Origin: Escherichia coli
GTDB lineage: Bacteria; Pseudomonadota; Gammaproteobacteria; Enterobacterales; Enterobacteriaceae
Assembly: GCF_051903065.1 (NCBI RefSeq)
Contig: NZ_CP178439.1
DNA length: 64,000 nt
Direction: 5' to 3' (one strand)
Shown: piece by piece, positions 1 to 64,000 of the stretch
How the letters are laid out: every line of letters begins with the position of its first letter
Numbering within the stretch: position 1 is the stretch's first letter
Position numbers and translations under genes: made by a program
The notes under the pieces: model-generated
The model's input: the letters and a program-made list of their open reading frames with translations, nothing else
The model's database searches: none
Told to the model about the DNA's origin: nothing

Positions 1-876
1 ATGATTAAAAACAACGAGTTAATCCATCCTTTTGACGTAACCAGTAATGAATCAGGTAAGACTTATCAACTGACGCCTAACTCGTCCAAGTCGGTTCAGC
101 CCGTGGCCCTGTTGAGATTGAGTGTATTTACCCCTGTCGGCACAAAAGAAAACCGCGACCGAAACTTTGAAGTTGATGCCTCTGATGAGCTTTCGTGTAT
201 GGAAATTGCAAGATCGGAGGGTTATGACGACATCAAGATAACTGGTGTCAAACTATCTATGTCTACCGACTTTAAGTGCTGGCTCGGGATCATCATGGCT
301 TTCAGTAAATATGGTTTTACTTCCGAGAAGATTACCCTGACTTTTAACGAGTTTGCGAAGATGTGTGGTATCAGTTCAACAAACATCAACAAACGAACTC
401 GTGCGCGCTTTAAAGAGTCATTAATGAACCTTGCATCGGTAGTGCTTGCCTTCTCAGACTCTCGGAGTGGTCGGTTCACAGTAACGCATCTGGTGCAGAA
501 GGCTATGATTGATCCAAAAAGCGATACTGTTGAGTTGGTTGGGGATCCTTCTATGTGGGAACTGTATCGTTACGACCATAAGACATTGTTAAGCCTTCAG
601 GTTCTATACATTTTGGCTAAAAAAGAAGCTGCGCAATCTCTCTATATTTATTTTGAAGCAATGCCAGCTGGTACGTTGTTCGTTAATATGAAACGGTTGA
701 GGGAAAGGTTGCTTCTTACAACCCCTATTCGTACGCAAAACCAGATAATTCGTAAAGCAATGCGGGAACTTGAATCTATCGGATATCTCGATTATCAAGA
801 AGTTAAGAAAGGTCGCGACATACAATTTCAGATCTTCAAAAGAAGCCCTAAGCTGGCCCTCGCCAAACAAGGTTGA
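1..876 (+). CDS. repA: Plasmid replication initiator RepA (P1 RepA / RepFIB-like family)
   Basis: 291-aa ORF starting at window position 1; blocks VQPVALLRL, EGYDDIKITG, STDFKCWLG, KKEAAQSLY, IGYLD and KKGRD match P1-type RepA as I remember it; iteron-like repeats follow immediately downstream. Confidence 0.75.
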   Translation: MIKNNELIHPFDVTSNESGKTYQLTPNSSKSVQPVALLRLSVFTPVGTKENRDRNFEVDASDELSCMEIARSEGYDDIKITGVKLSMSTDFKCWLGIIMAFSKYGFTSEKITLTFNEFAKMCGISSTNINKRTRARFKESLMNLASVVLAFSDSRSGRFTVTHLVQKAMIDPKSDTVELVGDPSMWELYRYDHKTLLSLQVLYILAKKEAAQSLYIYFEAMPAGTLFVNMKRLRERLLLTTPIRTQNQIIRKAMRELESIGYLDYQEVKKGRDIQFQIFKRSPKLALAKQG

Positions 877-1104
877 AAGCTACCAGGTATGCACTGGTTA
901 TAACATGCTGAAAAATAAGTTATTTATCAGTGCTATGCTTAGTGCTTCTTTTACTACTGGTCTTACATCTCGGCTTAATGTGCAAAAAAGTAACTTTTCA
1001 AACGAACTCCTGACTATTCATCTGTATGCCTTTCTGACTCAAGCGTACATGCTAGCCCATTCATTAAATGCCGTGGAGCAAGATGGTTTCGTGCGCACTC
1101 TATT

Positions 1105-1605
1105 CACGTGAATGCCTTTTGTGGATTACGCCTCTTACATTCATACAAATGCTTTTGATGTCGGTATCCCAAAAAATCATTCATTGAAATGCTTTTGTTT
1201 GCCACTGTATCCCGAGCATAGCTATGCAGTGGTATAAAAAGGCATTTTGGTGAATGGCATTAGGTCGAATGACACACAGTACAGCTTTGTTAAGAGCGAG
1301 AATGGTCCAAGACATCTATGACATTGGGCATCAGAAGGACTATGTGTTTGATATGAGATCAAAAAAATATCAGAAGCATCACAACTCCAATGGCATTCAA
1401 AGAAATGCCTTTGTTTTGTTAGTACACCAAACAACCCAAAATTCATGCAGTTATATCAAAGACTCATTCGCAAAAGGACTCAGCCAGAAAGCATTTGCTT
1501 AAATAGCATTGGCCAAAAGCATTCGAATGAATGATGTTCATATGGACAAGACAAAGTCCCACTCACGCCCAGAGGTGTAAAAGGCATTTAGATGAATGAC
1601 GCACC
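1105..1605. repeat. Iteron-like short repeats downstream of repA (core AATGCCTTTTG / CAAAAGGCATT, both orientations, about 7 copies); incA-like copy-control candidate
   Basis: Copies read near 1108, 1145, 1184, 1246, 1389-1420, 1513 and 1577; the position after the rep gene parallels P1 incA. Confidence 0.45.
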
Positions 1606-2024
1606 GGCCGAGGATTGTATGTAGTTTCTCCAACTGATAGTTGCCGAACCAGGGAGCACAGTGATATGCGGCCTTCTCAGAATCAAGAGATAGATATTAA
1701 GGGAACAAAAAAGATTAGATATGAAGCTTAGTTACCTGCCCGATATCTAGTTAGAGCTTTTCAAACCATCAAAAGTGACTTTTATGCTTGAGGAGTCTCA
1801 TCAGCTTCAGGATTGAGCTTAACGTAATCTTACCCCCTCCCCTCTTTCAAACTTTTACTAAGCGTTCACTGGTACTTTTCAAAGATTATGCTTTAGGCCC
1901 CTTTGCTTAAAAATTCACCAATCGCTAAACGTTAAAAAAAGGGGGTTTATGCGAACGGAAGGATCGGAATAAAAAAGTATTATTCATTCGCGTTTACGTG
2001 AACTCAAATCTACACGGAGTAATT

Positions 2025-2378
2025 ATGGAACTTTCTTTAAATATTGGCCTTAGTGAAAAGAAATCTAACACGGCTGCACTTTTTAAAACAAAAAGCGCAA
2101 AAGTGATTTTGTTTGTTCTGCTGACCGTGCTTTTTTGCGGTCTGGCATATGCGGGTTCAGATGATGGGGCACTGGGAGATATTTGGTCATACATGAGTGA
2201 AAGTATGACTGGAGCTCCGGGCAAAATTCTGGCAGCCGCGATGTTGATCTCAAGCGTATATTTCTCTGTCCTTAAGCCTAACCCGGGCCTGGCACTGGTT
2301 TCATTATTCATGATGCTGGTAATGGCCAACGGCGAGAAAATTATCAGCACCTTTATGGATGCTGGCGTACCGCTGTAA
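2025..2378 (+). CDS. trhA: F-type conjugative propilin (TraA/TrhA-like)
   Basis: About 118 aa with a long leader ending AYA and a mature part with two hydrophobic segments; first gene of a traA-L-E-K-B-V-C-ordered operon; RBS GGAG before the ATG at 2025 (track ORF starts at 1998). Confidence 0.55.
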   Translation: MELSLNIGLSEKKSNTAALFKTKSAKVILFVLLTVLFCGLAYAGSDDGALGDIWSYMSESMTGAPGKILAAAMLISSVYFSVLKPNPGLALVSLFMMLVMANGEKIISTFMDAGVPL

Positions 2379-2428
2379 TTTATTGTTAATCATGCATGAG
2401 GGGGTTCATCCCCCTCTCTGGATTTTTA

Positions 2429-2746
2429 ATGAGTAAGCAGAACGACGTTCCTCAGCATACCTATAGATTCCCTTTCAGGATCAACATGCCTCTACTGATT
2501 TTGTTTTGGGATGCAAAAAAAATAGGGCTTGCATTCATTCTGGTTGCATTTGGGAATATCTTCGAATGCTTCGGGTTTTCTGTTGTAGCAGCGGTTGTAT
2601 ATTGGATTGCGTATAACAAAGCAGCTGAGTCAGGAATAAGAGGATTGCTAAAACACAGACTCTGGTGGCTCGGTTTTTTGCCAGGTAAAGCAGTTTTTAG
2701 TAGCCGTTATTTCAACGATCCATTTATCAGAGATTTGTATTCTTGA
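2429..2746 (+). CDS. trhL: TraL-like pilus assembly protein
   Basis: YRFPFRINMPLLILFWDA matches the TraL YRFP...FWD signature; small membrane protein; position after the pilin gene. Start taken at the internal Met (track ORF 2396). Confidence 0.6.
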   Translation: MSKQNDVPQHTYRFPFRINMPLLILFWDAKKIGLAFILVAFGNIFECFGFSVVAAVVYWIAYNKAAESGIRGLLKHRLWWLGFLPGKAVFSSRYFNDPFIRDLYS

Positions 2747-2757
2747 TGGAGCTATGA

Positions 2758-3546
2758 ATGAAAATGCTAAGTGGCATTAACATCCCTTTTTTCAAAAAAT
2801 CTAAAAAGGATGAAAACGGTGATCTTGAACAGTCATACGTAAAGAAAGATGAAAGTGCTAAGGGACGTTTTTTGGACATTAAAAAACGATTTAGCCCACA
2901 AGCTGAAGCGTCAGGTGCTGGAATTACATACAGCGCCCTGATTAATCGTGATACAAAACTTATCCGCATTAATACTGTTTCAATAGCCGTCATTGGGTTA
3001 TTGGTTGCAAAGATTCTTTTTTTCACTGACCCAGTGACGATTGTTACCCCTCCAAACATGAATGAAGAGATCACGGTTGTTGGTAACAAAGCATCGGAAT
3101 CTTATAAAACACAATGGGCTCTCTTTTTTAGTACCCTTTTAGGGAATATTAATCCAACTAATATTTCCTTTGTGACGGCCTATGTCCTCGATGCCCTTTC
3201 ACCTGAACTACAGGCTAAAACGAGTGAGTCTTTACAGGAGCAGATAAATATCATGCAGGCTCGTGGTGTTGAGCAGACCTTTAAGCCTAATGATATTTAC
3301 TTTGATCCAAAAAATGACATGGTCTATGTCTGGGGTACCAAAACGACTCGACTTGTAAATGTTCCGGACAAAACTGAATCATCGAAATGGACTTATGAAT
3401 GGGTTCTCGGGATGAAAAATGGTCGCCCAAGAATTGCATATGTAAATCAATATTCCGGAACACCGAATATTAAAAAAATTACGATAAACGGCAAAGAGCA
3501 ACTGGCAACGCTGGATAATCCGCCACCGTCTACAGGTAACAAGTGA
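2758..3546 (+). CDS. trhE: TraE-like (VirB8-like) mating-pair-formation protein
   Basis: 262 aa with an N-terminal transmembrane anchor (SIAVIGLLVAKILFF); operon position; GGAG RBS 6 nt upstream. Confidence 0.6.
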   Translation: MKMLSGINIPFFKKSKKDENGDLEQSYVKKDESAKGRFLDIKKRFSPQAEASGAGITYSALINRDTKLIRINTVSIAVIGLLVAKILFFTDPVTIVTPPNMNEEITVVGNKASESYKTQWALFFSTLLGNINPTNISFVTAYVLDALSPELQAKTSESLQEQINIMQARGVEQTFKPNDIYFDPKNDMVYVWGTKTTRLVNVPDKTESSKWTYEWVLGMKNGRPRIAYVNQYSGTPNIKKITINGKEQLATLDNPPPSTGNK

Positions 3547-4817
3547 TGATTAAAAAAAAGGGCTTAGGGTTCAACGCAATTACCGCATTGATCATGCTCA
3601 CGACTTCGAACTGCGTAATCGCTGAAGAATACCAATTGCCAGCAACAATTAATAACCCGGTTGTAATGCCAGTTGGTGCTGACGGATTTCAGAATGGAGC
3701 TGCAAAAGCCATTATTCCGGGTCAAGCTGGTTCTGAACAGTCAGGTGCACAAACAAACCTTAGTGAAGCCGGTAATGCGCAGGGACAAAAACCTACAACT
3801 GATCTCCCTACCGTGCAACTTTCCCCAGCCAGCAATGCTTCGCCTGCGGTAAGCGCTATTACTGGAGCATTATCAAATAATCCTAGTCTCCCCGGATTTG
3901 ACGCACAGACCCGCTCTGGTGCAATTGATAGCTATGGGAGACCAACAGGTACCTCTTCCCAGCAGAATGCAACCAATGCGACCGCCACGTCAAAAGCCGA
4001 TGAACTTTATGTCGAAGCTCGTAACCGATATAAAGAAGTTCAGCGTGTAAATGTGCCGCCTGGTGGGAATGTGGTACTGCCAGTTTCACGAGGACTTCAA
4101 AACAGAATATCGACCAGCTTCAAGAATGCTTCTGTCAGCACTTCTACCCCTGCTGAAGAGGCAAGCATATTTGTTAATGGTGGCGATGTCTTTATTTCAA
4201 CTAATACCGATAAACCAATCGGGATTATGTTGTCGGAAGATCAGGTACCTGAATCGACCTATAACCTGACCCTGGTACCGCTTGATGTTCCCGGTGCGAT
4301 GATTTCAGTTACTACATCTTTAAGCCCATCTATGCAAGCCAAACGTGAAACCTCATTGGATAAGCAAAACTATGAGGAAATGTTGGCCCGCTCCCAGTCA
4401 GAAGAACTGGCTCCATCGGATCCAAAACAAGACGATCATAAACAAAGAATCATTGATTTATTGACTCCTGTGGCTCTTGGTGAGGTCCCTTCAGGATTCA
4501 GTTTACAACAGGACCGACTTTCTCGTATTCCTGCGTCAGAGCAGTCCCCATGTAACTTTAATATGTATGCAAAGCTCGGTCAGAGACTGGTTGGCTCACG
4601 TGAACTTATTGATGTAATTCTTGTGAAAAACGATAAACCATACGGTCAAATCGTTGCTGATCAGCAGTGTATGGCAGAAGGCGTTATTGCAAGTGCTTTA
4701 TTTGATAAAGCATACCTGCAACCGGGAGAAGAAACAGAGCTTTACATAGTCCGGGATAAATTGTTCAAGGAACGCGAGGCCCGGGTTACAACCAGACCAA
4801 GTCTAATCAGAAAATAA
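3543..4817 (+). CDS. trhK: TraK-like secretin-type mating-pair-formation protein
   Basis: 424 aa with a signal peptide; operon position between traE-like and traB-like genes; start overlaps the trhE stop. Confidence 0.5.
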   Translation: MMIKKKGLGFNAITALIMLTTSNCVIAEEYQLPATINNPVVMPVGADGFQNGAAKAIIPGQAGSEQSGAQTNLSEAGNAQGQKPTTDLPTVQLSPASNASPAVSAITGALSNNPSLPGFDAQTRSGAIDSYGRPTGTSSQQNATNATATSKADELYVEARNRYKEVQRVNVPPGGNVVLPVSRGLQNRISTSFKNASVSTSTPAEEASIFVNGGDVFISTNTDKPIGIMLSEDQVPESTYNLTLVPLDVPGAMISVTTSLSPSMQAKRETSLDKQNYEEMLARSQSEELAPSDPKQDDHKQRIIDLLTPVALGEVPSGFSLQQDRLSRIPASEQSPCNFNMYAKLGQRLVGSRELIDVILVKNDKPYGQIVADQQCMAEGVIASALFDKAYLQPGEETELYIVRDKLFKEREARVTTRPSLIRK

Positions 4818-4938
4818 TATGGGAAAAGTTACTTTGCCTGCTCTGCTTGGGGCCACCGTGATTGGTTTTGTCGTATTTGCTTTAACCAGCTTTTACTACA
4901 GGTCAGAATATATACCAAAAAGGGGTAATGACTCCAAC

Positions 4939-5442
4939 TTATTGATAGTGTTTTATGTTCAGATAATGCCCGATGACTTTGTCATGCAGCTCCACCGATT
5001 TTGAGAACGACAGCGACTTCCGTCCCAGCCGTGCCAGGTGCTGCCTCAGATTCAGGTTATGCCGCTCAATTCGCTGCGTATATCGCTTGCTGATTACGTG
5101 CAGCTTTCCCTTCAGGCGGGATTCATACAGCGGCCAGCCATCCGTCATCCATATCACCACGTCAAAGGGTGACAGCAGGCTCATAAGACGCCCCAGCGTC
5201 GCCATAGTGCGTTCACCGAATACGTGCGCAACAACCGTCTTCCGGAGCCTGTCATACGCGTAAAACAGCCAGCGCTGGCGCGATTTAGCCCCGACATAGC
5301 CCCACTGTTCGTCCATTTCCGCGCAGACGATGACGTCACTGCCCGGCTGTATGCGCGAGGTTACCGACTGCGGCCTGAGTTTTTTAAGTGACGTAAAATC
5401 GTGTTGAGGCCAACGCCCATAATGCGGGCTGTTGCCCGGCAT
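4939..5442 (-). CDS. insB: IS1 InsB (normally made as an InsAB fusion by frameshifting)
   Basis: 167-aa [25 protein letters not shown] matches IS1 InsB as I remember it. Confidence 0.85.
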
Positions 5443-5636
5443 CCAACGCCATTCATGGCCATATCAATGATTTTCTGGTGCGTACCGGGTTGAGAAGCGG
5501 TGTAAGTGAACTGCAGTTGCCATGTTTTACGGCAGTGAGAGCAGAGATAGCGCTGATGTCCGGCGGTGCTTTTGCCGTTACGCACCACCCCGTCAGTAGC
5601 TGAACAGGAGGGACAGCTGATAGAAACAGAAGCCAC
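5361..5636 (-). CDS. insA: IS1 InsA
   Basis: 91-aa [42 protein letters not shown] matches IS1 InsA as I remember it. Confidence 0.9.
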
Positions 5637-6033
5637 TGGAGCACCTCAAAAACACCATCATACACTAAATCAGTAAGTTGGCAGCATCACCCAAAAAGGA
5701 GTGTATTAATCGTTCCGGACGCACCCATTAGTATCGAAGATGGCAGTAACGCTTTTCCCGTTCAGACAGTAATAATGAACGATCCAACTCTTATTGATAA
5801 ATTTGTAGGAGAGGACAATATTAATGAGGAGAATGCTTTTGACTATCACAAAAGTAACGTTTTGGAACCTAATTACAAACATGAAATATCTAGAACGAGC
5901 CAGATAGATAAAGCTGAAATGAATCATCCATCTGTTCGTGAAAACTGGGCCAGAGCAGGTGATCCCTATATCGTTCCTCAGATGTCTGACAGCGAACGAA
6001 ATCTAAAAATTAAACGATTCCAGAAACCTACAA

Positions 6034-7401
6034 GTGGAGCTAATCATGGACATTAAAAAGGCCTGGGAAAATAAGACCGTCAGACTTTCTGTTATTGGCG
6101 CTCTGCTGGTAGTGATTGTTTATATTATTAGCCAGTCTATTTTTTCCACACCAGTTAAGAAAGAAAAGAAAACACAGAAAAAAGACATGCAGACCAATTT
6201 GTTGTTAGATGATTCGCAAATGAACAAATTGAGTAATGAAGAAAGCCAGAAAGTATATAAGGAAATGGTTAAGCAAAACCGACTTGATCAAAATGCGGCG
6301 AAAGAGGACCGCGAAAAAGCAGAAAAAGCCCAACAGGAAACTAAAGCCCAAGTTGCAAGTTTAACTTCTCAACTTCAGCAGCTGTCTCAGCAAATTAATG
6401 ATATGCAGACTAATCGAAACGGCAATCGTAACTTGGATGCTGGTAGTTCGCGTAAAACGATTAATGAGCAGGCACCGGCAGCTCCTTATCAGCTTAATGC
6501 TAATGCGCCGATTAATGGCGTAAACCCTAATTACGCGTCTATCACACCTACGCGTAATAGCCCGATGAGAACAATCACACAAAGTTCCATTAAGACTAAT
6601 GGTACCGATGGTGTCATTCAGGTTATGCCCGTGTCTGAAAACAGAATCAAGGAAGGCAGAGAGGTCATTGCAGGAGATAAAGCGCCTACTCGGACTGTAC
6701 GAGGTGATGGTACTGCGCCAGTTGATAGCAAAGCGCGGCATGCTGCCCGAAAAGATGAAATGTTTCTTCCGGCAACATCTATTATCACTGGTGTTCTGAT
6801 TACCGGGCTTGAAGCGCCTACAAGCCTTTCTTCCAAATCAGAACCAATGCCAGTAACAATGCGTATTAAAAAAGATGTCATCATGCCCAATAATTTCACC
6901 ATGGATTTGCGTGACTGTAACCTTCTGGGTTCAGCTGTTGGTGATTTGGCGTCACAGCGTGCTTACATACGTGCCACTTCTATCTCTTGTGTTAATTCAA
7001 AAGGGAAAGCTTTTGACGTAAAACTGGAAGCATATGCTGTAAGTGAAAATGACGGAAAAAATGGGATCCGAGGCACGCTTATCAGCCGAAATGGTAACGC
7101 AATTGCAGGAGCTGCATTTGCCGGTGGACTTTCTTCACTTGCCGGTAGCTTAAGCCCCAGTAAGGTATCTTCACTTAACATCGACCCTAATTCACAGGCT
7201 CAGTATCAGTCCCCTAATTTTGGTGCACTTGGGGCATTAGCCGGGGCTGGTGCAGCTCAAGGTGGCCTTAATCGACTCGTCGATTACTACACCGCAATTG
7301 CAGAACAACAGTGGCCAATCGTAGAAATTAGCCCTGGCCGAGCTATTACATTTGTCGTTCAGACCGGAACTACAATTCCAACGAATCTGACCAGTCGCTG
7401 A
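6034..7401 (+). CDS. trhB: TraB-like (VirB10-like) mating-pair-formation protein
   Basis: 455 aa; N-terminal membrane anchor, coiled-coil Q-rich segment and Gly/Ala-rich C-terminal domain; operon position. Confidence 0.6.
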   Translation: MELIMDIKKAWENKTVRLSVIGALLVVIVYIISQSIFSTPVKKEKKTQKKDMQTNLLLDDSQMNKLSNEESQKVYKEMVKQNRLDQNAAKEDREKAEKAQQETKAQVASLTSQLQQLSQQINDMQTNRNGNRNLDAGSSRKTINEQAPAAPYQLNANAPINGVNPNYASITPTRNSPMRTITQSSIKTNGTDGVIQVMPVSENRIKEGREVIAGDKAPTRTVRGDGTAPVDSKARHAARKDEMFLPATSIITGVLITGLEAPTSLSSKSEPMPVTMRIKKDVIMPNNFTMDLRDCNLLGSAVGDLASQRAYIRATSISCVNSKGKAFDVKLEAYAVSENDGKNGIRGTLISRNGNAIAGAAFAGGLSSLAGSLSPSKVSSLNIDPNSQAQYQSPNFGALGALAGAGAAQGGLNRLVDYYTAIAEQQWPIVEISPGRAITFVVQTGTTIPTNLTSR

Positions 7402-7408
7402 GGTTTAA

Positions 7409-7891
7409 ATGGATAGTTTAGAAAAAAAAGAATCGACTGAATCAGCTGGACCTGAAATCACTAAAAAAATGGTGCGAGAAAGGACAACAAAAAAAATTAC
7501 CTTCGAAATTGATATTGAAAAAATATTGAAGTATTTATTTTTCTTCGCCTTTGCCGTTTTGGTCATTATTTATGGTTATAAAGGCTTTATGAATGTTTAC
7601 GATTACTTCAATAAACAATCACAGCCTTCGTACAAGATTGCAGTGCTTGACATGCCTGAATTACGTAAGGAATTTTTCAAGCATCACGAAGGCCGTACTG
7701 CTGACAATGATAGAACTCAATTCGAAGAATATTTCAGAACATTAATGAAGATCTACCGTGACCGTGGCTATTTAATTATTGATGCAACGCTTGCCGTTAC
7801 TGTACCGGATAGTGTTGAAATCGTCACTTATATGGAACTTGAAGATAGCTCTGAAGCGGTACAATCAAGTTCTTATAATGCAAAGAAGTAG
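7409..7891 (+). CDS. Hypothetical membrane protein inside the transfer operon
   Basis: 160-aa ORF with a transmembrane helix (LKYLFFFAFAVLVIIYGY), tightly spaced after trhB. Confidence 0.5.
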   Translation: MDSLEKKESTESAGPEITKKMVRERTTKKITFEIDIEKILKYLFFFAFAVLVIIYGYKGFMNVYDYFNKQSQPSYKIAVLDMPELRKEFFKHHEGRTADNDRTQFEEYFRTLMKIYRDRGYLIIDATLAVTVPDSVEIVTYMELEDSSEAVQSSSYNAKK

Positions 7892-7904
7892 AGGGCACCC
7901 AATA

Positions 7905-8762
7905 GTGAAAAAGTTACTTTTCCCTTTAATGGCGGCTTTCGCCATTATGGCGAATACGGTCACTTATGCTTCAGAGCAGGTCCTAACTAATAGTGATGCT
8001 GCTGCGTTAATGGCAAAGGCAAAGGAAGGCGGCGTTTCACCCAGTCAGATCTCGGGTGCGTTATCAAAAATGAAAGGATATAAACCTAAGGATGCCATAT
8101 ACATTCCTTCTGGTGGGCTATACCTCTTTCAGGACGAGCGTTCGCAGCTAATGGCAGTAACGACCGATGGCCGATACTCCCTTACTGGGGGAAGCCTTGT
8201 TGATGTAATTAAACGTAAACCTGTTCTGACTGTAGAAGAAATCAGAAATTCCTATTTTATTAGTCTTGATGAGGCCCCCTTCCCTCTGGAAACTGTAGCG
8301 TCCATTCATCTGGGAAATTCAAAGCTTAAGAGACAAGCAGCCATTTTCTTAACACTTGATTGTGACGGTTGCATGGAACTTGTTAAGAAATTTTATGCAG
8401 ATCGGGACAAGTATCGGATAGATATTGTTTTAGTTCCCTCACCCGGTGAGCCAAAAGAAGAGCTTAGAAGGCTCTGGTGTAGTAAAGAAAAAGGAAAAAT
8501 AAACAACCTCGATATTCTTCGTTGGCTAATGGGAAGCAAATCCGACATTGAAAAAAGATTGCTCTCTCAAAAAGAAGCAGAAGAATGTCCGGCGGAACCT
8601 TTGGTAGCGTCATTGATGCTCGCAGGAATTTATAAATTGCAGGGTGTACCTTCAGTTGTCAGACAGGATGGTTTGGCTGGTAATGGCATTCCAAAAGATT
8701 TCGACTACTGGTTGAACCAAAGCGTTGAACCTCTCTTAAAAAATCCATTTGAGACAAATTAA
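7905..8762 (+). CDS. Periplasmic thioredoxin-fold protein with CxxC (CDGC) motif, DsbC/TrbB-like
   Basis: GTG start after RBS GAGGG; signal peptide KKLLFPLMAAFAIMANTVTYA; CDGC motif; F-type systems carry DsbC-like TrbB proteins. Confidence 0.5.
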   Translation: MKKLLFPLMAAFAIMANTVTYASEQVLTNSDAAALMAKAKEGGVSPSQISGALSKMKGYKPKDAIYIPSGGLYLFQDERSQLMAVTTDGRYSLTGGSLVDVIKRKPVLTVEEIRNSYFISLDEAPFPLETVASIHLGNSKLKRQAAIFLTLDCDGCMELVKKFYADRDKYRIDIVLVPSPGEPKEELRRLWCSKEKGKINNLDILRWLMGSKSDIEKRLLSQKEAEECPAEPLVASLMLAGIYKLQGVPSVVRQDGLAGNGIPKDFDYWLNQSVEPLLKNPFETN

Positions 8763-8771
8763 GGCTAGTTT

Positions 8772-9722
8772 ATGAACATCAAAAGATTGGTACTCAGTGC
8801 TCTGGTTGTAGGTACATCCTCATATCTTACGGGGTGCTCCATCGGGAGTTCCGAATCCGAATGTCCAGGCATTGAAAAGGGCGTTATCTGTAAAGGTCCT
8901 CGCGAAGTTATGGAGTTAACTAATAATCGAGATGATCTGTCTGCACTTGCGGGGGAAGAGTCGGAATCGGGAAAGGAGAAATCGGCTGTCAATGACAGCC
9001 GTTATCCAACTGAAATTAGCCCTCCAGGGGAAGTCAAATATCCACAGTCTACAACCCTTAAAAATCAGCCTGTGGCTTATTCAAAAACCGAAATTAAGCC
9101 AGTTGGTCAGTTACCTGTCATGTACGATAAAACTTTAAAAATGGGTGCCCCTACTTCATCCATTGGACCACGGCCTATTTCTGGTGTACCGGTTAATTCA
9201 AACGTAAGGATGACTAGCAGTTATAGCACTGCCTCTTCAGCTGGTAACCCTTTCGTTCATCCGGCTGCGGAAGTCGTTAAACAAACAAGCTATCCGGTTT
9301 CTGCTGGAAATGCACCACGCTACGTTGCACCTAATTCTGATATCAGCCCTGGCAAGGATATGTACTCTCTTTACAATGGCCAGCCCGTTAACCCTACTCT
9401 CAACACTGGGCAGATCCAGCAATACCGTTCGCAAGGTTATAAACAAGCTGTAGTGGCTCCTGAACCACTTGCTGTTCTGCAACAGGGGAAAGTAATGAGA
9501 ATTACTTTTGCACCTTATACCGATGATAACGATGCGCTTAATCTTCCCGGCTACGTTTATGTCAACGTAAAACCGCAAACATGGATTGCTGGCAAGAATT
9601 CGACCTCAAACCCAGCTCGCATAGTTCCTTTAGAAGTACAGGATGCGGCCCGGGAAAATATGCAGCAGCAACAAAAAGCAACTAAAGCTGTCTCTTCGAA
9701 CGGCATTGTTAGACAACTGTAA
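8772..9722 (+). CDS. trhV: TraV-like outer-membrane lipoprotein
   Basis: Lipobox LTGC followed by a Cys-containing stretch; 316 aa; sits just before the traC-like gene. Confidence 0.55.
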   Translation: MNIKRLVLSALVVGTSSYLTGCSIGSSESECPGIEKGVICKGPREVMELTNNRDDLSALAGEESESGKEKSAVNDSRYPTEISPPGEVKYPQSTTLKNQPVAYSKTEIKPVGQLPVMYDKTLKMGAPTSSIGPRPISGVPVNSNVRMTSSYSTASSAGNPFVHPAAEVVKQTSYPVSAGNAPRYVAPNSDISPGKDMYSLYNGQPVNPTLNTGQIQQYRSQGYKQAVVAPEPLAVLQQGKVMRITFAPYTDDNDALNLPGYVYVNVKPQTWIAGKNSTSNPARIVPLEVQDAARENMQQQQKATKAVSSNGIVRQL

Positions 9723-9730
9723 GGTCAAAT

Positions 9731-12412
9731 ATGGAAGCTATCAATAATTACAATAGCGGTTTAAATCGCCATCAATTAGGTGGGTTTATCCCTGTTTACG
9801 ATCAATTAGCAGGGACTCACTATTTTTTGATTGATGGCAACAGATTAGGGTTTATGTTTATCTGTAATCCATCACCTGGAGTTTTTGATAATCAGCAAGA
9901 TGTTCTTGCTGAAATGTTCAAAATGGATTTTCCTACAGATACTGTCTGTCAAATATCTCTGACTGCATTGCCAGACTTGACTTTACAGCTTAGTGCTTGG
10001 TCAGCTGTGCGAGGTGGGCGTATGACTGGGAACGATAAGCTTAAAGCAGATCTGCTTAATGGTTATCAGTTGGACTACTACGACAGAAGTATGCATAAGC
10101 CTTTAAAACCTGATCATGATAACCTTATGTTGAGGGATTTTCAGGTATGGATCTCGCTATCGATTCCTTTACAGTCTGCCCTTCCTACCGAGCTGGAACA
10201 TTCGCGTATCGATTCACTTTACTCTGAACTTGTAAGTAAGTTAATTACGATTGGACTGCATCCGTTTAAGGTCGATGCAGAAAACTGGCTCTATTGTATA
10301 GATAAGGTCGTAAACCCCGGAAAGAACTCTCGGTGGGCTGAAGGTTTTATAGACGTTAACACTATGAAAAGGCTTAATGAACAAGTTAACGTTCCCGGCC
10401 GAAAGTATACAGTCACAGAAAATCATTTCTCATCAGTCACACAAAGTGACGACGAATCTGAGCATCGTTACTTCAAACAACTTTCCGTTGTAAAGTTTCC
10501 TGAATACGTCAATTTCGGTTGTATGTATGAGTTAGTAGTTAACTGGATGCATGGACGTAAGACAATTTTCAGCCCATTTATGATCACTCAGACTGTTCAG
10601 TTTGCCGATCCGCTCAAGTTGTCAAAAGAAAACGTCCGCTACAAAGCAATCACTAATAAACAGGCAAGTATACCTTCAGTTGTCACATTCTGCCCTCGCC
10701 TGCGGGATATGGATAATGACTACATGGCCGTAACTCGCGAGCTTGAGGATGGCGCAAAGCTTTTAAGAGGGTATCTTACTTTCACTGTTATGGGTAGTAA
10801 TGCCAATTCTGTGCAGACAGCAGCTAACGATCTCAAATCCTTTTACCTCGAAAGCCGGGTCAAAGTAGCAGATGATTCCTTTATCGTTTTCCCGTCATTT
10901 ATGTCATGTCTGCCAATGTGCAATGACCCAAAGACAATTTTCGACCTTGACCGTTCCGAAGTAGTGAGCAACACCGGAGCGGCTCATATGACGCCGATCT
11001 TTGGGCCCTGGAAAGGTAATACAGATAGACCAGTACTGAGTTTAGTTTCTCGTGAAGGTCAACTCATGGGACTTGATATTTTCAAGACTTCTGCAAGCTA
11101 TAACATGGTTATTGGTGCAACGTCAGGTGCAGGCAAGTCATTCTGGACAGCATATCTAATCAATAACTATCTTGGAGCTGGACCGCGATCTAATAACCTC
11201 GTTCATTATCGCTCAACATTTAAGCATTTTTTAGAAAACGAATACCCAGATGATGATCCTGATGGTGCTCAAGTTTTTGTAGTGGACGTGGGGCGTTCTT
11301 ACCAGGGGATTGCGGAACAATATACAAACAGTCAATTTATTGATTTCGGTAAAACCCCTGACTTCACCCTAAATCCCTTTGCCTTCCTAACTGACATCAC
11401 TGTTAACGACGATGTATTTAACGAAGCACCTGAATTTACCGGTGAATCAACTTCAAACGATGCAGAAAAAGACAAAGTTGCTCAGACCATAATGGTTCTG
11501 AATCAGCTAAAAATTATGGCTTCAGAGAAAGGCCTTATCGATGATTATCAACAATCAGTGATGCTTCAGCTTATTGCAGAAGAGTACCAGGAATCCAGAA
11601 AATCAGGTCGGACCGGTTCAATAACCGGCTTTGCTCTGCGTTGCAAGAAGCATGAAGACAAACGTATAAAGGATATTGGGGAGCAACTCGGAGCATGGTG
11701 CGAAGGTGGAATTTATGGGCACCGGTTTACCGATACGTTGCCTCCAATCAACTTCGACAGCAGATTTATTGTTTTGGAACTGGAGGAGCTAAAAGGCACC
11801 CCCCACCTTCAGACAGTTGTTTTAATGTCTATCATTCAGGCTGCTCAGCATGCAATGTTCATCAAAAAAGATGGGCGTCGTCGCTTGTTCATCCTAGATG
11901 AAGCTTGGGAGTACATTCGTCCTGATAATTCATCAGGTGCCGGAAATCAATCAAACCAATTCTTCTCTTCCTTCCTCGAAGCGGCATGGCGTAGGTTCAG
12001 GAAAACAAACTGCGCTGGCATCTGTATCACACAGTCGTTTGAAGATTATTTTACTTCTTCTGTTGGCCGGGCCCTGACTGCTAACTCGCCTTGGAAGATA
12101 ATCATGAAACAAGAAAAAGAAAGCATTGAAGCAATGAAGGCTAATAAATATTTTTCTACTTCAGATGCAGAATATGAACGAATGAAAAATATTCGTACAG
12201 TCAAAAAGGTGTTTTCAGAGATGTTAGTCAGGTTCGAAAACTTCCAAGAGATCTGTCGGTTATACGTAGACCGGAAAATGGAGCTTTGTTTTACTACGGA
12301 TAGTGCTGACAGGAGTAAATTATGGGAAATTCAAAGCCGCGAGAATTGTAGCTATGGCGAGGCAATAGAAATTCTCTATGCTCAAGAAGTAGCAGCGGGT
12401 TTGGCCGCGTAG
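9731..12412 (+). CDS. trhC: TraC-like (VirB4 family) conjugative ATPase
   Basis: 893 aa; Walker A GATSGAGKS; Walker B-like LFILDEAWE; size and position typical of F-type TraC. Confidence 0.85.
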   Translation: MEAINNYNSGLNRHQLGGFIPVYDQLAGTHYFLIDGNRLGFMFICNPSPGVFDNQQDVLAEMFKMDFPTDTVCQISLTALPDLTLQLSAWSAVRGGRMTGNDKLKADLLNGYQLDYYDRSMHKPLKPDHDNLMLRDFQVWISLSIPLQSALPTELEHSRIDSLYSELVSKLITIGLHPFKVDAENWLYCIDKVVNPGKNSRWAEGFIDVNTMKRLNEQVNVPGRKYTVTENHFSSVTQSDDESEHRYFKQLSVVKFPEYVNFGCMYELVVNWMHGRKTIFSPFMITQTVQFADPLKLSKENVRYKAITNKQASIPSVVTFCPRLRDMDNDYMAVTRELEDGAKLLRGYLTFTVMGSNANSVQTAANDLKSFYLESRVKVADDSFIVFPSFMSCLPMCNDPKTIFDLDRSEVVSNTGAAHMTPIFGPWKGNTDRPVLSLVSREGQLMGLDIFKTSASYNMVIGATSGAGKSFWTAYLINNYLGAGPRSNNLVHYRSTFKHFLENEYPDDDPDGAQVFVVDVGRSYQGIAEQYTNSQFIDFGKTPDFTLNPFAFLTDITVNDDVFNEAPEFTGESTSNDAEKDKVAQTIMVLNQLKIMASEKGLIDDYQQSVMLQLIAEEYQESRKSGRTGSITGFALRCKKHEDKRIKDIGEQLGAWCEGGIYGHRFTDTLPPINFDSRFIVLELEELKGTPHLQTVVLMSIIQAAQHAMFIKKDGRRRLFILDEAWEYIRPDNSSGAGNQSNQFFSSFLEAAWRRFRKTNCAGICITQSFEDYFTSSVGRALTANSPWKIIMKQEKESIEAMKANKYFSTSDAEYERMKNIRTVKKVFSEMLVRFENFQEICRLYVDRKMELCFTTDSADRSKLWEIQSRENCSYGEAIEILYAQEVAAGLAA

Positions 12413-12442
12413 AGTAAATATCTTCAAGCAAAAACAATTAAA

Positions 12443-12471
12443 CCAGATGTCTCATAAGAATCTGGTTTTTT
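12443..12471 (+). terminator. Hairpin plus T-run after trhC
   Basis: CCAGATgtctcataagaATCTGG followed by TTTTTT. Confidence 0.5.
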
Positions 12472-12829
12472 ATTGTATGCCTTAAGTAAACAAATGAGGT
12501 TATGACTTAATGAGTTCATCACTGTGCTGCAAATTTTGGTTTTATAATTAATATGGCTTAAAAACAGTGACATAATTACAAATCGCATTTAGGTTGTGTA
12601 CGCATTAAGTAAACAAAATTTATAACATCAATACTGACTTTATAAGATGAAATTCACGTAAATTACATTTTTGTTTACCAAAGGTAATCAAAGGAGCGCG
12701 GCATTATTAGTGAAAACAGATCACTGGTGTCATATTGCATACAAAACTTAATATCCTTTAATCATTCTTCTAAAAGTTTAATATTAACGCTTTGGTTTAT
12801 GAAAATTTATCCAATTTGCTCACCGAAGA

Positions 12830-15800
12830 CTTTTAACTTATTTAACCCCCTTTATCGCCAATCTGTGATTTTCTAATGTTAGCCTACAGTTCTAGGGCCC
12901 TTGCTCCCATGATGCGAATCCTTCCACCTAATAAAGATTAACGCCTCATTCCTGTATGCCGGTCTTACGACGCCAGTGCTCGGGCTATTTTCGGTCCTAA
13001 CAAGACCTGGCGAGAGATTTAATCAGGGCGTGGTGTGACTGAGCAGCAGCTGGGGCACTGTTATCCGCTTGCAGATTTAACCCCCTTAATCGCCAAACTG
13101 GGGTACTGTCCTGATGCTGGCCTTCAGTTCTGGGCTGGGTGGCTATCACTTCCTCCCATAATGCGAAATGTAACTGCTGATACAGATTAACGTCATATTC
13201 CTGCGTGCCGGTCTGCCAACACCAGTGCACGGGCTTTTTTCGGTCATCACATTACCGGGCAGGAGATTTTATCAGGGCGTGGTGTGACTGAGCAGAAGCT
13301 GGGGCACTGTCAGCAGCTTGCAGATTTAACCCCCTTAATCGCCACACTGGGATTCTGGTCTGATATTGACCTTCCGTTCTGGGCGGGGTTCGGTTTGCTA
13401 ACACTTACTCCCATGATACGAAATGTGCCTGCTGATACAGATTAAAATCACATTACTGCATACCGGTCTGCCGACACCGGTGCATGGGCGATTTCCGACG
13501 ATCTCAAGAACATATGGGAGATTATATCAGGGAGAGTAGTATGCCTGAGCAGCATCTGAAGGCACTGTCAGCCGCTGTCAGATTTAACCCCCTTAATCGC
13601 CAAACTGGTGTTCTGTCCTCATGCAGGCCTTCAGTTCTGAGCTGGGTTGCTATCACTTGCTCCCATAATGCGAAATGTACCTGCTGATACAAATTAACGT
13701 CGTATTCCTGTATGCCGGTCTGCCGACACCAGTGCTCGGGCTATTTTCGGTCCTAACAAGACCTGGCGAGAGATTTAATCAGGGCGTGGTGTGACTGAGC
13801 AGCAGCTGGGGCACTGTTATCCGCTTGCAGATTTAACCCCCTTAATCGCCAAACTGGGGTACTGTCCTGATGCTGGCCTTCAGTTCTGGGCTGGGTGGCT
13901 ATCACTTCCTCCCATAATGCGAAATGTAACTGCTGATACAGATTAACGTCATATTCCTGCGTGCCGGTCTGCCAACACCAGTGCACGGGCTTTTTTCGGT
14001 CATCACATTACCGGGCAGGAGATTTTATCAGGGCGTGGTGTGACTGAGCAGAAGCTGGGGCACTGTCAGCAGCTTGCAGATTTAACCCCCTTAATCGCCA
14101 CACTGGGATTCTGGTCTGATATTGACCTTCCGTTCTGGGCGGGGTTCGGTTTGCTAACACTTACTCCCATGATACGAAATGTGCCTGCTGATACAGATTA
14201 AAATCACATTACTGCATACCGGTCTGCCGACACCGGTGCATGGGCGATTTCCGACGATCTCAAGAACATATGGGAGATTATATCAGGGAGAGTAGTATGC
14301 CTGAGCAGCATCTGAAGGCACTGTCAGCCGCTGTCAGATTTAACCCCCTTAATCGCCAAACTGGTGTTCTGTCCTCATGCAGGCCTTCAGTTCTGAGCTG
14401 GGTTGCTATCACTTGCTCCCATAATGCGAAATGTACCTGCTGATACAAATTAACGTCGTATTCCTGTATGCCGGTCTGCCGACACCAGTGCTCGGGCTAT
14501 TTTCGGTCCTAACAAGACCTGGCGAGAGATTTAATCAGGGCGTGGTGTGACTGAGCAGCAGCTGGGGCACTGTTATCCGCTTGCAGATTTAACCCCCTTA
14601 ATCGCCACACTGGGGTTCAGTCCTGATAGTGTCCTTCCGTCCTGGGCTCGGTTGCTAACACTTGCTCCCATTGCGCCTGCTGATACAGATTAAAGTCACA
14701 TTACTGCATACCGATCTGCCGACTCCGGTGCATGGCTTTTTCCGATAATCACAAGGACGGACGGGTGATTTTATCTTTGCATAGTATGTCTGAGCAGCAT
14801 CAGAAGGCTCTGTCAGCCACTGGCAGATTTAACCCCCTTAATCTCCAAACTGGGATCAGTCCTGATAGTGTCCTTCCGTCCTGGGCAGGGTTGCTAACAC
14901 TTGCTCCCATGATACGAAATGCGCCAGCTGATACAGATTAACGTCTCATTACTCCATGCCGGTCTGCCGAAACTGGTGCATAGCTTTTTTCGATATTCGC
15001 ATGAACAGACGCTTGATTTTTTCAGGTTGTAATATACCTGAGCAGCATCTGAAGGCACTTTCAGTCTCTGTCAGATTTAACCCCCTTAATCGCCAATCTG
15101 GGATTTTCTGATGTTAACCTACAGTTCAAGGCCCTTGCTCCCATGATGCGAACCTTGCAACCTGATAAAGATTTAAGCCTCATTCCTGTATGCCGGTCTT
15201 ACGACTCTAGTGCACGGGGACTATTTTCGGTCATAATAAGACCTGGCGGGAGATTTAATCAGGCGTGGTGTGACTGAGCAGAAGCTGGGGCACTGTCAGC
15301 CGCTGGCAGATTAAAACCCTTTATTCGCCATCTCAAGACGTCATTATGGGTAGTCCTTTTAACTTTCTAAGGACCATTAAGCTTAAACTCCGTTTAGAGA
15401 ATGACGTAAGATTTAGGCTAAGCAGGTTAAGTGATCCCCGCTCCCGGGTTGAACACTTTATTCATCGTACGAGCGAAAGATTGTCCTTCGGGAAATATTT
15501 CTTATACACCGCTCGGGCACTTACAGCCACTGGCGGATTTAACCCCCTTAATCGCCAAACTGGGGTACTGTCCTGATGCTGGCCTTCAGTTCTGGGCTGG
15601 GTGGCTATCACTTGCTCCCCTAATGCGAAATGTGTCTGTTGATACAGATTAACGTCATTTTCCTGCGTGCCGGTCTGCCGACACCAGTGCACGGCCTTTT
15701 TTCGGTCATTACATTACCGGGCAGGAGATTTTATCAGGGCGTGGTGTTACTGAGCAGGAGCTGGGGCACTATCAGCAGCTTGCATATTTAACTCCCTTAA

Positions 15801-16410
15801 TCGCCAAACTGGTGTTCTGTCCTCATGCTGGCCTTCAGTTCTGGGCTGGGTTGCTATCTCTTGCTCCCATAATGCGAAATGTATCTGCTGATACAGATTA
15901 ACGTCATATTCCTGTATGCCGGTCTGCCGACACCAGTGCTTGGGCTATTTTCGGTCATAACAAGACCTGGCGAGAGATTTACTCAGGGCGTGGTGTGACT
16001 GAGCAGCAGCTGGGGCACTGTCATCCGCTTGCAAATTTAACCCCCTTAATCGCCAAACTTGGGTTTTGTCCTGATGCTGGCCTTCCGTTCTGGGCGGGGT
16101 TGCTATCACTTGCTCCCATCATGCGAAAAGTGCCTGCTGATACAGATTAACGTCATATTCCTTCATGCCGGTCTGCCGACACAAATGCACGGGCTTTTTT
16201 CGGTCCTTACAATACCGGGCAGGAGATTTAATCAGGGCGTGGTGTGACTGAGCAGCAGCTAGGACACTGTCAGCCGCTGGCAGATTTAACCCCCTTAATC
16301 GCCACACTGGGGTTGCCTCCTGAAGTTGGGTTTCAGTTCTGGGCTAGGTTGCTAACTCTGCTCCCATAATTCGTAGTGGGCCTACTCAAGAGATTAACAC
16401 CTCATATCTT
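12830..16410. repeat. Tandem array of about 15 units of about 249 bp, including a near-identical 756-bp (three-unit) duplication
   Basis: Anchor CAGATTTAACCCCCTTAATCGCCA recurs at about 12836, 13072, 13321, 13579, 13828, 14077, 14335, 14584, 14824, 15072, 15306, 15534, 15782, 16032 and 16281; track ORF pairs 12997..13230 / 13753..13986 and 13484..13687 / 14240..14443 are identical. Confidence 0.9.
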
Positions 16411-16711
16411 TAGACTGGACTGACGACAACGATTCACAGTTAGGAAACGTAAATCAGCACACCGGTGAGATAGATTTTAGGGTCTAAGCAAGAAATAGGG
16501 TAGGCGTGAAGATTCATTAATGGAGCTCATAACGTCAAAGCGTAGAGAAGTCGACAAGAATCGTGGTTTAAAAAGAATGAGCATTAGGTATGGACTAGAG
16601 AGTCTGAGCTCTCATCTGCAAGTTAAGCTCACAAAAAATCATAAAAAAGTAAACAAACATTAGCTTAGGATTGAAACAAAGGATAGAATTGTACGTATAA
16701 CAATGAAATGG

Positions 16712-16749
16712 ACGCATTATGCGTAAAGTTTACATATATGCGTAAAAGT
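16712..16749. promoter_or_regulatory. Palindrome ACGCATTATGCGT and nearby ATGCGTAAA half-site upstream of parA; candidate operator
   Basis: Perfect 13-bp palindrome about 55 bp before the parA start; type I ParA proteins with N-terminal extensions autoregulate at such sites. Confidence 0.3.
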
Positions 16750-16777
16750 CGGTTTTCAGTGCAAAAAGGTCATAACC

Positions 16778-18031
16778 ATGAATTTACTTGAAAAGATCGC
16801 CCTCGTTGGTCAGCGCATGAAAAGCGAGCAGATTTCTCTTAAGGAATCTCTGATGGCTTCATCAAGAGTATCTGTTTCTGATGATAGTGTTGATGGTGTT
16901 GATAGACTGATCTACAACCACTGTTTAAATAAAAAAAATCTCTCTGATTTTTTTGGGAAGTCACGAGTAACGTTCAATAAAATACTTTCGGACTTAGAAG
17001 AAAAAGAACTTGTTGGTGCACCTATTTATCAAAACAAAAATCATCTTTACACCCGCTGGGATGTTCAAAAAATAATGGATGCCCTGGGTTATCCCAAGTA
17101 CCGCGATCATTACTTTAGCAGAGCTATTGTTACTCAGAATCATAAAGGCGGTACAGGGAAAAGCACTACATCTGTAGCTTTAGCAGTAGCAGCTGCTTTA
17201 GATCTACAACTGAATGCACGTGTATTAATGATCGAATGGGACCCACAAGGTTCGATTGGAAGCAGCATGATTCAAAGTGTCTCAGAAGATGATGTCTTCC
17301 TTACAGCAATTGATGCAATCCTTGGAATTTATGAAGAAAATTCTGAGTATAAAAAATATTTAGATTCAGGATTCTCTGAAGAAGAAATCATCACTAATAT
17401 GCCTTTTTCAACGCATCTGCCAAACTTGGACGTGATAACGGCATTTCCGACAGATGCTCGTTTTAAAGATAAATACTGGCAATGTTCTAGAGAAGAACGA
17501 ACGTCTTTGTTACTACGTTTCAAGGAAGTTATCTTACCGGTACTGAAGCAGAACTATGATTTGATTATTATAGACACTCCACCTGAAGATTCACCTTTGA
17601 TCTGGGCTGCTGACGAAGCGGCCGATGGGATTCTTGTCGCAGTGTCACCACGTGAATATGATTACGCCTCTACTACAGACTTCATGCTTACAATAAGTGA
17701 AAGGTTTAAACAATCACCAAGTAAGGGCGATAATTTAAAATGGTTCAAAGTTCTTGCTGTCAATGTTGATGACAAAAGTCCATATGAAAGAATAGTTTTG
17801 GATAAATTAATCAGAACTGTTCAGGACCTTTTGATGTCCGCTAACATAAAAAATTCTGAAGCATTTAAGGCAGCTGCTTCCAAAGGGCGTACAGTGCTTG
17901 ATATCAAAAAATCAGAGGAACTTTGTTCCGCAAAGCAACTTGATGTCGCAGAAGAATCTGTATTACAGGTATATCAACAATTTATAAATGAAATAAAAAG
18001 TTTTTCAGCTAAGCAAGGAGTTAACGCATGA
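16778..18031 (+). CDS. parA: Partition ATPase ParA (type Ia, Walker type with N-terminal extension)
   Basis: 417 aa; deviant Walker A KGGTGKSTT; long N-terminal region typical of SopA/P1 ParA-type proteins. Confidence 0.85.
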   Translation: MNLLEKIALVGQRMKSEQISLKESLMASSRVSVSDDSVDGVDRLIYNHCLNKKNLSDFFGKSRVTFNKILSDLEEKELVGAPIYQNKNHLYTRWDVQKIMDALGYPKYRDHYFSRAIVTQNHKGGTGKSTTSVALAVAAALDLQLNARVLMIEWDPQGSIGSSMIQSVSEDDVFLTAIDAILGIYEENSEYKKYLDSGFSEEEIITNMPFSTHLPNLDVITAFPTDARFKDKYWQCSREERTSLLLRFKEVILPVLKQNYDLIIIDTPPEDSPLIWAADEAADGILVAVSPREYDYASTTDFMLTISERFKQSPSKGDNLKWFKVLAVNVDDKSPYERIVLDKLIRTVQDLLMSANIKNSEAFKAAASKGRTVLDIKKSEELCSAKQLDVAEESVLQVYQQFINEIKSFSAKQGVNA

Positions 18032-19032
18032 GCGATGAGCAACATATCGGGAATGATAAATCTCGATATTTAAACGCACCAAAGCGGACAGAAGTCGGTC
18101 ACCGTTCAGGTCTTGCGGGTTTGAAAACAGCACCTCGCATAAAAAAGTTATTCACTCTTCATAAGGGCCGAAGACTTGAAGCGGAACATGTGATTGTTCC
18201 AGCCCAGAGAGTGGAGAAGGAGACCTTAGTCCATCCAGCAAACCCACGAAATCAAGAAGCCCTTACAGATTATTCTGTTAGAGATATTCTTAAGCAGATT
18301 GAAGAAAGAGGGGTCGATACCGAAGGGATCGCTGTAAAAAGAGATGGGGTTTATTTATTAATAGAAGGAAGTCGCAGACGTTTCTGCTGTATAAAGGCAG
18401 AAAAGGATCTCCCCCTGTGGGTACTACCGGATGAACTAACCGAAGATGATATAAATTCAATTATATCCGCAGCACAAACATCTCGAAAATTTTCATATAG
18501 AGAAGTTGGGTTTCAATTTATCAAGAAAATGGAAGAAAAGGGATTTTCTACTAATGAAGAACTCGCAGCATATCTTGGGATTAGTCATGTATCGGTAGCC
18601 AAAAGAATCCAGGCGGCCCGTATTGACGAAACATTGATCTCTTTATTCCCGGATTATGAAGGAATACCGAACTCCTATTATAGTCGCTTGTCTCGTTTAC
18701 AGAAATATGTGCAAAAAAATCTATTTCCTTTAGATGAAGTAATAGATAATGTTAAAGAGGAAACAAAAGATTTAGACATTGGAGATCTCCAAGTTGCCCA
18801 AAAAGTTGTAATGGAGAAAATCACACAAGCTGTGGAAAGTGTTTGTGAAAAATCTTATTCCACAAAATGGGAAACAAGTGATCTTATTACTTTTGATAAC
18901 AAAGATAAGTATGCAAGAATCAGTAAAAACAATACTGGAAGAAAAATTCGCATTGAATTCAATAGGATAAGTGCGGGTTTTATTAAGGAGCTAGAGGAGT
19001 TCATAAAAGAAAAATTAAAAGTATCAGAATAA
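18028..19032 (+). CDS. parB: Partition protein ParB
   Basis: 334 aa, translationally coupled to parA (4-bp overlap); ParB-like GSRRRF box. Confidence 0.7.
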   Translation: MSDEQHIGNDKSRYLNAPKRTEVGHRSGLAGLKTAPRIKKLFTLHKGRRLEAEHVIVPAQRVEKETLVHPANPRNQEALTDYSVRDILKQIEERGVDTEGIAVKRDGVYLLIEGSRRRFCCIKAEKDLPLWVLPDELTEDDINSIISAAQTSRKFSYREVGFQFIKKMEEKGFSTNEELAAYLGISHVSVAKRIQAARIDETLISLFPDYEGIPNSYYSRLSRLQKYVQKNLFPLDEVIDNVKEETKDLDIGDLQVAQKVVMEKITQAVESVCEKSYSTKWETSDLITFDNKDKYARISKNNTGRKIRIEFNRISAGFIKELEEFIKEKLKVSE

Positions 19033-19037
19033 ATATT

Positions 19038-19062
19038 GAACTGCATCTTTATGATGCAGTTC
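19038..19062. terminator. Hairpin between the convergent parB and the minus-strand operon
   Basis: GAACTGCATCtttatGATGCAGTTC inverted repeat. Confidence 0.35.
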
Positions 19063-19093
19063 ATATGATTTATATTTTTAATTTCTTGTTATA

Positions 19094-19483
19094 TTAATAT
19101 GGGGTGTGCGCAGGTTCAGACATATAAGGTCTTAGTTCTATATGAACAGAAGCGCCATTCCCATCATTTACTACGTTTAAAGGTGCTTTGCCCGGCAATG
19201 ACATAGTTGCAACGTCAGGTCCAGAAACAGCAAAATTATTTTCTGCTGAAGGCATTACTGTAAAAATCTTTATAGCAACATTTTCATGTCTAAATAAAGA
19301 AATCCCAAAAGTAGAACCAGCTTCGGTATTGCTCACGTCCACAACCACAGGGGTTTTTCCTAGATATTCATTAGTTAGTATGTTTTTTACTAATGCCCCT
19401 TCCGGGACAGTATAGATACGGTATGGATATGCTAAAACTGAGTGACAAAAACATAATAAAATAACAATTAATGTTTTTTTCAT
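19094..19483 (-). CDS. Small exported protein, unknown function
   Basis: 129 aa with signal peptide MKKTLIVILLCFCHSVLA; last gene of a four-gene minus-strand operon. Confidence 0.55.
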   Translation of the reverse strand: MKKTLIVILLCFCHSVLAYPYRIYTVPEGALVKNILTNEYLGKTPVVVDVSNTEAGSTFGISLFRHENVAIKIFTVMPSAENNFAVSGPDVATMSLPGKAPLNVVNDGNGASVHIELRPYMSEPAHTPY

Positions 19484-20001
19484 AGATTATCCTCATTCAA
19501 AAATAAAAGATATAACTCTTGAAAATCGTGGTTATTAATTAGGTCCGCTTTTCCGGGAAAATCGTAACTAACAGAAAATAAAAGAGAAAGAGAATCTTTT
19601 CCTTTTGCTTTGGGAGAGATTCTGCTAAAAGCACGGTTAATAAACATAAGTTGATCTTCATTGTTGAAGCAAAGTCCAAGCATTCCAACCGTAGGAACTA
19701 CGAATGTGCTTACGCTGCCTGGGGGCAAAAGTTGCTTACTACGGGCATTGTAAGCACAACGACTACCACCTAGCGTTAGGCCTGAAAGCTCAATAAAACT
19801 TCTGGTTCCATTCTTGGCGACAAGCCAAACATCAGTTCCTGAACTTTCGACACGTAAAGTAACTTTTCCGTCAGTAAAGGCCTCACTTTTATTGTATAGA
19901 ATAGGGTCAAAACCAACTGTCGGGAGTTCTTCGATTTTACTTTCTACTGACTGACAACCAGTCAGTAATGCAAACAATAAAAGTGTGATAACTTTAATCA
20001 T
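19480..20001 (-). CDS. Lipoprotein, unknown function
   Basis: 173 aa; lipobox LTGC; 4-bp overlaps with both neighbours. Confidence 0.6.
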   Translation of the reverse strand: MIKVITLLLFALLTGCQSVESKIEELPTVGFDPILYNKSEAFTDGKVTLRVESSGTDVWLVAKNGTRSFIELSGLTLGGSRCAYNARSKQLLPPGSVSTFVVPTVGMLGLCFNNEDQLMFINRAFSRISPKAKGKDSLSLLFSVSYDFPGKADLINNHDFQELYLLFLNEDNL

Positions 20002-20830
20002 CCCGCTTCCTTAGATTGTTTTTGGCGCTGGTTATAAAAGATAATGATTCACCGGGGTAGAGAATTGTTTCTTTCGTCCAATAACCATAACCACCGAGGA
20101 TATCTTTTCTTTTCTCAATATAAACCGGTTCAGAAAATTCTAAATGTTGATATTTCGGAAGAGATAAGATTTTATATTTTACTTGTCCAACTAAGAGGTA
20201 ATTCTTCTCTTTAGGATTGATGGTTACTGAATTACCAACACTTTGAGGTATGTTAAGTTTTTTTATATTTAGATCAGAATCGTCAGGAACGGACACTTGA
20301 TCATTAGATGTCTTTCCGGGAAGAGTAAACCCTTTATCCTGATCCGGTCCAAAGATGGCAATTACATCTTTGTTGTTTCTTGTGATCGAAACGATAGCCT
20401 GAAGGGGCGTATTAGCAAGGTCATTTATAAACGATATAGTTATACTTGATTTAGGCTCGACCCAAACAATGCTTTTTCCGGATGTGCCTTCGCTTAATGC
20501 AATTTTTTCATTTAGTAAGATTTTATTTTTGGCAATGATATTATACTCAAGTTTCGGTATCACCATAAAAAGTGATTCTTTATTTGAAACATTCATGATT
20601 TCTAAGAAATTGGTTTTGGTCATGCTGGTCTTTAGAACAGGCCTATATTTACCATTTATAAACCACCTTCCGTTTATAAGCTCCGCTTTAGCAGATATAA
20701 GTGAATCACTTTTCTGAGCGGCAGAAGAAAAAGCATCTTTTCTTTGCTCTTTCTCTTGATGTGGTGCAGCTGCTGCGTGAAGATGCAAAAGTAATGTTGA
20801 AATTGAGATAATCTTCCATTTTATCTTCAT
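19994..20830 (-). CDS. Exported protein, unknown function
   Basis: 278 aa with an N-terminal signal peptide; coupled to neighbours. Confidence 0.55.
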   Translation of the reverse strand: MKIKWKIISISTLLLHLHAAAAPHQEKEQRKDAFSSAAQKSDSLISAKAELINGRWFINGKYRPVLKTSMTKTNFLEIMNVSNKESLFMVIPKLEYNIIAKNKILLNEKIALSEGTSGKSIVWVEPKSSITISFINDLANTPLQAIVSITRNNKDVIAIFGPDQDKGFTLPGKTSNDQVSVPDDSDLNIKKLNIPQSVGNSVTINPKEKNYLLVGQVKYKILSLPKYQHLEFSEPVYIEKRKDILGGYGYWTKETILYPGESLSFITSAKNNLRKRDD

Positions 20831-21774
20831 CTTGTTACCTCAATGTTGTTTTCAATCGAATCGAGTTCTAAAGGATAGGTTTTAAGTGAATAAAACTTGT
20901 TTGTTGTTTGTATTAGCTGATGACACAATAAAACTGGATTGTTCTTCATGATTATTTCTACTAATGTAAGTGCTGGTGAGTCAGTTGGCGGTATACCCGG
21001 AGCAACTATTACCTGGTCTTCTAATTTTGACATATAGAGTGATCCAGTATTTATATGTAAACAATTACCGATCAGTACTGGAAGATTGTTTTGAGTACGA
21101 CCATGGGCTTTTCGAATGCTGTTTACAGGATTCCTACCTAGGACCATAAGGTTGACGTCATTTATCATCATTGGTATTACGGCATGGTCCATACCGAATA
21201 GAAACTGGCTCTGAAAAATATTCACATTGGCATAGTTGAATGCTTGAAGCGCATTATAAGTATCAGTGAATGATGTGCGGATAGGGGCGTAATCAGAAGG
21301 GCAAACCCCAATTTTTATATCGCCTTTGAGTAAAATCTGCATCATCGTACCAAGCTGGGTATTAAGAAGTTTTTTTACCTCTTCCTCTAAATAGTAACGA
21401 TTTACAGCTTTATGCCACTTTCCGCCCATTACACACCATCTCTCATTGAGGTATGTGCTGGGGTAAAATGTTCTCCGGTCTTTGTTTAATGGTAACAATT
21501 TTTTTAACATTTCTTCTCCGGCTCCGGCAGCTGAGAAATGCCTCACAAAACGTCCATCGAAAAAGCCACTGTTTATCGCCTTCATCAACTCTATGGGTTC
21601 CGGCCCATAGTCAAACAAATTTCCAGTAGAGAAAATTACTATCTCTTCTTCTGGCTTTGTAACTGATTGAATCAAGTTGCACAGCGCAGAGTAATGTCCA
21701 TGAGGATCTGCCAGAAAGAAAATCCTTCCCGAGAAGTTTGTAAGGTCTATAGTTTGGACGTGCTCAGCTGCCAT
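20827..21774 (-). CDS. Calcineurin-like metallophosphoesterase
   Basis: 315 aa; LADPHGHY (D-x-H) and GNLFDYG (GD-x-x-D-x-G-like) metal-binding motifs; first gene of the minus-strand operon. Confidence 0.65.
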   Translation of the reverse strand: MAAEHVQTIDLTNFSGRIFFLADPHGHYSALCNLIQSVTKPEEEIVIFSTGNLFDYGPEPIELMKAINSGFFDGRFVRHFSAAGAGEEMLKKLLPLNKDRRTFYPSTYLNERWCVMGGKWHKAVNRYYLEEEVKKLLNTQLGTMMQILLKGDIKIGVCPSDYAPIRTSFTDTYNALQAFNYANVNIFQSQFLFGMDHAVIPMMINDVNLMVLGRNPVNSIRKAHGRTQNNLPVLIGNCLHINTGSLYMSKLEDQVIVAPGIPPTDSPALTLVEIIMKNNPVLLCHQLIQTTNKFYSLKTYPLELDSIENNIEVTR

Positions 21775-22795
21775 AAATTCCTCTACGTATGTTTACATCG
21801 ATGATACGGTATTTCGAGCTATGATTTTTTTACATAAAGGCGTCATTTTGGATTCTAAGCCTAAGGACCTTTGTTACTTACTGGTAAAGGCTCCAGTCCT
21901 GGCTCTCAAACAGTTCATACTTAGGATGCAAAGTAACTTTCTGATTATAATTGGCTCCTTTATAAACATGTTTACTTCATGAATACAGGATATTTAACGG
22001 TAATGTATTTAAAATGGAAGGATGCTGAAATAACATAGAGTTACGTATTTTTTTAATAGTGTTGATGTTGATAATAGGTCACCATTAATGTATAAAGTTA
22101 ATATCTAATATGGTCCTATTAATAAAAGAGAGTTTTTATGGCTGAACTATTAAAATCTGAAAGTCCTGTTTCACAATCATTGCAGGATATCACTGAAGCT
22201 TTAAAAATCGTTGTCGATGATGGAAGTAAAGCTGCAAAACTGGTTTGTCTTAATGAAAGAAACGAATTAGTTCCCTTGCTCACACAAAATAGTTTTGTTC
22301 CAGATTTCCGTGTTCGCCATGAGGGTCTCAATCCTTTTAACTATCTTATTGATGGGCTGGAAAGGTTTTCGCATCACAGCGAATCTAGTAACTCACTGGA
22401 ATCGACTGATGTATCTCACCAATACGATGAAATTAGCCGGTTAAATGTTCACCATGCACTTCATGCTTCTGGTTTAGTTCCTCAGGATGTTCACCTCTTT
22501 GTTACTTTACCTCTTAGCCAGTTCTATACTGCTTTAGGGGAAACGAATATTGAAAATATTCAGAGAAAAAAAGATAACCTGATGAAACCAGTTGAGCGTT
22601 ATCTTGACGGTAAACGCTATTCTTTCAACGTTTTGTCTGTGACTGTTTTCCCTGAATCTTTACCAGCTGTGACCCGGGCAGATGAAATTGAGGATATTGC
22701 TTCATTTGAATCAAGTTTGGTAATTGATCTTGGTGGTACTACTCTTGATGTTGCAAGTATTACTGGGCAATTAGAACAGATTTCGAAAGTAAAAG

Positions 22796-23992
<1,197 letters not shown>

Positions 23993-24198
23993 TAAGAATT
24001 ATCTTAATAAATCTGGTACTTAATTATTATTTTACTTATAAAGTCTCTGTGCTTTAATGGTTATGTAAGGATTTTTTGATACCCTTATACCCGATGGACC
24101 TAAGGTCACTGACAACGATGTTCATGTAGAATCTTCGTTTCTGTAATCCCTTTTGTCCTTGTCCCAAATGTTTGATTATTATAATAAAGGCTGATCGA

Positions 24199-24651
24199 AT
24201 GCTATCTCGCAACTCACTAATACATGGTTTACGCCGAGACCAGTTAATCGGAGTTCTGACTATTTCAGAGTTTCCGGTAGTTATGGTAGAAAGCCACTTC
24301 ATTCAGTCTGAGGTTATGGGAATAAAACCCGTAATTTTTAATATTGATGAGCTTCTTGTTTCTATATCCCCAATTTCCTCTCTTAAGTTCGATTGGGAGT
24401 GGGCCCCAGTTGATACAATACTCATTGAAGTTATCATTCCACCTGTAGAGTCAGACCTTGTAAGTGCAGAAAATGACTTCCTCCGTGATTCTGGTATCGG
24501 CCATATCCAGTGCGAGCCTGGCGGAGCATCAATACGACGTACAGTTACCTTCGTTGGTGGAATAACCGCTGATAACTTACTGTATCAGTTGAGGCTTATG
24601 TGCGTAAGTGCGTTAAAACTTTTAGGAGAGGAACTGGGGGATGAAGTCTAA
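24199..24651 (+). CDS. Hypothetical protein
   Basis: ORF of about 150 aa after IS5 (track start 24172); start choice uncertain. Confidence 0.4.
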   Translation: MLSRNSLIHGLRRDQLIGVLTISEFPVVMVESHFIQSEVMGIKPVIFNIDELLVSISPISSLKFDWEWAPVDTILIEVIIPPVESDLVSAENDFLRDSGIGHIQCEPGGASIRRTVTFVGGITADNLLYQLRLMCVSALKLLGEELGDEV

Positions 24652-25066
24652 GATTAGATATGTTTTATCTGGTTTTGTTGTGATATGTGCATTTGCTGGA
24701 GTTTATAAAATCCTAAACAATGTTCCGGTTAAACCTGACCTTTTGGACTTCACTGGAAACACATTTAAAAAGACATCACTCTTCCTGCCATGTGATAAAA
24801 GCTCGCCTTCTTTAAACATTAAAATTGCTGATAACGAGAAAATCGTGATCAACGGCATCGCTTCAAAAGTAACTTTTGTTGAAAAGGCTGACCCCGTCAA
24901 AAGCCCTGGTTTTTGTGATGATCTTGATCTAAACAATTCTCGCCTTGTACATACGGCATCTTACAGCATGGTGATTTCTGAAACCAAAACAGGATATACA
25001 CTCTCAAATTTCAAGCATCTTGCCGATGATGAATCATTAGGTGGTATGTGGTTTTATCAAAAGTGA
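24641..25066 (+). CDS. Small exported protein, unknown function
   Basis: 141 aa with signal peptide/anchor YVLSGFVVICAFAGV; overlaps neighbours. Confidence 0.5.
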   Translation: MKSKIRYVLSGFVVICAFAGVYKILNNVPVKPDLLDFTGNTFKKTSLFLPCDKSSPSLNIKIADNEKIVINGIASKVTFVEKADPVKSPGFCDDLDLNNSRLVHTASYSMVISETKTGYTLSNFKHLADDESLGGMWFYQK

Positions 25067-25074
25067 CTTTTTAT

Positions 25075-25629
25075 ATGGCAACTTCAGACTTCTCTCTTAA
25101 AAACCATAATGTAAAAGCTTTTGGTCAGGATGCAGCACTTGTCATTGAGATGAACAATGAAGATGTTAGCTCATCAAAACCTTCACCTTTTTCAAATGAG
25201 ATTGATAATTATTATCTTACATTGCACGCCGCTCCGAGGAACGCCAAAAAAGATTATGACTGGGGCTCAAACCGTTCTGTACTTCTAAAATTGTCGACGA
25301 ATGAAGTTATGCAGATGGCATCTGTATTTCTTAGAATCATGCATACTTTAAAAATTGATAAGAGGAAAACCTCACATCATGGCCACGTCGTATACAAAAA
25401 TATAAGCGTTACCCCAAACGAGAGGGGCGGTTTGTTGTTATCAGCAGGGATAGTTCCAGTCGATAAAGACGGCTTAAAACCCTTCATGCACATGGTCCCC
25501 GTCTCACAAATGGACTGCGTTAAAATTGGCCTCTACATACTTGGATATCTTGCTCAAAAAACGCCTTGGGTAAGCTCCGAGTCTATAATTACCGCGCTTC
25601 GCTTATCTGAAGCCAAGAATTCAAAATAG
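25075..25629 (+). CDS. Hypothetical protein
   Basis: ORF of about 184 aa (track start 25048); no recognisable motif. Confidence 0.45.
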   Translation: MATSDFSLKNHNVKAFGQDAALVIEMNNEDVSSSKPSPFSNEIDNYYLTLHAAPRNAKKDYDWGSNRSVLLKLSTNEVMQMASVFLRIMHTLKIDKRKTSHHGHVVYKNISVTPNERGGLLLSAGIVPVDKDGLKPFMHMVPVSQMDCVKIGLYILGYLAQKTPWVSSESIITALRLSEAKNSK

Positions 25630-25748
25630 CGTATTAACATACGGAATACATGGAAAAATACAGGTTTTTTTAAATGTTATACGAACGGATATTTCTGTTT
25701 TTCATCGTAAAGTGAGTTTAATTTTGCTCAGAAAAACAGGTATTCGTC

Positions 25749-28700
25749 ATGAGAAAATCAGGTTTAGGTTTAGCCCTGTTGTTTTCTTTAATTGCTCCGA
25801 TTAAAGCGGTCTATGCCGAAGCGATTATGATTTCAGGAAAGCTACAGGCTGATTTGCCAGCCGTATCCTTTGACCCGGGGCCGGGCGACTTTGTTGCATA
25901 CGTTAATTCTAACACTATCACTGCCTCAGGTGCAGGCACAGCCTGTAATGTAACGGTTGATGATCGAGCGACTTCCTCTGTTGATAACCTCGTTTGTTTT
26001 TTTGAGTGGTTACCCAATACCTTGGGATTTACTTCTAACGGTTTCACTCTTTCAGGCGTTCCCAACACCACCGGTGATTTAAAACTACCTTACAAGATTT
26101 CTTACTTCTCTGGTTCTGAACGGAAAAAAGTTGAAATAGTAAAAGGTGAATATTCAATCAAAAGTGTGGCACCGGTAAAACCTACTATCACCGGTCTTAA
26201 ATCATCCCTGAACGGATTAGTCTATGACGGCTTTTCTTTCAAATCGTATTTAAAGGATGAAGCGATCAAAGATATCGCTGTTTCTGTTGAGCCCCGCAAT
26301 TATATTCAATACATCTCAATAGGTTCAGGCTCCGCCTGTGAAGTTCCTATTGGCGGAACTTCCTGTACCATTGAAGTTGGAAGCATTAAGGCCAGTGATA
26401 CAGATGAACTTTTGGGTTCACGTGATATCACAATTACAGCAAACTCTAAGAATAATTATTTCGCACCTCCTGAATCCAAAAAGCTTGTTGTTAACTGGGA
26501 TTATCGGCCTCCTGTAGTAGACCATACACTTTGGAATTTTACCGATGAGGCTAAAACAATCAAAGTAGGTGGCCAGGACATCTATACCGGAGCCAAAACC
26601 GTTGCTGTGGCCGTTAAGGTACCCCAGCAAGAAACAGAAGGTGAATGGTGGCTCCCAACAGCTATGTCGCTCACTATGACTCCGGATGGCGTGTTTAAAC
26701 CGACGACTAAAGTGACTTTAGATGATGGCACTGAGATTGATTTCAAACAGTCCTGGGCAACCCCTTTACGTAGAACTTTACAGCCGGTAAGTGGACCTCA
26801 AAAAGTCGGTGATGAGTACCTCTATATCTTCGACTTAACGGATCTTATAAACGGGTCCTACGCAGCGACTTTTACAGTAGAAAATACGAGCAAAAACTCT
26901 TCTACGTACACTGAGCCTGAAAGCAAACTGATGCTGTCTGATAACCCAACGCTTATGGTTCTCAAAGATGGGCAGGTATTAACTAAACGAGCACCCGTAT
27001 ACTTCCTGAACGAGATTATCGTTGCAGCTTTCCAGGGGCAGGCTGGGGTTGCTGACATAAAATCAGTAACAATAGACAACAAAGTAGTTTCGTTAACACC
27101 TACAAATTATAGAGGTATTTACTACCTGCCGGTTGGAGACGATTTAGCAGTTAATTCGGATCACGAGATTACTGTGGTGGCTGAAAACCTTTATGGAAAA
27201 AACGTTAATTTCAGTACCGTTTTCACTTATCAACCTACTGGATTCACTCTCAAGAATCTGGAAAAAAACGTAACTCTTTACTCGCGTGTACGTCAGTATA
27301 CGGACCTGCTTAGTCAAACAGCTGGTGATAAATGCACTCTGTTTACCACAGAGGAAAATGCGAATGCTTACCTCGCCTGGTATGGGGAAAAATCAGATGT
27401 TACAGCATGCTACCCTCAGTGGAACAATGTCCCTGATGGGTTGGAGTTCTATTTTAAAGGACGTACCCCGGGTCTAACTGGATTCTTTAATAAAACAGGT
27501 GAGAATCTGCTCGACTATCAAGTCTATATGATTAACGGGAAGGGCTCTAAAGCGGTATCCGCAAGGAATCGCCGTACTCTGACCACACAATTACCATACA
27601 ACCCGATCATCTCTTACAAAAAGAATAAAGTCATAGCTGGCATCAATCCGAACACTGCTCTGGCTTATACGACCGGGGGGGAGGCCGCTCGAATATTAGC
27701 GAAGGTGGTACCAGCTGACGTTACGATGATCGTCTCTCAAAACGGCTCTGAGGCTGTCAAAACGTCATTTAAAAATCGTTCCTCAAACAACGATGCAACG
27801 ACCTTTGTACAAAGGGTTAAGGTTGCTGCTGCACCATTGTGGACAAAGAACGTCTTTGACATAGCTGTAGAATACTCAAAGGATCCAGAATTAAGAACTA
27901 CAGACACACTCAACGTATATACGGTGCCTGATTTCAATATTCGAGCATCGATGGAAGTGGATGACAGAAAAACAGCCACATCTCTTGAAGTGCCCTTAAA
28001 GGTAACAGTGGGGCGTTATAACAACTCCACACGTAAAAGTGCATTTGACCGTAAAACAATGGGAGAATGGGACGTCACGATATACTCGCAAAAAAGTGTA
28101 TACGGCAAAGATCCAGAAACAGGCCGTTATAAAACTACATACGAAAGAACTGCGCTGACTGAAGCATTGCCGGTCAATGATGCGGGCATTGTCGAAACCA
28201 AGATTAAAATTGAAAATATGGATCTGGGTAATATGCGTCTGGTTGGTGTGGCTAAGGTCAGATCGCCATTCTCTGATTTTGAAATGAAACGTGAGACCAG
28301 TGCTGTAGGCATTCGAATCTATAAAGGTGAGGAACTGGAGGGTAACCTGTCGAAAAGCCTTATTATCGGAAGGATCCCACTTAGTACTCTGGTAAGCTTC
28401 AAATCTGCCAGTACTGCTAACTCTGACGCACTTGCCCCCACCGAATGGCAGCAGTCCTCTGATAATGGTCAAACCTGGAATATGCTTTCCGACATGACCG
28501 GAAAGAGAAGTGTAAGTATCAAAAAGACAGAAGTAGGAAAGTGGCTTTATAGGGCAAAAATGACCAATAAATTCACATCTAAGGTTTCCTACACAGATGC
28601 CTTAACGGTAGTTACCTACAAGCAGCCTAAGCTCAGTATAGATGTGACAGACATTCTTCAGGGCTCAGATGTACCTGTAACCCTGCTTGATAACGATGAG

Positions 28701-30053
28701 CCTATACCAGCAGGCACCGCTGAGGTTCTCTGGTCAGAGGATAAAGTCAACTGGGTGCAGGGAGATACAACTTACACTGTGGCTTCAGCTGATACCCTAC
28801 CGTCTACGATTTATGCCCGGATGCGTTACCTTGATTCCGATGAACTGGCAGAGGAGTCTTCATGGAAGGAAACGTCTGCTCGGTTGGCAGCCGCAAAACC
28901 CAAGCGCCTTTCTGTCTCGGTAACGGGGGTTTCTAAGGTAGAGGTTGGTCAAAAAGTTACTTTGGAAGGTAAGTTCACGAACCCTAACAGTAAGTACCAG
29001 AATGGTAATAACGTAGTTGAAGAATGGAAAACACCGGATGGCCAGACATTTAAAGGCTCTACACTGTCTGTTACCCTTACTGAGCAAATGTTGGATAAAC
29101 AGGGATATGCTGCTTTTGAATACAGTGCATGGTTAGCGGACAATAAGGAGAATACGGTTTCTACCCGTAGAGTTTCTGTCAAATCGTGGGTTTATAAATT
29201 CCCCGAAATGAAAATAAGCTCCAAACTTAAATACGACATGGCACCGACCACCCTACGCGTTGCGTTGAGCGGTATTAAGGATGGAGACTATCCTGGTGTT
29301 ACTTATTCCCGAGAATGGATTTACGACAAAGAGAATCTGGTAATCACTAAAGATGAAGGTGACACCAAAGAATTTACAATTGAAAATCCTGGCAAATATA
29401 CATTGATGGTTGTTTTCAAAGATAACCGCAACAATGAACAGCGTATCGAAAATACCTTTGTTGTCGATGAACAAACGCCAATGAACGTTGAGATGACACC
29501 CAAGTTCTCTAACAAATATATGAGAGCTCCACTCGATGTAACCTTAAGGTCAAACATCAAGCTATCTCATTCGGCGGACTCGATAGATACGGTCACATAC
29601 AAGGTGAACGGTGAGGTAATACCCAGCGGCAAAAATTATTGGGCTCAACTGATTTCGGGTTTAAAAGAAAAGAAATACGAGATCACAATTGATGTTGTTA
29701 GTAAACTTGGACAGAGAGGTTCAGCATCTGTTGAGTTTGATGTCGTTAAAAACGCAGTGCCTAATTGTACATTGAGCTACACGGAAACCAACCTAAGCTG
29801 GAGCTTTACCAATAAATGTGATGATACTGATGGAAAAATGGTTAGATATGAATGGTTCATCAACGGCGAATTAAGGAACGTTTTCGGTAGTACGGCTACA
29901 CTTTCTAAAAACCTTAACCGTGGTAAGCAGGACATAAAAGTAATTGCTTATGATGATAGTGGAGACTTTGCAACGCAGCACGTGACAGTTTTCGGACCGG
30001 CTGAAGAGGCAAGTAAGTCTGAATACACTGTATCAATACCAAGCAGTGAGTAA
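25749..30053 (+). CDS. Very large secreted protein, probably repeated Ig-like beta domains; resembles the large Big-domain proteins reported on IncHI plasmids
   Basis: 1434 aa; signal peptide MRKSGLGLALLFSLIAPIKAVYA; Thr/Ser/Val-rich beta-strand-like composition; sits between the small ORFs and the traF-like gene. Confidence 0.6.
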   Translation: MRKSGLGLALLFSLIAPIKAVYAEAIMISGKLQADLPAVSFDPGPGDFVAYVNSNTITASGAGTACNVTVDDRATSSVDNLVCFFEWLPNTLGFTSNGFTLSGVPNTTGDLKLPYKISYFSGSERKKVEIVKGEYSIKSVAPVKPTITGLKSSLNGLVYDGFSFKSYLKDEAIKDIAVSVEPRNYIQYISIGSGSACEVPIGGTSCTIEVGSIKASDTDELLGSRDITITANSKNNYFAPPESKKLVVNWDYRPPVVDHTLWNFTDEAKTIKVGGQDIYTGAKTVAVAVKVPQQETEGEWWLPTAMSLTMTPDGVFKPTTKVTLDDGTEIDFKQSWATPLRRTLQPVSGPQKVGDEYLYIFDLTDLINGSYAATFTVENTSKNSSTYTEPESKLMLSDNPTLMVLKDGQVLTKRAPVYFLNEIIVAAFQGQAGVADIKSVTIDNKVVSLTPTNYRGIYYLPVGDDLAVNSDHEITVVAENLYGKNVNFSTVFTYQPTGFTLKNLEKNVTLYSRVRQYTDLLSQTAGDKCTLFTTEENANAYLAWYGEKSDVTACYPQWNNVPDGLEFYFKGRTPGLTGFFNKTGENLLDYQVYMINGKGSKAVSARNRRTLTTQLPYNPIISYKKNKVIAGINPNTALAYTTGGEAARILAKVVPADVTMIVSQNGSEAVKTSFKNRSSNNDATTFVQRVKVAAAPLWTKNVFDIAVEYSKDPELRTTDTLNVYTVPDFNIRASMEVDDRKTATSLEVPLKVTVGRYNNSTRKSAFDRKTMGEWDVTIYSQKSVYGKDPETGRYKTTYERTALTEALPVNDAGIVETKIKIENMDLGNMRLVGVAKVRSPFSDFEMKRETSAVGIRIYKGEELEGNLSKSLIIGRIPLSTLVSFKSASTANSDALAPTEWQQSSDNGQTWNMLSDMTGKRSVSIKKTEVGKWLYRAKMTNKFTSKVSYTDALTVVTYKQPKLSIDVTDILQGSDVPVTLLDNDEPIPAGTAEVLWSEDKVNWVQGDTTYTVASADTLPSTIYARMRYLDSDELAEESSWKETSARLAAAKPKRLSVSVTGVSKVEVGQKVTLEGKFTNPNSKYQNGNNVVEEWKTPDGQTFKGSTLSVTLTEQMLDKQGYAAFEYSAWLADNKENTVSTRRVSVKSWVYKFPEMKISSKLKYDMAPTTLRVALSGIKDGDYPGVTYSREWIYDKENLVITKDEGDTKEFTIENPGKYTLMVVFKDNRNNEQRIENTFVVDEQTPMNVEMTPKFSNKYMRAPLDVTLRSNIKLSHSADSIDTVTYKVNGEVIPSGKNYWAQLISGLKEKKYEITIDVVSKLGQRGSASVEFDVVKNAVPNCTLSYTETNLSWSFTNKCDDTDGKMVRYEWFINGELRNVFGSTATLSKNLNRGKQDIKVIAYDDSGDFATQHVTVFGPAEEASKSEYTVSIPSSE

Positions 30054-30069
30054 TAAATTTTTAAATATA

Positions 30070-30100
30070 AAGCCGGGACATTTTGTCCCGGCTTTTTTAT
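30070..30100 (+). terminator. Rho-independent terminator after the large secreted-protein gene
   Basis: AGCCGGGACAttttTGTCCCGGCT followed by TTTTTT. Confidence 0.7.
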
Positions 30101-30330
30101 GCCCAACAATTGGACCTTTGAAAAATTAATACCGGAAAGTAACTTTGCTACAAAGGTATCTTTCATGGCCGCTAACAAGGCTGCGTCTACATGCTGAGAA
30201 ATTAACATCCTTATAGGTGAATATTAGGTTAGTTTGCAGACTTCCGAGCGTTGAAAAACATGGATAATAGTTACTTGGATAGAGGTGTATCTACTTAGTA
30301 AAAATATTCTTCAGTGCCAGTGAGAAAAAT

Positions 30331-30843
30331 ATGAGCGACTACATACCTAAAAAGAGAGGGCTGCTTATACTGGATTGGTATGTCCCCATTAATATTTTAT
30401 TGCTGATTCTCGTTATGTGTGTCTTTTTCACCCGTTATACATTTGGATACGGTTTATTGAATGGGTGCCTGCCTGCTGATTTTTATATGATTGATCATTC
30501 GGATAAAACTATTAAAACTGGTGAACTCATAGCTTTCAACATGCCGAAATCGGTTCGTTTTATCCCAGAAAATGAACGAGTCATAAAAATTGTTGCCGGT
30601 GTGGGCGGTGACAAACTCAAAGTAACAATGGATGGGGTTTATAACGGGGACAAATTTTTTGAAGCTAATGCACGTCGTATTTCAAAGAAATACAGTATTC
30701 CGTCCATTTTGATTGAAAAAGAATTGATAATTCCTGAAGGCGAAGTTTTCCTAATTGGGCAAACCGATCACTCATGGGATTCCCGTTTTTGGGGAACAGT
30801 AAAGCTGAATTCAGTAATTGGGAAAACATATGCGATCTTTTAA
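30331..30843 (+). CDS. trhP: TraF-like signal-peptidase-family protein
   Basis: 170 aa; N-terminal membrane anchor plus peptidase-S26-like core (VIKIVAGVGGDKL ... GEVFLIGQTDHSWDSRFWG). Confidence 0.6.
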   Translation: MSDYIPKKRGLLILDWYVPINILLLILVMCVFFTRYTFGYGLLNGCLPADFYMIDHSDKTIKTGELIAFNMPKSVRFIPENERVIKIVAGVGGDKLKVTMDGVYNGDKFFEANARRISKKYSIPSILIEKELIIPEGEVFLIGQTDHSWDSRFWGTVKLNSVIGKTYAIF

Positions 30844-32341
30844 TGTAAATAAAAAATATTTACCAATACTTCCTGGACTTGCGTTATGTGCAGTTTTAAG
30901 TAATACAAATGCAAGCACTGAGTATCAACATGATGCTGACCTAATCGCTCAGCAAGCAAAAGGGCTTGGCGCTCAGGCTAAAGGTGCACAGCAGCCAGAT
31001 GGGGCTCTTAGCCTTGATGCTACGCTAAATTCACCAGATGTGCAGAAGTACATTGCGCAAGCTGAAGCACTCAAAAAAAACCAGGACCTGAGCAGGCAAA
31101 CAAACCGTGGTTACGTGCCCGGTATGAATGCGGATAGTGTTCAAGCAGTTATAGACCATACCCAGGCTATAAGGGCCCAAAGTAATAACTCTGATGCTGT
31201 CAACGATATAATTAGAAGACGTGATGAAATTCAGGAAAACGCCAGCCTTAATGAAGCGGCTCTGAAAGCTGTGGAAAATAAGCCGGAAGTCATGCGAGGA
31301 CAATCTAAAAATATCGAAAAATTGTTTGGTTCCTCGGGCATCACAGCTGCTGACTTCGAAAGAAAAATGGATAGCACACGTGAAGAAGCACTATCAACTG
31401 AAAATGGTATAACGATCTTTGCTTCATTTAGCTTACCGGATTATGTACTGGAAGACCTTTTACGTACGGCCTCAGAGCATAAAGCTCGTGTAGTTTTCAA
31501 TGGTCTAAAGAAAGGAACTACTCGGCTACCAGAGACACAGGCAGCAATAAACCAAATGATTGTCAAAGGAAAATTTGAATCTCCTTTGATTACAATTGAT
31601 CCTGATAGCTTCAGTCAGTATCAAGTAACTCAAGTACCGACAATTATTTCTCGGGAGCAAGCTCGTTTTGCAAAAATGGTAGGGTCCTTCAACGTTGAGT
31701 TTTTTCAGCGAGAACTTGCTAAAAAACCCGATCAGGACATTTTTCCTGTTGCTGGTACGATTTATCCCGTTGAAGAAAAGAGCATCATTAAAGAACTGGA
31801 AGAACGCGCACAAAAATATGACTGGGAAGGTGCAAAAAAAAGGGCCGTTGCGGACACCTGGAAAAATCAATGGATGGTCGATCTCCCTCCTGCCCAGGAA
31901 CACAAAGAATTTTTAATTGACCCTACAGTGAGGGTCACTCAGGACGTAAAAGATAAGCAGGGCCGTGTAATAGCTTCCGCCGGTGAGTTGATTAATCCAC
32001 TTTCGAGATTTCCTCAAAACCTGACGATGATAATTTTCGATCCACTCAATCCGGGCCAGCTGGTATGGGCTGAGCAGCAGTATCGACAACGTCTGGGTAG
32101 TGGAAAAGTAATGCCAATGTTTACCCGTATCCAAAAAGATAATGGATGGGATCACCTAAATGATTTACGTGAAAAATTTAACGGTAAGGTGTTTAAAGTA
32201 AACGAACAGATTATCTCACGCTTTCAGATTAAAAATACACCTGCGCTTATAACTACTGACCAAGATAAATTCCGGATCACCCTGTTTAGCGAGGCAGAAG
32301 TCCGTGGAATCGGAGCCCCAAATCTTTCAGAGGAAAAATAA
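30818..32341 (+). CDS. trhW: TraW-like pilus assembly protein (extended form)
   Basis: 507 aa with a signal peptide; assignment rests mainly on operon position (traF-like, traW-like, traU, traN order). Confidence 0.45.
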   Translation: MGKHMRSFNVNKKYLPILPGLALCAVLSNTNASTEYQHDADLIAQQAKGLGAQAKGAQQPDGALSLDATLNSPDVQKYIAQAEALKKNQDLSRQTNRGYVPGMNADSVQAVIDHTQAIRAQSNNSDAVNDIIRRRDEIQENASLNEAALKAVENKPEVMRGQSKNIEKLFGSSGITAADFERKMDSTREEALSTENGITIFASFSLPDYVLEDLLRTASEHKARVVFNGLKKGTTRLPETQAAINQMIVKGKFESPLITIDPDSFSQYQVTQVPTIISREQARFAKMVGSFNVEFFQRELAKKPDQDIFPVAGTIYPVEEKSIIKELEERAQKYDWEGAKKRAVADTWKNQWMVDLPPAQEHKEFLIDPTVRVTQDVKDKQGRVIASAGELINPLSRFPQNLTMIIFDPLNPGQLVWAEQQYRQRLGSGKVMPMFTRIQKDNGWDHLNDLREKFNGKVFKVNEQIISRFQIKNTPALITTDQDKFRITLFSEAEVRGIGAPNLSEEK

Positions 32342-32479
32342 TATGAAACTCGGATTTATTATAGGCGCTCTCTTTGCAACATGGCTGACGCTAAATTATC
32401 CGGACCAGATGAGAAGTTATTTTACCAAAGCCGTCGACTATATCGAAAGTGTTGCAACATTTATTACATCCAAGTGAGC

Positions 32480-33541
32480 ATGATGGTGAAAAAATTCAAA
32501 AAGTTACTTTTAGAGTTCATTGTAGCAGTTATGCTTTCGCTTTCTATACCTGGTATGGCTATGGCAGCAGATGCTGGAGTCCCTGGGGCTATGTGTCAGT
32601 CAGCTGGAGTGTGGCAGGGCTTGATTAAGAATATCTGTTGGAGCTGCATTTTTCCCATGAGGATAATGGGCATAGGGGCTGCTCCAGAAGGCGCTGCACC
32701 TTCACGTCCGGGTTGCTACTGCACAGATCAGAACGGCGTACCGGAAATAGGTTGGCAATTGAGCTTCTTTCAGCCGGTGAAGATTGTAGAAGTTGTAAAG
32801 AGCCCCTGGTGCAGCCCCTTTCTTGAAGGCACGATGCTTCAAAAATCGCAGTTTGATATTGGTAAAAGCAACACTAATCAGCCAATGACAGCAACTGAAG
32901 CCGGATTTTACGATGTTCATCTTTGGGAGTTCCCAATCATGACAATGCTCAAATTACTGATTATTGGCGAGTGCACTGCTGAACCCTATATAGATGCCAG
33001 CCTGACCTATATAAGCGAAGTGGACCCTATGTGGGAAAGTGATCTGCTTACACTCGTCCTGAATCCCGAGGCAGTAGTTTTTGCAAACCCAATTGCCTCA
33101 ATGGTGTGCGCTGCTGACTGTGTAGCAGTAACAGCAGGAAAGGATAATCTCGCTGCATACTTTTGTGCCGGATGCGATGGCAACCTTTACCCATTAACCG
33201 GCCACATTTACGCAAATGATGACGCTGTAAGGACGAGTTCACTGATTACCCAGCGTCTTCTGACAAAACTACATCGCCAAGGCATGCTGATGCGAACGAT
33301 GGGAGCAGACGCAATGTGTGAGAAAACGTGGGAATACTTTACACCACGTTCCCAGTATCGGCTTTCAATGCTTTTCCCTACTCCTGAGGCGAAGGGACCG
33401 GATTGCTGTCATCGTCTTGGTGATTCGGTACACGACTGGTCAACCCTTAAAGGTGGGCGCAAAAAAATAGGCAACGATAATTATGTCTATATGTTGTGGC
33501 GTTACAATGACTGTTGTGTTCGCTACGTTCCGGGCGTTTGA
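32480..33541 (+). CDS. trhU: TraU-like pilus assembly protein
   Basis: Signal peptide MMVKKFKKLLLEFIVAVMLSLSIPGMAMA; Cys-rich periplasmic protein of about 350 aa as in F TraU (track start 32381). Confidence 0.6.
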   Translation: MMVKKFKKLLLEFIVAVMLSLSIPGMAMAADAGVPGAMCQSAGVWQGLIKNICWSCIFPMRIMGIGAAPEGAAPSRPGCYCTDQNGVPEIGWQLSFFQPVKIVEVVKSPWCSPFLEGTMLQKSQFDIGKSNTNQPMTATEAGFYDVHLWEFPIMTMLKLLIIGECTAEPYIDASLTYISEVDPMWESDLLTLVLNPEAVVFANPIASMVCAADCVAVTAGKDNLAAYFCAGCDGNLYPLTGHIYANDDAVRTSSLITQRLLTKLHRQGMLMRTMGADAMCEKTWEYFTPRSQYRLSMLFPTPEAKGPDCCHRLGDSVHDWSTLKGGRKKIGNDNYVYMLWRYNDCCVRYVPGV

Positions 33542-33559
33542 TTTCTAAGGAGAAAATAA

Positions 33560-36500
33560 GTGAAACTTAGAAAAACAATCACCTCAGCGATTATTGCATC
33601 AATGGTTGCCAATACTATGAGTTGGGCTTTTTATGTCACACTCATAAACATGGTAATGACACCACGTGTTTACGCTGCTGACGCTATATTTGACCAGCTC
33701 GAAAATAATTTTAACCTTGCAAATCCTAACGCAAATCGCAATGCAACCACCAGTGCTCAGGACATTGTGGAGAAATACAAGAACGCGGATTCAGGCGAGA
33801 ATGTCAGTGGGAAGATCACCGAGAAATACGTGGGTAAAGCCGAATCCGCTAATCTTAATCTCGGGAAGTATGGGGCAGGGAACTCTAATGAAAGTGTCAT
33901 GAAAAATGCCGCATCCGATGGAAAGTCTATTGGTAGCGCCGTACAACTGCCGAGTATGTCTGGAGGGACAATCAATTCAAACTACACCAAGGAAGGGGCA
34001 AAGCTGCTCTCTCGTGATGCTAATGGCAACATTGGTATAAGCAGTAATCCCAATACTACTCCTGGAACCAAAACAAATACGGGAGAGATTTTCAGCTCAG
34101 AGCAAAAGCACAGCGATATAAAGTTCAACGCCGCAGATCGTTATGGGGATGAGGATGGCTTTGTTAACGATATAAAGAATCGGAAAAGCCAGTTATTTGA
34201 TGCTCAAAGTTATGATGGCGTTGCCTACCGCACCCTCGTAAATGCTAACAAGGACAACCCGGCATCGTCTGTAAAGCCTAACGATCCCATGTTTACTGCG
34301 GGGAGAAATGAGATAACCAATGCTGTTGCTGGTACTGGAAACTGGCTTCAGAACTGTAATGTTGAGACCTCCAAAAAAACAGTAACCACACACTATCCTG
34401 ATTACAAAGAGTTCTACTGTAACTCGCCTAAGCAAGATAACTTCAGCAGCTGCACGATAACTCGTGACTTCTCTGTTCCTGTATACATTTCAGGCGGAAA
34501 CGGAGACATGTCGATGTGCGGCGATAATTGTGTGCGTATATGGTTTGGTCGCCGTGATGACAACTACTGGAGTGACGGGGTATTTAATAACGAACTGACA
34601 TTAAAATTCCATCCGGATGCAAAATTGGCCTCAGCAAAGATTGTTAACGCGGAGTGGGATGACCACATGCGGGTAACACTTGATGGCACGCAGATTTTTG
34701 CTCACATAGATGGTGCATATCGAGAAAGTGACTATCCGGCTCCAAAGGGATCTTGGGAGTTAAAAAAATCGTGGAAACTCGACAAAGTATACGATGTAAC
34801 TGAAAAGGTCAGAAAATCAGTTTATGAAGAACCTGATCGTGAAGTGACAATGGCATCCAGAGTCTGGGTTGGTGGGGGAGGTGAAGGGTACTTTGAGGTT
34901 GAGCTGACGTTTGAAAATATGAAGCTCGAAGATAAGCACGTCCAGGAACCAGCTGGTTGTTACGATGCTGTACAAACACCAAATACATTCTGCCGTTTCG
35001 ATCGGTTTAAAGATATGGATGTTGGCACGAAGCGGCTTCCGGAAAGCGTGCTTTCTATGGCAAAGCCGCTGTATGAAGGCGATAAAGGCTTTCTTACCTG
35101 GAAGACTAACCTTGAAGGCTATTTTTGTGATCCATTGGCTAAAGACAAGATTTGCTCTTATGACGCTAGTGGGAAAATTATGAAAGACGCTAATGGAAAG
35201 GACCTCTGTTACAACTACGAAGAAATTAAGAGTATGCCTGATGCATGTAGTTCTTATAAAAATGATGCAGCATGTGTACTCGATAAACAAACATGTGCAG
35301 AGGGTTGGTTCGATGAGGGCACTAACAGCTGCTACATGTATGAACAGAAATACACCTGTGACAGAGGTAAGGATGTAGTTCGTGAGGTTGAATCTTCTAC
35401 AAATGCCTGTGTTGGCATGATCCCATGTTCTGGAGGAACATGCGAAACTGGGCCAAAGGAAGAGAACAACGATTTTGGAAAAGTTGCGGCTTATTCAAAC
35501 ATGGTTCAGTACATGCAGGGCGAAGCCAAATGCGAAGACCCTAACGATGCCAATTCCTGTTCTGTCTTTGAAGGAAAACCTGAATGGTGTGGTCGTTCAG
35601 TAGGCTTTGTAAATGGCCTGGCAAAGACGGACTGCTGCGAAGCACCGCAGGGAACCGCAGGAGCACTTGAAGGTATCATGCTTGCCGGATCTATGATCAG
35701 AAACACTAACTGGACCAGAGTTAATGCTCAGCTAATAAAATGGACCGGCGGTGATACAGGTACATGGGCTTCTATGTCCAATGCGGTCGGTGAGTGGACT
35801 GCATCAGCTGGTAAAACAGTAGGGCAAATGTGGAACAATGTCACGAGCTCCTTAACGAGCGTATATGAAAACGTCGCTGGTAATCTAAGCAGGGCAGTTG
35901 GGTCTTCCGCAACTTCTGGAGGGGCAGGAGGTGCTGGCCAGTTGGCACAGGAAACAATGTCCAGCTTCGGTATAGGTCAGCTTAAGCAGATGGCAATGAA
36001 GAAAGCCTACGAATTGCTACCAGATACAGTTCGAGACTTTGTCTTTAAGAACGTTGCTACTACCGGAGGAGAGGTTGTCTTCTCGGCTGCGGTTCAAAAC
36101 TTTATGCTTGCATTAAACGTGATCGGTTGGATTTATACAGCCTATCAGGTCACTAAAATGCTTTTAGAAATGTTGGTAGCATGCGACCAGAAAGAGATGG
36201 AAGCTTCTATTCATAAGAATCAAAAATCCTGTTTTACATTAGATACGGAACGATGCGTCAAATATCTGAATGTTGGTTTCACAAAGAAATGCGTTAAAAA
36301 AGCAACAGACATGTGCTGTTATAATTCCATGTTGTCACGCGTTATTATGCAACAAGCTTATCCGCAATTAGGAATAGACCCTGTCGCCTCTAATTGCGTG
36401 GGGCTATCAATAAAGCAAATACAGCAACTGGATTTCGATAAAATTGATCTGACGGAGTGGATTAATGATGCAGTTCAGGTAGGAGAAGTTCCTGATCAAT

Positions 36501-36748
36501 ATTCAAAATTCTCCGAAGAATCAATTGTGGAAAACTTACCATTCCAGAATGAGAACTATCAACTTCCATCAGAACGTACCAAGGAAGCAATGGGCGGTGA
36601 AGAAAATATGATAAAGGCCAGACAAGAAAATGCTCAGGCTATAAAAGAGGAAAATGTAGATTGTAGCTATTTACCTCGACCGGCCATATGTGAGGTAGGT
36701 TCAACTACGCTGGATCCGGTTACGGGCAAGCAGTTGCCGAAATATTGA
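33560..36748 (+). CDS. trhN: TraN-like Cys-rich outer-membrane mating-pair-stabilisation protein
   Basis: 1062 aa; signal peptide; many Cys concentrated centrally and C-terminally, as in F TraN; GTG start after AAGGAG. Confidence 0.6.
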   Translation: MKLRKTITSAIIASMVANTMSWAFYVTLINMVMTPRVYAADAIFDQLENNFNLANPNANRNATTSAQDIVEKYKNADSGENVSGKITEKYVGKAESANLNLGKYGAGNSNESVMKNAASDGKSIGSAVQLPSMSGGTINSNYTKEGAKLLSRDANGNIGISSNPNTTPGTKTNTGEIFSSEQKHSDIKFNAADRYGDEDGFVNDIKNRKSQLFDAQSYDGVAYRTLVNANKDNPASSVKPNDPMFTAGRNEITNAVAGTGNWLQNCNVETSKKTVTTHYPDYKEFYCNSPKQDNFSSCTITRDFSVPVYISGGNGDMSMCGDNCVRIWFGRRDDNYWSDGVFNNELTLKFHPDAKLASAKIVNAEWDDHMRVTLDGTQIFAHIDGAYRESDYPAPKGSWELKKSWKLDKVYDVTEKVRKSVYEEPDREVTMASRVWVGGGGEGYFEVELTFENMKLEDKHVQEPAGCYDAVQTPNTFCRFDRFKDMDVGTKRLPESVLSMAKPLYEGDKGFLTWKTNLEGYFCDPLAKDKICSYDASGKIMKDANGKDLCYNYEEIKSMPDACSSYKNDAACVLDKQTCAEGWFDEGTNSCYMYEQKYTCDRGKDVVREVESSTNACVGMIPCSGGTCETGPKEENNDFGKVAAYSNMVQYMQGEAKCEDPNDANSCSVFEGKPEWCGRSVGFVNGLAKTDCCEAPQGTAGALEGIMLAGSMIRNTNWTRVNAQLIKWTGGDTGTWASMSNAVGEWTASAGKTVGQMWNNVTSSLTSVYENVAGNLSRAVGSSATSGGAGGAGQLAQETMSSFGIGQLKQMAMKKAYELLPDTVRDFVFKNVATTGGEVVFSAAVQNFMLALNVIGWIYTAYQVTKMLLEMLVACDQKEMEASIHKNQKSCFTLDTERCVKYLNVGFTKKCVKKATDMCCYNSMLSRVIMQQAYPQLGIDPVASNCVGLSIKQIQQLDFDKIDLTEWINDAVQVGEVPDQYSKFSEESIVENLPFQNENYQLPSERTKEAMGGEENMIKARQENAQAIKEENVDCSYLPRPAICEVGSTTLDPVTGKQLPKY

Positions 36749-36750
36749 AG

Positions 36751-36776
36751 AAGGGGCCGTTAGGCCCCTTTTTTAA
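36751..36776. terminator. Bidirectional terminator between convergent trhN and the lipoprotein gene
   Basis: AGGGGCCgttaGGCCCCT followed by TTTTTT. Confidence 0.65.
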
Positions 36777-37649
36777 TTACTTGGCTTTCAATGTTTTTTC
36801 TGGGAAGCCTTTTTTACCGTATTCACCGGTAAAGAGGTAATAATCTTTTCCGTTGATGGAGGCTGCAACACCCCCTGGAGTTGTTGTATTTGGGCTATCA
36901 GAACGGAAAATGATACCCGAAAAATCAGCGCTTGTTTCGTTTCCTTTAAATGGGATGAACACATAACGAATTACAGCGTAATCACCAGCGGGAAGGTTTA
37001 GCTGAGGAATTTCGGTTCCTGTTGCGGGGCGAATCGCCTGAAAGCTGTACATTGAATCTGTAGGGAAAACATCAGCATCAGGCTTAGAGGGCAGATCACA
37101 GGTACTCCATTTATTGACGACTGCCATATCAATTTTACATGTGGCCAGAGCTGCTTTCTGTTTTTCAGGGTTGTATCCAAATGAGGCCTGAGTTGCTTTT
37201 GTATGCTCAAAAACATACTTAGCTCCTTCACGTACCAAACTTTCATCATTGTAAGGCAATTTTTTTGGATTGGGGACGAACACTAGGTATTGATTGACCT
37301 GGATGTATTCGGCGTCAGAAGAACTGTACAAAGAGCCGAGGCTCATGATCCCAAAACCTTTTAGACCGCCTGTTACGTAGCCCATCGAACTATTGATGAG
37401 ATACTTAGAAAGAAAGTTGTCGGCATCCCCTCCAGGAGTAACCTCTTGCTCCTTAAAATTAACGTCGAAACCAGCAAACGAATAGGCATTCTTGGCGACA
37501 GAATCATTTGCTTTAGCATGCCAGTACTGGCCGTGACTGTACGCATTCAGAGCGGTGCCTGGCGTAGTGCCGGTGTCACCGGCACAACCCGATAGGGAAA
37601 AACCAATGACGACAGAAGAGACCAGAGATACTAAACGTAAAAGTTTCAT
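36777..37649 (-). CDS. Lipoprotein, unknown function
   Basis: 290 aa; lipobox LSGC after a signal peptide. Confidence 0.65.
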   Translation of the reverse strand: MKLLRLVSLVSSVVIGFSLSGCAGDTGTTPGTALNAYSHGQYWHAKANDSVAKNAYSFAGFDVNFKEQEVTPGGDADNFLSKYLINSSMGYVTGGLKGFGIMSLGSLYSSSDAEYIQVNQYLVFVPNPKKLPYNDESLVREGAKYVFEHTKATQASFGYNPEKQKAALATCKIDMAVVNKWSTCDLPSKPDADVFPTDSMYSFQAIRPATGTEIPQLNLPAGDYAVIRYVFIPFKGNETSADFSGIIFRSDSPNTTTPGGVAASINGKDYYLFTGEYGKKGFPEKTLKAK

Positions 37650-37828
37650 TTAAAGCCCTTTTTGTAATGTCTTTTGGAGATGGAACCATTATTCCATAGT
37701 CACGCGTTTCACAAACAACCTGATTGCATAAAAAAGGAAAAAAAGTGATTTCCAGTAGAACCAGCAGTACACAAGAAAAGCGCTTTTATAAAAATGTATA
37801 ATTATTAAAACGAAGTAATGAGGTTGAA

Positions 37829-39613
37829 ATGGGTAAGCCAACAGAAGAGCAAAGACCTGTTATCGAGAATGCTAGCGCAAACAATATGGTGATAGCAGCG
37901 CCTGGATCAGGCAAATCATTCACCATGATAGAAGCGGTTATATCGATTCTCAAAAAGTATCCATATGCAAGAATCGGGATGGTGACCTTTACTCGCGCTG
38001 CAACAAACGCACTTGCAGCAAAGTTACAAAAGCGATTGAGCAAGAAGGATCTTGACCGGGTGCTGGTGGATACTTTTCACGGACTCGTTAAGAAGCAACT
38101 GGACATGATTCGCTGGCCGGGAAAGATGTTGATAGGGCCAGCACAGAGATCTGTCATTCACCGGGCTTTGAAAGAATCCGGTGTAACGATGAAGTTTGCT
38201 GAAGCTGAATTCGTTATTGATGCTATCGGCAGAGAAATGGATACGGATGTGATTTCAGTTCGGCATAACAGACAACAGATCCATTTATTTAATACCTATC
38301 AGGCGTTATGCCAGAAAGACCATGTGGCGGACCTCAATGCTCTTTCAAAATTTGTTGTCGGTCAAATGCATTCGGGAAAAATGCGCACGTTAGATTTGAC
38401 ACATTTGATAGTAGACGAAGTTCAGGATACTGACTCTATACAATTCTCATGGATAGCATTGCATACAAGAGCTGGAGTCTATACGAGTATAGTTGGAGAC
38501 GATGATCAGGCCATCTACTCCTTCAGATCCTCAGGAGGAGTCAAAATATTTCAACAGTTTGAAAAACACTTCAGACCTAACATATTTTACTTAAACACAT
38601 GCTTTAGGTGTGAACCTGAAATTTTAGAGGTGGCCGGAGCACTGATAGGAAAGAATGTTTACCGTTATGCCAAAGAGTTACGCTCGGCAAAAAAGGGAGG
38701 AGGAAAGGTCACTTTTCGTTCATATGTAGATATGGAGGAACAGATACAGGGTATTTTAAGCCTTATAAATCAGGATCCACATGGATGGGCAATTCTAAGC
38801 CGCAATAATGCTCACTTGGATGAGCTAGAAAGTTTGATCGAACAGCCAGTAATTCGTTACGGAGGTAAATCATTCTGGGATGAAAAAGAAACAAGCGATG
38901 TGTTAAGCCTTATGGCCTTTTTCCGACAATCAAATGATCCTCGCTTAATGAAGAGAGTATTGGCATTGTTTGGAGAACAGGAATCAGTTTTGGATGAAGT
39001 GGCATTGAGTATGAGAGGAAGAAAAGTTACTTTTGGCGACCTTGCCATCCCGGAGGACAGTTCTCTCGAAACAAAAACATTACATTCAAACTTCGTGCGC
39101 TTTACCCAGGAAAGTACTGATAAAGTTGAGATAGCAAAACGTTTCGCCAACCTTACGAAATGGATGGAATCGTCGTCAATCAAGATGAGGAGTAATAAAG
39201 GTACAGCAACCTTAACAAAAATTGCTTTAGACACTTGTAAACAGTGGGCAGAAAAGACTGGTTGGATGAATATGATCAATCGTGCTGCTGCAATGTCATT
39301 AGGCCCTAGGAAGAAGGACGAGGAATACAGCCCAGAGAAAGTAGTCCTATCAACCTTGCATGGTTCAAAGGGTCTTGAGTGGAATAAAGTAATAATAATG
39401 AGTTGTAATGCGGATCAGATACCAAGTAAAAGATCAGTTGGGGAGGAGGCAATAGAAGAAGAAAGACGTTTGCTTTATGTTGGATTTACGCGTGCAGAAA
39501 AGCAACTTTTTGTAATGTGGTATGGTGACCCTTCTTTCTTTTTAAGAGAATGCAGTGAAGAAAAGATAAAAGAAGCAGCTAATATTCGAATTTCTCCAGT
39601 TTATACAGAATAA
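37829..39613 (+). CDS. UvrD/Rep-like superfamily 1 DNA helicase
   Basis: 594 aa; motif I AAPGSGKSFT, motif II LIVDEVQDT, motif VI VGFTRAEKQL. Confidence 0.8.
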   Translation: MGKPTEEQRPVIENASANNMVIAAPGSGKSFTMIEAVISILKKYPYARIGMVTFTRAATNALAAKLQKRLSKKDLDRVLVDTFHGLVKKQLDMIRWPGKMLIGPAQRSVIHRALKESGVTMKFAEAEFVIDAIGREMDTDVISVRHNRQQIHLFNTYQALCQKDHVADLNALSKFVVGQMHSGKMRTLDLTHLIVDEVQDTDSIQFSWIALHTRAGVYTSIVGDDDQAIYSFRSSGGVKIFQQFEKHFRPNIFYLNTCFRCEPEILEVAGALIGKNVYRYAKELRSAKKGGGKVTFRSYVDMEEQIQGILSLINQDPHGWAILSRNNAHLDELESLIEQPVIRYGGKSFWDEKETSDVLSLMAFFRQSNDPRLMKRVLALFGEQESVLDEVALSMRGRKVTFGDLAIPEDSSLETKTLHSNFVRFTQESTDKVEIAKRFANLTKWMESSSIKMRSNKGTATLTKIALDTCKQWAEKTGWMNMINRAAAMSLGPRKKDEEYSPEKVVLSTLHGSKGLEWNKVIIMSCNADQIPSKRSVGEEAIEEERRLLYVGFTRAEKQLFVMWYGDPSFFLRECSEEKIKEAANIRISPVYTE

Positions 39614-39854
39614 TTCGATATGGGCATTTACTTATGCTTAAAGCTATAGTATAAAAACAATGAGCTTAAATATCAGCTCCCAAATTTGAGTAACTTTGCT
39701 TAAAGTTACTTTCGCGTTAAGCGTTGATTTAGCCGTGAAAAGCGGCCAGCTTAAACAAGCTGTAAGACACCACCGGCAAAATGTCACCTTTGTCGCTGGT
39801 GCACTTCCCATGCCTGAAAAAGGCAATCTGAATTTACCAAACCGTAACTAATTT

Positions 39855-39877
39855 AGCTCCTCCTGGAGCTATTTTTG
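39855..39877 (+). terminator. Hairpin plus T-run downstream of the helicase gene
   Basis: AGCTCCtcctGGAGCT followed by ATTTTT. Confidence 0.45.
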
Positions 39878-40007
39878 TTGCGTACTTCTAATGCCAGATA
39901 GTATAAATCAGGCGGTTCATAGCTTACGGGAGATGAATGACAGGCTTTGCCTTCGTGTTGAAACAAAAAATTGTTTCTTCCTTCTTACTATATATAGGTG
40001 ACCCCAA

Positions 40008-40880
40008 ATGTCTAAAAATAAAGCTCGCAGTAAAGCCCTTCATCAAACCTTTAGTGAAATTATTCCAGAGATGGATAAGGCGCTAAACAAACAGCTCTTA
40101 GAAGTTCTGATGAAATATACAGAACGTGATAATGAACTGATTGTTATTTTGAATGAGGACGGCCCAAATATCATTGAACTTAAGTCTCTTAAGCCTGTGT
40201 CTTTGTTGGCCGAAAAGCTTTCTGCTTATTCAAGCTATTATCATGTGGATGTTGTGGAGCTCGTGGTCAAGAAAATTGATTTCGAAGGAGCTTATAAGCT
40301 TCTTAAAGCTTCCCCAGATGTACCACTTTTTAAAAGCTTAACTGAACTGGATAAATATCTTGTTGAGGAGTTTGAAAAATACGGATTAAATTCATTTCTT
40401 GACGTGGATAATCTGGATTACTCACTTGAAAAAGCCAGTGAACTCAAAAATGAGCAGTTAATAAATTGGGTTTCGGACATCATTTGCAAACGTGAAAAAT
40501 TAACTTTACGTAAGCGTTTTGATGTCGCAGTAAAGGCCCACTACGAAAATGTAGAAAAAATGTATGATACCATTCGTCCGTTAATGAAAAAACTGGGTTT
40601 CCCAGAAGATCTCATGACGCACACCTTTAGTGAGTTAAGCGTTTTTGAAACTAAAGGATGGGACCATGCAATAAAATCGAAAATTGAGACTCTCGCTAAG
40701 CGTGAAACTCAATATTTAGATGATGCGGCTAAAGCAGAGAATCGACGTCTTGTAACAGAGAAGTTGGAGAACTCTTTAGCGATTGCACCAACTAAACCAA
40801 CAAGAAATTGGTTACATATTGCCGGAATTGCCTGTTTGGTAGTCTGCACGTTCATGTATGTAACTAATAAATTTATTTAA
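40008..40880 (+). CDS. Hypothetical protein with C-terminal membrane anchor
   Basis: 290 aa; C-terminal hydrophobic helix WLHIAGIACLVVCTFMYV. Confidence 0.55.
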   Translation: MSKNKARSKALHQTFSEIIPEMDKALNKQLLEVLMKYTERDNELIVILNEDGPNIIELKSLKPVSLLAEKLSAYSSYYHVDVVELVVKKIDFEGAYKLLKASPDVPLFKSLTELDKYLVEEFEKYGLNSFLDVDNLDYSLEKASELKNEQLINWVSDIICKREKLTLRKRFDVAVKAHYENVEKMYDTIRPLMKKLGFPEDLMTHTFSELSVFETKGWDHAIKSKIETLAKRETQYLDDAAKAENRRLVTEKLENSLAIAPTKPTRNWLHIAGIACLVVCTFMYVTNKFI

Positions 40881-40937
40881 TCCTGTTAAGGGGGAACCCT
40901 AACGGGGCTTCTCTTTGAACAAATCGAGGAGCGGAAA

Positions 40938-41315
40938 ATGTCATATCTTGAATATATCAATGAAGTAAAAGTGTCCGGGATAGTTATCAGTGCTGTGGAG
41001 AAAAAAATGACTGACCAGAGTATAGGTTTGTTAATAAAGCTCAAAAATAGGATGAAGACAGAAGTTGATGGTGAAATCACTGAGAGAGAATTTTCAGTTC
41101 AAATCAAGGTGTCGCCTGAAATGTATTCAACCTGTTTCACTGGTATAAATCAGGGTGATGAGTTGATGGTCTCCGGTTATATTGTTGTCGATACTATTAT
41201 GATTGAAGGGAGAGAACATCCTCTTGACTACATGAGAGTGGTAGCAACAAGTAAGTTGGCTCACATACCTAAACCTCTAAAAGGTTTTGGACAAAGTAGC
41301 TTTAATCAGATCTGA
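40938..41315 (+). CDS. Hypothetical small protein
   Basis: 125-aa ORF with an RBS-like GAGGAG upstream. Confidence 0.5.
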   Translation: MSYLEYINEVKVSGIVISAVEKKMTDQSIGLLIKLKNRMKTEVDGEITEREFSVQIKVSPEMYSTCFTGINQGDELMVSGYIVVDTIMIEGREHPLDYMRVVATSKLAHIPKPLKGFGQSSFNQI

Positions 41316-41375
41316 CATTAAACCCACCCTAAAGGGGAGAAATCCCTTCATGGGATTTCTCCTTTTGGAGTCCCC

Positions 41376-42353
41376 ATGAAACAAAAATTTAGGGCTACTG
41401 CAATAAGTAGTAATCAACTTAGTTTTTTTTCTATACTCGATATAGATGAAGATGAAATAACGCAAATAGTTGATTCACCCAAAGAGCATTTAAATGATGC
41501 TTACACGTCCGGATTAAACTTTAAATCAGAAGAAAGTAACATTTCTGAGATAAATTATGATTCTGAAAGGCGTGAAAATCACCTTTATGAAAAATCCAAA
41601 TTACTTAAAAATCAGATTTTGCATACAATTAATTTTGCAACAGAAACAGATTATCTATATACGGTTGAAGAATATAACCCAGATTTGGGTGGTCTGGTAA
41701 TAGAATGGACCCCTGAGGATGTGTATGTTGTTTTTCTATCCGCTATGGAAGAGTCTTTGGAAATCATTAAAGAACTAGTGTTGAGGAGAAAGTTATTCTT
41801 CAAAGATGACAATGGTAATATCACAGTGAATCCACTTTTAGAAGCTGAAACACGGTGGTATATGTCAAAATCATTTGAATACACTTGTTTATCTCATGGA
41901 CTTGATGCATGTGAATTTAGAGCGGAATTAAAATCATGGCTCTATTATCATTCGCATCGTTCGATTAGTGAAAACACGAAATTAGCTGAATGCAGGAATG
42001 ATGATGAAATCATTTTGCATGATTGCAATGACGATATGGGCTGGGACATCTTCTTTGATCAGGATTATTTAATGTCAGAAAAAAAACTGGCTGTTAAATG
42101 GACTGACAGGGAAATTATGGATGTTTACATAAAAGCTTTTAAATCCTCATTAGAGTTGTTTGACGAGCTTGTTTCATGTGATCTGTTAACTAAACGAAAC
42201 GCTTTTGGCAAGTTAGAAATCAATCCAATATTCGAAAATCATTTTGAATGGATCATGTCTGAAGCTTTTGAAATAGTGGGAAATCATCTTGGTTATAATG
42301 TGCCTCAAATCAGGAAACTGATGGCAACTATTTGCCAAATGAATCTCAAATAA
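41376..42353 (+). CDS. Hypothetical acidic protein
   Basis: 325-aa ORF preceded by a hairpin and RBS GGAG. Confidence 0.55.
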   Translation: MKQKFRATAISSNQLSFFSILDIDEDEITQIVDSPKEHLNDAYTSGLNFKSEESNISEINYDSERRENHLYEKSKLLKNQILHTINFATETDYLYTVEEYNPDLGGLVIEWTPEDVYVVFLSAMEESLEIIKELVLRRKLFFKDDNGNITVNPLLEAETRWYMSKSFEYTCLSHGLDACEFRAELKSWLYYHSHRSISENTKLAECRNDDEIILHDCNDDMGWDIFFDQDYLMSEKKLAVKWTDREIMDVYIKAFKSSLELFDELVSCDLLTKRNAFGKLEINPIFENHFEWIMSEAFEIVGNHLGYNVPQIRKLMATICQMNLK

Positions 42354-42410
42354 AATGCCACTGGCAAACATCTGCCAGAGGGCGGTGTTTGCATTTTACC
42401 GGAGTTAAAA

Positions 42411-43469
42411 ATGTCTAATGCCGCTATGAAGTTAAATGAAACATCTTCTGATGCTTATGAAAAATTAGAAGCTCTTCTTTCCCCGGATGTTATAAAGTTA
42501 AAACATTATGTGGATAAAGGTGAGTATCTTTTAGTTCTAGCAAAGGACCTTTTTGGTATTCCAGAAATGGATCCAAAGATGGCTGTGCCTGTTTTCAAAA
42601 CTAAAACCTCGTATCGAGCTCCGCTGAACAAAGACTACATACCAAATCCCCGAATACTTGAACAAGTGGTTAAACTGCTTATCAGTCCGGATATAGATTT
42701 AAGTGTGTGTCTTAAAGGTGAGTCCGGTTCTGGCAAGACTGAAATGGTAATGTACATTAGCCACATGATGAATTGGCCGCTGACAATTAAGCAGATCAAC
42801 AGCAATATTCGAGTTGATGAGCTTGAAGGTGAGCGCAGTCTTAATGGTGGTAATACAGGTTTTGTACACAGCGATTTGGTAACGGGATTTCGTAATGGTC
42901 ACCTCATTCTTCTGGATGAAGTGGACAAAATCGATCCTGATACGGCAGCAAAACTTCACATGCCCATTGAACGTAAGCCCTGGTCACTCAGTGCTAATGG
43001 TGGTGAGGTTATAACTGCTAATGGCTACACGCGATTTATTGGTACTGCAAACACAAACATGAGTGGAGGCGCTCGCCGGTTCGTTTCTTCTCAACGTCAA
43101 GATGCAGCTTTTATAAAGCGGTTCTTGATAGTTGAAATGGAGAAGCCCGACAAAGTTGCTTTAACCAATGTGCTTACTAAACGATATAGCTCTTTGCCTT
43201 TTCAGGTCATTGAGAAGTTCGTAAGAGTAGCGATTGCAGTAAATGACTCTGGTACAGAAGACAGTGTGATGGATATTCGTCAATTAGTAGCTTGGGTTGG
43301 CACGTCGATGACGTTAAAAACCTTTAGTCTTCTTGACACTTTCAAAATAGCTTTTGCTTCTGCTTTACCTTTACATGTGGTCGATCTTGTTCTTCAAGCT
43401 ATAGATCTTTCTCTTGGCGAAGACAAGGATAAATCGCTGGAGTATTTCACAGCAAAAAAGTCGAGTTAG
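42411..43469 (+). CDS. AAA+ ATPase, MoxR/CbbQ/CobS-like (AAA_5 type)
   Basis: 352 aa; Walker A GESGSGKT; Walker B ILLDEVDK; sensor-like TANT. Confidence 0.8.
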   Translation: MSNAAMKLNETSSDAYEKLEALLSPDVIKLKHYVDKGEYLLVLAKDLFGIPEMDPKMAVPVFKTKTSYRAPLNKDYIPNPRILEQVVKLLISPDIDLSVCLKGESGSGKTEMVMYISHMMNWPLTIKQINSNIRVDELEGERSLNGGNTGFVHSDLVTGFRNGHLILLDEVDKIDPDTAAKLHMPIERKPWSLSANGGEVITANGYTRFIGTANTNMSGGARRFVSSQRQDAAFIKRFLIVEMEKPDKVALTNVLTKRYSSLPFQVIEKFVRVAIAVNDSGTEDSVMDIRQLVAWVGTSMTLKTFSLLDTFKIAFASALPLHVVDLVLQAIDLSLGEDKDKSLEYFTAKKSS

Positions 43470-43837
43470 ATGGGATTTGTTATGAAACCTCTGATATTTG
43501 TATCTCAGAGTTATCCCATCTTGAATTTAGTGCGTTTTTAAGTACGGATGGTGCTGCTACCATTGCTATAGCAAAAAACGGAACTAATTTTACTGGACTT
43601 ATGCAACTGAATAACGACTATTCTTTATTGTTTTATCATGATGGTAAAATAAATATGGAAGGTCTGATTAAACAAATGGAATTAAAAGGTTATATGTATC
43701 AGGGAGCAATGGGCAATGATGATGTTGTTGCTGAGTTTCCCGGTATTCTTTTAATTTCACCAGAGTAGCTTTAATATCAACCCTATCGGGAAATCTTTCC
43801 CGTTGGGGAGGGTTTCCCCTTTTTTTTGGAGAAACCC

Positions 43838-44965
43838 ATGACTTTAAATACTTCAATGCTTAACAAAGTATCTGCAAAACAAATCTCTGAGAATTTTGCA
43901 AAATCATATCCAGATTTACTGGAAGGTGCAGTTATAACAAAAATTGAAATAAGTGGCTGTCAAGGATCGCGTCGAACCGATAAAATCGATTTGTCTTATG
44001 ATGGAGATGATATTACGGATCAAAAAAGCGTATCTAAAAGCGAAGTACGCTGGATTGACATAAAAGCCCTTAGCTTCAAAAGTACGATTACCAGCAGAAT
44101 ATCAACTCTTTGCTCACGCTTGTGCATCCGCTATAGCAATATGTGGATTTTACCAGTATCCAGTATGGAAGAGTTTCTGGAAGGGGCCCAAGAGATTGAA
44201 CGAGAGTTTCAGGCAGGTATTCAAAACGTTGTAGACAATTATGAGATGCATATTGAGGCTGAAAAAAATAGAAGCCCAAGAATGTCTTCTTTGATTGATC
44301 AGTTGAAATTAACTAAAGATGATTTCATAAAATCCTTTAGATTTAATATTGCTCACTTTATTCCTTTTACGCCTATTAGCGTTGAAGGTGATGAAACCCA
44401 GGACTACTATCAGGAACAATTGATAACAGATCTGGCAGAAGAAGCAATGAAGGTTTATGAAAAAATTAGCAAAAATAACAATTTGCGCTCAAGTACTATT
44501 GACCGACTGAAGCAAATGCAAAATAAGATCATTAGCTTCATGTTTATACATAAAGAGGCGGCAGTACTTGCAGAAGCTATAAAACACATAATGAATAATT
44601 TACCTAAAGGTGCCATTTCTGAACCTCGCGACGTTGCGGTGTTACAGCAGTGGTTTTATTTCATGAGTGATGCTTCAATGTTAAAGCGTATTATTTCAGG
44701 AGAGCAAAAGGTTACTGACTGGTTGGAATCTATTACCAGATCATTTAATCAAAGCTCACAAACAGAACCGAACGCGCTACAGAACACAGGTATTGAAGCT
44801 ATTTTAGATTCAACAAATGTGTTCCAGGTTGAACCTGTCGTAGAGAACGATATAAATAACAGCACGTTTTCAAACACTGATCCTGTAGCTGAACCTGAGA
44901 AATCAGTTTCGCAACAGGAAGACAATGTTGAAAATGGTTTTGATATCGAGCTCAAAGGCTGGTAA
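43838..44965 (+). CDS. Hypothetical protein between the AAA+ ATPase and the vWA protein
   Basis: About 375 aa; ATG at 43838 after RBS GGAG (track start 43826 is a TTG). Confidence 0.55.
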   Translation: MTLNTSMLNKVSAKQISENFAKSYPDLLEGAVITKIEISGCQGSRRTDKIDLSYDGDDITDQKSVSKSEVRWIDIKALSFKSTITSRISTLCSRLCIRYSNMWILPVSSMEEFLEGAQEIEREFQAGIQNVVDNYEMHIEAEKNRSPRMSSLIDQLKLTKDDFIKSFRFNIAHFIPFTPISVEGDETQDYYQEQLITDLAEEAMKVYEKISKNNNLRSSTIDRLKQMQNKIISFMFIHKEAAVLAEAIKHIMNNLPKGAISEPRDVAVLQQWFYFMSDASMLKRIISGEQKVTDWLESITRSFNQSSQTEPNALQNTGIEAILDSTNVFQVEPVVENDINNSTFSNTDPVAEPEKSVSQQEDNVENGFDIELKGW

Positions 44966-45042
44966 CTGTTTGCTTTATTAAAAACCCCAGATGGGTACTT
45001 CACCATCTGGGTGAGTACCCCTTTTTTATAAAGAGGTATTCT

Positions 45043-47055
45043 ATGAAATTAGATCTTAAATCATCACCGCGCCATATTAAGCGTTTACAGAATATAGCAA
45101 AAGTCATTAGCGGCTTAGGCGATGTAAGAGTTGTAATAGACGACAATACCAAAGGACCGTATTTTGATCCTGTAAATAAAGTTTGTGTTTTACCAAACGG
45201 CGATTATAGCGATGATGACTTTGTCAGTCTGATTGAAGGTTTTACCTGTCATGAAGCTGGTCATGGTCGCTATACCGACAGCGAGGTTTACAGTGACGCC
45301 TTTAATAGTGTTCTCAAGTCATCTGAAGGGTTTACACGCTTCGATGACGGAATGAATGCAGAGTTTGAGAGCCTCGCTGAGAAACGTAAAGCTTATAGCA
45401 GGGCAAAACGTCTTACCGGGCTTATAAATCTGTTCGATGATGTACAGATGGAAGAGAAGGTTGGTAACGATTATCCGGATGCAAAGCGGCGGCTTGCAGC
45501 CACTTACGCACTGATGGTTAAAGCCGGAAGGATGACTCCTGATATATCTTCTCGTCCGGAAAATCCTGTCCTATTTATTGAGTGGTATCTGCTTAACTCA
45601 TTGCGAGTAAAAGTCCTTCAGCAGGCAGGTCACAAAGAAACACTCGATCCGTTTTTTGACTATGCCCAAAAGATACTTTCTCCAGTAATTTCTGATGTTG
45701 AGGAAATTTTTCATGATGCTCTTGGTTGTGAAAATACTCAGGGCTGTGAATCCCTTGCTCGTAAGACCCTGGCTCTTTTAGAGAGACTGCGGGATGAGGC
45801 AAGGGAACAACAGCAGCAGACAGAGCAGGAGGAGCAGGAGGCATATGATGAATCCGAGACCGAGACCGAGACCGATACCGAATCAGAAGATAAATCGCTT
45901 GAGTCGACTGATAGTCGTGAGGATGATTCTGAGGACGATAGTGAAGGTCAGGCAGATACTTCCGATAACTCTGATCTTGCTCAAGAGGGATGTTCTGAGC
46001 CTTCAGAACTTGCTGAAGATAACGAGGGAAATAATGAACCCACCGGTGGCAATCCCACAGGTGATAACATTATTGAAGACGATACTGATGCGATTAACCC
46101 TTCCGAGAGTGAATCAGATGAAGCCAGTTCGACTAACGTTGAAGATGAAAGTAACTTTTCATCGGCTCAATGGGAGATACTGGCAGATTTGTTGGATGCC
46201 TTTCTTGGCAGTGATGAGGATAGCGAAGATTATCACGATGCTTTGGCTAAAGAGATTGAAGGTATTGCATCAAAAGTATCCGATGACGTGAAAGCCGAAT
46301 TCGGTGCTTCTGAATGGGATATCCCTGATCTCCTTATCGATTTGAATGTTTACAATGAGGCTTTGTCTCTGAGTCATTCAATCGGTAGCGACTTGTCTGT
46401 TTTACAGCAGGTTAAAATGCGTGGCCGAAACAAAACTCATGAGCGTGGAATTACCTTCGATGGAAATCGATTAATTCTGTCACCAATGGGAGTTCGTGAT
46501 GTCTTCAGAGCTCAAAGCGAATCTAAAAATAGAGGGCATGTTGGCCTCGTATTAGTTCGTGATATTTCAGCGTCAATGGCTAATGATGAAAGATATATTC
46601 ATGCCATTAAGTCAGATCTTGCTTTATCGATGGCCGCTGAAAGTTTGTCAAAAATGCATGTCTCCAATATAGTCTTTCCCTTCAAGGAAAGTGAATTTGA
46701 GATTATCAAAACGTTTGATCAAAGCGTTGAGGAATCTCTATCGAAATTCACTCTTGGATGTAAGGGTTATTATACCCCTACGGGATCGGCTTTAATGGCA
46801 GCTGTTGATCTGTTACTTGACAGCCAATTCGATAGGAAAATAATTTTTCTTATAACTGATGGTTATCCGAATAAATCGGAATTTACTATCGGCGAAGTTA
46901 TGGAAAAGGCTAAATGTAATGGAATAGAAATCGTTGGTGTTGGTATTAAGACTGATGAAATAATTGGTTTTGAAACGGACACTTTCGTAACAGTTGATGA
47001 TACTTCTTTATTGTCTATTGAAGTCAGTAAGCTAGTTCATCAAATACTTTCTTAA
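45043..47055 (+). CDS. von Willebrand factor A (MIDAS) domain protein with N-terminal HExxH and an acidic linker
   Basis: 670 aa; HEAGH near residue 70; long D/E/S/T-rich linker; C-terminal vWA with D-x-S-x-S (DISAS), Thr (YTPTGS) and Asp (ITDGYP). Confidence 0.8.
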   Translation: MKLDLKSSPRHIKRLQNIAKVISGLGDVRVVIDDNTKGPYFDPVNKVCVLPNGDYSDDDFVSLIEGFTCHEAGHGRYTDSEVYSDAFNSVLKSSEGFTRFDDGMNAEFESLAEKRKAYSRAKRLTGLINLFDDVQMEEKVGNDYPDAKRRLAATYALMVKAGRMTPDISSRPENPVLFIEWYLLNSLRVKVLQQAGHKETLDPFFDYAQKILSPVISDVEEIFHDALGCENTQGCESLARKTLALLERLRDEAREQQQQTEQEEQEAYDESETETETDTESEDKSLESTDSREDDSEDDSEGQADTSDNSDLAQEGCSEPSELAEDNEGNNEPTGGNPTGDNIIEDDTDAINPSESESDEASSTNVEDESNFSSAQWEILADLLDAFLGSDEDSEDYHDALAKEIEGIASKVSDDVKAEFGASEWDIPDLLIDLNVYNEALSLSHSIGSDLSVLQQVKMRGRNKTHERGITFDGNRLILSPMGVRDVFRAQSESKNRGHVGLVLVRDISASMANDERYIHAIKSDLALSMAAESLSKMHVSNIVFPFKESEFEIIKTFDQSVEESLSKFTLGCKGYYTPTGSALMAAVDLLLDSQFDRKIIFLITDGYPNKSEFTIGEVMEKAKCNGIEIVGVGIKTDEIIGFETDTFVTVDDTSLLSIEVSKLVHQILS

Positions 47056-47126
47056 TAAACTCTACCCAATCGGGGCAAAAGGCCCCGGTGGGTCTTTTTG
47101 CTCCATGAAGGAATAAGGAGCAAAAT

Positions 47127-47348
47127 ATGACTCAGATAAAAACTTACCGTGTAGAACATGAAAAAGTCGGTGCGATGCATAAAGTCCGTATTTTCGGACG
47201 TGTTGGTGAAGTTATAAGCAATGATAGCCCTCAGGAAAGAATCTTCCGCGAAGTCACTATAGCGGAGGGTAATAGCCAGCAGGCTGCGTTACTTGTAGAT
47301 AACTACATACAGCGTCTTGAGAATAATGGCTTCACGACTGAAGCATAA
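47127..47348 (+). CDS. Hypothetical small protein
   Basis: 73-aa ORF with RBS AAGGAG upstream, between two hairpins. Confidence 0.45.
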   Translation: MTQIKTYRVEHEKVGAMHKVRIFGRVGEVISNDSPQERIFREVTIAEGNSQQAALLVDNYIQRLENNGFTTEA

Positions 47349-47461
47349 ATGTTGAGGGCCCCCGGGCCCTCTTTCTTAAATTCTGCGTTGTGGGTTTCTC
47401 CCTGTCTTCTGCACCGCAGAAGGCATTGAGAAACTCACAATGCCAGATAAGAGAGATCATC

Positions 47462-48694
47462 ATGACTTATGCATCCCCGGCTCTTCGTCGTAATCCACAG
47501 GAAGTATCTGAACACTTTATTAAACTCGTTCATGCTCGAATTGCTGAAGTGTCTGGCTGGAAGTATATATTCGAAAGAATACCTGCTTTCAAAGACGCTT
47601 GTGCAAAAGCCCCGAGCCAGGTTCCTTGCCCGTTTACTGGCGCAGGGAAATCGAAGTTTCGTTTCCGACAAAAAGACCTTTATACCGGATGTGCGATCCA
47701 TAATGACTTTCCGGTAAATGAGTTTTGCGACGGAATTGATGTTCTGGCGAAATATTATGAATTAAGTAAAACGCAGACTTGCAAAAAGATTCTCTCAGAT
47801 TTTTTCGGGATGGATCTGCATGCTCCGTTAACTGACGCCGACATTGAAAATGAACGACGCTATAAATCAGCAGTTCGTGCCACAGAAACTCTTGACCGAG
47901 AGGAAGTGGCAAAGCGAATGCGAAAACTTGATGTGATGTATCACTATACCGGTGAAATCAAGCCTAATACTCCTGTTGCTTTGTACCTCCGTAATCGTGG
48001 GATCTCCCGCTTACTGAGTCACTTACCAAAGGATTTAGGCTTTAATAACCGGATCTACTATTGGGATAAAGATAAGCAGAAATCGATTATCTATCCGGGA
48101 ATGATTGCGATCTATCGTGACACCCGAGGTCGGCCTCTGACTATTCATAGAACATACGTAGACAAAAATGGTGATAAGGCACCTGTAGAAAATCCAAAGC
48201 TGATGATGAAGCCTCCTGCCGATATGACAGGTGGCTCAATTCAGTTGTTTGACCCTCACTATGATTCAGGTAGTTCGACCTGGACACTGGGAGTGGCTGA
48301 AGGGATCGAGAACGCGCTTTCTGTTGTAGAAGCGACTTCAACACCATGCTGGGCAGCCAGCTCCGCATGGTGCCTTGAAAACGTTACTGTTCCTGATTTT
48401 TTACTGCCTCCGCCGGATGTAAAATCTATAAACTTTTATATCTGGGCGGATAAGGATATTGCTAACTCACAAGGCACTCGTGCCGGTATTGAAGCTGCTC
48501 AGCGACTTCAAAGCCGCATGGTTGAGTTTTTGGCTAAACGATATCCCGCATCAAAGCTGACAATTGAAGTCTTCGAACCAGCACAAGATATTCCTGATGG
48601 GAAAAAGGGTATCGACTGGAACGATGTTCTCCAGTTAACAGGGCAGGATGGATTCCCGATTCACTGGGCTCCTGAATGTCTTAATCAGCTGTAA
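47462..48694 (+). CDS. TOPRIM-domain primase-like protein with N-terminal Cys-rich zinc-ribbon-like region
   Basis: CPFTGAGKSKFRF...GCAIHND Cys cluster; TOPRIM-like EGIENALSV (Glu) and IWADKD (DxD). Confidence 0.55.
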   Translation: MTYASPALRRNPQEVSEHFIKLVHARIAEVSGWKYIFERIPAFKDACAKAPSQVPCPFTGAGKSKFRFRQKDLYTGCAIHNDFPVNEFCDGIDVLAKYYELSKTQTCKKILSDFFGMDLHAPLTDADIENERRYKSAVRATETLDREEVAKRMRKLDVMYHYTGEIKPNTPVALYLRNRGISRLLSHLPKDLGFNNRIYYWDKDKQKSIIYPGMIAIYRDTRGRPLTIHRTYVDKNGDKAPVENPKLMMKPPADMTGGSIQLFDPHYDSGSSTWTLGVAEGIENALSVVEATSTPCWAASSAWCLENVTVPDFLLPPPDVKSINFYIWADKDIANSQGTRAGIEAAQRLQSRMVEFLAKRYPASKLTIEVFEPAQDIPDGKKGIDWNDVLQLTGQDGFPIHWAPECLNQL

Positions 48695-48964
48695 CAACGA
48701 TAACTCCCCCGCTTTTTGCGGGGGGGGTTATCTTATCAATATTATATTTTAAAATTGTATTGATAAGATAACCGCTTTCCTTCGTGATAATTACCTGCCT
48801 TTAAGGTCTTTTCACGGCTGAGATGCTTGCTCAGTTAAATAAATGTGCGGTACTACTGGCTATGGTCGGTTGTATGACATGGTTATTCCATAAACTATTA
48901 AAACCCATAACGGGAGTATTACCGTTATGGTGATGCTCGTCGTTTTACATCGGAGAGCATTTTA

Positions 48965-49486
48965 ATGAATTTTCAAATTAACGAAGTTTTTAATAAATTT
49001 GCTGCTGTTATAAAATCGCGCATCGTCAATGAACCATCGTCATGCTATTTGCTGCATGATAATGAGATAGATATAACGATTTTGAAACATAGCATATTAG
49101 AAAATGACAGAAACCTGTTGTACGTAGTTCGTCCTTCAGGAACGTGTTTGTTGCGTTGTGACAAATATTTCTATCCGAAATATTATCTTCGTTGCCGTGG
49201 AGATTATAAGTCATTCATATATGTCCATCTTGATCTACATAGTGGTGAAGCTAAAGAAATCACATGGGAGCAAGCAGACGATATGCTGTCTAGTCCAGGA
49301 AAACCCCCATTAAAAGGGAATCTTGGACGATTTGAGTATATAAAAGTTGTGGTTGAGGACCTTCGTATTCGAGGTTACGCTGATTATCTTCCTGCGTATA
49401 ATCTTGATGACCTTCGCCGTTTTGCCTTACAGGACGACCGCCCATCCCTTGTCAGATACATTGACAATGTCATGGCAACGGTCTGA
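48965..49486 (+). CDS. Hypothetical protein
   Basis: 173-aa ORF; no recognisable motif. Confidence 0.5.
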   Translation: MNFQINEVFNKFAAVIKSRIVNEPSSCYLLHDNEIDITILKHSILENDRNLLYVVRPSGTCLLRCDKYFYPKYYLRCRGDYKSFIYVHLDLHSGEAKEITWEQADDMLSSPGKPPLKGNLGRFEYIKVVVEDLRIRGYADYLPAYNLDDLRRFALQDDRPSLVRYIDNVMATV

Positions 49487-49564
49487 TTGATTGCTAATTG
49501 ATTTACATATTTTCCCTGATGGCCAACCTGCATCAGGGAGGCCTCAATAACGAATGGAGGCTGT

Positions 49565-50443
49565 ATGAAGTTAGCTACGGACCTGGTAAAAGCTATTTTG
49601 ATTAGAAATGGCGTTGAACCAGTAAATATAAGCGAATCATCTAAGTTATCTTTGAAACAACCACTGACAGAACTTAAATTCAGTTTATATTTGCGAACTG
49701 AGCATTTATCTCACTTCCTACCCGGTTATGTTTATTCTATAAAAGAATGTCCACTGTCATATGACATCGGGATCGAAATTCAGAAAATCTTCGAAAGTTT
49801 ACATTTGTTAAACGAAGAATTTGAATCCCTCGGTTTTGTTTCTGTATGGATAGAAATGCATCAAAGCATTTTTGAACAAAGTCGGTTTAAGAAAAGTAAC
49901 TTTACTTTTCGGGAGGAAGAGGTCGAGCTTGCTAAAGGGCTTGTTTGTTCTCACAATTCACAAATAAGTAATGCGGCTTATTTCTGGCTTCAGCACTTTG
50001 AGGAGTTTATGATTTATGTTCGTAATAAGCTTATCGACCTCTTTCGAGAGGCCTATGACCTGATCCTTGGAATGCAGCAAGTATTTTTCATTCGGGAAAA
50101 GGAAGAGCTGTTGAAAACTATAAGTTATGGCGATGAGCTGTATGAGGTGAAATTCATGGCGGCTGAGCTTTACTCTATCGAACAGAACTTAAAGTGTTCT
50201 GAATCGATAAGTACAAAATCTCAAGCTTCGGCATATATTAACCGCATCCGTGAGTTTGTGCGTTCGGGGTGGAGGCAGGGCTATATAGTCTGCCATCATA
50301 AGCGAAGTAATCAAATTTCATCATTGTCATTACCGATGTACTTGAAAGATACGTCAGGCCGAAGTGCTCGAAAGCGAGTAAAACGTCTTATATCTTCTAC
50401 AGTTTGTGGTAGAAATAAAGATTTAGGTCTTACAGATTTTTAA
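49565..50443 (+). CDS. Hypothetical protein, possible distant member of the tandem paralogue family
   Basis: 292 aa; N-terminal pattern LVKAILIRNGV resembles the other members; hairpins on both sides. Confidence 0.5.
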   Translation: MKLATDLVKAILIRNGVEPVNISESSKLSLKQPLTELKFSLYLRTEHLSHFLPGYVYSIKECPLSYDIGIEIQKIFESLHLLNEEFESLGFVSVWIEMHQSIFEQSRFKKSNFTFREEEVELAKGLVCSHNSQISNAAYFWLQHFEEFMIYVRNKLIDLFREAYDLILGMQQVFFIREKEELLKTISYGDELYEVKFMAAELYSIEQNLKCSESISTKSQASAYINRIREFVRSGWRQGYIVCHHKRSNQISSLSLPMYLKDTSGRSARKRVKRLISSTVCGRNKDLGLTDF

Positions 50444-50513
50444 TTAAATTATACCCATGTGGGGATCACACCCCATATGGGAGTGATCCCTTTTTTTATT
50501 GAGAGAGGATCAC

Positions 50514-51269
50514 ATGAAAATTATCGAAAAAATCATTAATGCCTTTTTGGTTGTTCAACATAAAAAAATACAGGTTAAAAACATTACATTTTTAGACAAT
50601 GGGCAGGGCATGTTCTCTGGTATGTCTTTTGATGCTGATGTTTCACTGGAGTTTATGTATGAATCAGCAAAAGCATATAGTTCTTGTTTCTGTGATATTC
50701 CCTTTCCAGGTTTTGAAGATGCAAATCTGGAGGAAATTACGAAATTTCAATTAGATGCTCTGAAGCAAAGAAAGAATCATTCTTTCTTTGTTAACCATTT
50801 GAGGTTTCCTATAGTTTTAAGGGAAGGGTGCAAAATCGAAAGAGGAGAAGTCTATTCAATTTCGAATTGCACTTATAATAAAGAAAGATTGCAGTATCTT
50901 TTTTCTCAGGATATTTACGGTAAGTTGTATAATTCCTTAGAGAAAGAATTAAGCTCGTTTTTCTCATTTATCAATGTTGAGGTGCACGAGTTGTTAAAAG
51001 ATGCTGTATGCTTTGCATTAAAAATCCTGAATAAGATATCTTTGGATACACCTGAAAGACTTATTAAAGCTTTTAATTATCGTGACTGGTATTGTAGTTA
51101 CGATGTTGAGCTTTTTAGGAAAGGCTTACCTGGTCATATTCTGGAAGAGCTCATTGCTCCAGATATCTTACTTTCAGACCTTAACGGTTGTAGAAAAATA
51201 CTTAGAAATGCAAAACGATTTCTAAATGGACATACACAAACCAATTGTGTTTATATTAAATATGAATGA
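50514..51269 (+). CDS. Hypothetical protein, possible distant member of the tandem paralogue family
   Basis: About 251 aa; ATG at 50514 after RBS GAGAGG; N-terminal IEKIINAFLVV pattern. Confidence 0.5.
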   Translation: MKIIEKIINAFLVVQHKKIQVKNITFLDNGQGMFSGMSFDADVSLEFMYESAKAYSSCFCDIPFPGFEDANLEEITKFQLDALKQRKNHSFFVNHLRFPIVLREGCKIERGEVYSISNCTYNKERLQYLFSQDIYGKLYNSLEKELSSFFSFINVEVHELLKDAVCFALKILNKISLDTPERLIKAFNYRDWYCSYDVELFRKGLPGHILEELIAPDILLSDLNGCRKILRNAKRFLNGHTQTNCVYIKYE

Positions 51270-51517
51270 TGGTTGGGGCCTGTTGATACCTCACACTCAG
51301 CTAAGTTGATGTCTGACAAAGAAATTAATAACCGAAGTGACTTGAAGAATTTTTCAAAGGTCTTTTTCAAAGAGTGTTTAAGTTCTGGTAAGTCGGAATA
51401 TGAAAACCATCTTAGTGAAAAAGAACATGCGCTTCGCTATAATTATTAATTAAAATTATTTTCTCCCATAGGGATTTCTCCCTATGGGAGAAATCCCTCT
51501 ATTAAGAGGGTATTGAA

Positions 51518-52438
51518 ATGAATGCTATACAAAAGTTAGTTGAATCTATTCTTGTTAAAATGGGTTTTGTTGGCGCTGTAGTGGAAAATATATATTTGGA
51601 TTCAAAACCATTTCGGCATATTCGATTTGTGGCTGATATTCCAGTAATATCTTTTCTACCTCATTTGGTGAAATATCTTAAGGGTGCAGACCATCTTTAC
51701 AGTGGTAACGATGATTTGCATCCTCTTTTCATTTATTTTTCCGAAGCGGCTACATTAAAAGCAGGTCCTGTAAATCTCGCGAACTTTCGTTTTGAAGTTT
51801 CTATAGCTTCAACTCATTTACGACTGGTCTCAGAGCAGCCTGATTTGCTTTTCAAAGGATTTAACCGGGATAATCTAGAATACGTTTATTACCGCTCAGA
51901 TTTGGCCTCTAAGGATCTTATACTAGGCCTTGTTGAACACGGTTCTCCTTTCATAAAACATCTACATGGACTTATACAAAAGCGAATTTTAAACGAGTTC
52001 TCTCTGATTTTTTCTGTTCTTGAAAAGATTTTAGAAAGCGCGAAGCCACAAATTCTTGCTTGCTTCCATAGTGTTGATTATGAAATGAACGTAAAAATAA
52101 TAGCCGAAGCTATACCTGAAACTGTATCTAATCAGATAGTCACATCTGATTATATAGTTAATTCTATATCAGATGCGGACAAGTTTATAAATCATGTTCG
52201 TCGCTATTTAGCAGGCAGGGTAATGAAGAGGCGGATATACGCTGAATTAGATGTTTGTGAAGAAACATCAAGTATTTCACTAGTGAACTTAGGATGCTTT
52301 ACGTCTCCTCTGCTCGTTACGGAATATCAAATGTTTAAGCCACACTCTTCAGGGTTATATCGAAAAGCTATAAACAACTCCTTAAAACAGTTCAAACCAG
52401 AAATGCATGTACCTTCTGAAGAACTCTTTTATAATTAA
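51518..52438 (+). CDS. Hypothetical protein, possible distant member of the tandem paralogue family
   Basis: 306 aa; N-terminal QKLVESILVKMGF pattern; hairpins on both sides. Confidence 0.5.
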   Translation: MNAIQKLVESILVKMGFVGAVVENIYLDSKPFRHIRFVADIPVISFLPHLVKYLKGADHLYSGNDDLHPLFIYFSEAATLKAGPVNLANFRFEVSIASTHLRLVSEQPDLLFKGFNRDNLEYVYYRSDLASKDLILGLVEHGSPFIKHLHGLIQKRILNEFSLIFSVLEKILESAKPQILACFHSVDYEMNVKIIAEAIPETVSNQIVTSDYIVNSISDADKFINHVRRYLAGRVMKRRIYAELDVCEETSSISLVNLGCFTSPLLVTEYQMFKPHSSGLYRKAINNSLKQFKPEMHVPSEELFYN

Positions 52439-53357
52439 TCTAACCCATCCGGGAACCTGCTTCCCGGTGGGAAGCACTTCCTTTTTAGTCATGAGGTAGT
52501 GTAAATGTTTAAAGAATCTGACCACGTGGAATTTGTTAGTGCCTTTCTTTATCAAAATTTAGGCCTTAATGTTTCCGCTGACGATATAACCGTTCAATTA
52601 TCTGATACTTCGTTCGACAAAGTAACCTTTGATTACGATGTAGATATCGATAATTTAAATTGTATGTTGGATCTCTACATATCTGAGCTAATAAAGCACA
52701 ACGCATCTTACTCCGATTCTATTCTTTTGAAACAAAAAATAATTTATTTTCTTGGAGTATTTAAGAATTTCGGATTTTTTACGTTTGATATTCGCGGATA
52801 TAGTAATACTTTAAGCCCAGTTAAAGTTATTGATATTGTTTCAATGATTATTAATGACTGTGAAGAGTTATCTAAAGCTAATTCTTCTACTGATGCTATA
52901 AGAAATCTTTATCTCGATAAAATGAAGGTGGATGGGAAAGTGTTAGTTGCGAAATTTGCACTTAAACAGTTTTTTCATTCCGACTTTGGTGACTTTATCT
53001 CATTTGTCGAGAAAAGAATTACAGATTGTCTTAATGAAACTTTAAGGATTATCAAAGCTGTTGAACATGGCTTTGTACGTGTAGGGCAGCATAAGATTAA
53101 TCGCCGTATTAATGATGACTTAAAGTTATGCATTGATTTCAATACTGATGATTATCCGGCAAATATGCCAGATATATATATTAAGTTTAACGATACATTT
53201 GATGGGAACGGGGCGTTATATTGTGACAATGATGCCCTCATATCCCTCTATACCGATGTTGCTTCAATTATCAATGTGCCGGTGATGATGGAAGTAAGAT
53301 TGATCAATAAAAGAGGGCGTGTTGTCTGTGATTCTTCGCATTCAACTTACGTATCTC

Positions 53358-54414
53358 GGCTTTGTTGAATAAATCGAACTTTTGCTGAGTTGAAGGATCA
53401 GATCACGTATCTTCCCGACAACGCAGACCGTTCCGTGGCAAAGCAAAAGTTCAAAATCACCAACTGGCCCACCTACAATAAAGCCCTCATCAACCGTGGC
53501 TCCATAACTTTCTGGCTGGATGATGAAGCTATTCAGGCCTGGTATGAGTCAGCAACACCTTCTTCACGAGGCAGACCTCAGCGCTATTCTGACCTTGCCA
53601 TCACGACTGTGCTGGTCATTAAACGCGTATTCAGGCTGACCCTGCGCGCTGCGCAGGGCTTTATTGATTCCATTTTTTCTCTGATGAACGTTCCGCTACG
53701 CTGCCCGGATTACAGCTGTGTCAGCAGGCGGGCAAAGTCGGTTAATGTCAGTTTCAAAACGCCCACCCGGGGTGAAATCGCACACCTGGTAATTGATTCC
53801 ACCGGGCTGAAGGTCTTCGGTGAAGGCGAGTGGAAAGTCAAAAAGCATGGCCAGGAACGCCGCCGTATCTGGCGTAAGCTGCATCTCGCCGTTGACAGTA
53901 AAACACATGAAATCATCTGCGCTGACCTGTCGCTGAACAACGTTACGGACTCAGAGGCCTTCCCCGGGTTAATCCGGCAAACCCACCGGAAAATCAGGTC
54001 AGCCGCCGCCGATGGCGCTTACGATACCCGGCTATGTCACGATGAACTGCGGCGTAAGAAAATCAGCGCGCTTATCCCTCCCCGAAAAGGTGCGGGTTAC
54101 TGGCCCGGTGAATATGCAGACCGTAACCGTGCAGTGGCTAATCAGCGAATGACCGGGAGTAATGCGCGGTGGAAATGGACAACAGATTACAACCGTCGCT
54201 CGATAGCGGAAACGGCGATGTACCGGGTAAAACAGCTGTTCGGGGGTTCACTGACACTGCGTGACTACGATGGTCAGGTTGCAGAGGCTATGGCCCTGGT
54301 ACGAGCGCTGAACAAAATGACGAAAGCAGGTATGCCTGAAAGCGTGCGTATTGCCTGAAAACACAACCCGCTACGGGGGAGACTTACCCGAAATCTGATT
54401 TATTCAACAAAGCC
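53358..54414 (+). mobile_element. IS903-like insertion sequence (IS5 family), complete, 1057 bp
   Basis: 18-bp inverted repeats GGCTTTGTTGAATAAATC at 53358 and GATTTATTCAACAAAGCC ending 54414; perfect 9-bp direct repeat ACGTATCTC at 53349-53357 and 54415-54423. Confidence 0.9.
53435..54358 (+). CDS. tnpA: IS903 transposase
   Basis: VAKQKFKITNWPTYNKALINRGSITFWLDDEAIQAWY matches the IS903/IS102 transposase as I remember it; GTG start gives 307 aa. Confidence 0.85.
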   Translation: MAKQKFKITNWPTYNKALINRGSITFWLDDEAIQAWYESATPSSRGRPQRYSDLAITTVLVIKRVFRLTLRAAQGFIDSIFSLMNVPLRCPDYSCVSRRAKSVNVSFKTPTRGEIAHLVIDSTGLKVFGEGEWKVKKHGQERRRIWRKLHLAVDSKTHEIICADLSLNNVTDSEAFPGLIRQTHRKIRSAAADGAYDTRLCHDELRRKKISALIPPRKGAGYWPGEYADRNRAVANQRMTGSNARWKWTTDYNRRSIAETAMYRVKQLFGGSLTLRDYDGQVAEAMALVRALNKMTKAGMPESVRIA

Positions 54415-54680
54415 ACGTATCTCTCGAAAGTAATGACCGATACAGAGTAACTGATCGCACATTACTAATAACTGAAGCTTTTGACGATTTTCGTAACGCG
54501 TCTCAATGATCCTTTTGCTTCAGTCCAAAAAAGTAACTTTGGTTGGCTGAAGACACTTGTCTATGACAATGTAAAATCTGTCGCTGGCATCTTCTTTTAG
54601 CTTAACCAAATTTTTATCTAACCCAGTGGGGAAGTCGCTTCCCTTCTGGGGCACTTCCTCTCAAATTCGAGGTAGTGTAT

Positions 54681-55637
54681 ATGACACATTCATCTGATGA
54701 TAAAAACTATGTCCGAGCAGTTCTGAGTTATCTTGGCATAGATTTTGATGAGGCGGATATAGTATTAAGTGTTTGCCATTGTCAAAGTGACGAGCTTTCT
54801 TTTACCTGTAATATCAAAGCTATTGAACTCAAGAATGCTGTTGATTTATATGTCGATAGTATCTCTGAGAATGAAATAGAAGCTTTAAACAGAGAATCTT
54901 TAAAATCGCGACTCTGTTACTTTCTTGAGGTGTTTGACGCAGTCTCTGGTCAGTACCTTGAAATTTCAGGAAAACACTTTGCAACTAGTCGTTTTGAATA
55001 TGATGATGTTTGTAGTGAAGTTCTTAGCATGTCTAATGATGTTTCTCAGTCGAAAGGTTATGACCGGGATGAATATAACAGACTGATGCAGGTTGATGGT
55101 CAGGTTATGATTGCCCGTTTTGCTTTGCAACAGTTCTGGGATACTCATTTTATTGGACTAATAACATTTGTATCTGAGTCTATAACATCGAGCCTCTATA
55201 AAGCTTATGAAACTTTTAGTGATATTAGTTTGGCTTGCTATAAACTGAGTGAATATTCTTATTCACGCTCTATCAACAGTGAATTGACCCTTAATATTTC
55301 ACTTAAAGAAAATGACTTCTGTGAGGACCTATCTGATTGCTATATGGAAGATGAGGCTTTACCTTCTGGTAGGGTAATTTCTCGACGCAACAATGACTCC
55401 ATAATAAGTATTTATGAGAGCTATGCTGCGGCTTCTTATATTCCGATGATTGCATCTTTGGAAGTCGTTGATGAATACGGCGAAGTGGTTACTGACCTCT
55501 GCCATACCGTTTATGTTTCAGAGTTAACCGGTGGGCGGATTAAAATCCACGACCGTAATGACTTAGTATCTGAAGTTTTCGATAACCTAAGAAATTTAAA
55601 TCTTGCAGTTGGAGATTCAGTTTCACAAGCTGCTTGA
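54681..55637 (+). CDS. Hypothetical protein, intact paralogue of the IS903-disrupted gene
   Basis: About 318 aa; aligns along its length with the 52505 product; same upstream context GAGGTAGTGTA(A/T)ATG. Confidence 0.6.
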   Translation: MTHSSDDKNYVRAVLSYLGIDFDEADIVLSVCHCQSDELSFTCNIKAIELKNAVDLYVDSISENEIEALNRESLKSRLCYFLEVFDAVSGQYLEISGKHFATSRFEYDDVCSEVLSMSNDVSQSKGYDRDEYNRLMQVDGQVMIARFALQQFWDTHFIGLITFVSESITSSLYKAYETFSDISLACYKLSEYSYSRSINSELTLNISLKENDFCEDLSDCYMEDEALPSGRVISRRNNDSIISIYESYAAASYIPMIASLEVVDEYGEVVTDLCHTVYVSELTGGRIKIHDRNDLVSEVFDNLRNLNLAVGDSVSQAA

Positions 55638-55900
55638 TTCTTTCCCTGATTTTGATTTTTTCTCACATACTCTTATGGCACGGTTTCCGTGCCTTTTTTT
55701 TGCCTCGCTTACAAGCGTCTACTCCTCTTCTACCTATCCCACCTTACATCACCACTTAAAATCTATCTTTCTAATTCCATTATCCTTTTCGTAGCCTCTA
55801 ATGCTCTGGTATGAACATACTCTTTAAACTCAAAAAAGTGCTATTAACGAAAAAAAATCCCTAAAGAGATTTGTATACTGTTCTCAACCAAGGAGAGCTC

Positions 55901-56176
55901 ATGAATGAACTAAAATCCAAAAACGAGAACAGTACCAAAAGCAACTTTCCCCCGGTTGATAATCAGTTTTGCTTTTACCATGTTGATTTCAGCATAGAAC
56001 GACTACTTTCTACGGCCGAGGATCTCCAGCTTGAGTACATCTTCCAGAAACCTGGAAGTGAAGTAAGAAAGGATTTGGTTGAGCGATTCGAACGTGGAGA
56101 GCGCTTTGTTACAGCTTCACACTGTGACAATTTCTGTGAAATCCTTGGTTGTCAAGGCCATCAGGAAAATGCATAA
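55901..56176 (+). CDS. Hypothetical small protein
   Basis: About 91 aa from the ATG after RBS AAGGAGAG (track ORF 55871). Confidence 0.45.
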   Translation: MNELKSKNENSTKSNFPPVDNQFCFYHVDFSIERLLSTAEDLQLEYIFQKPGSEVRKDLVERFERGERFVTASHCDNFCEILGCQGHQENA

Positions 56177-56220
56177 ACCCATAAACCTACATTTCCACTT
56201 TTAAGGATGTTCACTAAAGA

Positions 56221-56811
56221 ATGATTGGAGAAAGTATTTTTGACTGGGTAATTTACGGAATATCCATTTTGATATTTGCCTCAGCACTAATTGAAGGAAA
56301 GACAACTCGCTACCCAGCACTTTTTTTCTATGGGAGTTTAATTTTAATGTTAATCCTGATAGTTGCTGGAGGCCTTAACTGGTGGTTCTACAGGTCAAAA
56401 TATGGCGCAGTAATCGTTATCTTCACAGTGGTTTCTTTACTGATGACTCGATTCCGCCTGGTCATATATAAATTAAGATTAAGAAAGTTAGTTTCAGAGA
56501 TCAGATTTCGTATAAAAACGGGTTTTCGTATAATTCTTGTTTTGTCGGATAATGAGGATGAGCGTAATGTTCTGCTGTCTATGCTTAGCAACGTATTGCC
56601 AGAGCAAACGCTTATTCACACGCGTGATGCTCTCGGACCTCATTCAGGGCCTATCCTAAAAGCTCTTGAGCTACATCATCAACAGGGAACAGGTTACATA
56701 CTCGTCTGTGAACAACAAATCTCAGCGCGTACGTGGTTGAGTATCGTAGAAAATGGGAAACCTGATACATCTATAGCTGTTAATTTTCATTCGATCCCAG
56801 AAATGGAGTGA
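56221..56811 (+). CDS. Hypothetical membrane protein (three predicted N-terminal helices plus soluble domain)
   Basis: 196 aa; hydrophobic segments at residues 10-25, 35-55 and 62-80. Confidence 0.5.
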   Translation: MIGESIFDWVIYGISILIFASALIEGKTTRYPALFFYGSLILMLILIVAGGLNWWFYRSKYGAVIVIFTVVSLLMTRFRLVIYKLRLRKLVSEIRFRIKTGFRIILVLSDNEDERNVLLSMLSNVLPEQTLIHTRDALGPHSGPILKALELHHQQGTGYILVCEQQISARTWLSIVENGKPDTSIAVNFHSIPEME

Positions 56812-56818
56812 TTTTTCA

Positions 56819-57076
56819 ATGAGTAGAACCGTTTCACAAAGTGTCACAGAAGATTGTCTTTTTGATACCCGCACACAAGTCAGATTACAACTAAGTCGAA
56901 GCGTTCATAAAACGCTGGCATCTGCTAAAGAAATTTTACAGGGAAGGGGGGTTGATTCGGTCTCTATTGAAGATCTTGTGCGAGCCTGTCTTGAAGAGAA
57001 CCAGCCAATTGATCTCGCCTCACTTTACCTTGAAAATCTCTTAAAACAGAAAGGTACCAGCATTTGCGATTTTTAG
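56819..57076 (+). CDS. Hypothetical small protein
   Basis: 85-aa ORF 8 bp after the preceding stop. Confidence 0.4.
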   Translation: MSRTVSQSVTEDCLFDTRTQVRLQLSRSVHKTLASAKEILQGRGVDSVSIEDLVRACLEENQPIDLASLYLENLLKQKGTSICDF

Positions 57077-57149
57077 TGTTTTCAAACCTATTAGATAAAA
57101 TGCCGGTTGTGTTTATATAACATCAATAATTTCATGCAACAGGTAAAAC

Positions 57150-57686
57150 ATGAGTACTCAAAAGCAACTTTCCAGAACAACCGGCACTGAACGTATGTTT
57201 AAGGAAGAGCTGGCGTTATCCTTAATTTGTTGGGTTTTCACCAGTCCATTTACCAACTGGACCGATAAAGTCTTCAGTGGTATTGAAGTTCCGTCTGAAG
57301 GACCGTCAACATTACTGGGTGAGGCTGAAAAATTCTTTCGTTTTGTCGTTAATGAAGAAGGCTACGACGCAGGAAGGGCTGCTCTTGGTCTTGACCTATG
57401 TTGTTTTTCACTTCCGTCGTGTTTGTTCCCGGACGCTGCCCTGTCTGAGGAAGAGGTTATGAGTAAGTTAACCGGAGAAGTTATCCATGGGATTCTTCTT
57501 TCCTTACCTGAATTTATTGATATGCCAGAAGTGCTCGCTTACCAGGTCAGGGATGAAATTCTTGCTTTTAACACTCGCTGTGGAGACGGGATCTTTCATG
57601 GTTGGAACACGGCTTCAGAATTGTGGAAGTTTGAAATCTTTCCCCGCACCACCATCATGATGCAGCATACTTCGGCAATACATTAA
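57150..57686 (+). CDS. Hypothetical protein
   Basis: 178-aa ORF. Confidence 0.45.
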   Translation: MSTQKQLSRTTGTERMFKEELALSLICWVFTSPFTNWTDKVFSGIEVPSEGPSTLLGEAEKFFRFVVNEEGYDAGRAALGLDLCCFSLPSCLFPDAALSEEEVMSKLTGEVIHGILLSLPEFIDMPEVLAYQVRDEILAFNTRCGDGIFHGWNTASELWKFEIFPRTTIMMQHTSAIH

Positions 57687-57702
57687 AATTAGGCGGGGCA
57701 GA

Positions 57703-58149
57703 ATGCATAAAAAACTTTTTCTTCTCGAATGGAAACCCTGTCAGAGCCGCGTATGGGCCGGTTGGATGGCCCTGTGGTTGACTATCAGTTTTCTGATGTT
57801 ATCTGCCTTGCTTATGACAGATCATCTCCTGAACAAAGTCATCCTGCCGCCAACATGGTTGTTGATCTGGTTTTCGCCAATGCTGGGGTTTTTGATAAAA
57901 GTTCGCGTCGTCGAAACTCAACATTTCCTGGAGCATGACCTCTGTGTTGCAGGTTTCTCTTTTTACCGCTGGAAGAGGTTAGTTTCTCCCGGGCTTTGGT
58001 CAGTTGACTGTATAAATGGTCGTTTTCGCCTCAATCGGATCACCCAGGTGGGTAAGACTATCCACTATCCATGGCGTCTCCATTATCATCCTTTGTTCAT
58101 GAGCCCTATCGAACATAAATCGCATGCTGTGAAAGCTGTTTCAAAATGA
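57703..58149 (+). CDS. Hypothetical membrane protein
   Basis: 148 aa with two hydrophobic helices. Confidence 0.45.
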   Translation: MHKKLFLLEWKPCQSRVWAGWMALWLTISFLMLSALLMTDHLLNKVILPPTWLLIWFSPMLGFLIKVRVVETQHFLEHDLCVAGFSFYRWKRLVSPGLWSVDCINGRFRLNRITQVGKTIHYPWRLHYHPLFMSPIEHKSHAVKAVSK

Positions 58150-58221
58150 CTTCTTTAGAGGTTTACATGACATTTATGTTCTGCAAGGTCAGCCAGGGCA
58201 GCAAAATTGATTTGAAATAAC

Positions 58222-59202
58222 ATGAGCCTGGAGAAACGTATGAGTTATGACGATTTGCCCTATTTTCGTGACCAGATTCTGGAACGTATCGACTCGCTTA
58301 AGTGTTTTCTTTCGAACACCCCCCCGCTGATGGCAAACCTGATGACTGTCTCCACCGTATCTCGAACAGAAGAGCGACTGAAGCAGGTTAAACCCATCAG
58401 GGTTAGTGTTAAAGACGATGCTTCGGTTGAGGAAATTATTCAGGCACTTACTGACATCTGTGTGGATGACATAGAGTCATTAAGTCATGATTCCACCAAA
58501 GTGACCACTAAATACCCGGGTCTTATCATTGTCCCAGAAAGAGCAGATCTTCTCGAAAGCTTGATCACATCTATAAATGAAGCAAAAAATGATTTTGCTG
58601 CGGCAATGAGGCGTATCGATAATAAAAAGAATGTCCGTTTTGATAAAGTGCACAAGAAGCTCCCGGGCCTTGTCGCTATGCACTCAACAAGAAATGTCCT
58701 TTTCATCAAGTCCCAGCTTAAAAAAGTTACTTTTTCATGGCGGCTAAACCGAAACCAGGAAGTTAAAACAGCAGAGCAACTTGTGAGTTTGTTGGAGCGC
58801 AGGAGAGCCTCAGAAGTAAAAAATGTAGCAACTACCAATTTGAATGTCGTGTCTAATATCGATAAGGCTTTACACCGTCTTGAATTTCACCCACTGAAGC
58901 AGGGCGAATCTTATCGCCTTTGTCGAACTAACTCTTTCCCTGTTCCGATTGCTCACATTTTTGCATTTAGGCCTGAAGGGCAGGAACGAAACGGGAATAA
59001 ATATGCTGAGACTGATTATTCAGTAGTAAAAGCATCCTTGCCCATTTTCGCAGCAGGCAACATACCTCAATTAAAAACGCTCTCTGACTGGGCTCCTGAA
59101 AACAGCCAGGGCCCGTCCAACCAACGGAAGCTGAGCCTGAAATATACAGAACTCGTGCCGGGGGCTGAGCTGGGCATTTTCATTGTCAGCCCCGAAAATT
59201 AA
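58222..59202 (+). CDS. tus: Tus-like replication-terminus-binding protein
   Basis: RFDKVHKKLPGLVAMHSTRNVL aligns with the E. coli Tus segment [21 protein letters not shown] as I remember it; 326 aa against about 309 for Tus. Confidence 0.55.
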   Translation: MSLEKRMSYDDLPYFRDQILERIDSLKCFLSNTPPLMANLMTVSTVSRTEERLKQVKPIRVSVKDDASVEEIIQALTDICVDDIESLSHDSTKVTTKYPGLIIVPERADLLESLITSINEAKNDFAAAMRRIDNKKNVRFDKVHKKLPGLVAMHSTRNVLFIKSQLKKVTFSWRLNRNQEVKTAEQLVSLLERRRASEVKNVATTNLNVVSNIDKALHRLEFHPLKQGESYRLCRTNSFPVPIAHIFAFRPEGQERNGNKYAETDYSVVKASLPIFAAGNIPQLKTLSDWAPENSQGPSNQRKLSLKYTELVPGAELGIFIVSPEN

Positions 59203-59211
59203 GGAACAACA

Positions 59212-60117
59212 ATGCAATGGATTTCCACAGCCAGCCAGAAAATCGATGAGCGTCTCTATCGTGTCTGTGTCTGGGTAAAAAAATATCACGCTGATGCGAT
59301 TAACCGCGTTGTGCTTACCGTTGATCTAAGTAAAGCCCGACATGACCCTGACGAGGACCAGGTAAGAGCAGAGCTGCTGTGCGGCCATTATTTTTTGCTT
59401 CGTAAGGAAAACGCTTCGAACTCTGCGCCTGACGATCAAAAGTTTGCTTTCCTGCCTGACGGGCGCAATCTGTGTTGGCAGACCGCAACCCCGGTGCTTC
59501 AGCATCTCCTGCTCAATAAAAACGTTCCTGAGTCGCTGAGGTTGCTTACGGACTACATACATATGCGTCTGGCCAGGCTGACAATGGTACCAATGTCCGG
59601 AACCATCATGAACGAGGCTCTGCTGGACAGCATCAGCTGGGTTAAGGTGGATTTGACCTACTTCTGGCAGTACGAACAGCTCAGCTCTCATCTGGGACCC
59701 ATCCAGATAACCCACAAGGCACTAGTACGCTTCGGGCATCTGGCAAAGAATGATGAAAACTCCAGTGCCATAAGAATCCTGCGTCAGCGTCTGTCTTCAG
59801 AATTCTTACAAGAATTTCAGATGGCTGAGGATGAGCTAAAGCGCAAACAGTCGTTGATGGGCACCATGGACGTGAAAATGCTGTTTCATGCTCATTACCC
59901 CAGCCAGAAGATGCTGGTGGCTCGATATAAAAATGGTTGGGTAATGGTGGATTGTTTTCTGTTTCATCATACCAAACCTAAGAAAAAAGCAAAAAACAAA
60001 ACTACTGTGGCTAAGCCTCAACTTAAAGAGACTAAAAGAGAAGGGAGTGAAAATGGAACTGGGCATTATGGTGTGCATCGTGTTGTTACTCTCCGTGGCG
60101 GCGGCGTGGATCAGTAA
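59212..60117 (+). CDS. Hypothetical protein
   Basis: 301-aa ORF 10 bp after the tus-like stop; Lys-rich C-terminus. Confidence 0.5.
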   Translation: MQWISTASQKIDERLYRVCVWVKKYHADAINRVVLTVDLSKARHDPDEDQVRAELLCGHYFLLRKENASNSAPDDQKFAFLPDGRNLCWQTATPVLQHLLLNKNVPESLRLLTDYIHMRLARLTMVPMSGTIMNEALLDSISWVKVDLTYFWQYEQLSSHLGPIQITHKALVRFGHLAKNDENSSAIRILRQRLSSEFLQEFQMAEDELKRKQSLMGTMDVKMLFHAHYPSQKMLVARYKNGWVMVDCFLFHHTKPKKKAKNKTTVAKPQLKETKREGSENGTGHYGVHRVVTLRGGGVDQ

Positions 60118-60397
60118 TAAGACAGTTGATTTGCTCGAAAGATTCTATTTCAAGCGTCCGCTGAGCATGGAGTACGCGGCATGGCTACGTGTAATGTGTG
60201 CAGGCTTGTTATTGGTTTTTATTCAGGTTGCTCCACAATTTACACTTCTGTATACCCTTAAACTTGTCACGCTTATTAATCTTGGAATCCAGACAATGAA
60301 ATTAAATGGCGTGTACAAATATAAAAGAACGGGAATTTTGCCTCCGGGAGGGGCACTCTCTAATCTCACCAGACTTAACCCGTTCAAGAAAAAATAA
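60053..60397 (+). CDS. Hypothetical small membrane protein
   Basis: About 114 aa; ATG at 60053 after RBS AAGGGAG; two hydrophobic helices; overlaps the end of the upstream ORF. Confidence 0.4.
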   Translation: MELGIMVCIVLLLSVAAAWISNKTVDLLERFYFKRPLSMEYAAWLRVMCAGLLLVFIQVAPQFTLLYTLKLVTLINLGIQTMKLNGVYKYKRTGILPPGGALSNLTRLNPFKKK

Positions 60398-60400
60398 AGT

Positions 60401-60420
60401 TATGCGCCCGTGAGGGCGCT
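60401..60420. terminator. Hairpin between convergent genes
   Basis: GCGCCCgtgaGGGCGC inverted repeat. Confidence 0.4.
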
Positions 60421-61603
60421 ATTCATCAAAGGCATTTCGCATAAGCTTGATCATTGCTTTTTTACCAGCTTCAATATTACGAATGTAGCGCATAACCATT
60501 TCTTCATTCGACCAGTTCCCCATTTCCATAATCTGTGGTAGCGAGTAACCTTCAATATTTAGCTGTATCGCTCCGCCTACACGAACGCTGTGCCCTGTCC
60601 AGTAACGAGTTTTAGTCTCATTTGGATAAAGCTCATTCCACATCTCTTTAAATGCTCGTAAAAGGGAATTTTTGCTGAGCATACCGGCATCGTCCACAGT
60701 GTCTTCTTCATCTTCATCGTTCAGAAGACTTTGCTTAGCACGATAGGGTAGGTTATGCCTTTTAAGAAGTTCAGATAGCTCATTCCCCTTACTCCGAAGC
60801 TTCCAGCCGGGTGGCATATAGCCTGTATCATGGAAATTTACGGCCTGGAAAAGGAATTCATCCGGATGACTGTGCTGATCCATTTTCACGAGGTTCATCA
60901 ATCTCAAGAGGCAGTTAGTTAACTGACGTGTCAGCCGGTAGGTAAGAAGTGTACTAATGTTCGTTTTTGTACGGTATACCGTCAGGTTAAATTCACCGGT
61001 CATACTATCCAGAGACAGATCTTTCAGACGTATACGTCGAATTTCGGATGAACGGAGCAGTGTTTCAAAGCCTGTCCAGATCAGGCACAGGTCACGAAGT
61101 TTACGAACTGAGTTTGTAGTACTGCGTAACTTTATCAGAGCCTTGAGATCGCCAATAAGAAAGGGAGTTGCCTGTTTAGTCGTCTTTCGCTTCCGGGCTT
61201 CCGATTGTTTTAAGGCTTCCAGCATGTACCATGCTTCAGACGTAATAATCCCGGGCAGGTTAAGCCCTTTTTTATGGATACTATTTAAGGCCTGAAGACA
61301 GCTGTTTATGCTGCTTCGTGACAATTTGCCTTCAAGATGCCCCATAAACGCAAGCAGAGCGTCCTCAGACACGGGGAGCGAACTTACTGGCCAGTCTGTA
61401 TGCAACCGGGCATTCGCCAGATACCATTCGTTCCATACTCGTAGCCAGTGCAGATAGGTTTTAGCAGTGTTGTATCTCAGATGGGAAAAGTAACGGATCA
61501 AGCGTGAAAGCTGTTTATCATGGTTGCCGAACGTTTCCAGCTGCTGATGCAATTCGCTTTCCGAAAACTGTCTGATCACTGATTGATTCTTCATCCTGCT
61601 CAC
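60419..61603 (-). CDS. Tyrosine site-specific recombinase (phage-integrase / Xer-like family)
   Basis: 394 aa; C-terminal catalytic signature LLRSSEIRR (Arg), HSVRVGGA (His-x-x-Arg) and MRYIRN (Tyr). Confidence 0.8.
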   Translation of the reverse strand: MSRMKNQSVIRQFSESELHQQLETFGNHDKQLSRLIRYFSHLRYNTAKTYLHWLRVWNEWYLANARLHTDWPVSSLPVSEDALLAFMGHLEGKLSRSSINSCLQALNSIHKKGLNLPGIITSEAWYMLEALKQSEARKRKTTKQATPFLIGDLKALIKLRSTTNSVRKLRDLCLIWTGFETLLRSSEIRRIRLKDLSLDSMTGEFNLTVYRTKTNISTLLTYRLTRQLTNCLLRLMNLVKMDQHSHPDEFLFQAVNFHDTGYMPPGWKLRSKGNELSELLKRHNLPYRAKQSLLNDEDEEDTVDDAGMLSKNSLLRAFKEMWNELYPNETKTRYWTGHSVRVGGAIQLNIEGYSLPQIMEMGNWSNEEMVMRYIRNIEAGKKAMIKLMRNAFDE

Positions 61604-61764
61604 CGGGATACACTGGTTTTAATTACAGGTCATTTTAGCACTCATGTACCTGGTTATGAACAGGGTGGAAACAACGAAAAAGGTTGTGAAATCGTTAGGC
61701 TTAAGTGAAAAATGATATTAAGATTATCCCTGGCCAGTTGAGGCCTGTCTAAAGAAGGTTGATT

Positions 61765-61977
61765 ATGTCTGACACAAAGCAGTCTTATTTAATGAAATTC
61801 CGTAAGTGTAGTTCGTTCGAAACGCTCGAAAAAGTATTTGAAAGGTTATGTGAAAAAAACTCGGGTGTCGCCTCTCTTGAAATTTCTGGTGCTTATGATC
61901 ATCGTAAAGCCGAACTGACAATGAAAAAGTTATATGACAAAGTTCCTGCGAGTGTGTGGACCTTTGTTCGCGAGTAA
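61765..61977 (+). CDS. hha: Hha/YmoA-family nucleoid-associated modulator
   Basis: KQSYLMKFRKCSSFETLEKVFE...AYDHRKAELTMKKLYDKVPASVW aligns with Hha/YmoA as I remember them; ATG at 61765 after RBS AAGAAGG. Confidence 0.75.
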   Translation: MSDTKQSYLMKFRKCSSFETLEKVFERLCEKNSGVASLEISGAYDHRKAELTMKKLYDKVPASVWTFVRE

Positions 61978-62184
61978 TTATTAATATTGGCACAACAAAA
62001 AGACTGTGCCTGGATTTGAAAATAGTTTATGCCCCTTTCGGGGCTAAAGGCATTGTAATAGCCTGTCTTTTAAAGTTGTTTATTAAGTTCGGAGAAAAAC
62101 TTTAATCATAAGCCAAGCCCACTGCTAAATACATCCGATATTCTCCTTCATTTTATTAGAAGTGATAAAAGTTACTTTACCTAA

Positions 62185-64000
<1,816 letters not shown>

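Follow-up and report, generated by a model that had tools for sequence, protein, structure and literature searches.

The window, that is the whole 64-kb stretch of DNA that was analysed, opens at the start codon of a replication initiator gene, rep. Pfam recognized Rep3_N (E 6.3e-7, 30.3 bits, for a cut-off of 22.4) and Rep3_C (E 2.2e-4, 21.9 bits, for a cut-off of 21.1) in the product of this gene, which with its WH1 and WH2 domains belongs to the Rep_3 family of initiators. When Rep was compared with NCBIfam and with the sequences in PDB, no matches were returned, and no Rep paralogue was found in the window. The rep gene is followed by 1148 nt devoid of any credible gene, and then by a Tra2-type transfer operon, in which a trhA-like gene at 2025 precedes TraL, TraE/K, TraK-secretin and htdO/trhB homologues. 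A cluster of iterons on both strands, which is the main subject of this analysis, occupies part of the intergenic region (Table 1).

Over positions 1-2400, the window and the same positions of R478 (NC_005211.1) show 17 differences (99.3% identity) and share the same starting ATG; Rep differs by one amino acid from the product of the first gene of R478, and trhA lies at the same position in both. This near-identity from base 1 identifies the gene at 1-876 as that of RepHIA, also named RepHI1A(R478) or repHI2A. The R478 initiator is listed as RepHIA (PMC6312765), and in PMC5034289, where Gilmour et al. 2004 is cited, the repHIA replicon is part of the minimal IncHI2 backbone. Positions 1-2000 are at least 99% identical in 1112 PLSDB plasmids of Salmonella, E. 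coli, Enterobacter and other hosts, and those examined among them were typed IncHI2A/MOBH/MPF_F. A 'distant' blastn search (word size 11) with positions 877-1700 gave 1118 plasmids with at least 95% identity, all of them IncHI2. RepHIA/RepHI1A(R478) of R478, the IncHI2 reference plasmid, was reportedly the subject of Page, Whelan & Colleran 2001 (Microbiology 147:1591) and of Gilmour et al. 2004 (Plasmid 52:182). In short, this replicon is the already described RepHIA of R478-type IncHI2 plasmids, real, ordinary and of low novelty; with respect to biology nothing new is added here, and what follows correctly recognizes a replicon architecture that had been described before.

Repeat finding between positions 850 and 2000 revealed a family of repeats of about 20 nt, in direct and inverted copies. 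The iteron unit is 19-22 bp long and reads CATTCA-N3-AAATGCYTTT or, in an extended reading, CATTCA-N3-AAATGC-Y-TTT(T)(G). Ten iterons were identified, eight strong and two degenerate, five of them on each strand (Table 1). The original prediction of an iteron cluster downstream of repA in both orientations was therefore borne out by motif enumeration. It had counted about seven copies on both strands between 1105 and 1605, which is right for the strong copies inside this interval, but the whole array has ten; the interval clips the copy at 1100-1121 and misses the one at 1014-1035, the rest of the array being inside. The 11-nt core that it had proposed, AATGCNTTTKG, does lead to the array, with 10 of its 32 one-mismatch matches in 1111-1588, but the true unit is about 19-22 bp.

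Table 1. Features of the rep-trhA region (coordinates are those of the window; exact match, match to ATTCANNNNAATGCYTTT without mismatch)
Feature	Sequence	Coordinates	Strand	Window-seeded score	IncHI1-only score	Remarks
rep (RepHIA, also RepHI1A(R478))		1..876	+			291 aa, winged-helix iteron-binding initiator, from the window's first ATG
DnaA-box-like 9-mer	TTTTGCACA	979-987
Downstream iteron array (incA-like)		1014..1599	both			ten iterons in 586 bp
Iteron 1	CTATTCATCTGTATGCCTTTCT	1014..1035	+	25.8	18.8	seed site
Iteron 2	CTATTCACGTGAATGCCTTTTG	1100..1121	+		17.5	exact match
DnaA-box-like 9-mer	TAATCCACA	1120..1128	-			1 mismatch; adjoins iteron 2
Iteron 3	ACATTCATACAAATGCTTTTGA	1137..1158	+		24.7	exact match
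Iteron 4	TCATTCATTGAAATGCTTTTGT	1177..1198	+		19.6	exact match
Iteron 5	CCATTCACCAAAATGCCTTTTT	1236..1257	-		16.3	exact match
Iteron 6, degenerate	TCATTCGACCTAATGCCATTCA	1251..1272	-	13.1	14.8	non-seed; 2 mismatches
Iteron 7	GCATTCAAAGAAATGCCTTTGT	1393..1414	+		15.8	exact match
Iteron 8, degenerate	CTATTTAAGCAAATGCTTTCTG	1485..1506	-	13.8	21.1	non-seed
Iteron 9	TCATTCATTCGAATGCTTTTGG	1513..1534	-		24.4	exact match
Iteron 10	TCATTCATCTAAATGCCTTTTA	1578..1599	-		24.2	exact match

The sequence ATTCANNNNAATGCYTTT was found 14 times in the 64 kb when up to two mismatches were allowed, compared with 2.9 +/- 1.7 matches expected, and none of 100 shuffles reached 14. Ten of the 14 matches lie within 1016-1597, and all seven exact matches lie within 1102-1597, four on the plus strand and three on the minus strand. 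When the 1148-nt intergenic region was simulated with a first-order Markov model, the IncHI1-only weight matrix described below found 0.04 matches on average and never more than 2. Shuffles and simulations thus remained far below the observed number, which excludes chance as the cause of the clustering.

A weight matrix seeded with sites of the window found eight sites scoring 25-30 and two weaker ones at 13-14, all in 1014-1599, and the rest of the window reached at most 13.4. An independent 22-nt matrix, which avoids circularity, was built from 20 iterons of the IncHI1 plasmid p30155-1 (L002) alone, with no input from the window. This IncHI1-only matrix retrieved the identical ten sites (scores 14.8-24.7); it also gave one complementary-strand echo and, elsewhere in the 64 kb, two weak matches (scores 10-11). 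Each iteron contains an imperfect internal dyad, GCATT-N6-AATGC (for example at 1171-1198, 1387-1414 and 1513-1540 of the window, and at 3885-3912 of the plasmid L001), because of which the complementary strand also scores with the matrix, at an offset of 6 nt. This dyad might reflect the reading of similar half-sites by two winged-helix domains, or the binding of a dimer.

The array begins 137 nt past the rep stop codon and ends 425 nt ahead of trhA. Two stretches within it, of about 120 and 70 nt, contain no iteron, and iterons 5 and 6 share a 7 nt overlap. All ten iterons are unchanged in R478, none of the 17 differences falling inside an iteron. Only five of these differences are located within the array, of which iterons cover about 36% (P ~0.11); the avoidance of iterons by substitutions is therefore not significant and carries no weight.

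As the window itself opens at rep, the DNA upstream of this gene was read in L001, a plasmid that agrees with bases 1-4923 of the window. Four iterons start there at -136, -115, -94 and -71 relative to rep, and a degenerate copy lies in register at -157. All are in one orientation, with spacings of 21, 21, 21 and 23 bp, and the last one ends 50 bp before the ATG. Matrix scanning showed that their motif is the same as that of the downstream iterons. To the left of these iterons, four (A/T)AGATCA heptamers are present within 45 bp (L001 3750-3800), and further left lies a block with 80-85% AT. Column by column, IncHI1 and IncHI2 can be aligned over this upstream origin block, made up of the GATC heptamers and the iterons. 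Next to the GATC cluster, on its left, the IncHI1 origin carries two good tandem DnaA boxes, TTATCCACG and TTTTCCACA, whereas the same positions are degenerate in IncHI2 (TTATCATTG and TTTTCAACA, 1-4 mismatches), and the two groups may differ in their DnaA dependence. Origin-side iterons and DnaA boxes had both been predicted to lie upstream of the window: the tandem iterons are indeed there, but the DnaA boxes are weakly present, being degenerate in IncHI2. A promoter scan detected no sigma-70-like site over the origin-side iterons, so that autoregulation is unsupported by the sequence.

Since the downstream DNA gave no alignment across lineages, relatives beyond IncHI2 were sought by way of Rep. 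When the downstream region of IncHI1 was aligned with that of IncHI2 in MAFFT, the pairwise result was essentially noise, except for the last ~60 nt before trhA. In p30155-1, the Rep of which is 86% identical, 16 copies of the iteron were found downstream of rep, 3 in one orientation followed by 13 in the opposite one, most of them about 43-44 bp apart. In pCF_324-2 (Rep 87% identical) there are 18 downstream copies, 3 then 15. The consensus CATTCA-N3-AAATGCTTTT is kept downstream of rep in both plasmids, and the same consensus characterizes four sets of iterons, those upstream and downstream of rep in IncHI2 and those upstream and downstream of rep in IncHI1. A motif that is retained while its copies change in number, order and orientation and the spacers are exchanged is to be expected where a conserved protein binds, but not in a gene or an RNA.

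The RepHI1A replicon of IncHI1 plasmids has a Rep 86% identical to RepHIA and the same iteron consensus; the two replicons also share the origin block, with its GATC heptamers and five iterons spaced by 21 bp, and the synteny, from the upstream hypothetical gene to trhA. They differ in the downstream array, regular (3+13) in IncHI1 and made of 10 dispersed copies (5+5) in IncHI2, with unalignable spacers, and in the quality of the tandem DnaA boxes described above. RepHI1A of the IncHI1 plasmid R27 is said to have been studied in Newnham & Taylor 1994 (Mol Microbiol 11:757); the repeats downstream of the R27 gene are reportedly dispensable, their deletion reportedly raises the copy number, and the cloned fragment is said to exert incompatibility.

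In more distant relatives, the Cronobacter plasmid pA137-2 (Rep 62% identical), IncFIB(K) (46%) and an IncFIB-typed plasmid (43%), a lineage-specific iteron is present on both sides of rep; in all three the upstream iterons are in tandem, about 21 bp apart, and the downstream copies face both ways. For the Rep of the IncFIB-typed plasmid, the match to phage SSU5 and to relatives of this phage is likewise at 43%. RepFIB-type replicons (IncFIB(K), pHCM2/SSU5-like phage-plasmids, Cronobacter pA137-2) and F incC resemble RepHIA in having iterons on two sides, with 43-62% identity of Rep in the RepFIB-type replicons, and differ from it in iteron sequences, copy numbers and neighbouring genes. As judged from these sequences, the two-sided iteron architecture is a trait of the family.

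The parallel with P1 incA that had been drawn in the original prediction was upheld at the levels of initiator and layout. Rep is 44.6% identical to P1 RepA (92% coverage, E 1e-66, tblastn to P1 repA). In the annotated P1 record, a DnaA site is followed by five Dam (GATC) sites, five incC iterons, repA and nine incA iterons, in this order. Both sets of iterons are annotated as binding RepA. The incC iterons are spaced by about 21 bp and overlap PrepA; three incA iterons are oriented as incC and six are in the opposite orientation. The P1 replicon (oriR/incC - repA - incA) and the RepHIA replicon have the same order of parts, the DnaA boxes being degenerate in IncHI2, homologous initiators, and a downstream array in which the origin iteron is present in both orientations. 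The arrays differ in that incA contains 9 copies (3+6) in 285 bp, fairly regularly spaced from the repA stop codon, compared with 10 copies (5+5) in 586 bp, starting 137 nt past the stop codon and with gaps of up to 120 nt, in RepHIA; in addition, the P1 iteron sequence (GATGTGTGCTGGAGGGAAA) is unrelated. P1 incA is the textbook example of iteron-mediated negative control by handcuffing.

We propose, with a probability of about 0.85, that the region 1014-1599 is an auxiliary, incA-like array of Rep-binding iterons that restrains the origin by titration and handcuffing, a proposal made from sequence comparisons and from the P1, F and RepFIB paradigm. By analogy with these systems, Rep monomers would bind each 19-22 bp iteron, and monomers bound to the origin iterons would open the AT-rich region, the origin proper being expected just upstream of rep. 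The downstream sites are irregularly spaced and face both ways, and so would not initiate replication, for which the array would be non-essential. Instead, the ten sites would soak up Rep and lower the amount of free Rep (titration). Rep-Rep contacts would also pair the array with origin iterons, by looping in cis or between sister copies, and this handcuffing would block origin opening as the copy number rises. Handcuffing is described as the general negative control of iteron plasmids in PMC6312765, where Das & Chattoraj 2004 is cited. Together, titration and handcuffing would enable the array to hold a 200-300 kb plasmid at low copy number. The array should also exert incompatibility against replicons that carry the same iterons, including IncHI1 RepHI1A; the iteron consensus common to IncHI1 and IncHI2 provides a sequence-level reason to expect such cross-incompatibility.

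We considered whether the downstream cluster could itself be the origin, or a second origin, the upstream set being only the rep operator. Within the 2.7 kb of IncHI2 DNA scanned for DnaA boxes none was found upstream, where the boxes are degenerate, and the only DnaA-box-like 9-mers, TAATCCACA and TTTTGCACA, lie downstream, as an origin at this place would have it. However, these matches are at chance level, about 0.6 9-mers like TAATCCACA and about 0.2 like TTTTGCACA being expected in the 2.7 kb (hand arithmetic), and the one at 1120-1128 is probably a chance hit. An origin at this place also appears very unlikely because the downstream sites, irregular and two-way, lack an AT-rich block or a GATC cluster next to them, whereas 21-bp tandem iterons, GATC heptamers and 80-85% AT DNA are found upstream, conserved with IncHI1, in which the good tandem DnaA boxes are placed upstream exactly as in P1 oriR. 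Furthermore, the number of downstream copies varies from 10 to 18 between lineages, unlike an origin. A different departure from the incA model would be that the array is not a plain incA equivalent: dimers of Rep as well as monomers would bind it, and it would coordinate replication with the second replicon, RepHI2, or with Tra2 transcription, thereby coupling replication to conjugation. The internal dyad and the dispersed 5+5 layout, compared with the regular 43-44-bp tandem of at least 13 copies in IncHI1, are the features behind this reading, to which we give little credence.

The genes rep and trhA are read from the same strand, and the location of the array between the two would suit a Rep-bound element acting mainly on transcription, either as a roadblock or terminator of rep read-through or as a regulator or insulator of the trhA (Tra2) operon. 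A terminator scan flagged one iteron as terminator-like (1392-1409, iteron 7), and this iteron folds, by way of its internal dyad, into a hairpin of -8.4 kcal/mol (z -2.2), the only moderately stable one among the seven iterons folded; the other six folded no better than shuffled sequence, and the terminator reading was rejected for this reason. With sites on both strands, a last iteron 425 nt away from the trhA start codon, and the same arrays in relatives where the downstream genes are unrelated (integrase, par or phage genes), a mainly transcriptional role is very improbable in its other forms as well. Clustered two-way repeats are also typical of centromeres, and par modules are located within Tra2 in IncHI plasmids (PMC5034289). 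Nevertheless, a partition site bound by a Par protein is extremely improbable here, as the motif is identical to that of the set preceding rep and is absent near parA/parB (~16.8-19 kb), next to which a separate large repeat block is found. Finally, the cluster could be imagined to be a compositional artefact, or to stem from repeated codons in a small gene that escaped annotation. The region is indeed overlapped by several ORFs, 41-113 aa long (for example 1254-1502 on the plus strand and 1222-1446 on the minus strand), and some IncHI2 records annotate a hypothetical protein under 877-1700. The Pfam scan of four small ORFs of the region returned nothing meaningful, an Rfam search of 1-2600 with E up to 1 gave zero hits, and the motif persists on both strands although the DNA is unalignable with that of IncHI1; these results, and the shuffle and simulation controls, leave this last explanation with a next to negligible probability.

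An incA-like role would make the array the likely copy-number and incompatibility determinant of the RepHIA replicon, and over 1100 sequenced plasmids have this exact region. IncHI2 plasmids rank among the main vehicles of resistance to multiple drugs, colistin (mcr-9) and heavy metals. With respect to annotation, the 'hypothetical proteins' called in this intergenic region are probably spurious. A 'hypothetical protein' that the record of p30155-1 places at 3823-4167, minus strand, falls wholly inside the array of iterons spaced by about 43-44 bp, and it is probably a spurious gene call too.

Several other features of the window were observed in the course of this analysis. At 1898-1944, some 80 nt ahead of trhA, CCCCTTTGCTTAA and TTAAAAAAAGGGG form an inverted repeat around a 21-nt spacer; in R478, one of its arms has a 1-nt deletion, at position 1898. 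A regulatory function of this repeat in the Tra2 promoter region is conceivable. The window departs from L001 at base 4924, just past the TraK-secretin gene, and a 167-aa ORF on the minus strand at 4939-5442 looks like an InsB transposase of IS1, which points to the insertion of an IS into Tra2 at about 4924-5700; conjugation may be impaired by it.

A block of about 4.4 kb (12413-16777) separates a TraC-family ORF (9731-12412) from the ORF of a ParA-type ATPase (16778-18031), and contains no ORF of at least 90 aa on either strand. A candidate assignment of the repeats at 12.9-16.4 kb to an RSP Ig-like gene was rejected, as no ORF is present there. The repeats form a tandem array with a 249-bp period, at 12900-15330 (9.8 copies) and 15511-16370 (3.5 copies). 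The same gap, about 0.5 kb shorter, is unannotated in R478 too. The 249-bp repeats might form an array of partition sites or a cis element of some other kind.

What the first reader, a model, noticed from the sequence alone, without database searches (positions are those of the whole stretch)
4819..6056. IS1 inserted inside the transfer operon, splitting a small membrane-protein gene
IS1 lies between trhK and trhB with a direct repeat CCAAAAAGG on both sides, so it is a simple transposition. Removing it rebuilds an in-frame 156-aa ORF (N-terminal transmembrane helix) whose stop overlaps the trhB start. The insertion, transcribed opposite to the operon, could be polar on trhB, trhV and trhC and so affect transfer.
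Basis: seen in the sequence. Interest (0 to 1): 0.55.

Follow-up and report, generated by a model that had tools for sequence, protein, structure and literature searches.

The report
IS1 insertion disrupting plasmid gene htdO
An ordinary, intact IS1 insertion sequence has jumped into htdO, a small accessory membrane-protein gene in the pilus/mating operon of a well-known IncHI2 multidrug-resistance plasmid. It probably weakens or abolishes plasmid transfer, but it is a routine kind of event.

Summary
A complete 768-bp IS1, 100% identical to copies annotated IS1A, lies at 4924-5691 on the minus strand, between trhK and trhB. IS-free relatives carry one copy of the target, and their flanks are 100% identical to the window.

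Two details need correcting.
- The true target duplication is 8 bp (CAAAAAGG).
- The ancestral gene is 153 aa, not 156. The 156 figure results from keeping both repeat copies.

The split gene is htdO. It matches NCBIfam NF041317 at 213 bits against a cut-off of 150. It is continuous in 1400 of 1402 PLSDB plasmids that carry it, including IncHI1 relatives at about 41-44% identity. The insertion falls after codon 35, just past the single N-terminal membrane helix, so it is a null allele.

Apart from this IS1, a second IS (IS903-like) and 3 SNPs, the window is identical to Salmonella plasmid pR18.0877_278k. This junction was not found in PLSDB, in complete E. coli genomes, or in GTDB representative genomes.

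Polarity on trhB, htdT, trhV and trhC is expected from classical IS1 behaviour but was not testable here.

Verdict: real, correctly interpreted and ordinary. Low interest.

The parts
3546..4817 (+). trhK (F-type secretin TraK homologue), intact, immediately upstream of htdO
   Evidence: ORF. Annotated as 'type-F conjugative transfer system secretin TraK' at identical coordinates in NZ_CP037959.1. Window 1-4923 is 100% identical to that record.
4819..4923 (+). htdO 5' fragment, codons 1-35, comprising the transmembrane helix plus YIPKR. In situ it reads on into IS1 to a stop at 5002-5004, giving a 61-aa fusion product.
   Evidence: Hydropathy. Helix at residues 6-29.
4916..4923 (.). left copy of the 8-bp target-site duplication CAAAAAGG
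   Evidence: single copy in the IS-free relative.
4924..5691 (-). complete IS1 (IS1A-type), 768 bp. IRR is at 4924-4946 and IRL at 5669-5691.
   Evidence: 100% identical over 768 bp to copies annotated 'IS1-like element IS1A family transposase'.
5361..5636 (-). insA (91 aa, intact). The IS1 pIRL promoter-like site lies at 5684-5657.
4939..5442 (-). insB reading frame (intact). The A6C frameshift motif TTAAAAAACTC lies at about 5379-5385, so InsAB' transposase can be made.
   Evidence: NF033558 transpos_IS1. (motif at IS1 position 307; open insB frame).
5692..5699 (.). right copy of the 8-bp target-site duplication CAAAAAGG
5700..6056 (+). htdO 3' fragment (codons 36-153 plus stop). It carries the conserved motifs DPTLxxKFVG and W-x-[KR]-AG-x-PY[IV]VPQ...ER-x-LK[IV]KR. 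An internal ATG at 5775 leaves a 93-aa ORF.
6046..7401 (+). trhB (TraB/TrbI-like), intact. Its start overlaps the htdO stop by 11 nt, with GGAG 6 nt upstream.
7409..12412 (+). remaining distal genes of the operon: 160-aa ORF (7409-7891), htdT (8010-8762), trhV (8772-9722) and trhC (9731-12412). All are intact and 100% identical to relatives.

Best explanation
Shown. One intact, potentially still active IS1A copy transposed by simple insertion into htdO. htdO is the small gene between trhK and trhB in the Tra2 'AC' operon, whose gene order is trhA-trhL-trhE-trhK-htdO-trhB-orf-htdT-trhV-trhC. The host is an IncHI2/IncHI2A plasmid of the pR18.0877_278k lineage. The insertion lies after codon 35 and duplicated 8 bp of target. 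It separates HtdO's N-terminal membrane anchor from the 118-residue extramembrane region that carries all the conserved motifs. The result is a null allele: a 61-aa fusion peptide plus an orphan 3' fragment. The event is recent and private, because the rest of the 64-kb window is almost base-for-base identical to IS-free sister plasmids.

Inferred. Operon transcripts now enter IS1 antisense, and translation stops 79 nt inside the element. About 1 kb of untranslated RNA then precedes trhB. Classical Rho-dependent IS1 polarity, together with loss of any htdO-trhB translational coupling, should sharply lower TrhB, HtdT, TrhV and TrhC. Some of these are essential mating-pair-formation proteins, so the plasmid is predicted to be transfer-deficient or strongly impaired.
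For: Structure of the insertion.
- IS1 boundaries, inverted repeats and the 8-bp duplication.
- Empty site with 100% identical flanks.
- IS1 is 100% identical to IS1A copies, with insA, the insB frame and the A6C motif intact.

Identity of the split gene.
- HtdO equivalog NF041317, 213 bits against a cut-off of 150, covering 1-153 of 153.
- Annotated htdO of 153 aa in relatives.
- Continuous ORF in 1400 of 1402 plasmids.
- Conserved synteny and the 11-nt overlap with trhB in IncHI1A and IncHI1B.
- Conserved C-terminal motifs lie downstream of the insertion point.

Recency.
- Window 1-4923 and 5700-20776 have 0 mismatches to NZ_CP037959.1. Only 3 SNPs occur over about 62 kb.
- The junction is absent from 72,556 plasmids, from 5,426 complete E. 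coli genomes and from GTDB representative genomes.

Operon context and polarity.
- In R27, htdO, trhB, htdT and trhV are assigned to the AC operon, with expression decaying from proximal to distal genes (PMC7366339).
- The promoter scan found no site on the + strand inside IS1 or at the IS1/htdO junction.
- C-rich, G-poor stretches occur on the operon-sense RNA at 5614-5727.
- IS1 polarity in both orientations and its Rho dependence are classical knowledge from the gal and lac insertion mutants. This is my recollection and was not retrieved here.
Against: No expression or mating data exist for this plasmid.

As I recall Lawley et al. 2003 (J Bacteriol 185:581; not retrievable here), htdO is not among the 11 essential Tra2 mating-pair-formation genes. 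Loss of HtdO itself may therefore have little effect, and the predicted phenotype rests entirely on polarity.

IS1 ends can form fusion promoters with flanking DNA (Prentki 1986, cited in PMC9330008). By eye there is a weak candidate: TTGGCA at 5678-5683, an 18-nt spacer, then TGTATT. A chance-level promoter-like site also lies at 5794-5822, upstream of trhB.

Internal promoters are documented in the sister AN operon of R27 (PMC7366339). Residual expression of the distal genes therefore cannot be excluded.
Confidence: 0.85

Rival explanations
1. The insertion is real but nearly silent. HtdO is dispensable, and enough transcription reads through IS1 or re-initiates to keep trhB-trhC expressed. 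Re-initiation could come from an IS1-flank fusion promoter or from an internal promoter before trhB or htdT. The plasmid would then still conjugate at a normal or modestly reduced frequency.
For: htdO carries an 'htd' name rather than a 'trh' name, and I recall it is not among the essential Tra2 genes (Lawley 2003). Other natural htdO lesions exist: an IS903-like insertion 14 bp away in CP100971.1, and an A5-to-A4 frameshift in SRR31699742 whose neighbouring genes are intact. IS1 can create fusion promoters (PMC9330008). Internal promoters exist in the R27 AN operon. trhB has its own GGAG ribosome-binding site.
Against: No promoter-like site at the IS1/htdO junction meets the scan criteria. 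The only + strand hit, at 5794-5822, is at chance level (2 found against 2.8 expected). IS1 is classically strongly polar in both orientations. htdO is kept intact in 1400 of 1402 plasmids and conserved down to about 41% identity, which argues that it is not neutral.
Confidence: 0.3
2. Recurrent, selected inactivation. The AT-rich start of htdO would be a preferred 'safe' site at which IS insertion or frameshift shuts down the distal half of the pilus operon. That would lower the cost of conjugation or exposure to pilus-specific phage in established host lineages.
For: There are three independent kinds of lesion within about 20 bp. They are IS1 at the CAAAAAGG target (this window), an IS903-like element with duplication GTATTAATC 14 bp downstream in CP100971.1, and loss of one A in the same A5 run in several assemblies. 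The 30 bp around the site are 77% A+T, against 57% for the operon.
Against: Only a handful of cases were seen, against more than 1,400 intact copies. Several of the A4 assemblies show fragmented neighbouring genes typical of long-read homopolymer errors. Other genes of the operon are also hit by IS elements in other plasmids: IS100 in trhB in NZ_CP051311.1, and IS1/IS3 near trhE in CP056986.1. This looks like general decay rather than a hotspot. No statistics could be computed.
Confidence: 0.07
3. Assembly artefact, or the product of an IS1-mediated rearrangement (cointegrate, inversion or deletion) rather than a simple insertion.
For: IS1 is multicopy in enterobacterial hosts, with a median of 11 places per E. 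coli genome, so misplacement in assemblies can happen.
Against: A perfect 8-bp target duplication flanks a full-length element. Both flanks are colinear with, and 100% identical to, IS-free relatives for tens of kb. Rearrangement products would lack matching duplications and colinearity. There is only one IS1 copy in the window.
Confidence: 0.03

Closest known systems
IS1A (IS1 family insertion sequence of E. coli K-12 and many plasmids)
   Same: It is 768 bp and 100% identical to annotated IS1A copies. It has 23-bp imperfect terminal inverted repeats, insA, an insB frame with the A6C -1 frameshift motif, and an 8-bp target duplication in an AT-rich target.
   Different: Nothing in the element itself differs. 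Only the insertion site is not seen elsewhere in the collections searched.
htdO of IncHI plasmids (R27 R0030; NCBIfam NF041317; Pfam PF28168)
   Same: The reconstructed 153-aa product is identical to WP_000521240.1-type HtdO of IncHI2 plasmids. The position between trhK and trhB is the same, as is the 11-nt overlap with trhB.
   Different: Here the gene is interrupted after codon 35. The function of the family is itself uncharacterised. The family is tiny, with 16 representatives at 50% clustering among 1.84 billion. Outside the transmembrane helix it is predicted to be mostly disordered.
Classical polar IS1 insertions in operons (gal, lac) and IS-inactivated tra operons of resistance plasmids
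   Same: An IS lies inside a polycistronic operon, upstream of essential distal genes. Sister IncHI2 plasmids give comparable cases: IS100 in trhB in NZ_CP051311.1, an IS903-like element in htdO in CP100971.1, and IS1/IS3 near trhE in CP056986.1.
   Different: Polarity was not measured here. The disrupted gene is an accessory gene rather than an essential one.
pR18.0877_278k (CP037959.1), IncHI2-IncHI2A MDR plasmid of Salmonella Goldcoast, Taiwan
   Same: It is identical to the window over record positions 1-62158, apart from two IS insertions and 3 SNPs.
   Different: It lacks the IS1 in htdO and the IS903-like element at window 53358-54414.

Membership tests
IS1 family (IS1A isoform) | Length of about 768 bp with about 23-bp imperfect terminal inverted repeats beginning GGT | tested here: met
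   4924-5691 is 768 bp. The ends are GGTAATGACTCCAACTTATTGAT and GGTGATGCTGCCAACTTACTGAT, matching at 18 of 23 positions.
IS1 family (IS1A isoform) | insA followed by insB' in the -1 frame, with the A6C slippery motif | tested here: met
   insA is 91 aa. The motif TTAAAAAACTC is at IS1 position 307. The insB frame is open. Both halves hit NF033558 transpos_IS1.
IS1 family (IS1A isoform) | 8- or 9-bp target-site duplication | tested here: met
   The 8-bp CAAAAAGG is on both sides and present as a single copy in the empty site. The 8/9-bp rule is from PMC12428005.
IS1 family (IS1A isoform) | Near-identity to reference IS1A | tested here: met
   100% identity over 768 bp to many copies annotated IS1A.
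HtdO (NCBIfam NF041317 equivalog) | Whole-protein score above the curated cut-off | tested here: met
   The reconstructed 153-aa product scores 213 bits against a cut-off of 150, with E = 2e-63 and coverage 1-153 of 153. Pfam-A as installed lacks PF28168, but precomputed hits list PF28168:HtdO on the 93-aa fragment.
HtdO (NCBIfam NF041317 equivalog) | Position between trhK and trhB in an IncHI-type Tra2 operon, as one continuous ORF | tested here: met
   It is continuous in 1400 of 1402 records.
HtdO (NCBIfam NF041317 equivalog) | Role in plasmid transfer | not testable with these tools
   There is only co-regulation with the AC operon in R27 (PMC7366339). The mutational data of Lawley 2003 could not be retrieved.
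IncHI2 plasmid backbone | RepHI2 replicon plus the trh/htd Tra2 gene order, with near-identity to typed IncHI2A plasmids | tested here: met
   The window starts with the RepB-family rep gene at 1-876. The gene order is trhA-L-E-K-htdO-B-orf-htdT-V-C. It is 100% identical to plasmids typed IncHI2A/MOBH/MPF_F.
Polar IS insertion (functional class) | Reduced expression of the distal genes of the same transcription unit | not testable with these tools
   This needs RT-qPCR, RNA-seq or mating assays. Only context is available.

The most novel reading that the evidence does not exclude
The AT-rich 5' end of htdO could be a recurrent, selectable 'off-switch' site for IncHI conjugation. Independent IS1 and IS903 insertions and A-run frameshifts within about 20 bp would polar-silence the distal pilus genes while leaving essential coding sequences intact, and so potentially recoverable by excision.
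Probability: 0.07. Interest if true: 0.35.

Novelty: new member of a known kind. Interest (0 to 1): 0.1.

Why it matters
The practical relevance is modest. The plasmid belongs to a clinically important IncHI2 multidrug-resistance lineage in Salmonella, described as carrying blaCTX-M-55 and ramAp (PMC10714929). An IS1 in the middle of the mating-pair-formation operon probably makes this copy a poor conjugative donor. That affects predictions of spread, because typing tools such as MOB-suite would still be expected to call it conjugative. The htdO::IS1 junction is also a convenient clonal marker for this sub-lineage. Nothing here challenges current understanding of IS1, of IncHI transfer, or of operon polarity.

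Tried and rejected
- Same junction elsewhere. I ran 140-bp junction queries against PLSDB and complete E. coli genomes. I ran a 38-nt exact pattern against GTDB representative genomes. I also looked up the exact 61-aa fusion peptide. None gave a hit.
- Lookup of the 93-aa 3' ORF. It returned no IS1-bearing contig among the 10 places shown. It did reveal other htdO lesions.
- Pfam-A scan of HtdO. Only a spurious COX14 hit (E = 0.4) came back, because the installed Pfam lacks the new HtdO family.
- PDB sequence search with an HtdO profile. Nothing below E = 0.2.
- AlphaFold2 on an 11-sequence alignment. Mean pLDDT was 57 and pTM 0.22, and only the transmembrane helix was confident. I therefore ran no fold search, which would have been meaningless.
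- Literature. Lawley 2003 (Tra2 mutagenesis) could not be fetched. Searches for IS1 polarity and terminator papers gave nothing directly usable. Both points are therefore marked as recollection.
- Outward or fusion promoter at the IS1 right end. The scan found none. A by-eye candidate TTGGCA-18-TGTATT lacks the key A2 of the -10 hexamer, so I rejected it as evidence.
- Intrinsic terminator inside IS1 in the operon direction. The one terminator-like hit on the + strand, at 5551-5565, is a weak stem at chance frequency. I did not rely on it.
- Composite transposon or rearrangement. Rejected, because there is a single IS1 in the window and the flanks are colinear.
Full report
**1. What is in the sequence**

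Reading 4500-6400 and slicing it by script shows a 768-bp element at 4924-5691. Its left end is GGTAATGACTCCAACTTATTGAT. The reverse complement of its right end is GGTGATGCTGCCAACTTACTGAT. These are the two imperfect 23-bp inverted repeats of IS1, matching at 18 of 23 positions. Each end occurs once in the 64-kb window, with none expected by chance.

The element is 100% identical over its full length to many chromosomal and plasmid copies annotated 'IS1-like element IS1A family transposase'. On the minus strand it has:
- an intact 91-aa insA;
- the TTAAAAAACTC frameshift motif;
- an open insB frame.

Both halves hit NCBIfam NF033558. IS1's own pIRL promoter-like site is seen at 5684-5657. The element is therefore complete, and as far as sequence can tell it is still mobile. 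It is transcribed opposite to the trh genes.

**2. Target duplication and empty site**

Base 5691, however, is IS1's own terminal C: the sequence reads ...GCATCACC|CAAAAAGG, with three C's rather than four. With canonical ends the duplication is therefore 8 bp (CAAAAAGG, at 4916-4923 and 5692-5699). IS1 is known to make 8- or 9-bp duplications (PMC12428005).

Aligning both flanks to the IS-free plasmid NZ_CP027411.1 shows one copy of the target and 100% identity on both sides. This is a textbook simple insertion.

**3. The split gene**

Deleting IS1 plus one repeat copy (776 bp) gives a 462-nt ORF encoding 153 aa.

The 153-aa product is the curated family HtdO (NF041317, 213 bits against a cut-off of 150, full-length match). 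It is annotated 'plasmid transfer protein HtdO', 153 aa, between trhK and trhB in IS-free relatives.

A tblastn search of 72,556 plasmids finds the gene in 1402 records, and 1400 of them have it as one continuous stretch. Of those, 1118 are at least 95% identical, and 281 are below 60% identity. Sampled low-identity hits are typed IncHI1A and IncHI1B, while the sampled high-identity relatives are typed IncHI2A. In IncHI1A and IncHI1B plasmids it is a single 146-aa ORF in the same position, with the same 11-nt overlap with trhB.

Features of the protein:
- It has one N-terminal transmembrane helix. The Kyte-Doolittle maximum is 2.30 at residues 4-22, and AlphaFold2 predicts a helix at residues 6-29 with high confidence.
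- The rest is predicted to be largely disordered. It nonetheless carries conserved linear motifs: DPTLxxKFVG, and a C-terminal W-x-[KR]-AG-x-PY[IV]VPQ...ER-x-LK[IV]KR.
- The family is very small, with 16 representatives at E of 1e-3 or better among 1.84 billion.
- It has no relative of solved structure by sequence.

IS1 sits exactly after codon 35 (...Y-I-P-K-R|). This leaves a 61-aa peptide, made of the transmembrane anchor plus 26 IS1-encoded residues with a stop at 5002-5004, and cuts off every conserved extramembrane motif. It is a null allele.

**4. Context**

The window begins at the RepHI2 initiator gene (1-876). It then runs trhA, trhL, trhE, trhK, htdO::IS1, trhB (ATG at 6046), a 160-aa ORF, htdT, trhV and trhC.

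The window is base-for-base identical to NZ_CP037959.1, which is pR18.0877_278k from Salmonella Goldcoast in Taiwan, typed IncHI2A/MOBH/MPF_F. The identity covers record positions 1-62158, with these exceptions:
- this IS1 plus 8 bp;
- a second insertion, an IS903-like element at 53358-54414 with a 9-bp duplication;
- three SNPs.

That plasmid lineage is a known multidrug-resistance vehicle (PMC10714929). The htdO::IS1 junction was not found in PLSDB, in 5,426 complete E. coli genomes, or in GTDB representative genomes. It is therefore a recent, private event.

**5. How it most likely acts**

In R27, htdO, trhB, htdT and trhV are assigned to the AC operon, and expression falls from proximal to distal genes (PMC7366339). 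Here, ribosomes translating htdO stop 79 nt into IS1. About 1 kb of untranslated RNA follows before trhB.

IS1 is classically strongly polar in both orientations, through Rho. This is established knowledge that I recall from the gal and lac insertion mutants, and I could not retrieve the primary papers. The operon-sense RNA has C-rich, G-poor stretches at 5614-5727. No promoter-like site meeting the scan's criteria lies on the + strand inside IS1 or at its junction. The conserved 11-nt overlap between htdO and trhB suggests translational coupling, which the insertion would also break.

The most likely consequence is a strong reduction of TrhB, HtdT, TrhV and TrhC, and hence of H-pilus assembly and transfer. 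This step is inferred, not shown.

**6. Rivals**

(a) *A near-silent insertion.* As I recall Lawley et al. 2003, htdO is not one of the essential Tra2 genes. IS1 can form fusion promoters (PMC9330008). Internal promoters exist in the sister AN operon. A chance-level promoter-like site lies at 5794-5822. I give this about 0.3.

(b) *A selected hotspot or 'switch'.* An IS903-like element sits 14 bp away in CP100971.1. The same A5 run is A4 in several assemblies, including one whose neighbouring genes are otherwise intact. The 30 bp around the site are 77% A+T. Against this, intact copies outnumber lesions by hundreds to one. Several of the frameshifted assemblies look error-prone. Other tra genes are also hit by IS elements in sister plasmids. 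I give this about 0.07.

(c) *Assembly artefact or rearrangement.* The perfect duplication and colinear flanks make this very unlikely, about 0.03.

**7. Comparison with the known, and verdict**

Every component is a known, routinely annotated entity: IS1A, htdO and the IncHI2 Tra2 operon. IS inactivation of a tra operon is also commonplace. Only this particular allele is not seen in the collections searched, so I file it as a new member of a known kind.

Two numbers need correcting: the duplication is 8 bp rather than 9, and the protein is 153 aa rather than 156. The gene should also be named htdO.

Interest is low (0.1). The finding is useful mainly as a lineage marker and as a caution that a plasmid typed 'conjugative' may be transfer-impaired.

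Noticed in passing
window 53349-54423: There is a second private IS insertion: an IS903-like element of the IS5 family, 1057 bp, at 53358-54414. Its transposase ORF is at 53390-54358 on the + strand, and its inverted repeats begin GGCTTTGTTGAATAAATCG. It has a 9-bp duplication, ACGTATCTC. It splits a conserved hypothetical gene (WP_000472043.1, 312 aa in relatives). The insertion is absent from the IS-free relatives fetched and aligned (NZ_CP093412.1 and NZ_CP037959.1).
   Followed up: partly
window 1-64000: Apart from the two IS insertions, the window differs from NZ_CP037959.1 (pR18.0877_278k, Salmonella Goldcoast, Taiwan) by only three SNPs, at 38392, 39328 and 52235. The window starts at the same origin (the repHI2 gene) as many deposited IncHI2 records.
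   Followed up: yes
window 12900-15330 and 15511-16370: Two non-coding arrays of 249-bp tandem repeats lie between trhC and parA, with 9.8 copies at 76% match and 3.5 copies at 86% match. No ORF of 80 aa or more lies in this 4.4-kb stretch. The arrays are part of the conserved backbone. A possible partition or incompatibility role was not examined.
   Followed up: no
L012 (CP100971.1) 1860-2935: Another IncHI2 plasmid carries an IS903-like element inside htdO, with duplication GTATTAATC, only 14 bp downstream of the IS1 target seen here.
   Followed up: partly
L005 (Logan SRR31699742) 2921-2926, and L006-L010, L014: The A5 run that forms the IS1 target is A4 in these assemblies, which frameshifts htdO after codon 34. 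In L005 the neighbouring genes are intact, so this may be a real allele. The other assemblies show fragmented neighbouring genes and may be homopolymer errors.
   Followed up: partly
reconstructed HtdO (window 4819-4923 + 5700-6056): HtdO is an uncharacterised family that in the plasmid collection was found mainly in IncHI-typed records. It has only 16 representatives at 50% clustering among 1.84 billion proteins. It has one transmembrane helix, a mostly low-confidence or disordered remainder, and a strongly conserved C-terminal motif, W-x-[KR]-AG-x-PY[IV]VPQ...ER-x-LK[IV]KR. This suggests a partner-binding peptide. Two long proteins (P0008 of 1906 aa and P0016 of 2389 aa) hit parts of it repeatedly and were not examined.
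   Followed up: partly
window 22943-23923 and 62907-64000: ISKpn26 (IS5-like) lies between parM and htdA, and IS100 (istA/istB) lies at the window's end. Both are shared with the sister plasmids, so they are older insertions.
   Followed up: no
L003 (NZ_CP051311.1) 4100-6500; L002 (CP056986.1) 1300-4200: Sister IncHI2 plasmids carry other IS elements in the same operon: IS100 inside trhB, and an IS3-family transposase between trhL and trhK, where trhE would lie. The tra operon therefore decays by IS insertion at several sites.
   Followed up: no

Follow-up and report, generated by a model that had tools for sequence, protein, structure and literature searches.

The window, i.e., the whole 64-kb stretch of DNA that was analysed, belongs by sequence comparison to an IncHI2 plasmid of the R478 type. 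It starts with repHI2A, followed by the Tra2 transfer region with the gene order trhA-like, trhL, trhE, trhK, htdO, trhB, a 160-aa ORF, htdT, trhV and trhC. A 2.4-kb query taken around htdT was found at 100% identity in more than 1,100 PLSDB plasmids from Salmonella, E. coli, Enterobacter and Klebsiella, which were typed as IncHI2A, MOBH and MPF_F and in which the gene was annotated as "htdT: protein-disulfide isomerase HtdT". The htdT ORF alone matched 1,405 plasmids, including IncHI1 plasmids at approximately 73% DNA identity, and its DNA was 100% identical to the annotated gene on NZ_CP037959.1, while the representative of the HtdT protein cluster was 285 aa long and 99% identical. On the basis of these matches, the ORF at 7905–8762 is htdT, an already named IncHI gene. 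The protein part of the locus is already known, HtdT being an ordinary named component of IncHI plasmids, a point missed by an earlier note on this DNA, as was the fact that the gene had been studied.

The htdT reading frame (plus strand) runs from a GTG at 7905 to a TAA at 8760–8762 and encodes 285 aa according to the ORF list and its translation. The coordinates of the frame and the CDGC motif, both given in the earlier note, proved to be exact, the motif occupying residues 153–156. A Shine-Dalgarno-like GAGGG (7891–7895, plus strand), read from the sequence, is located 9 nt 5' of the GTG and shares nucleotides with the stop codon of the ORF before it. The N-terminus encoded at 7905–7970 (plus strand), MKKLLFPLMAAFAIMANTVTYA, followed by SEQ, had the appearance of a standard Sec signal peptide on inspection, with a KK n-region, a hydrophobic core and a small-residue cleavage site, the predicted cleavage falling after TYA (TYA|S).

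The start codon needed consideration. HtdT of the IncHI1 plasmid R27 and the RefSeq HtdT records (WP_183079335.1, WP_010892304.1) represent the same gene, with 100% DNA identity to the IncHI2 records and approximately 73% to IncHI1, but the RefSeq models begin at an internal ATG (8010 in the window), are 250 aa long and lack the signal peptide. However, the MKKLL-type N-terminus and a length of 283–285 aa were common to the HtdT homologues down to 46% identity, 15 of the 16 aligned homologues retaining the N-terminus, and GenBank CP056496.1 annotates the gene in its 285-aa form. Because both the N-terminus and the length are conserved and the longer form is also annotated, the 285-aa model is preferred, and GTG 7905, the start used in the earlier note, is better than ATG 8010. 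The 250-aa RefSeq model, common and N-terminally truncated, would mislead predictions of localisation.

The gene is co-linear with the mating-pair-formation genes and is located within the trhA-to-trhC transfer operon directly 5' of trhV (8772–9722, plus strand), which encodes a TraV lipoprotein with three cysteines. The earlier note had placed htdT between trhB and trhV: the downstream half of this placement was correct, but htdT is separated from the TraB/VirB10-like trhB (6046–7401, plus strand) by the 160-aa ORF at 7409–7891 (plus strand), which that note had overlooked. This ORF is conserved, includes a hydrophobic segment and is designated "transcriptional regulator" in RefSeq; Pfam and NCBIfam scans gave no family match for it. 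A syntenic ORF of 156–181 aa was present between trhB and htdT in all related loci examined, and the order trhB, small ORF, htdT, trhV, trhC was kept in the related Tra2 loci, including IncHI1. Further upstream in the same operon, htdO is disrupted by an IS1 element (4923–5690, minus strand) with InsA/InsB ORFs, recognised by comparison with the uninterrupted plasmid NZ_CP037959.1 and flanked by an 8-bp duplication, CAAAAAGG. On this copy of the plasmid, the insertion may exert a polar effect on htdT and the other downstream genes of the operon, lowering their expression. A promoter and terminator scan around htdT produced no signal above shuffles, in keeping with its membership of the operon, and the htdT gene of R27 has been assigned to the AC operon, with approximately threefold induction at 25°C (PMC7366339).

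The fold of HtdT was addressed with an AlphaFold2 model, which had a mean pLDDT of 76.7, reaching 87–96 over residues ~125–270 (means of 10-residue blocks). These residues form the C-terminal thioredoxin domain, in which a helix spanning residues 156–165 begins at the CxxC. Structure prediction had been named beforehand as the check for a thioredoxin fold, and the fold was present. The N-terminal half was modeled with less confidence: pLDDT was 41–66 over residues 21–90, covering the N-terminal domain and a 35-residue extension, and the values were 47–81 over the part that aligns with the N-terminal domain of DsbP (residues ~57–120), where the model has strands at 64–100. A Foldseek search of the model against the PDB returned DsbP as the top match (E 3e-10), followed by Salmonella and E. 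coli DsbC, ScsC and DsbG, all with a probability of 1.00. At the sequence level, phmmer against PDB sequences matched DsbP with E 1.3e-12 over residues 57–272, and a profile of 17 HtdT sequences improved this to 7.6e-16, while E. coli DsbC remained a weak match (E 0.16). Together with the signal peptide and the HtdT annotation, the structural matches bear out the earlier description of the protein as a DsbC-like periplasmic protein of the thioredoxin fold. HtdT itself had no Pfam or NCBIfam family match, and a permissive Pfam scan (E up to 10) gave noise without Thioredoxin_2 or DsbC_N. Thirteen of the 17 HtdT homologues matched Thioredoxin_2 weakly (best 5e-4), and the missing family match of HtdT reflects divergence and not the lack of a fold.

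The residues expected of such a protein were present. HtdT has four cysteines, two of them in the C153-D-G-C156 active site (codons 8361–8372, plus strand), which is nearly invariant, precedes the predicted helix and aligns with CAVC of DsbP and CGYC of DsbC. The other two, Cys192 within WCSKEKG (8478–8480, plus strand) and Cys228 (8586–8588, plus strand), both invariant, form a presumed structural disulfide: the former aligns with the cysteine of WCAKDK in E. coli DsbC and YCAKDK in DsbP, and the latter with that of "ETCDP" in DsbP, comparable to the C141–C163 pair in the helical insert of DsbC. Pro249 within QGVPSVV (8649–8651, plus strand) occupies the cis-Pro loop position of thioredoxin folds, an assignment made from the alignment, where it matches GVP of DsbP and G247-V-P249 is invariant, and from its position in the model before the beta strand 250–253. 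Residues ~57–120 align with the N-terminal domain of DsbP, and residues 23–56 make up a conserved extension of approximately 35 residues (DAAALMxKAKEGG) that is absent from both DsbC and DsbP.

The closest relative with a solved structure is DsbP of the IncA/C plasmids and the SXT/R391 ICEs (PDB 4ML1, 4ML6, 4MLY), with approximately 24% identity over both domains. The two proteins have in common the two-domain build, the aligned CxxC, second Cys pair and cis-Pro, and a location among MOBH/MPF_F transfer genes. They differ in the active-site dipeptide (CDGC in HtdT, CAVC in DsbP), in the approximately 35 extra conserved N-terminal residues of HtdT and in gene position, htdT being placed before a traV-type gene and dsbP before traC; in SXT, s054 adjoins traC (PMC2791158). 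DsbP forms a domain-swapped dimer, and a homodimer of the DsbC type is putative for HtdT. The DsbC of E. coli and Salmonella (1EEJ, 4I5Q), DsbG and ScsC also resemble HtdT in having a thioredoxin domain into which a helical subdomain is inserted, preceded by an N-terminal domain whose role in oligomerisation is putative in HtdT, and the structural cysteine context WC(A/S)K(D/E)K is common to DsbC and HtdT. In contrast to these similarities, the overall sequence similarity of HtdT to DsbC is very low, as seen from the E-value given above, the active site is CDGC and not CGYC, and the Pfam DsbC_N and Thioredoxin_2 models do not match. TrbB of the F plasmid is similarly a plasmid-encoded periplasmic CxxC protein of the thioredoxin fold, compared here by description: its N-terminus is disordered and does not dimerise (PMC7555446), in contrast to the N-terminal domain of HtdT, which is predicted to be structured and beta-rich and is homologous to that of DsbP.

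From this homology, HtdT is predicted to act in the periplasm as an isomerase-type thiol:disulfide oxidoreductase. We consider it, with a probability of roughly 85%, to be the representative on IncHI plasmids of the DsbC/DsbP-like disulfide isomerases that plasmids encode; Sec export, the fold and the CDGC are read from the protein itself and the role from its family. Two other readings were weighed. A thioredoxin fold by itself leaves the direction of the reaction unfixed, the CDGC dipeptide is unlike the CGYC of DsbC, and several Dsb-type genes are present on the plasmid, all of which would be compatible with HtdT acting as a DsbA-like oxidase that donates disulfides; however, its best homologues (DsbP, DsbC, DsbG, ScsC) are without exception two-domain proteins of the isomerase type and a separate DsbA-family gene is already encoded on the plasmid, making such a role highly improbable. 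The second reading concerns the need for the active site. Sixteen of the 17 aligned family members had the CxxC, but in one natural lineage, P0018 (14 member sequences on 28 contigs), CDGC is replaced by GNDT and the remainder of HtdT is retained. A redox-independent role therefore exists in at least some relatives, and the protein could be mainly a periplasmic chaperone or T4SS assembly factor with a dispensable CxxC, like the CxxC-less TraF of F. Chaperone activity is attributed to DsbC in work cited in PMC11315126. The conserved N-terminal extension, which DsbC and DsbP lack, could, moreover, serve as a docking element. For HtdT as a whole, this seems unlikely in view of the near-universal CxxC, which is accompanied by the cis-Pro and the second Cys pair. 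In addition, Elton et al. in 2005 reportedly found that overproduction of R27 HtdT relieved the hypersensitivity to DTT shown by mating in a dsbA mutant, and that this rescue needed the CxxC.

If HtdT is indeed an isomerase-type protein, as its family suggests, it would be kept reduced in the periplasm by DsbD, as is the case for DsbC and TrbB, and the reduced form would shuffle or reduce wrong disulfides in cysteine-rich T4SS proteins of the same plasmid, such as TrhU and TrhN, thereby aiding assembly of the pilus and of the mating pair. Cysteine counts of the transfer proteins were 16 for TrhU, 32 for TrhN and 3 each for TrhV and TrhK. The earlier suggestion that clients would be of the TraU, TraN and TraV type was thus plausible for the first two, which are candidate clients, but TrhV with its three cysteines did not fit it. 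HtdT probably would be partly redundant with the host DsbC and with a second plasmid-encoded DsbC paralogue. Redundancy is to be expected because the IncHI2 backbone carries further thioredoxin-fold genes: its Tra1 region includes a DsbA-family gene, a second DsbC-like gene, whose 249-aa product has a canonical CGYC and is 24% identical to HtdT, and a 348-aa thioredoxin-family gene adjoining trhH. The products of trhF, dsbC and htdT of R27 were, reportedly, all predicted by Elton et al. in 2005 to have the thioredoxin fold, and plasmid DsbC homologues of F-like transfer systems have been studied since that time and are now textbook knowledge.

Plasmid-encoded thioredoxin-like proteins aid conjugation in F, R27, SXT and Rts1 (PMC10838148; PMC2791158), with different degrees of dependence on the host: deletion of F trbB or R27 dsbC led to a drop in transfer only in dsbC-null hosts (PMC10838148), while orf206 of Rts1 and s054 of SXT were required even in dsbC+ hosts (PMC10838148; PMC2791158). 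TrbB is a DsbD-dependent isomerase, redundant with the host DsbC, with TraN, TraU and TraH as putative clients whose disulfides it may proofread (PMC11315126; PMC10838148). Isomerase or reductase activity has been published for DsbP as well as TrbB and, reportedly, at the level of a phenotype for R27 HtdT. Experiments of the kind proposed in the earlier note have, in essence, already been done in R27, F, SXT, Rts1 and IncA/C.

A separate, plasmid-wide matter, which stands apart from htdT and may be new, concerns a short DNA motif at the start of the gene. The 13-mer AAAAGTTACTTTT at 7909–7921 (AAAAGT T ACTTTT, with the core AAAGTNACTTT at 7910–7920) spans htdT codons 2–6, encoding KKLLF, and was found six times in the window; AAAAAGTTACTTT was found four times. 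The earlier note had listed it as a perfect copy of a dispersed motif within the signal-peptide codons, which was correct, and the motif itself is real, but that note did not recognise it as a palindrome under selection at the DNA level. The core, AAAGT-N-ACTTT, reads as a perfect palindrome of odd length and is frequently lengthened to AAAAGT-N-ACTTTT. There were 19 copies of the core in the window against approximately 0.2 expected, and the maximum in any of 100 dinucleotide shuffles was two. Exact copies were as numerous as copies with one mismatch (19 against 18, where 0.15 and 5 would be expected), indicating that the palindrome is real and sharply defined.

The complete IncHI2 plasmid (278 kb) carries 50 copies of AAAGTNACTTT, nearly all in the backbone and none in the resistance islands. 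When the sites were placed by hand against the RefSeq gene tables, approximately 28 of the 50 turned out to be intergenic, six further sites had a start codon no more than 40 nt away (htdO, htdT, trhU, trhH, a thermonuclease gene and one other ORF), and two were in the divergent mobI/oriT region. The motif was also over-represented in related plasmids, with 11 copies in 41 kb of IncHI1, nine in 28 kb of another IncHI plasmid and 17 in 21 kb of a distant Klebsiella plasmid, where four of them lie upstream of trhA.

A start with MKKLL is very common in signal peptides and the peptide is conserved among the HtdT homologues, so that the 13-mer in htdT could be a by-product of encoding KKLLF, or a matter of chance, with no meaning at the DNA level. 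This is contradicted, apart from the large excess of copies over expectation, by several observations. The copies occur between genes as well as inside them, where three reading frames are represented. The palindrome at the htdT start recurs unchanged at the corresponding position in IncHI1 (L003), in L004 and in the 46%-identical Klebsiella homologue (L005); the codons AAA AAG TTA CTT T are the same in four lineages, while the start codon is GTG, TTG or ATG and the flanks differ. At orthologous sites all 10 specified bases were kept with the centre base varying, although the surrounding DNA was only 66–77% identical. Finally, 22 of the 27 KVT[FL] and three of the eight KKLL peptides on the plasmid were spelled with the exact motif, far above what codon choice would predict. 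The chance that the htdT copy is a mere coding by-product is accordingly minimal, and AAAGTNACTTT is under selection at the DNA level.

Several functions of the motif could be dismissed. A hairpin in RNA or single-stranded DNA was ruled out, since the 5+1+5 palindrome leaves a loop of 1 nt. It differs in sequence from the known forms of matS, the SlmA site, the TrpR operator, the Ter sites and restriction sites, and 10 specified bases are too long for a Type II site. With a hairpin excluded by the 1-nt centre, a binding site is the natural reading, and the AAAGTNACTTT copies are most likely binding sites of a dimeric plasmid protein. Such sites would accumulate where they are cheapest, i.e., in intergenic DNA and signal-peptide codons, or where they are regulatory, and the palindrome may lie over htdT codons 2–6 since signal-peptide codons tolerate such sites. 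The absence of signal above shuffles in the scan around htdT means that there is no evidence of an internal promoter at the palindrome.

Apart from a P1-type ParB, the plasmid encodes three ParB/Noc/KorB-like HTH_ParB proteins of 394, 387 and 351 aa. The gene for the 394-aa protein (WP_001272970.1; NZ_CP037959.1, 218080–219264, minus strand) has AAAGTNACTTT upstream of its start at -227 and -101 in IncHI2 and at -223 and -105 in IncHI1A, and a 35%-identical Klebsiella homologue is preceded by six copies between -869 and -121. In IncHI2, no AAAGTNACTTT was present upstream of the P1-type ParB adjoining parA or of the 387-aa and 351-aa paralogues; in L007, the motif does precede two HTH_ParB genes, of 362 and 377 aa. 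By this circumstantial evidence, the 394-aa protein is a candidate for the binder of AAAGTNACTTT.

Together with the copies upstream of the gene for the 394-aa protein, the arrangement resembles the KorB operators of the IncP plasmid RK2 (OB, TTTAGCSGCTAAA). Both sets consist of perfect odd palindromes with a free or degenerate centre base, dispersed over the backbone at approximately one per 4–5 kb, in promoters as well as inside genes; the IncHI2 plasmid, like RK2, encodes ParB/KorB-like HTH proteins. The differences are that the sequence of AAAGTNACTTT is not that of OB, that there are approximately 50 sites instead of 12, and that the similarity of the candidate HTH_ParB proteins to KorB is weak (E 0.009). 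Searches of the available literature for the motif, IncHI palindromes, operators and ParB-like regulators found nothing relevant, binding sites are unmentioned in the R27 transcriptome paper, and the plasmid-wide, conserved set of AAAGTNACTTT sites is apparently undescribed. We tentatively suggest, at somewhat less than even odds, that the htdT palindrome is one operator of an undescribed IncHI regulon or loading-site network, in which a protein of the ParB/KorB type would bind the approximately 50 sites, the candidate being WP_001272970.1, which would itself be autoregulated.

If this is true, a single factor would link the transfer operons (through htdT, htdO, trhU, trhH and the trhA promoter) with the oriT region and with many genes of the backbone, comparable to the KorB–OB system. 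Among the major carriers of mcr-1, ESBL and typhoid resistance genes are the IncHI plasmids, and how their transfer is regulated, by TrhR/TrhY/HtdA/H-NS, is understood only in part. A global regulator of the KorB type, acting on approximately 50 defined sites, would, if true, be a concrete and testable addition to this picture.

The perfect 11-nt palindrome AAAGTNACTTT occurred 19 times in the window versus 0.2 expected, with sites at 987, 1772, 4825, 7910, 19856, 21930, 24866, 25060, 26709, 28953, 30136, 32500, 39023, 39702, 46148, 49893, 54530, 58723 and 62168, and one whole IncHI2 plasmid contained 50 copies. More than half of the sites were in intergenic or gene-start positions, and the sites were kept across IncHI1 and other IncHI lineages with a variable centre base. 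The copy at 32500 was inside the signal-peptide codons (VKKFKKLLLE...) of trhU (window 32486–33541), and shared with the copy in htdT both the reading frame and the codons AAA AAG TTA CTT T. In the literature searched, no description of the palindrome was found. The set probably represents operators or loading sites of a dimeric DNA-binding protein.

A candidate for an autoregulated binder of the palindrome is a 394-aa HTH_ParB protein (ParB/Noc/KorB-like), whose gene is located outside the window, on the minus strand of the complete reference IncHI2 plasmid (NZ_CP037959.1, 218080–219264; 18080–19264 in its part L012). In both IncHI2 and IncHI1, the palindrome was present approximately 100 and 225 bp upstream of the protein's own start codon, and a Klebsiella homologue with 35% identity had six copies upstream. 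The corresponding loci in L014 (1501–2706) and L015 (1492–2733) were likewise outside the window. Between trhC and parA, the window included an extended tandem array whose repeat unit is 249 bp (12900–16370; approximately 9.8 copies with 76% match plus approximately 3.5 copies with 86% match), for which PLSDB had no annotated genes and which may act as a centromere or in incompatibility.

Within the transfer operon, trhB and htdT were separated by a conserved 160-aa ORF (window 7409–7891), annotated in RefSeq as 'transcriptional regulator', which had a hydrophobic, membrane-like segment LKYLFFFAFAVLVIIYGY and gave no match in Pfam and NCBIfam. Its counterparts were syntenic in every IncHI-like locus examined (156–181 aa), and those of IncHI1 (L003, 19506) and of another IncHI plasmid (L004, 7065) had a palindrome copy within the ORF. 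An IS1 (insA/insB; window 4923–5690, minus strand), flanked by an 8-bp target duplication CAAAAAGG, was inserted after approximately codon 35 of htdO, which is located upstream of trhB, htdT, trhV and trhC in one common operon; the reference IncHI2 plasmid had no IS1 in htdO. The insertion may have a polar effect on htdT, and this copy of the plasmid may be impaired in transfer. Three additional thioredoxin-fold proteins were encoded outside the window, in the Tra1 region of the IncHI2 plasmid NZ_CP037959.1: a DsbA-family protein (187807–188616), a DsbC-like protein with a CGYC motif and 24% identity to HtdT (190267–191016), and a 348-aa thioredoxin-family protein adjoining trhH (199297–200343). 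In the DsbA-family and DsbC-like genes, the stop codon was abutted by a palindrome copy (187798 and 190263, respectively).

The RefSeq models of HtdT (WP_183079335.1 and WP_010892304.1) comprised 250 aa from an internal ATG at window 8010 instead of 7905 and missed the conserved signal peptide, while homologous sequences supported a 285-aa protein with a GTG/TTG/ATG start. Residues 23–56 (window 7971–8072) formed a conserved N-terminal extension (DAAALMxKAKEGGVS...), predicted with low confidence as a helix, to which nothing corresponds in DsbC or DsbP and which may be a docking element. In the P0018 lineage of HtdT homologues (71% identity; 28 contigs) the CxxC was replaced by G-N-D-T, and the remainder of the protein was retained, including the cis-Pro and the second Cys pair. 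This suggests a redox-independent role in the P0018 lineage, which would resemble that of TraF of F.

Follow-up and report, generated by a model that had tools for sequence, protein, structure and literature searches.

In the best-studied type Ia partition systems, those of plasmids P1 and F, the centromere is located downstream of parB and is built of a single unit or of short (43-bp) units. The Par1 module of the IncHI1 plasmid R27 reportedly makes plasmids more stable and causes incompatibility. Plasmids of the IncHI2 group play a major part in carrying mcr, ESBL, carbapenemase and metal-resistance genes. The centromere of P1 is a single parS with four A boxes, in which an IHF site separates two sets of boxes; in its annotation (AF234172), box B reads TCGCCA, box A reads ATTTCAC or ATTTCAA, and A2 starts 14 nt before B2. 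In F, sopC is a tandem array of 12 repeats of 43 bp that have one SopB site apiece; its copy number exceeds the need, and sopC is also a source of partition incompatibility (PMC3177203).

Here we analysed a window, that is, the whole 64-kb stretch of DNA under study, which is IncHI2 plasmid backbone with 100% identity to pR18.0877_278k. Upstream of its parA gene lies an array of long tandem repeats, and comparison with related plasmids makes it likely that this array serves the IncHI2 plasmid's type Ia partition module, Par1 (parA-parB), as its cis-acting centromere, a multi-site parS. A full-text search of the literature, exclusive of the primary papers on R27 and R478, found no description of the array or of its core sequence.

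Anatomy of the array between trhC and parA

The array is located where the earlier note had placed it, between its upstream neighbour trhC (TraC family; 9731-12412, + strand) and parA (16778-18031). A hairpin with a T-run (AACCAGAT...ATCTGGTTTTTT; about 12441-12472) stands 3ʹ of trhC, before the start of the array. The array itself (12837-16410, + strand) is composed of 13 full units of 235-258 bp, a degenerate core with a non-repeat insert and a truncated last unit, all in one orientation, and its GC content is about 0.50, compared to 0.35-0.42 in the flanks. Tandem Repeats Finder gave a period of 249 at 12900-15330 (9.8 copies, 76% matches) and at 15511-16370 (3.5 copies, 86% matches). The earlier note had described units sharing an anchor, here of 24 bp, and its observation was borne out: the anchor occurred 15 times on the + strand and not once on the - strand, starting at 12837, 13072, 13321, 13579, 13828, 14077, 14335, 14584, 14824, 15072, 15307, 15534, 15783, 16032 and 16281. 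The spacing from anchor to anchor was 227-258 bp, with a modal unit length of 249 bp, and the remark that the unit is much longer than typical parS units was correct.

At up to three mismatches, the 21-bp core ATTTAACCCCCTTAATCGCCA had 14 matches, compared to 0.01 expected by chance, and no match elsewhere in the 64-kb window. All cores are on the + strand. Core 1, a candidate ParB site, has one mismatch (ATTTAACCCCCTTTATCGCCA; 12840-12860), and is followed by core 2 with the sequence ATTTAACCCCCTTAATCGCCA (13075-13095) and by cores 3 (13324-13344), 4 (13582-13602), 5 (13831-13851), 6 (14080-14100), 7 (14338-14358) and 8 (14587-14607). Core 9 (14827-14847) carries one mismatch, with TCTCCA replacing TCGCCA, and after core 10 (15075-15095) comes the degenerate core 11 (ATTAAAACCCTTTATTCGCCA; 15310-15330), with four mismatches to the 24-bp anchor. 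The series ends with core 12 (15537-15557), core 13 (one mismatch; 15786-15806), core 14 (16035-16055) and core 15 (16284-16304), the last of which is within the truncated unit.

The earlier sorting of the units into three subtypes did not hold, as the unit alignment revealed 235-, 240-, 248-, 249- and 258-bp forms with pairwise identities of 63-95%. In the eleventh "unit" (15307-15533), which had about 40% identity with the others, a degenerate core preceded some 200 bp of non-repeat DNA that interrupts the array (15331-15533, + strand). This insert and the 235-bp unit before it make up a 462-bp compound, and the R478 array has the compound too, both at its start and in its middle.

A 756-bp block of units had been described as duplicated almost perfectly. 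The duplication is real and the word "almost" can be dropped, since 12973-13851 equals 13729-14607 exactly (879 nt, no mismatch). Units 2-4 are 100% identical to units 5-7, and the whole forms a perfect higher-order repeat with a period of 756 and 2.16 copies (12973-14607, + strand). The same arrangement was found in three independent plasmid records with 99.9-100% identity across all 4,401 bases, indicating that it is no assembly artefact of this record. R478 lacks the 756-bp duplication. About 1,130 IncHI2 plasmids carry the array, and its length is variable; the comparison of copy number that had been proposed gave 2 cores in pSH111_227, where the assembly may have collapsed, 11 in R478, 14 in an O157 plasmid and 15 here. 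Unequal recombination between units would produce both the higher-order duplications and the differences in copy number among plasmids. This length polymorphism can mislead short-read assemblies, and it is a possible fine-scale typing marker.

The parAB module and the core in related plasmids

The parA gene (16778-18031, + strand) encodes a type Ia Walker ATPase of 417 amino acids that is 25% identical to P1 ParA (BLASTP E = 3e-17). The alignment starts from residue 62 and spans the N-terminal extension characteristic of type Ia, with the ATPase core beginning near residue 108-115 (NCBIfam ParA/RepA/SopA models). The parB gene (18028-19032, + strand) encodes a P1-ParB homologue with the type Ia combination of a helix-turn-helix domain, a GxRRR motif (here GSRRR, invariant across the ParB alignment) and a C-terminal dimer domain. 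Its identity to P1 ParB is 28-29%; the match to PDB 1zx4/2ntz (P1 ParB 142-333) has E = 4e-16 and covers residues 150-330 with both DNA-binding domains, and TIGR00180 and PRK13698 are matched below their curated cut-offs. A candidate parA operator/promoter (16712-16749, + strand), consisting of a palindrome ACGCATTATGCGT and two copies of TATGCGTAAA(A)GT, sits in the sole intergenic stretch, of about 135 bp, that is conserved with R27 and the IncHI1B plasmid apart from the core region.

The usual downstream position could not accommodate a centromere, since parB runs to 19032 and the end of the next ORF is already at 19094. The second partition module of this plasmid, parM/parR, is destroyed by an IS5-like insertion, so that its stable inheritance probably depends solely on ParA/ParB and the array. 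The array was present in 1,129 plasmid records and IncHI2-type parAB in about 1,127, and the two sets of records nearly coincide; this co-occurrence may simply reflect membership of a shared backbone.

The decisive result is comparative: the 21-bp core is also the conserved part of the parA-upstream arrays of IncHI1 R27 and of an IncHI1B plasmid. In R27, at least 26 copies of the identical core are located upstream of parA, 52-54 bp apart and all on the + strand, so that the array spans about 2.2 kb, compared to 15 cores in 3.6 kb here. In the IncHI1B plasmid, 11 identical cores are located upstream of parA at 54-bp distances. When the intergenic regions of IncHI2 and IncHI1 were compared, only the core with about 50 bp around it and the stretch just upstream of parA could be aligned. 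The 16-mer CTGGGGnnCTGTC stands on either side of the core, within the approximately 50 bp common to the IncHI1 repeats.

Diverged forms of the core were found further afield. The Klebsiella plasmid pC39-334kb (pC39) has 67-bp repeats with the diverged core AAAACAACCCCGTTGTTCGCAG, and the Raoultella plasmid p602815-tet has a 67-bp unit with AAAACAACCCCCTTGTTCGCAG in 42 copies upstream of parA and 14 copies downstream of parB. Providencia pPROV275 has no repeats but one site on each side of parAB: AAAACAACCCCCTTGTTCGCCA, some 130 bp upstream of parA, and AAAACCACCCCCTTGTTCGCCA, downstream of parB. Every parAB homologue that was examined, to a ParB identity as low as 47%, had related cores next to it, in some cases as single non-repeated sites. 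The two lineages with a core ending in TCGCAG also differ in a conserved C-terminal ParB motif, which in them reads GQK..EFKR in place of GRK..EFNR; this hints at co-variation of site and protein.

These comparisons bear on two other readings of the array. It might be a selfish or neutral satellite, a repeat that expands without a role in partition while the real centromere lies elsewhere on the plasmid; the copy number does differ widely among otherwise similar plasmids, and the expansions are recent and perfect. However, such variation is equally normal in genuine centromere arrays, and a satellite fits poorly with a core that is identical in IncHI1 and IncHI2 though their intergenic regions otherwise cannot be aligned, that has relatives at every parAB homologue examined, some of them unrepeated, and that is absent from the rest of the window. 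We regard the satellite reading as very unlikely. An iteron-like array, binding a replication initiator and controlling copy number or replicon incompatibility, would share with the present one a conserved element of about 21 bp, direct repeats in one orientation and a large size. Yet no rep gene or origin adjoins the array, whose neighbours are conjugation and partition genes, and no rep gene is annotated in the matching record in the stretches covering about 4,400-64,000 of the window. Moreover, the array follows parAB across plasmid lineages, even where trhC is not the neighbour, and the core holds ParB-type boxes, so that an iteron function is highly improbable.

The IncHI2-specific remainder of the unit

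The core was the most conserved part of the unit, with a mean column identity of 0.96-0.98 compared to 0.83 overall (24 distinct units from three plasmids). The functional part of the unit seems confined to the 21-bp core with some 50 bp of flank, and the remaining 175-195 bp or so of each unit are specific to IncHI2. In a sensitive BLAST search, this remainder had matches solely inside IncHI2 arrays (1,128 records). An origin as mobile or borrowed sequence was rejected, as the intergenic regions of the IncHI1, IncHI1B, Klebsiella and Raoultella plasmids held no match to it, and terminal inverted repeats of a convincing kind were absent from the remainder. Decay of four or five 54-bp units into one 249-bp unit was rejected as well: in local alignment, the consensus of the core region from R27, IncHI1B or IncHI2 fitted the IncHI2-specific part at best no more closely than it fitted shuffles (p about 0.35-0.48).

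Within the IncHI2-specific part, the short blocks CTGAGCAG, GATT and GCCGGTCT were fully conserved in the 24 distinct units, and the centromere reading leaves about 175 bp per unit, these blocks included, without a function. The invariance of several short blocks despite 17% overall divergence, a unit length near 249 bp in most subtypes and the presence of the module in all IncHI2 arrays and only there would suit a composite unit, in which the core is the ParB site and the IncHI2-specific module of about 175 bp has its own function and was co-amplified for that reason. The module could bind another protein or a host factor, set the spacing for ParB loading or spreading, or insulate the trhC operon and parAB from each other. 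On the other hand, blocks in an array can stay identical through gene conversion or unequal exchange, with no selection involved, and IncHI1 and the 67-bp-unit plasmids lack the module. A-box-like heptamers averaged 1.5 per unit, a figure that includes the core's own, compared to 0.6 in shuffles; extra A or B boxes did not exceed what shuffling gave, an additional exact B box was absent from the IncHI2-specific part, and the IHF consensus had one hit in ten units scanned, which was taken as chance. As conserved secondary structure, promoter, terminator and similarity outside IncHI2 were all wanting as well, the composite reading is rather unlikely. Taken by itself, the idea that the module is functional, either by binding a second factor or because its spacing alters ParB clamp loading, spreading or bridging, has a small chance of being right; if true, the array would be a composite "long-unit" centromere with properties absent from the 52-67-bp sister arrays.

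The earlier note had also seen a GC-rich inverted repeat followed by a T-run in each unit and had considered repeated small transcription units. A perfect CCGGT/ACCGG stem does exist in some subtypes, but not in each unit: the stem is mismatched in most (ACCAGT), and the T-run starts about 9 nt beyond the CCGGT-N9-ACCGG stem. This stem with its nearby T-run, and ORFs of 62-77 codons in the array, are what a small RNA or peptide per unit, ending at the hairpin and T-run, could appeal to. The further searches went against such units. No promoter-like site was located inside the array (the full scan gave two, neither of them within a unit, compared to 6.8 expected), and terminator-like sites were not enriched in it (5 found, 4.2 expected). 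On either strand, Rfam returned no family at E <= 1, and the RNAalifold consensus of the 24 distinct units was weak: its 261 columns gave -7.4 and -11.1 kcal/mol for the two strands, and the part due to covariation, about -0.7, was essentially nil; one unit folded as single-stranded DNA had a z-score of 0.17. Coding potential was rejected, since the ORFs are short and differ in strand and frame between units, and their recurrence is due solely to the 756-bp duplication. Repeated transcription units are therefore extremely unlikely.

Because no promoter, convincing terminator, Rfam match, conserved RNA fold or further ParB boxes were found, the remainder of the unit is best read as a presumptive spacer, which would have been amplified along with the site in the centromere proposed here.

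A proposed centromere and its likeness to known systems

The core is very probably a ParB-binding site. We read it so because ParB is a P1-ParB homologue and the core holds an exact TCGCCA and a box-A-like heptamer at P1-like spacing. In the proposed mechanism, each unit of about 249 bp would supply one ParB-binding site, in which the box-A-like heptamer would serve the ParB helix-turn-helix and the box-B hexamer TCGCCA the ParB C-terminal dimer domain, an arrangement that would correspond to the A2-A3-B2 part of P1 parS. ParB dimers loading at 13-15 cores would form a partition complex, and this complex would stimulate nucleoid-bound ParA, by which plasmid copies would be positioned before division. 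From the comparison, we infer ParB binding, centromere function and incompatibility for the array. The earlier proposal of a centromere, an incompatibility determinant or a protein-binding array is supported in this way by a core that is the sole part of the unit common to the IncHI1 and IncHI1B arrays, by related cores beside distant parAB loci and by the P1-type boxes.

As the ParB core is identical in IncHI1 and IncHI2, the array could be a cross-subgroup determinant of partition incompatibility that helps to define the IncHI complex, and the shared candidate site may help explain incompatibility across IncHI subgroups. A 21-bp candidate ParB site that is exact in both groups offers a target for binding studies and for curing by incompatibility. 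In addition, the series of homologous putative centromeres with 52-, 54-, 67- and 249-bp units and a single-site form amounts to a natural experiment on site number and spacing in ParB complexes.

Compared to P1, the box B hexamer TCGCCA is exact in 13 of the 15 cores, and the core heptamer ATTTAAC has one mismatch to box A and starts 15 nt before TCGCCA instead of 14, a resemblance to the P1 boxes that was noticed after the fact. The 8-mer AATCGCCA is shared with P1 parS. In P1, an inverted A box (GTGAAAT) directly adjoins box B, and its counterpart here, CCTTAAT, resembles it weakly (4/7 positions). The P1 layout is not present here, where 15 candidate sites are located upstream of parA with one A/B set per unit and no IHF consensus. 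As in sopC, the units are tandem and in the same orientation, and each has one motif for a type Ia centromere-binding protein, a candidate motif in the present case (for sopC, PMC3177203). However, sopC is downstream of sopB and has near-identical 43-bp units with a 16-bp perfect inverted repeat as motif, whereas the units here are of 249 bp, fall into diverged subtypes (63-95% identical) and carry an asymmetric motif.

The arrays of pC39-334kb and p602815-tet resemble the present one in core architecture (A-rich hexamer, C-run, TTGTT, CGCAG), in their location upstream of parA and in a higher-order periodicity, there 334 bp or five units. They differ in the TCGCAG ending, the AACAAC/GTTGTT arms, a ParB of 47-48% identity and the second array downstream of parB. 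The closest likeness is to the R27 Par1 array, which has the same core, orientation and trhC-parA location, a ParB 71% identical to that here, a homologous ParA and a conserved operator-like sequence upstream of parA. The R27-type unit length of 52-54 bp is not found here, where units are of 235-258 bp (mode 249); homology to the R27 unit is limited to the core and its flanks, about 70 bp of the IncHI2 unit, and about 175 bp have no R27 or IncHI1B counterpart. We take the array for a known kind of element in a form with unusually long units, and not for a new system.

Anatomy and distribution of the array

The array lies between trhC (9731-12412) and parA (16778-18031), the latter followed by parB (18028-19032); trhC has a hairpin and T-run of its own downstream of it. 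Tandem Repeats Finder detected 9.8 copies of a 249-bp period at 12900-15330 and 3.5 copies at 15511-16370, and the 24-bp anchor occurred 15 times in the window, always on the + strand with a spacing of 227-258 bp, confirming the tandem array with about 15 shared anchors described in the earlier note. Within the anchor, the 21-bp core ATTTAACCCCCTTAATCGCCA gave 14 matches at three or fewer mismatches in the 64-kb window, compared to 0.01 expected by chance, and no match at this threshold lay outside the array. The GC content was about 50% in the array versus 35-42% in the flanks. Unit alignment revealed subtypes of 235, 240, 248, 249, and 258 bp (63-95% identity) and a truncated final unit; thus, the subtypes noticed earlier are real, but there are several rather than three. 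Likewise, the 756-bp duplication, previously called almost perfect, is exact (12973-13851 equals 13729-14607). The eleventh "unit" consists of a degenerate core and then about 200 bp of unrelated, lower-GC, non-repeat DNA (15331-15533) that breaks the array. This segment was also present in R478 (L002, ~4300-4520 and ~5750-5970), while no match was found in IncHI1/IncHI1B or Klebsiella/Raoultella intergenic regions.

The region was 100% identical to the IncHI2/HI2A plasmid pR18.0877_278k of Salmonella Goldcoast, and two further records were 99.9-100% identical across the whole region, so a one-off assembly error does not account for the duplication. Matches to the array came from 1,129 plasmid records, every one apparently IncHI2, and matches to the IncHI2-type parAB from about 1,127. 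Comparing copy number across related plasmids, as had been suggested, gave 2 to 15 cores: 15 in this window, 14 in an E. coli O157 plasmid, 11 in R478, 3 in Citrobacter freundii p680_1, and 2 in pSH111_227, whose assembly has possibly collapsed. In the IncHI2 plasmid p680_1 (L012, 3013-4762), both partition modules were deleted with one deletion end within the array, and trhC is followed by the three leftover cores and then directly by hdtA. A 462-bp compound, composed of a 235-bp unit and a 227-bp insert, was found twice in R478 and the O157 plasmid and once here. This difference, together with the perfect higher-order duplication, the unit subtypes shared among plasmids, and the wide range of copy numbers, indicates ongoing unequal recombination in the array.

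The core and its relation to ParB

ParB matched the P1 ParB-DNA crystal structures 1zx4 and 2ntz (E = 4e-16, residues 150-330) across the helix-turn-helix and C-terminal dimer domains and was 28% identical to P1 ParB, and ParA aligned with P1 ParA, N-terminal region included. By sequence, we classify parAB here as a type Ia, P1-like module. In the annotation of P1 parS, box B is TCGCCA and box A is ATTTCAC or ATTTCAA; the right half of the site reads ATTTCAA-G-GTGAAA[T]CGCCA, with 14 nt from the start of A2 to that of B2. The IncHI core, ATTTAAC-CC-CCTTAA[T]CGCCA, contains an exact box B and, beginning 15 nt ahead of it, a box A with one mismatch; the 8-mer AATCGCCA is common to this core and P1 parS. 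This resemblance to a P1-type ParB site was recognised only in retrospect and serves as a lead rather than as proof. In P1 ParB, box A is reportedly read by the helix-turn-helix and box B by the dimer domain (Schumacher and Funnell 2005).

The core, or a diverged form of it, was also present beside related parAB genes. The trhC-parA gap of the IncHI1 plasmid R27 contained at least 26 identical cores on the same strand, spaced 52-54 bp apart, and an IncHI1B Citrobacter plasmid contained 11 at 54 bp. More distant homologues showed the same architecture with a diverged core: Klebsiella pC39 (ParB 48% identity) has 67-bp repeats upstream of parA with core AAAACAACCCCGTTGTTCGCAG; Raoultella p602815-tet (47%) has a 67-bp unit with core AAAACAACCCCCTTGTTCGCAG, in 42 copies upstream of parA and 14 downstream of parB; and Providencia pPROV275 (53%) has single sites, AAAACAACCCCCTTGTTCGCCA and AAAACCACCCCCTTGTTCGCCA, on both sides of parAB. 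The two candidate centromere arrays flanking parAB in p602815-tet span L011 519-3353 and 6068-7030, and the upstream one has a clear higher-order period of five units (334 bp). No such array accompanied a Vibrio homologue (ParB 33% identity). The short core thus tracks the parAB family, and unit length and all inter-core sequence are lineage-specific. In the alignment of the compared ParBs, the C-terminal motif at window ParB residues ~300-315 was GQK..EFKR with TCGCAG-ended cores and GR(K/A)..EFNR in ParBs with TCGCCA sites, P1 included. This pairing, based on two closely related plasmids, is suggestive, and the motif may set the specificity with which box B is recognised.

The IncHI2-specific part of the unit

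In BLAST comparisons with the R27 and IncHI1B regions, only positions ~230-249 and 1-53 of the IncHI2 unit aligned, which correspond to the core with the sequence directly around it; beyond the core region, only ~135 bp just upstream of parA were alignable between IncHI2 and IncHI1. The remaining ~175-195 bp per unit were found only within IncHI2 arrays. The earlier suggestion of repeated small transcription units was not borne out, with no promoter-like sites, terminator-like sites at chance level, no Rfam match, and, among 24 distinct units taken from three plasmids, no RNA structure conserved on either strand. Nor did the unit show unusual single-strand stability, and this part contained no IHF consensus and no extra A/B boxes above shuffled expectation. 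Some short blocks are invariant across units, which would fit a second function of its own, the main rival reading; however, homogenisation inside arrays can fix such blocks without selection, and we therefore take this part as spacer. No descent from the 54-bp units was detectable. Since the 16-mer CTGGGGnnCTGTC occurs on both sides of each core and is similar to the one spacer element present in an R27 unit, we tentatively propose that ~175 bp entered an ancestral array of short units, either by insertion or by replacing part of it, and that amplification of the compound followed.

Partition in this plasmid and comparison with known systems

In the mechanism we propose, ParB dimers would occupy the 13-15 cores and seed a partition complex, which would activate nucleoid-bound ParA and thereby position plasmid copies. 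A palindrome, ACGCATTATGCGT, with two direct copies of TATGCGTAAA(A)GT is located at 16712-16749, upstream of parA at a distance of 30-65 bp from its start, within the only intergenic part conserved between IncHI1 and IncHI2, and the same motif occurs in R27 (L003, 7913-7958); it is likely a ParA autoregulatory operator or promoter. As IncHI1 and IncHI2 share the core exactly and their ParBs are 71% identical, the array is predicted to cause partition-mediated incompatibility between these subgroups. The plasmid's second partition module, Par2 (parM/parR), is disrupted: parM (22138-22842) matches R478 to ~22797, where it gives way to an IS5-family end of ISKpn26 (GGAAGGTGCGAATAAG), and neither the remainder of parM nor the Par2 gene downstream of it is found ahead of hdtA. 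This leaves Par1 and its array as the sole intact partition system here. An IS5-like transposase gene lies at 22943-23923 on the - strand. Elsewhere, the plasmid record's table, which is known to be incomplete, lists no gene in the stretch that contains a 594-codon ORF (37829-39613, +).

None of the papers in the literature collection searched contained the core sequence; the array has been available as public sequence from R478 onward and could well have been described before. The main value here lies in the unit-length series and in the defined candidate ParB site. The array differs from its relatives in lacking the 52-54-bp unit of R27, a centromere downstream of parB, and an IHF site. Its place is among the Par1 repeats of the R27 type, and it probably functions in the manner of sopC of F, a tandem multi-site centromere, with ParB recognition of the P1 type.

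Follow-up and report, generated by a model that had tools for sequence, protein, structure and literature searches.

A conserved array of ACGYAT hexamers upstream of parA as a probable ParA operator of the IncHI Par1 partition module

In the F plasmid, the promoter of the partition operon (PparAB or sopOP) carries short hexamers in direct and inverted orientation across the promoter, and cooperative binding of several ParA(SopA) dimers via flexible winged helix-turn-helix (wHTH) domains, with a higher affinity in the presence of ParB, has been proposed (PMC8465637). Binding itself was shown for F. In the corresponding operator of the P1 par system (parOP), two 16-nt arms separated by 10 nt form a single large inverted repeat, which is imperfect. 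According to the curated record, the operator begins in the promoter spacer, behind the -35 hexamer, and extends to the parA ATG, and the inverted repeat starts 1 bp after the -10 hexamer. It has been reinterpreted as TTATGC hexamers that lie 26-28 bp apart (PMC8465637). For F, P1 and P7, Boudsocq et al. proposed that ParA dimers bridge promoter hexamers at a spacing of 26-29 bp, the wHTH domains of a P1/F-like ParA dimer being about 10 nm apart (PMC8465637). A search of the accessible literature for descriptions of an operator or centromere of an IncHI par locus found nothing relevant. Here, we describe a candidate for each of them.

The stretch of DNA that was analysed (64 kb, in the following called the window) is part of an IncHI2 resistance plasmid of the R478/pAPEC-O1-R type. 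Positions 16400-19100 are 100% identical to hundreds of IncHI2 plasmids from Salmonella, E. coli and Enterobacter, e.g., pAPEC-O1-R, and a PLSDB query with this segment gave 1,128 matching records, 1,125 of them with at least 80% query coverage. In the annotation of pAPEC-O1-R, the open reading frames at 16778-18031 and 18028-19032 are ParA and ParB, and the pair is flanked by the conjugation gene trhC/traC on one side and by another partition module, parM of the actin type, on the other. The pair (16778-19032) represents the IncHI 'Par1' module, which is of type Ia. The actin-type module, i.e., parM and a small downstream gene, would be located at approximately 22138-23825 (placed by colinearity with 11739-13426 of the comparison locus L001), some 3 kb past parB; together with Par1 it would form a 'double partitioning' arrangement as in R27.

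The product of the first gene, parA (16778-18031, plus strand), is a partition ATPase of type Ia; it comprises 417 aa and has both an N-terminal helix and a winged HTH. A Shine-Dalgarno-like AAAGG can be read from the sequence at 16765-16769 on the same strand, 8 nt before the ATG. A phmmer search with ParA matched ParA2 of Vibrio cholerae and P1 ParA; the E-value is 5e-37 for ParA2 and 3e-17, at 25% identity, for P1 ParA. The NCBIfam SopA model scores 31 bits at a cut-off of 725, and SopA is a more distant relative. In the AlphaFold model (mean pLDDT 82), a helix (residues 3-26) and a flexible linker precede an HTH (52-59 and 63-75), which is followed by a beta wing (83-91) and the Walker ATPase domain. 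Residues 63-75, SRVTFNKILSDLE, represent the putative recognition helix. With Foldseek, about 410 of 417 columns of the model align with V. cholerae ParA2 (7NPE) and P1 ParA (3EZ2), whereas type Ib Soj-like ParAs align over approximately 295 columns only, i.e., over the ATPase domain alone. The modelled protein thus has the three-domain type Ia architecture, a large (~400 aa) Walker ATPase with an N-terminal winged HTH extension.

The second gene, parB (18028-19032, plus strand), has a 4-nt overlap with the parA stop codon; a large HTH ParB is encoded directly 3' of parA in one operon. Its product of 334 aa is a centromere-binding protein of the P1 ParB family. It contains Pfam domain PF08775 at residues 207-330 and can be aligned with P1 ParB over 306 residues, almost the entire protein, at 28% identity (E = 6e-31); its scores against the TIGR00180 and PRK13698 models stay under the cut-off. 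The intergenic DNA 3' of parB holds a terminator-like hairpin only and no repeat suggestive of a downstream centromere. This hairpin (19038-19062), GAACTGCATC-TTTAT-GATGCAGTTC, has a perfect 10-bp stem and is probably a bidirectional terminator; the 61 bp in which it is situated separate the parB stop codon from a convergent open reading frame ending at 19094.

The starting point of this analysis was a perfect 13-bp palindrome just upstream of parA, whose position, according to the original prediction, is the one expected for an autoregulatory operator of a type Ia ParA. The palindrome is indeed present: ACGCATTATGCGT occupies 16712-16724, with 6-bp arms around a central T (ACGCAT-T-ATGCGT), and ends 54 bp upstream of the parA ATG at 16778. 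We refer to it as palindrome P1; the partition system of the same name is always called the P1 par system or named by its genes and sites. The partial repeat that had been reported nearby was found as well: TATGCGTAAA occurs at 16718-16727 and again at 16737-16746, where the second copy provides the right arm of another palindrome (16732-16743), which is degenerate (ACATAT|ATGCGT). The centre of this palindrome P2 is 19.5 bp from the centre of palindrome P1. A further half-site, S1 (ACGTAT, 16693-16698, plus strand), is situated 19 bp upstream of the left arm of palindrome P1. Taken together, five ACGYAT hexamers, three forward and two reverse, form an array of short inverted repeats at 16693-16743 with a periodicity of 19-20 bp, 35-86 bp upstream of the parA start codon.

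On the level of letter statistics, palindrome P1 by itself is at chance level. Perfect palindromes with arms of 6 bp occur 30 times in the window if the spacer is 1 nt, and 16-30 times for spacers of 0, 2 or 3 nt. The hexamer ATGCGT/ACGCAT occurs 22 times, its complement included. More telling is the clustering: four exact ACGYAT/ATRCGT half-sites within 60 bp, starting at 16693, represent the densest cluster of the window, which was equalled in 2 of 300 mononucleotide shuffles, a count in which each palindrome scores twice by construction. Sequence statistics alone therefore give the palindrome weak support. The only other cluster of the same hexamer, at 63104-63490, was rejected: it lies inside an open reading frame of higher GC content (62907-63929, at the end of the window) for an IS21-family, istA-like transposase and is without palindromes, and is thus regarded as coincidental.

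Stronger evidence comes from the comparison with related plasmids. We compared the parA upstream regions of a second IncHI2 lineage, of IncHI1A plasmids (pHCM1/R27-like), IncHI1B-typed plasmids, a group of Citrobacter plasmids and three additional lineages from metagenomes. ParA identity among the compared lineages is 88-92%. On the DNA level, the upstream region together with the start of parA is approximately 76% identical between IncHI2 and the lineages of IncHI1 and Citrobacter. In the alignment, an island of conservation coincides with the block of 32 bp that is formed by palindrome P1, the spacer and palindrome P2 (16712-16743). Within this block, 27 of 32 columns (84%) are invariant across five lineages, compared to 82 out of 417 third codon positions of parA (20%) in the same five lineages and to 23-38% of the columns in other non-coding DNA (3/13 and 10/34 on either side of the block, 21/55 further upstream). 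No stretch of 32 columns in parA exceeds this conservation in the five lineages. Judged from the alignment, 16712-16743 is under strong purifying selection. The half-site S1 shares this pattern with five of its six columns invariant; it reads ACGCAT in the other lineages, except for one metagenome locus (L042).

What is conserved is the hexamer rather than the perfect symmetry. Over eight haplotypes with five hexamers each, positions 1, 2, 5 and 6 (AC..AT) are invariant in all 40 half-sites, and variation is confined to positions 3 and 4. Palindrome P2, degenerate in our sequence, is perfect in a C. werkmanii plasmid (ACGCAT|ATGCGT, ACGCATATGCGT) and, by a symmetric double change, in IncHI1A (ACGTAT|ATACGT, ACGTATATACGT). 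Palindrome P1, on the other hand, reads ACGCAT-T-ATACGT in the second major IncHI2 lineage, which accounts for about 450 plasmids or some 40% of IncHI2, and its perfect symmetry is also lost in two other lineages. As far as these alignments tell, the perfect symmetry of palindrome P1 is not conserved, while the ACGYAT consensus is kept.

The motif is also specific to the par locus. At up to one mismatch, ACGYATNATRCGT has palindrome P1 as its sole match in the window, and neither palindrome recurs elsewhere in the window or in pAPEC-O1-R outside this region (178.7 kb). This uniqueness on a complete IncHI2 plasmid makes a plasmid-wide regulon unlikely, and we have dropped this idea. The remainder of pAPEC-O1-R contains one cluster of three half-sites, which is located inside a coding sequence for an Ig-like-domain protein. 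A scan of public metagenomes for the block of palindrome P1 yielded 13 loci, and in 13 out of 13 the block was found 65-70 bp upstream of a parA homologue; in these loci, the conservation of palindrome P1 follows from the search pattern, whereas that of S1 and palindrome P2 is independent of it. In the promoter of the P1 par system (2262-2290 of locus L037), the spacer contains CTACGCATACAT and with it the IncHI-operator motif TACGCATA, which is probably a coincidence.

More distant ParA relatives with 45-68% identity are encoded by Klebsiella IncHI-like plasmids and occur in Xenorhabdus, Vibrio and Photobacterium. All of them have an inverted repeat at -120 to -45 from the ATG, but with a differing sequence, and the sequence goes along with the recognition helix of the respective ParA. 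SRVTFNKIL pairs with ACGYAT, SRNTFS(K/R)IL with TGCATT..AATGCA, SRVTFN(T/S)RI with TTAAACC-26 bp-GGTTTAA, and (S/T)KPTF(N/A)KK with TTTACCA..TGGTAAA. The site is unique on the plasmid, always found next to parA, and its four classes correspond to four recognition-helix signatures. In nine Vibrio/Photobacterium loci, the heptamers are exactly 26 bp apart. This is in good agreement with the 26-29-bp rule and connects the present clade of ParA proteins with the operator logic already known. Since ParA and ParB co-evolve, the co-variation alone does not separate ParA from ParB as the binder. A search of GTDB genomes for intermediates with a gradual change of the motif found no lineage with a ParA of 70-85% identity.

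Upstream, the operator region is bounded by a large repeat array. Fourteen direct iterons with the core TTAACCCCCTTAATCGCCA extend over 12842-16304; the core gives 14 matches at up to three mismatches, all on the plus strand, where 0.01 would be expected. The iterons are embedded in about 13 tandem repeats of approximately 249 bp (12842-16370), of which the core is the best-conserved part. Lineages of IncHI1, of Citrobacter and from metagenomes have the same 19-mer core in front of parA, here in tandem repeats of 54-56 bp with 6-19 copies, so it appears that the repeat unit was rebuilt around a conserved candidate ParB site. The core contains TCGCCA, which is the annotated B-type ParB site of P1 parS, preceded by ATTTAAC, which resembles the A-type site ATTTCAC of P1. 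In IncHI2, the iterons are found about 470 bp upstream, and in the other lineages approximately 140-330 bp upstream. From these sequence features, we consider the iteron array as the likely centromere (parS) of Par1 and as the putative binding site of ParB.

Several details of the array deserve mention. The iteron copies at 15077 and 15539 are unusually far apart, with a spacing of 462 bp (gap 15096-15538), indicating one repeat unit without a recognisable core, and Tandem Repeats Finder splits the array there into 12900-15330 and 15511-16370. A lookalike of the right half of the operator, ATAATGCGAAATGTAC, occurs in the 249-bp repeats; it is variable or deleted among the units and absent from the 54-56-bp repeats of the other lineages, and the resemblance was therefore discarded as chance. 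In IncHI1A plasmids of S. Typhi (pHCM1, locus L035, 1237-2349; locus L003, 84-1196), an IS421 element of the IS4 family is inserted about 450 bp upstream of parA. Six iterons remain on the far side of the element, at a distance of 1.7-2.0 kb from the operator and parAB. In L036, an IncHI1A plasmid that is free of the IS, 19 iterons are present, reaching -329. This split may affect the function of Par1 in pHCM1-type plasmids. The par locus of Klebsiella/E. coli IncHI1B(pNDM-MAR-like) plasmids (L011, 3641-6393 and 9684-9905) is flanked by a 66-bp repeat, with 42 copies upstream of the locus and 3.4 copies downstream of parB and with a different core, …AACAACCCCGTTGTTCGCAGTCGG…, and Vibrio plasmids carry a related motif, AACAACCCCCATTGTCCCC, upstream of parA. 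The candidate centromere motif thus diverges in parallel with the operator.

With regard to the promoter, the best positionally conserved -35/-10 pair is TTAGCT (16660-16665, plus strand; TTAGCG in other lineages) and TAGAAT (16684-16689, plus strand; TACAAT or TACTAT in other lineages), separated by 18 nt. It is a weak pair with 8 of 12 consensus matches and reaches the threshold used in four of five lineages; GTTAGC is invariant in the lineage alignment. The automatic promoter scan does not list this candidate. It lists only 16551-16578, which we rejected, as it is located in DNA that is not conserved outside IncHI2. Relative to this weak consensus prediction, the hexamer array starts 4 bp downstream of the -10. 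From the predicted promoter, a weak call, transcription would start at about S1, and the two palindromes would lie in the early transcribed region. For R27, expression of parA/parB was found to depend neither on temperature nor on HtdA, a regulator of transfer (PMC7366339), which fits a self-contained, self-regulated promoter.

Implementing all these observations, we propose that the hexamer array is the ParA autorepression operator of the IncHI Par1 operon, and we assign this sequence-based reading a probability of about 65%. With high confidence, we hold the broader view that the block represents a functional element acting in cis and belonging specifically to the par promoter. ParA as the binder, repression by binding and the position of the promoter are inferred. 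An operator fits the conservation of the array, its restriction to the par locus and the way it co-varies with the recognition helix of ParA. The original prediction holds as far as the position is concerned, as the gene encodes a type Ia ParA and the site lies between the predicted promoter and the start codon as in P1 parOP. It has to be corrected with respect to the unit, which is the array of five hexamers at 16693-16743 instead of the 13-bp palindrome.

The proposed mechanism would be as follows. ParA dimers bind the ACGYAT hexamers via their N-terminal winged HTH domains, probably in a cooperative manner, and ParB, acting as a co-repressor, probably helps ParA to bind. Bound ParA would occlude the promoter or the early transcribed region, resulting in autorepression of the parAB operon, which would keep the levels of ParA and ParB within the range suitable for partition. 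ParB itself would bind a different motif, i.e., the 14 upstream iterons. The iteron motif shows no relationship to the palindrome and thus offers ParB, the second DNA-binding protein encoded in the operon, a candidate site of its own; the palindromes, which share no sequence with the iterons, would need another binding protein than ParB.

The geometry of the array differs from the proposed rule. Spacers in the window are 0, 1 and 20 bp, with no partner hexamer at 26-29 bp, a distance that represents a proposed model (PMC8465637) and not an established definition of the family. In the tight palindromes, the centres of the half-sites are only 6-7 bp apart, which is awkward for a P1/F-like dimer with wHTH domains separated by about 10 nm. 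The hexamers can also be read as two wide pairs, S1 with the right arm of palindrome P1 and the left arm of palindrome P1 with the right arm of palindrome P2, each with a 20-bp spacer and offset by 19 bp. It is conceivable, though we regard it as speculative, that the 13-bp palindrome is the junction or by-product of two such interleaved wide inverted repeats, on which overlapping ParA dimers each bridge hexamers 26 bp apart, and that the ParB-parS complex acts in cis on the operator-bound ParA. Such a layout would be a compressed variant of the architecture with three overlapping ParA dimers that was proposed for F, P1 and P7. The cis action suggests itself from the location of the centromere array directly upstream of the operator and, if true, would couple centromere occupancy directly to par expression.

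Alternative explanations for the conserved block were considered. An unlikely one is that it serves another regulator of the plasmid or the host, or that its conservation derives mainly from core promoter elements. In its favour, the AT content of the region is high, and several regulators as well as H-NS-like proteins are known from IncHI plasmids (PMC7366339); a motif that is unique on the plasmid, however, does not provide a regulon, and the independence of R27 parAB from HtdA and temperature (PMC7366339) likewise speaks against this idea. Promoter hexamers within the block could be behind part of its conservation, e.g., TTTACA at 16729-16734, which resembles a -35 and is followed 16 nt later by a -10-like hexamer in the IncHI1 and Citrobacter lineages. 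This alternative -10 is absent in IncHI2, and neither the symmetry nor the repetition of hexamers every 19-20 bp is explained by -35 and -10 elements.

It is also quite improbable that ParB instead of ParA binds the hexamer array, which would then be a secondary, A-box-like site, with the iteron-nucleated partition complex repressing the promoter. ParB belongs to the P1 family, whose members have two DNA-binding modules, the iterons are close to the array in all lineages, and the motif co-varies with the whole operon, which fits ParB equally well. On the other hand, the palindrome has nothing in common with the iteron core, which has A-box-like and B-box motifs of its own, and the 3.5-kb iteron array does not contain a single ACGYAT palindrome. 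Moreover, the characterised binder of type Ia promoters is ParA, with ParB as a co-repressor (annotation of P1; PMC8465637). ParB, another regulator and core promoter elements each explain less of the evidence than the ParA operator.

An element acting on the RNA level, either a 5'-UTR hairpin involved in translation or stability or an intrinsic terminator on the minus strand, is very unlikely. The palindromes can pair in the predicted fold of the 5'-UTR, but the fold of 16696-16790 is no better than that of shuffled sequences (z = -1.05, 35 of 200 as good), no Rfam match was obtained in 12500-17000, and the variation at hexamer positions 3-4 is mostly one-sided and not compensatory. Among the hits of the terminator scan is a hairpin on the minus strand (16724-16712) with CCATTTCATT behind it; we rejected it as a Rho-independent terminator, given a 5-bp stem with three G-C pairs and a poor T tract, and no annotated or conserved minus-strand gene reads into it. 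Finally, a functionless chance occurrence, for which only the 30 equivalent palindromes in 64 kb can be cited, is hardly credible in view of 84% invariant columns versus 20% at neutral-like sites, the clustering of the hexamers, and the constant linkage of the motif to parA in plasmids and metagenomes.

From a practical point of view, plasmids of the IncHI2 and IncHI1 groups are important because they are major vehicles of resistance to multiple drugs, colistin (mcr) and heavy metals in Salmonella, E. coli and Enterobacter. They rely on the Par1 module for being stably inherited, and more than 1,100 PLSDB plasmids share exactly the par locus described here. A defined operator and centromere of Par1 would offer targets for plasmid-curing or incompatibility strategies. 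As the expected autoregulatory site of a well-understood class of systems, the operator will not surprise the specialist; most likely, it is a previously uncharacterised instance of a well-known type of site. It would nevertheless add a fourth class of hexamer and a different spacing to the few characterised ParA operators of type Ia (F, P1 and P7).

In comparison with the described systems, the direct homologue is Par1 of R27 (IncHI1). Its ParA is 88-89% identical, and the same block of S1, palindrome P1 and palindrome P2 as well as the same iteron core are found upstream, the iteron unit being approximately 54 bp in IncHI1 versus 249 bp in IncHI2. ParA2 of V. cholerae chromosome 2, a type Ia protein with an N-terminal domain, is the closest solved structure by sequence and fold. 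The ParA2 system is chromosomal, and its parS2 sites are dispersed.

The P1 par system shares with Par1 the type Ia module, the identical gene order, homologous ParA and ParB proteins and the three-domain fold of ParA, and the placement of the IncHI2 array relative to the candidate -10 parallels that of the P1 operator. The operators themselves differ: instead of one large inverted repeat, IncHI2 has two tight palindromes plus a half-site, built from another hexamer (ACGYAT) and readable as wide pairs with 20-bp spacers. The centromere of P1 is a single compact site with an IHF-binding site downstream of parB, and that of F is likewise located downstream of parB, whereas the IncHI2 candidate consists of 14 iterons upstream of parA. 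The F hexamer is CTTTGC with inverted partners 27-28 bp apart, compared to spacers of 20 bp or 0-1 bp in IncHI2. In its overall layout, the interleaved arrangement of five hexamers resembles the model for F.
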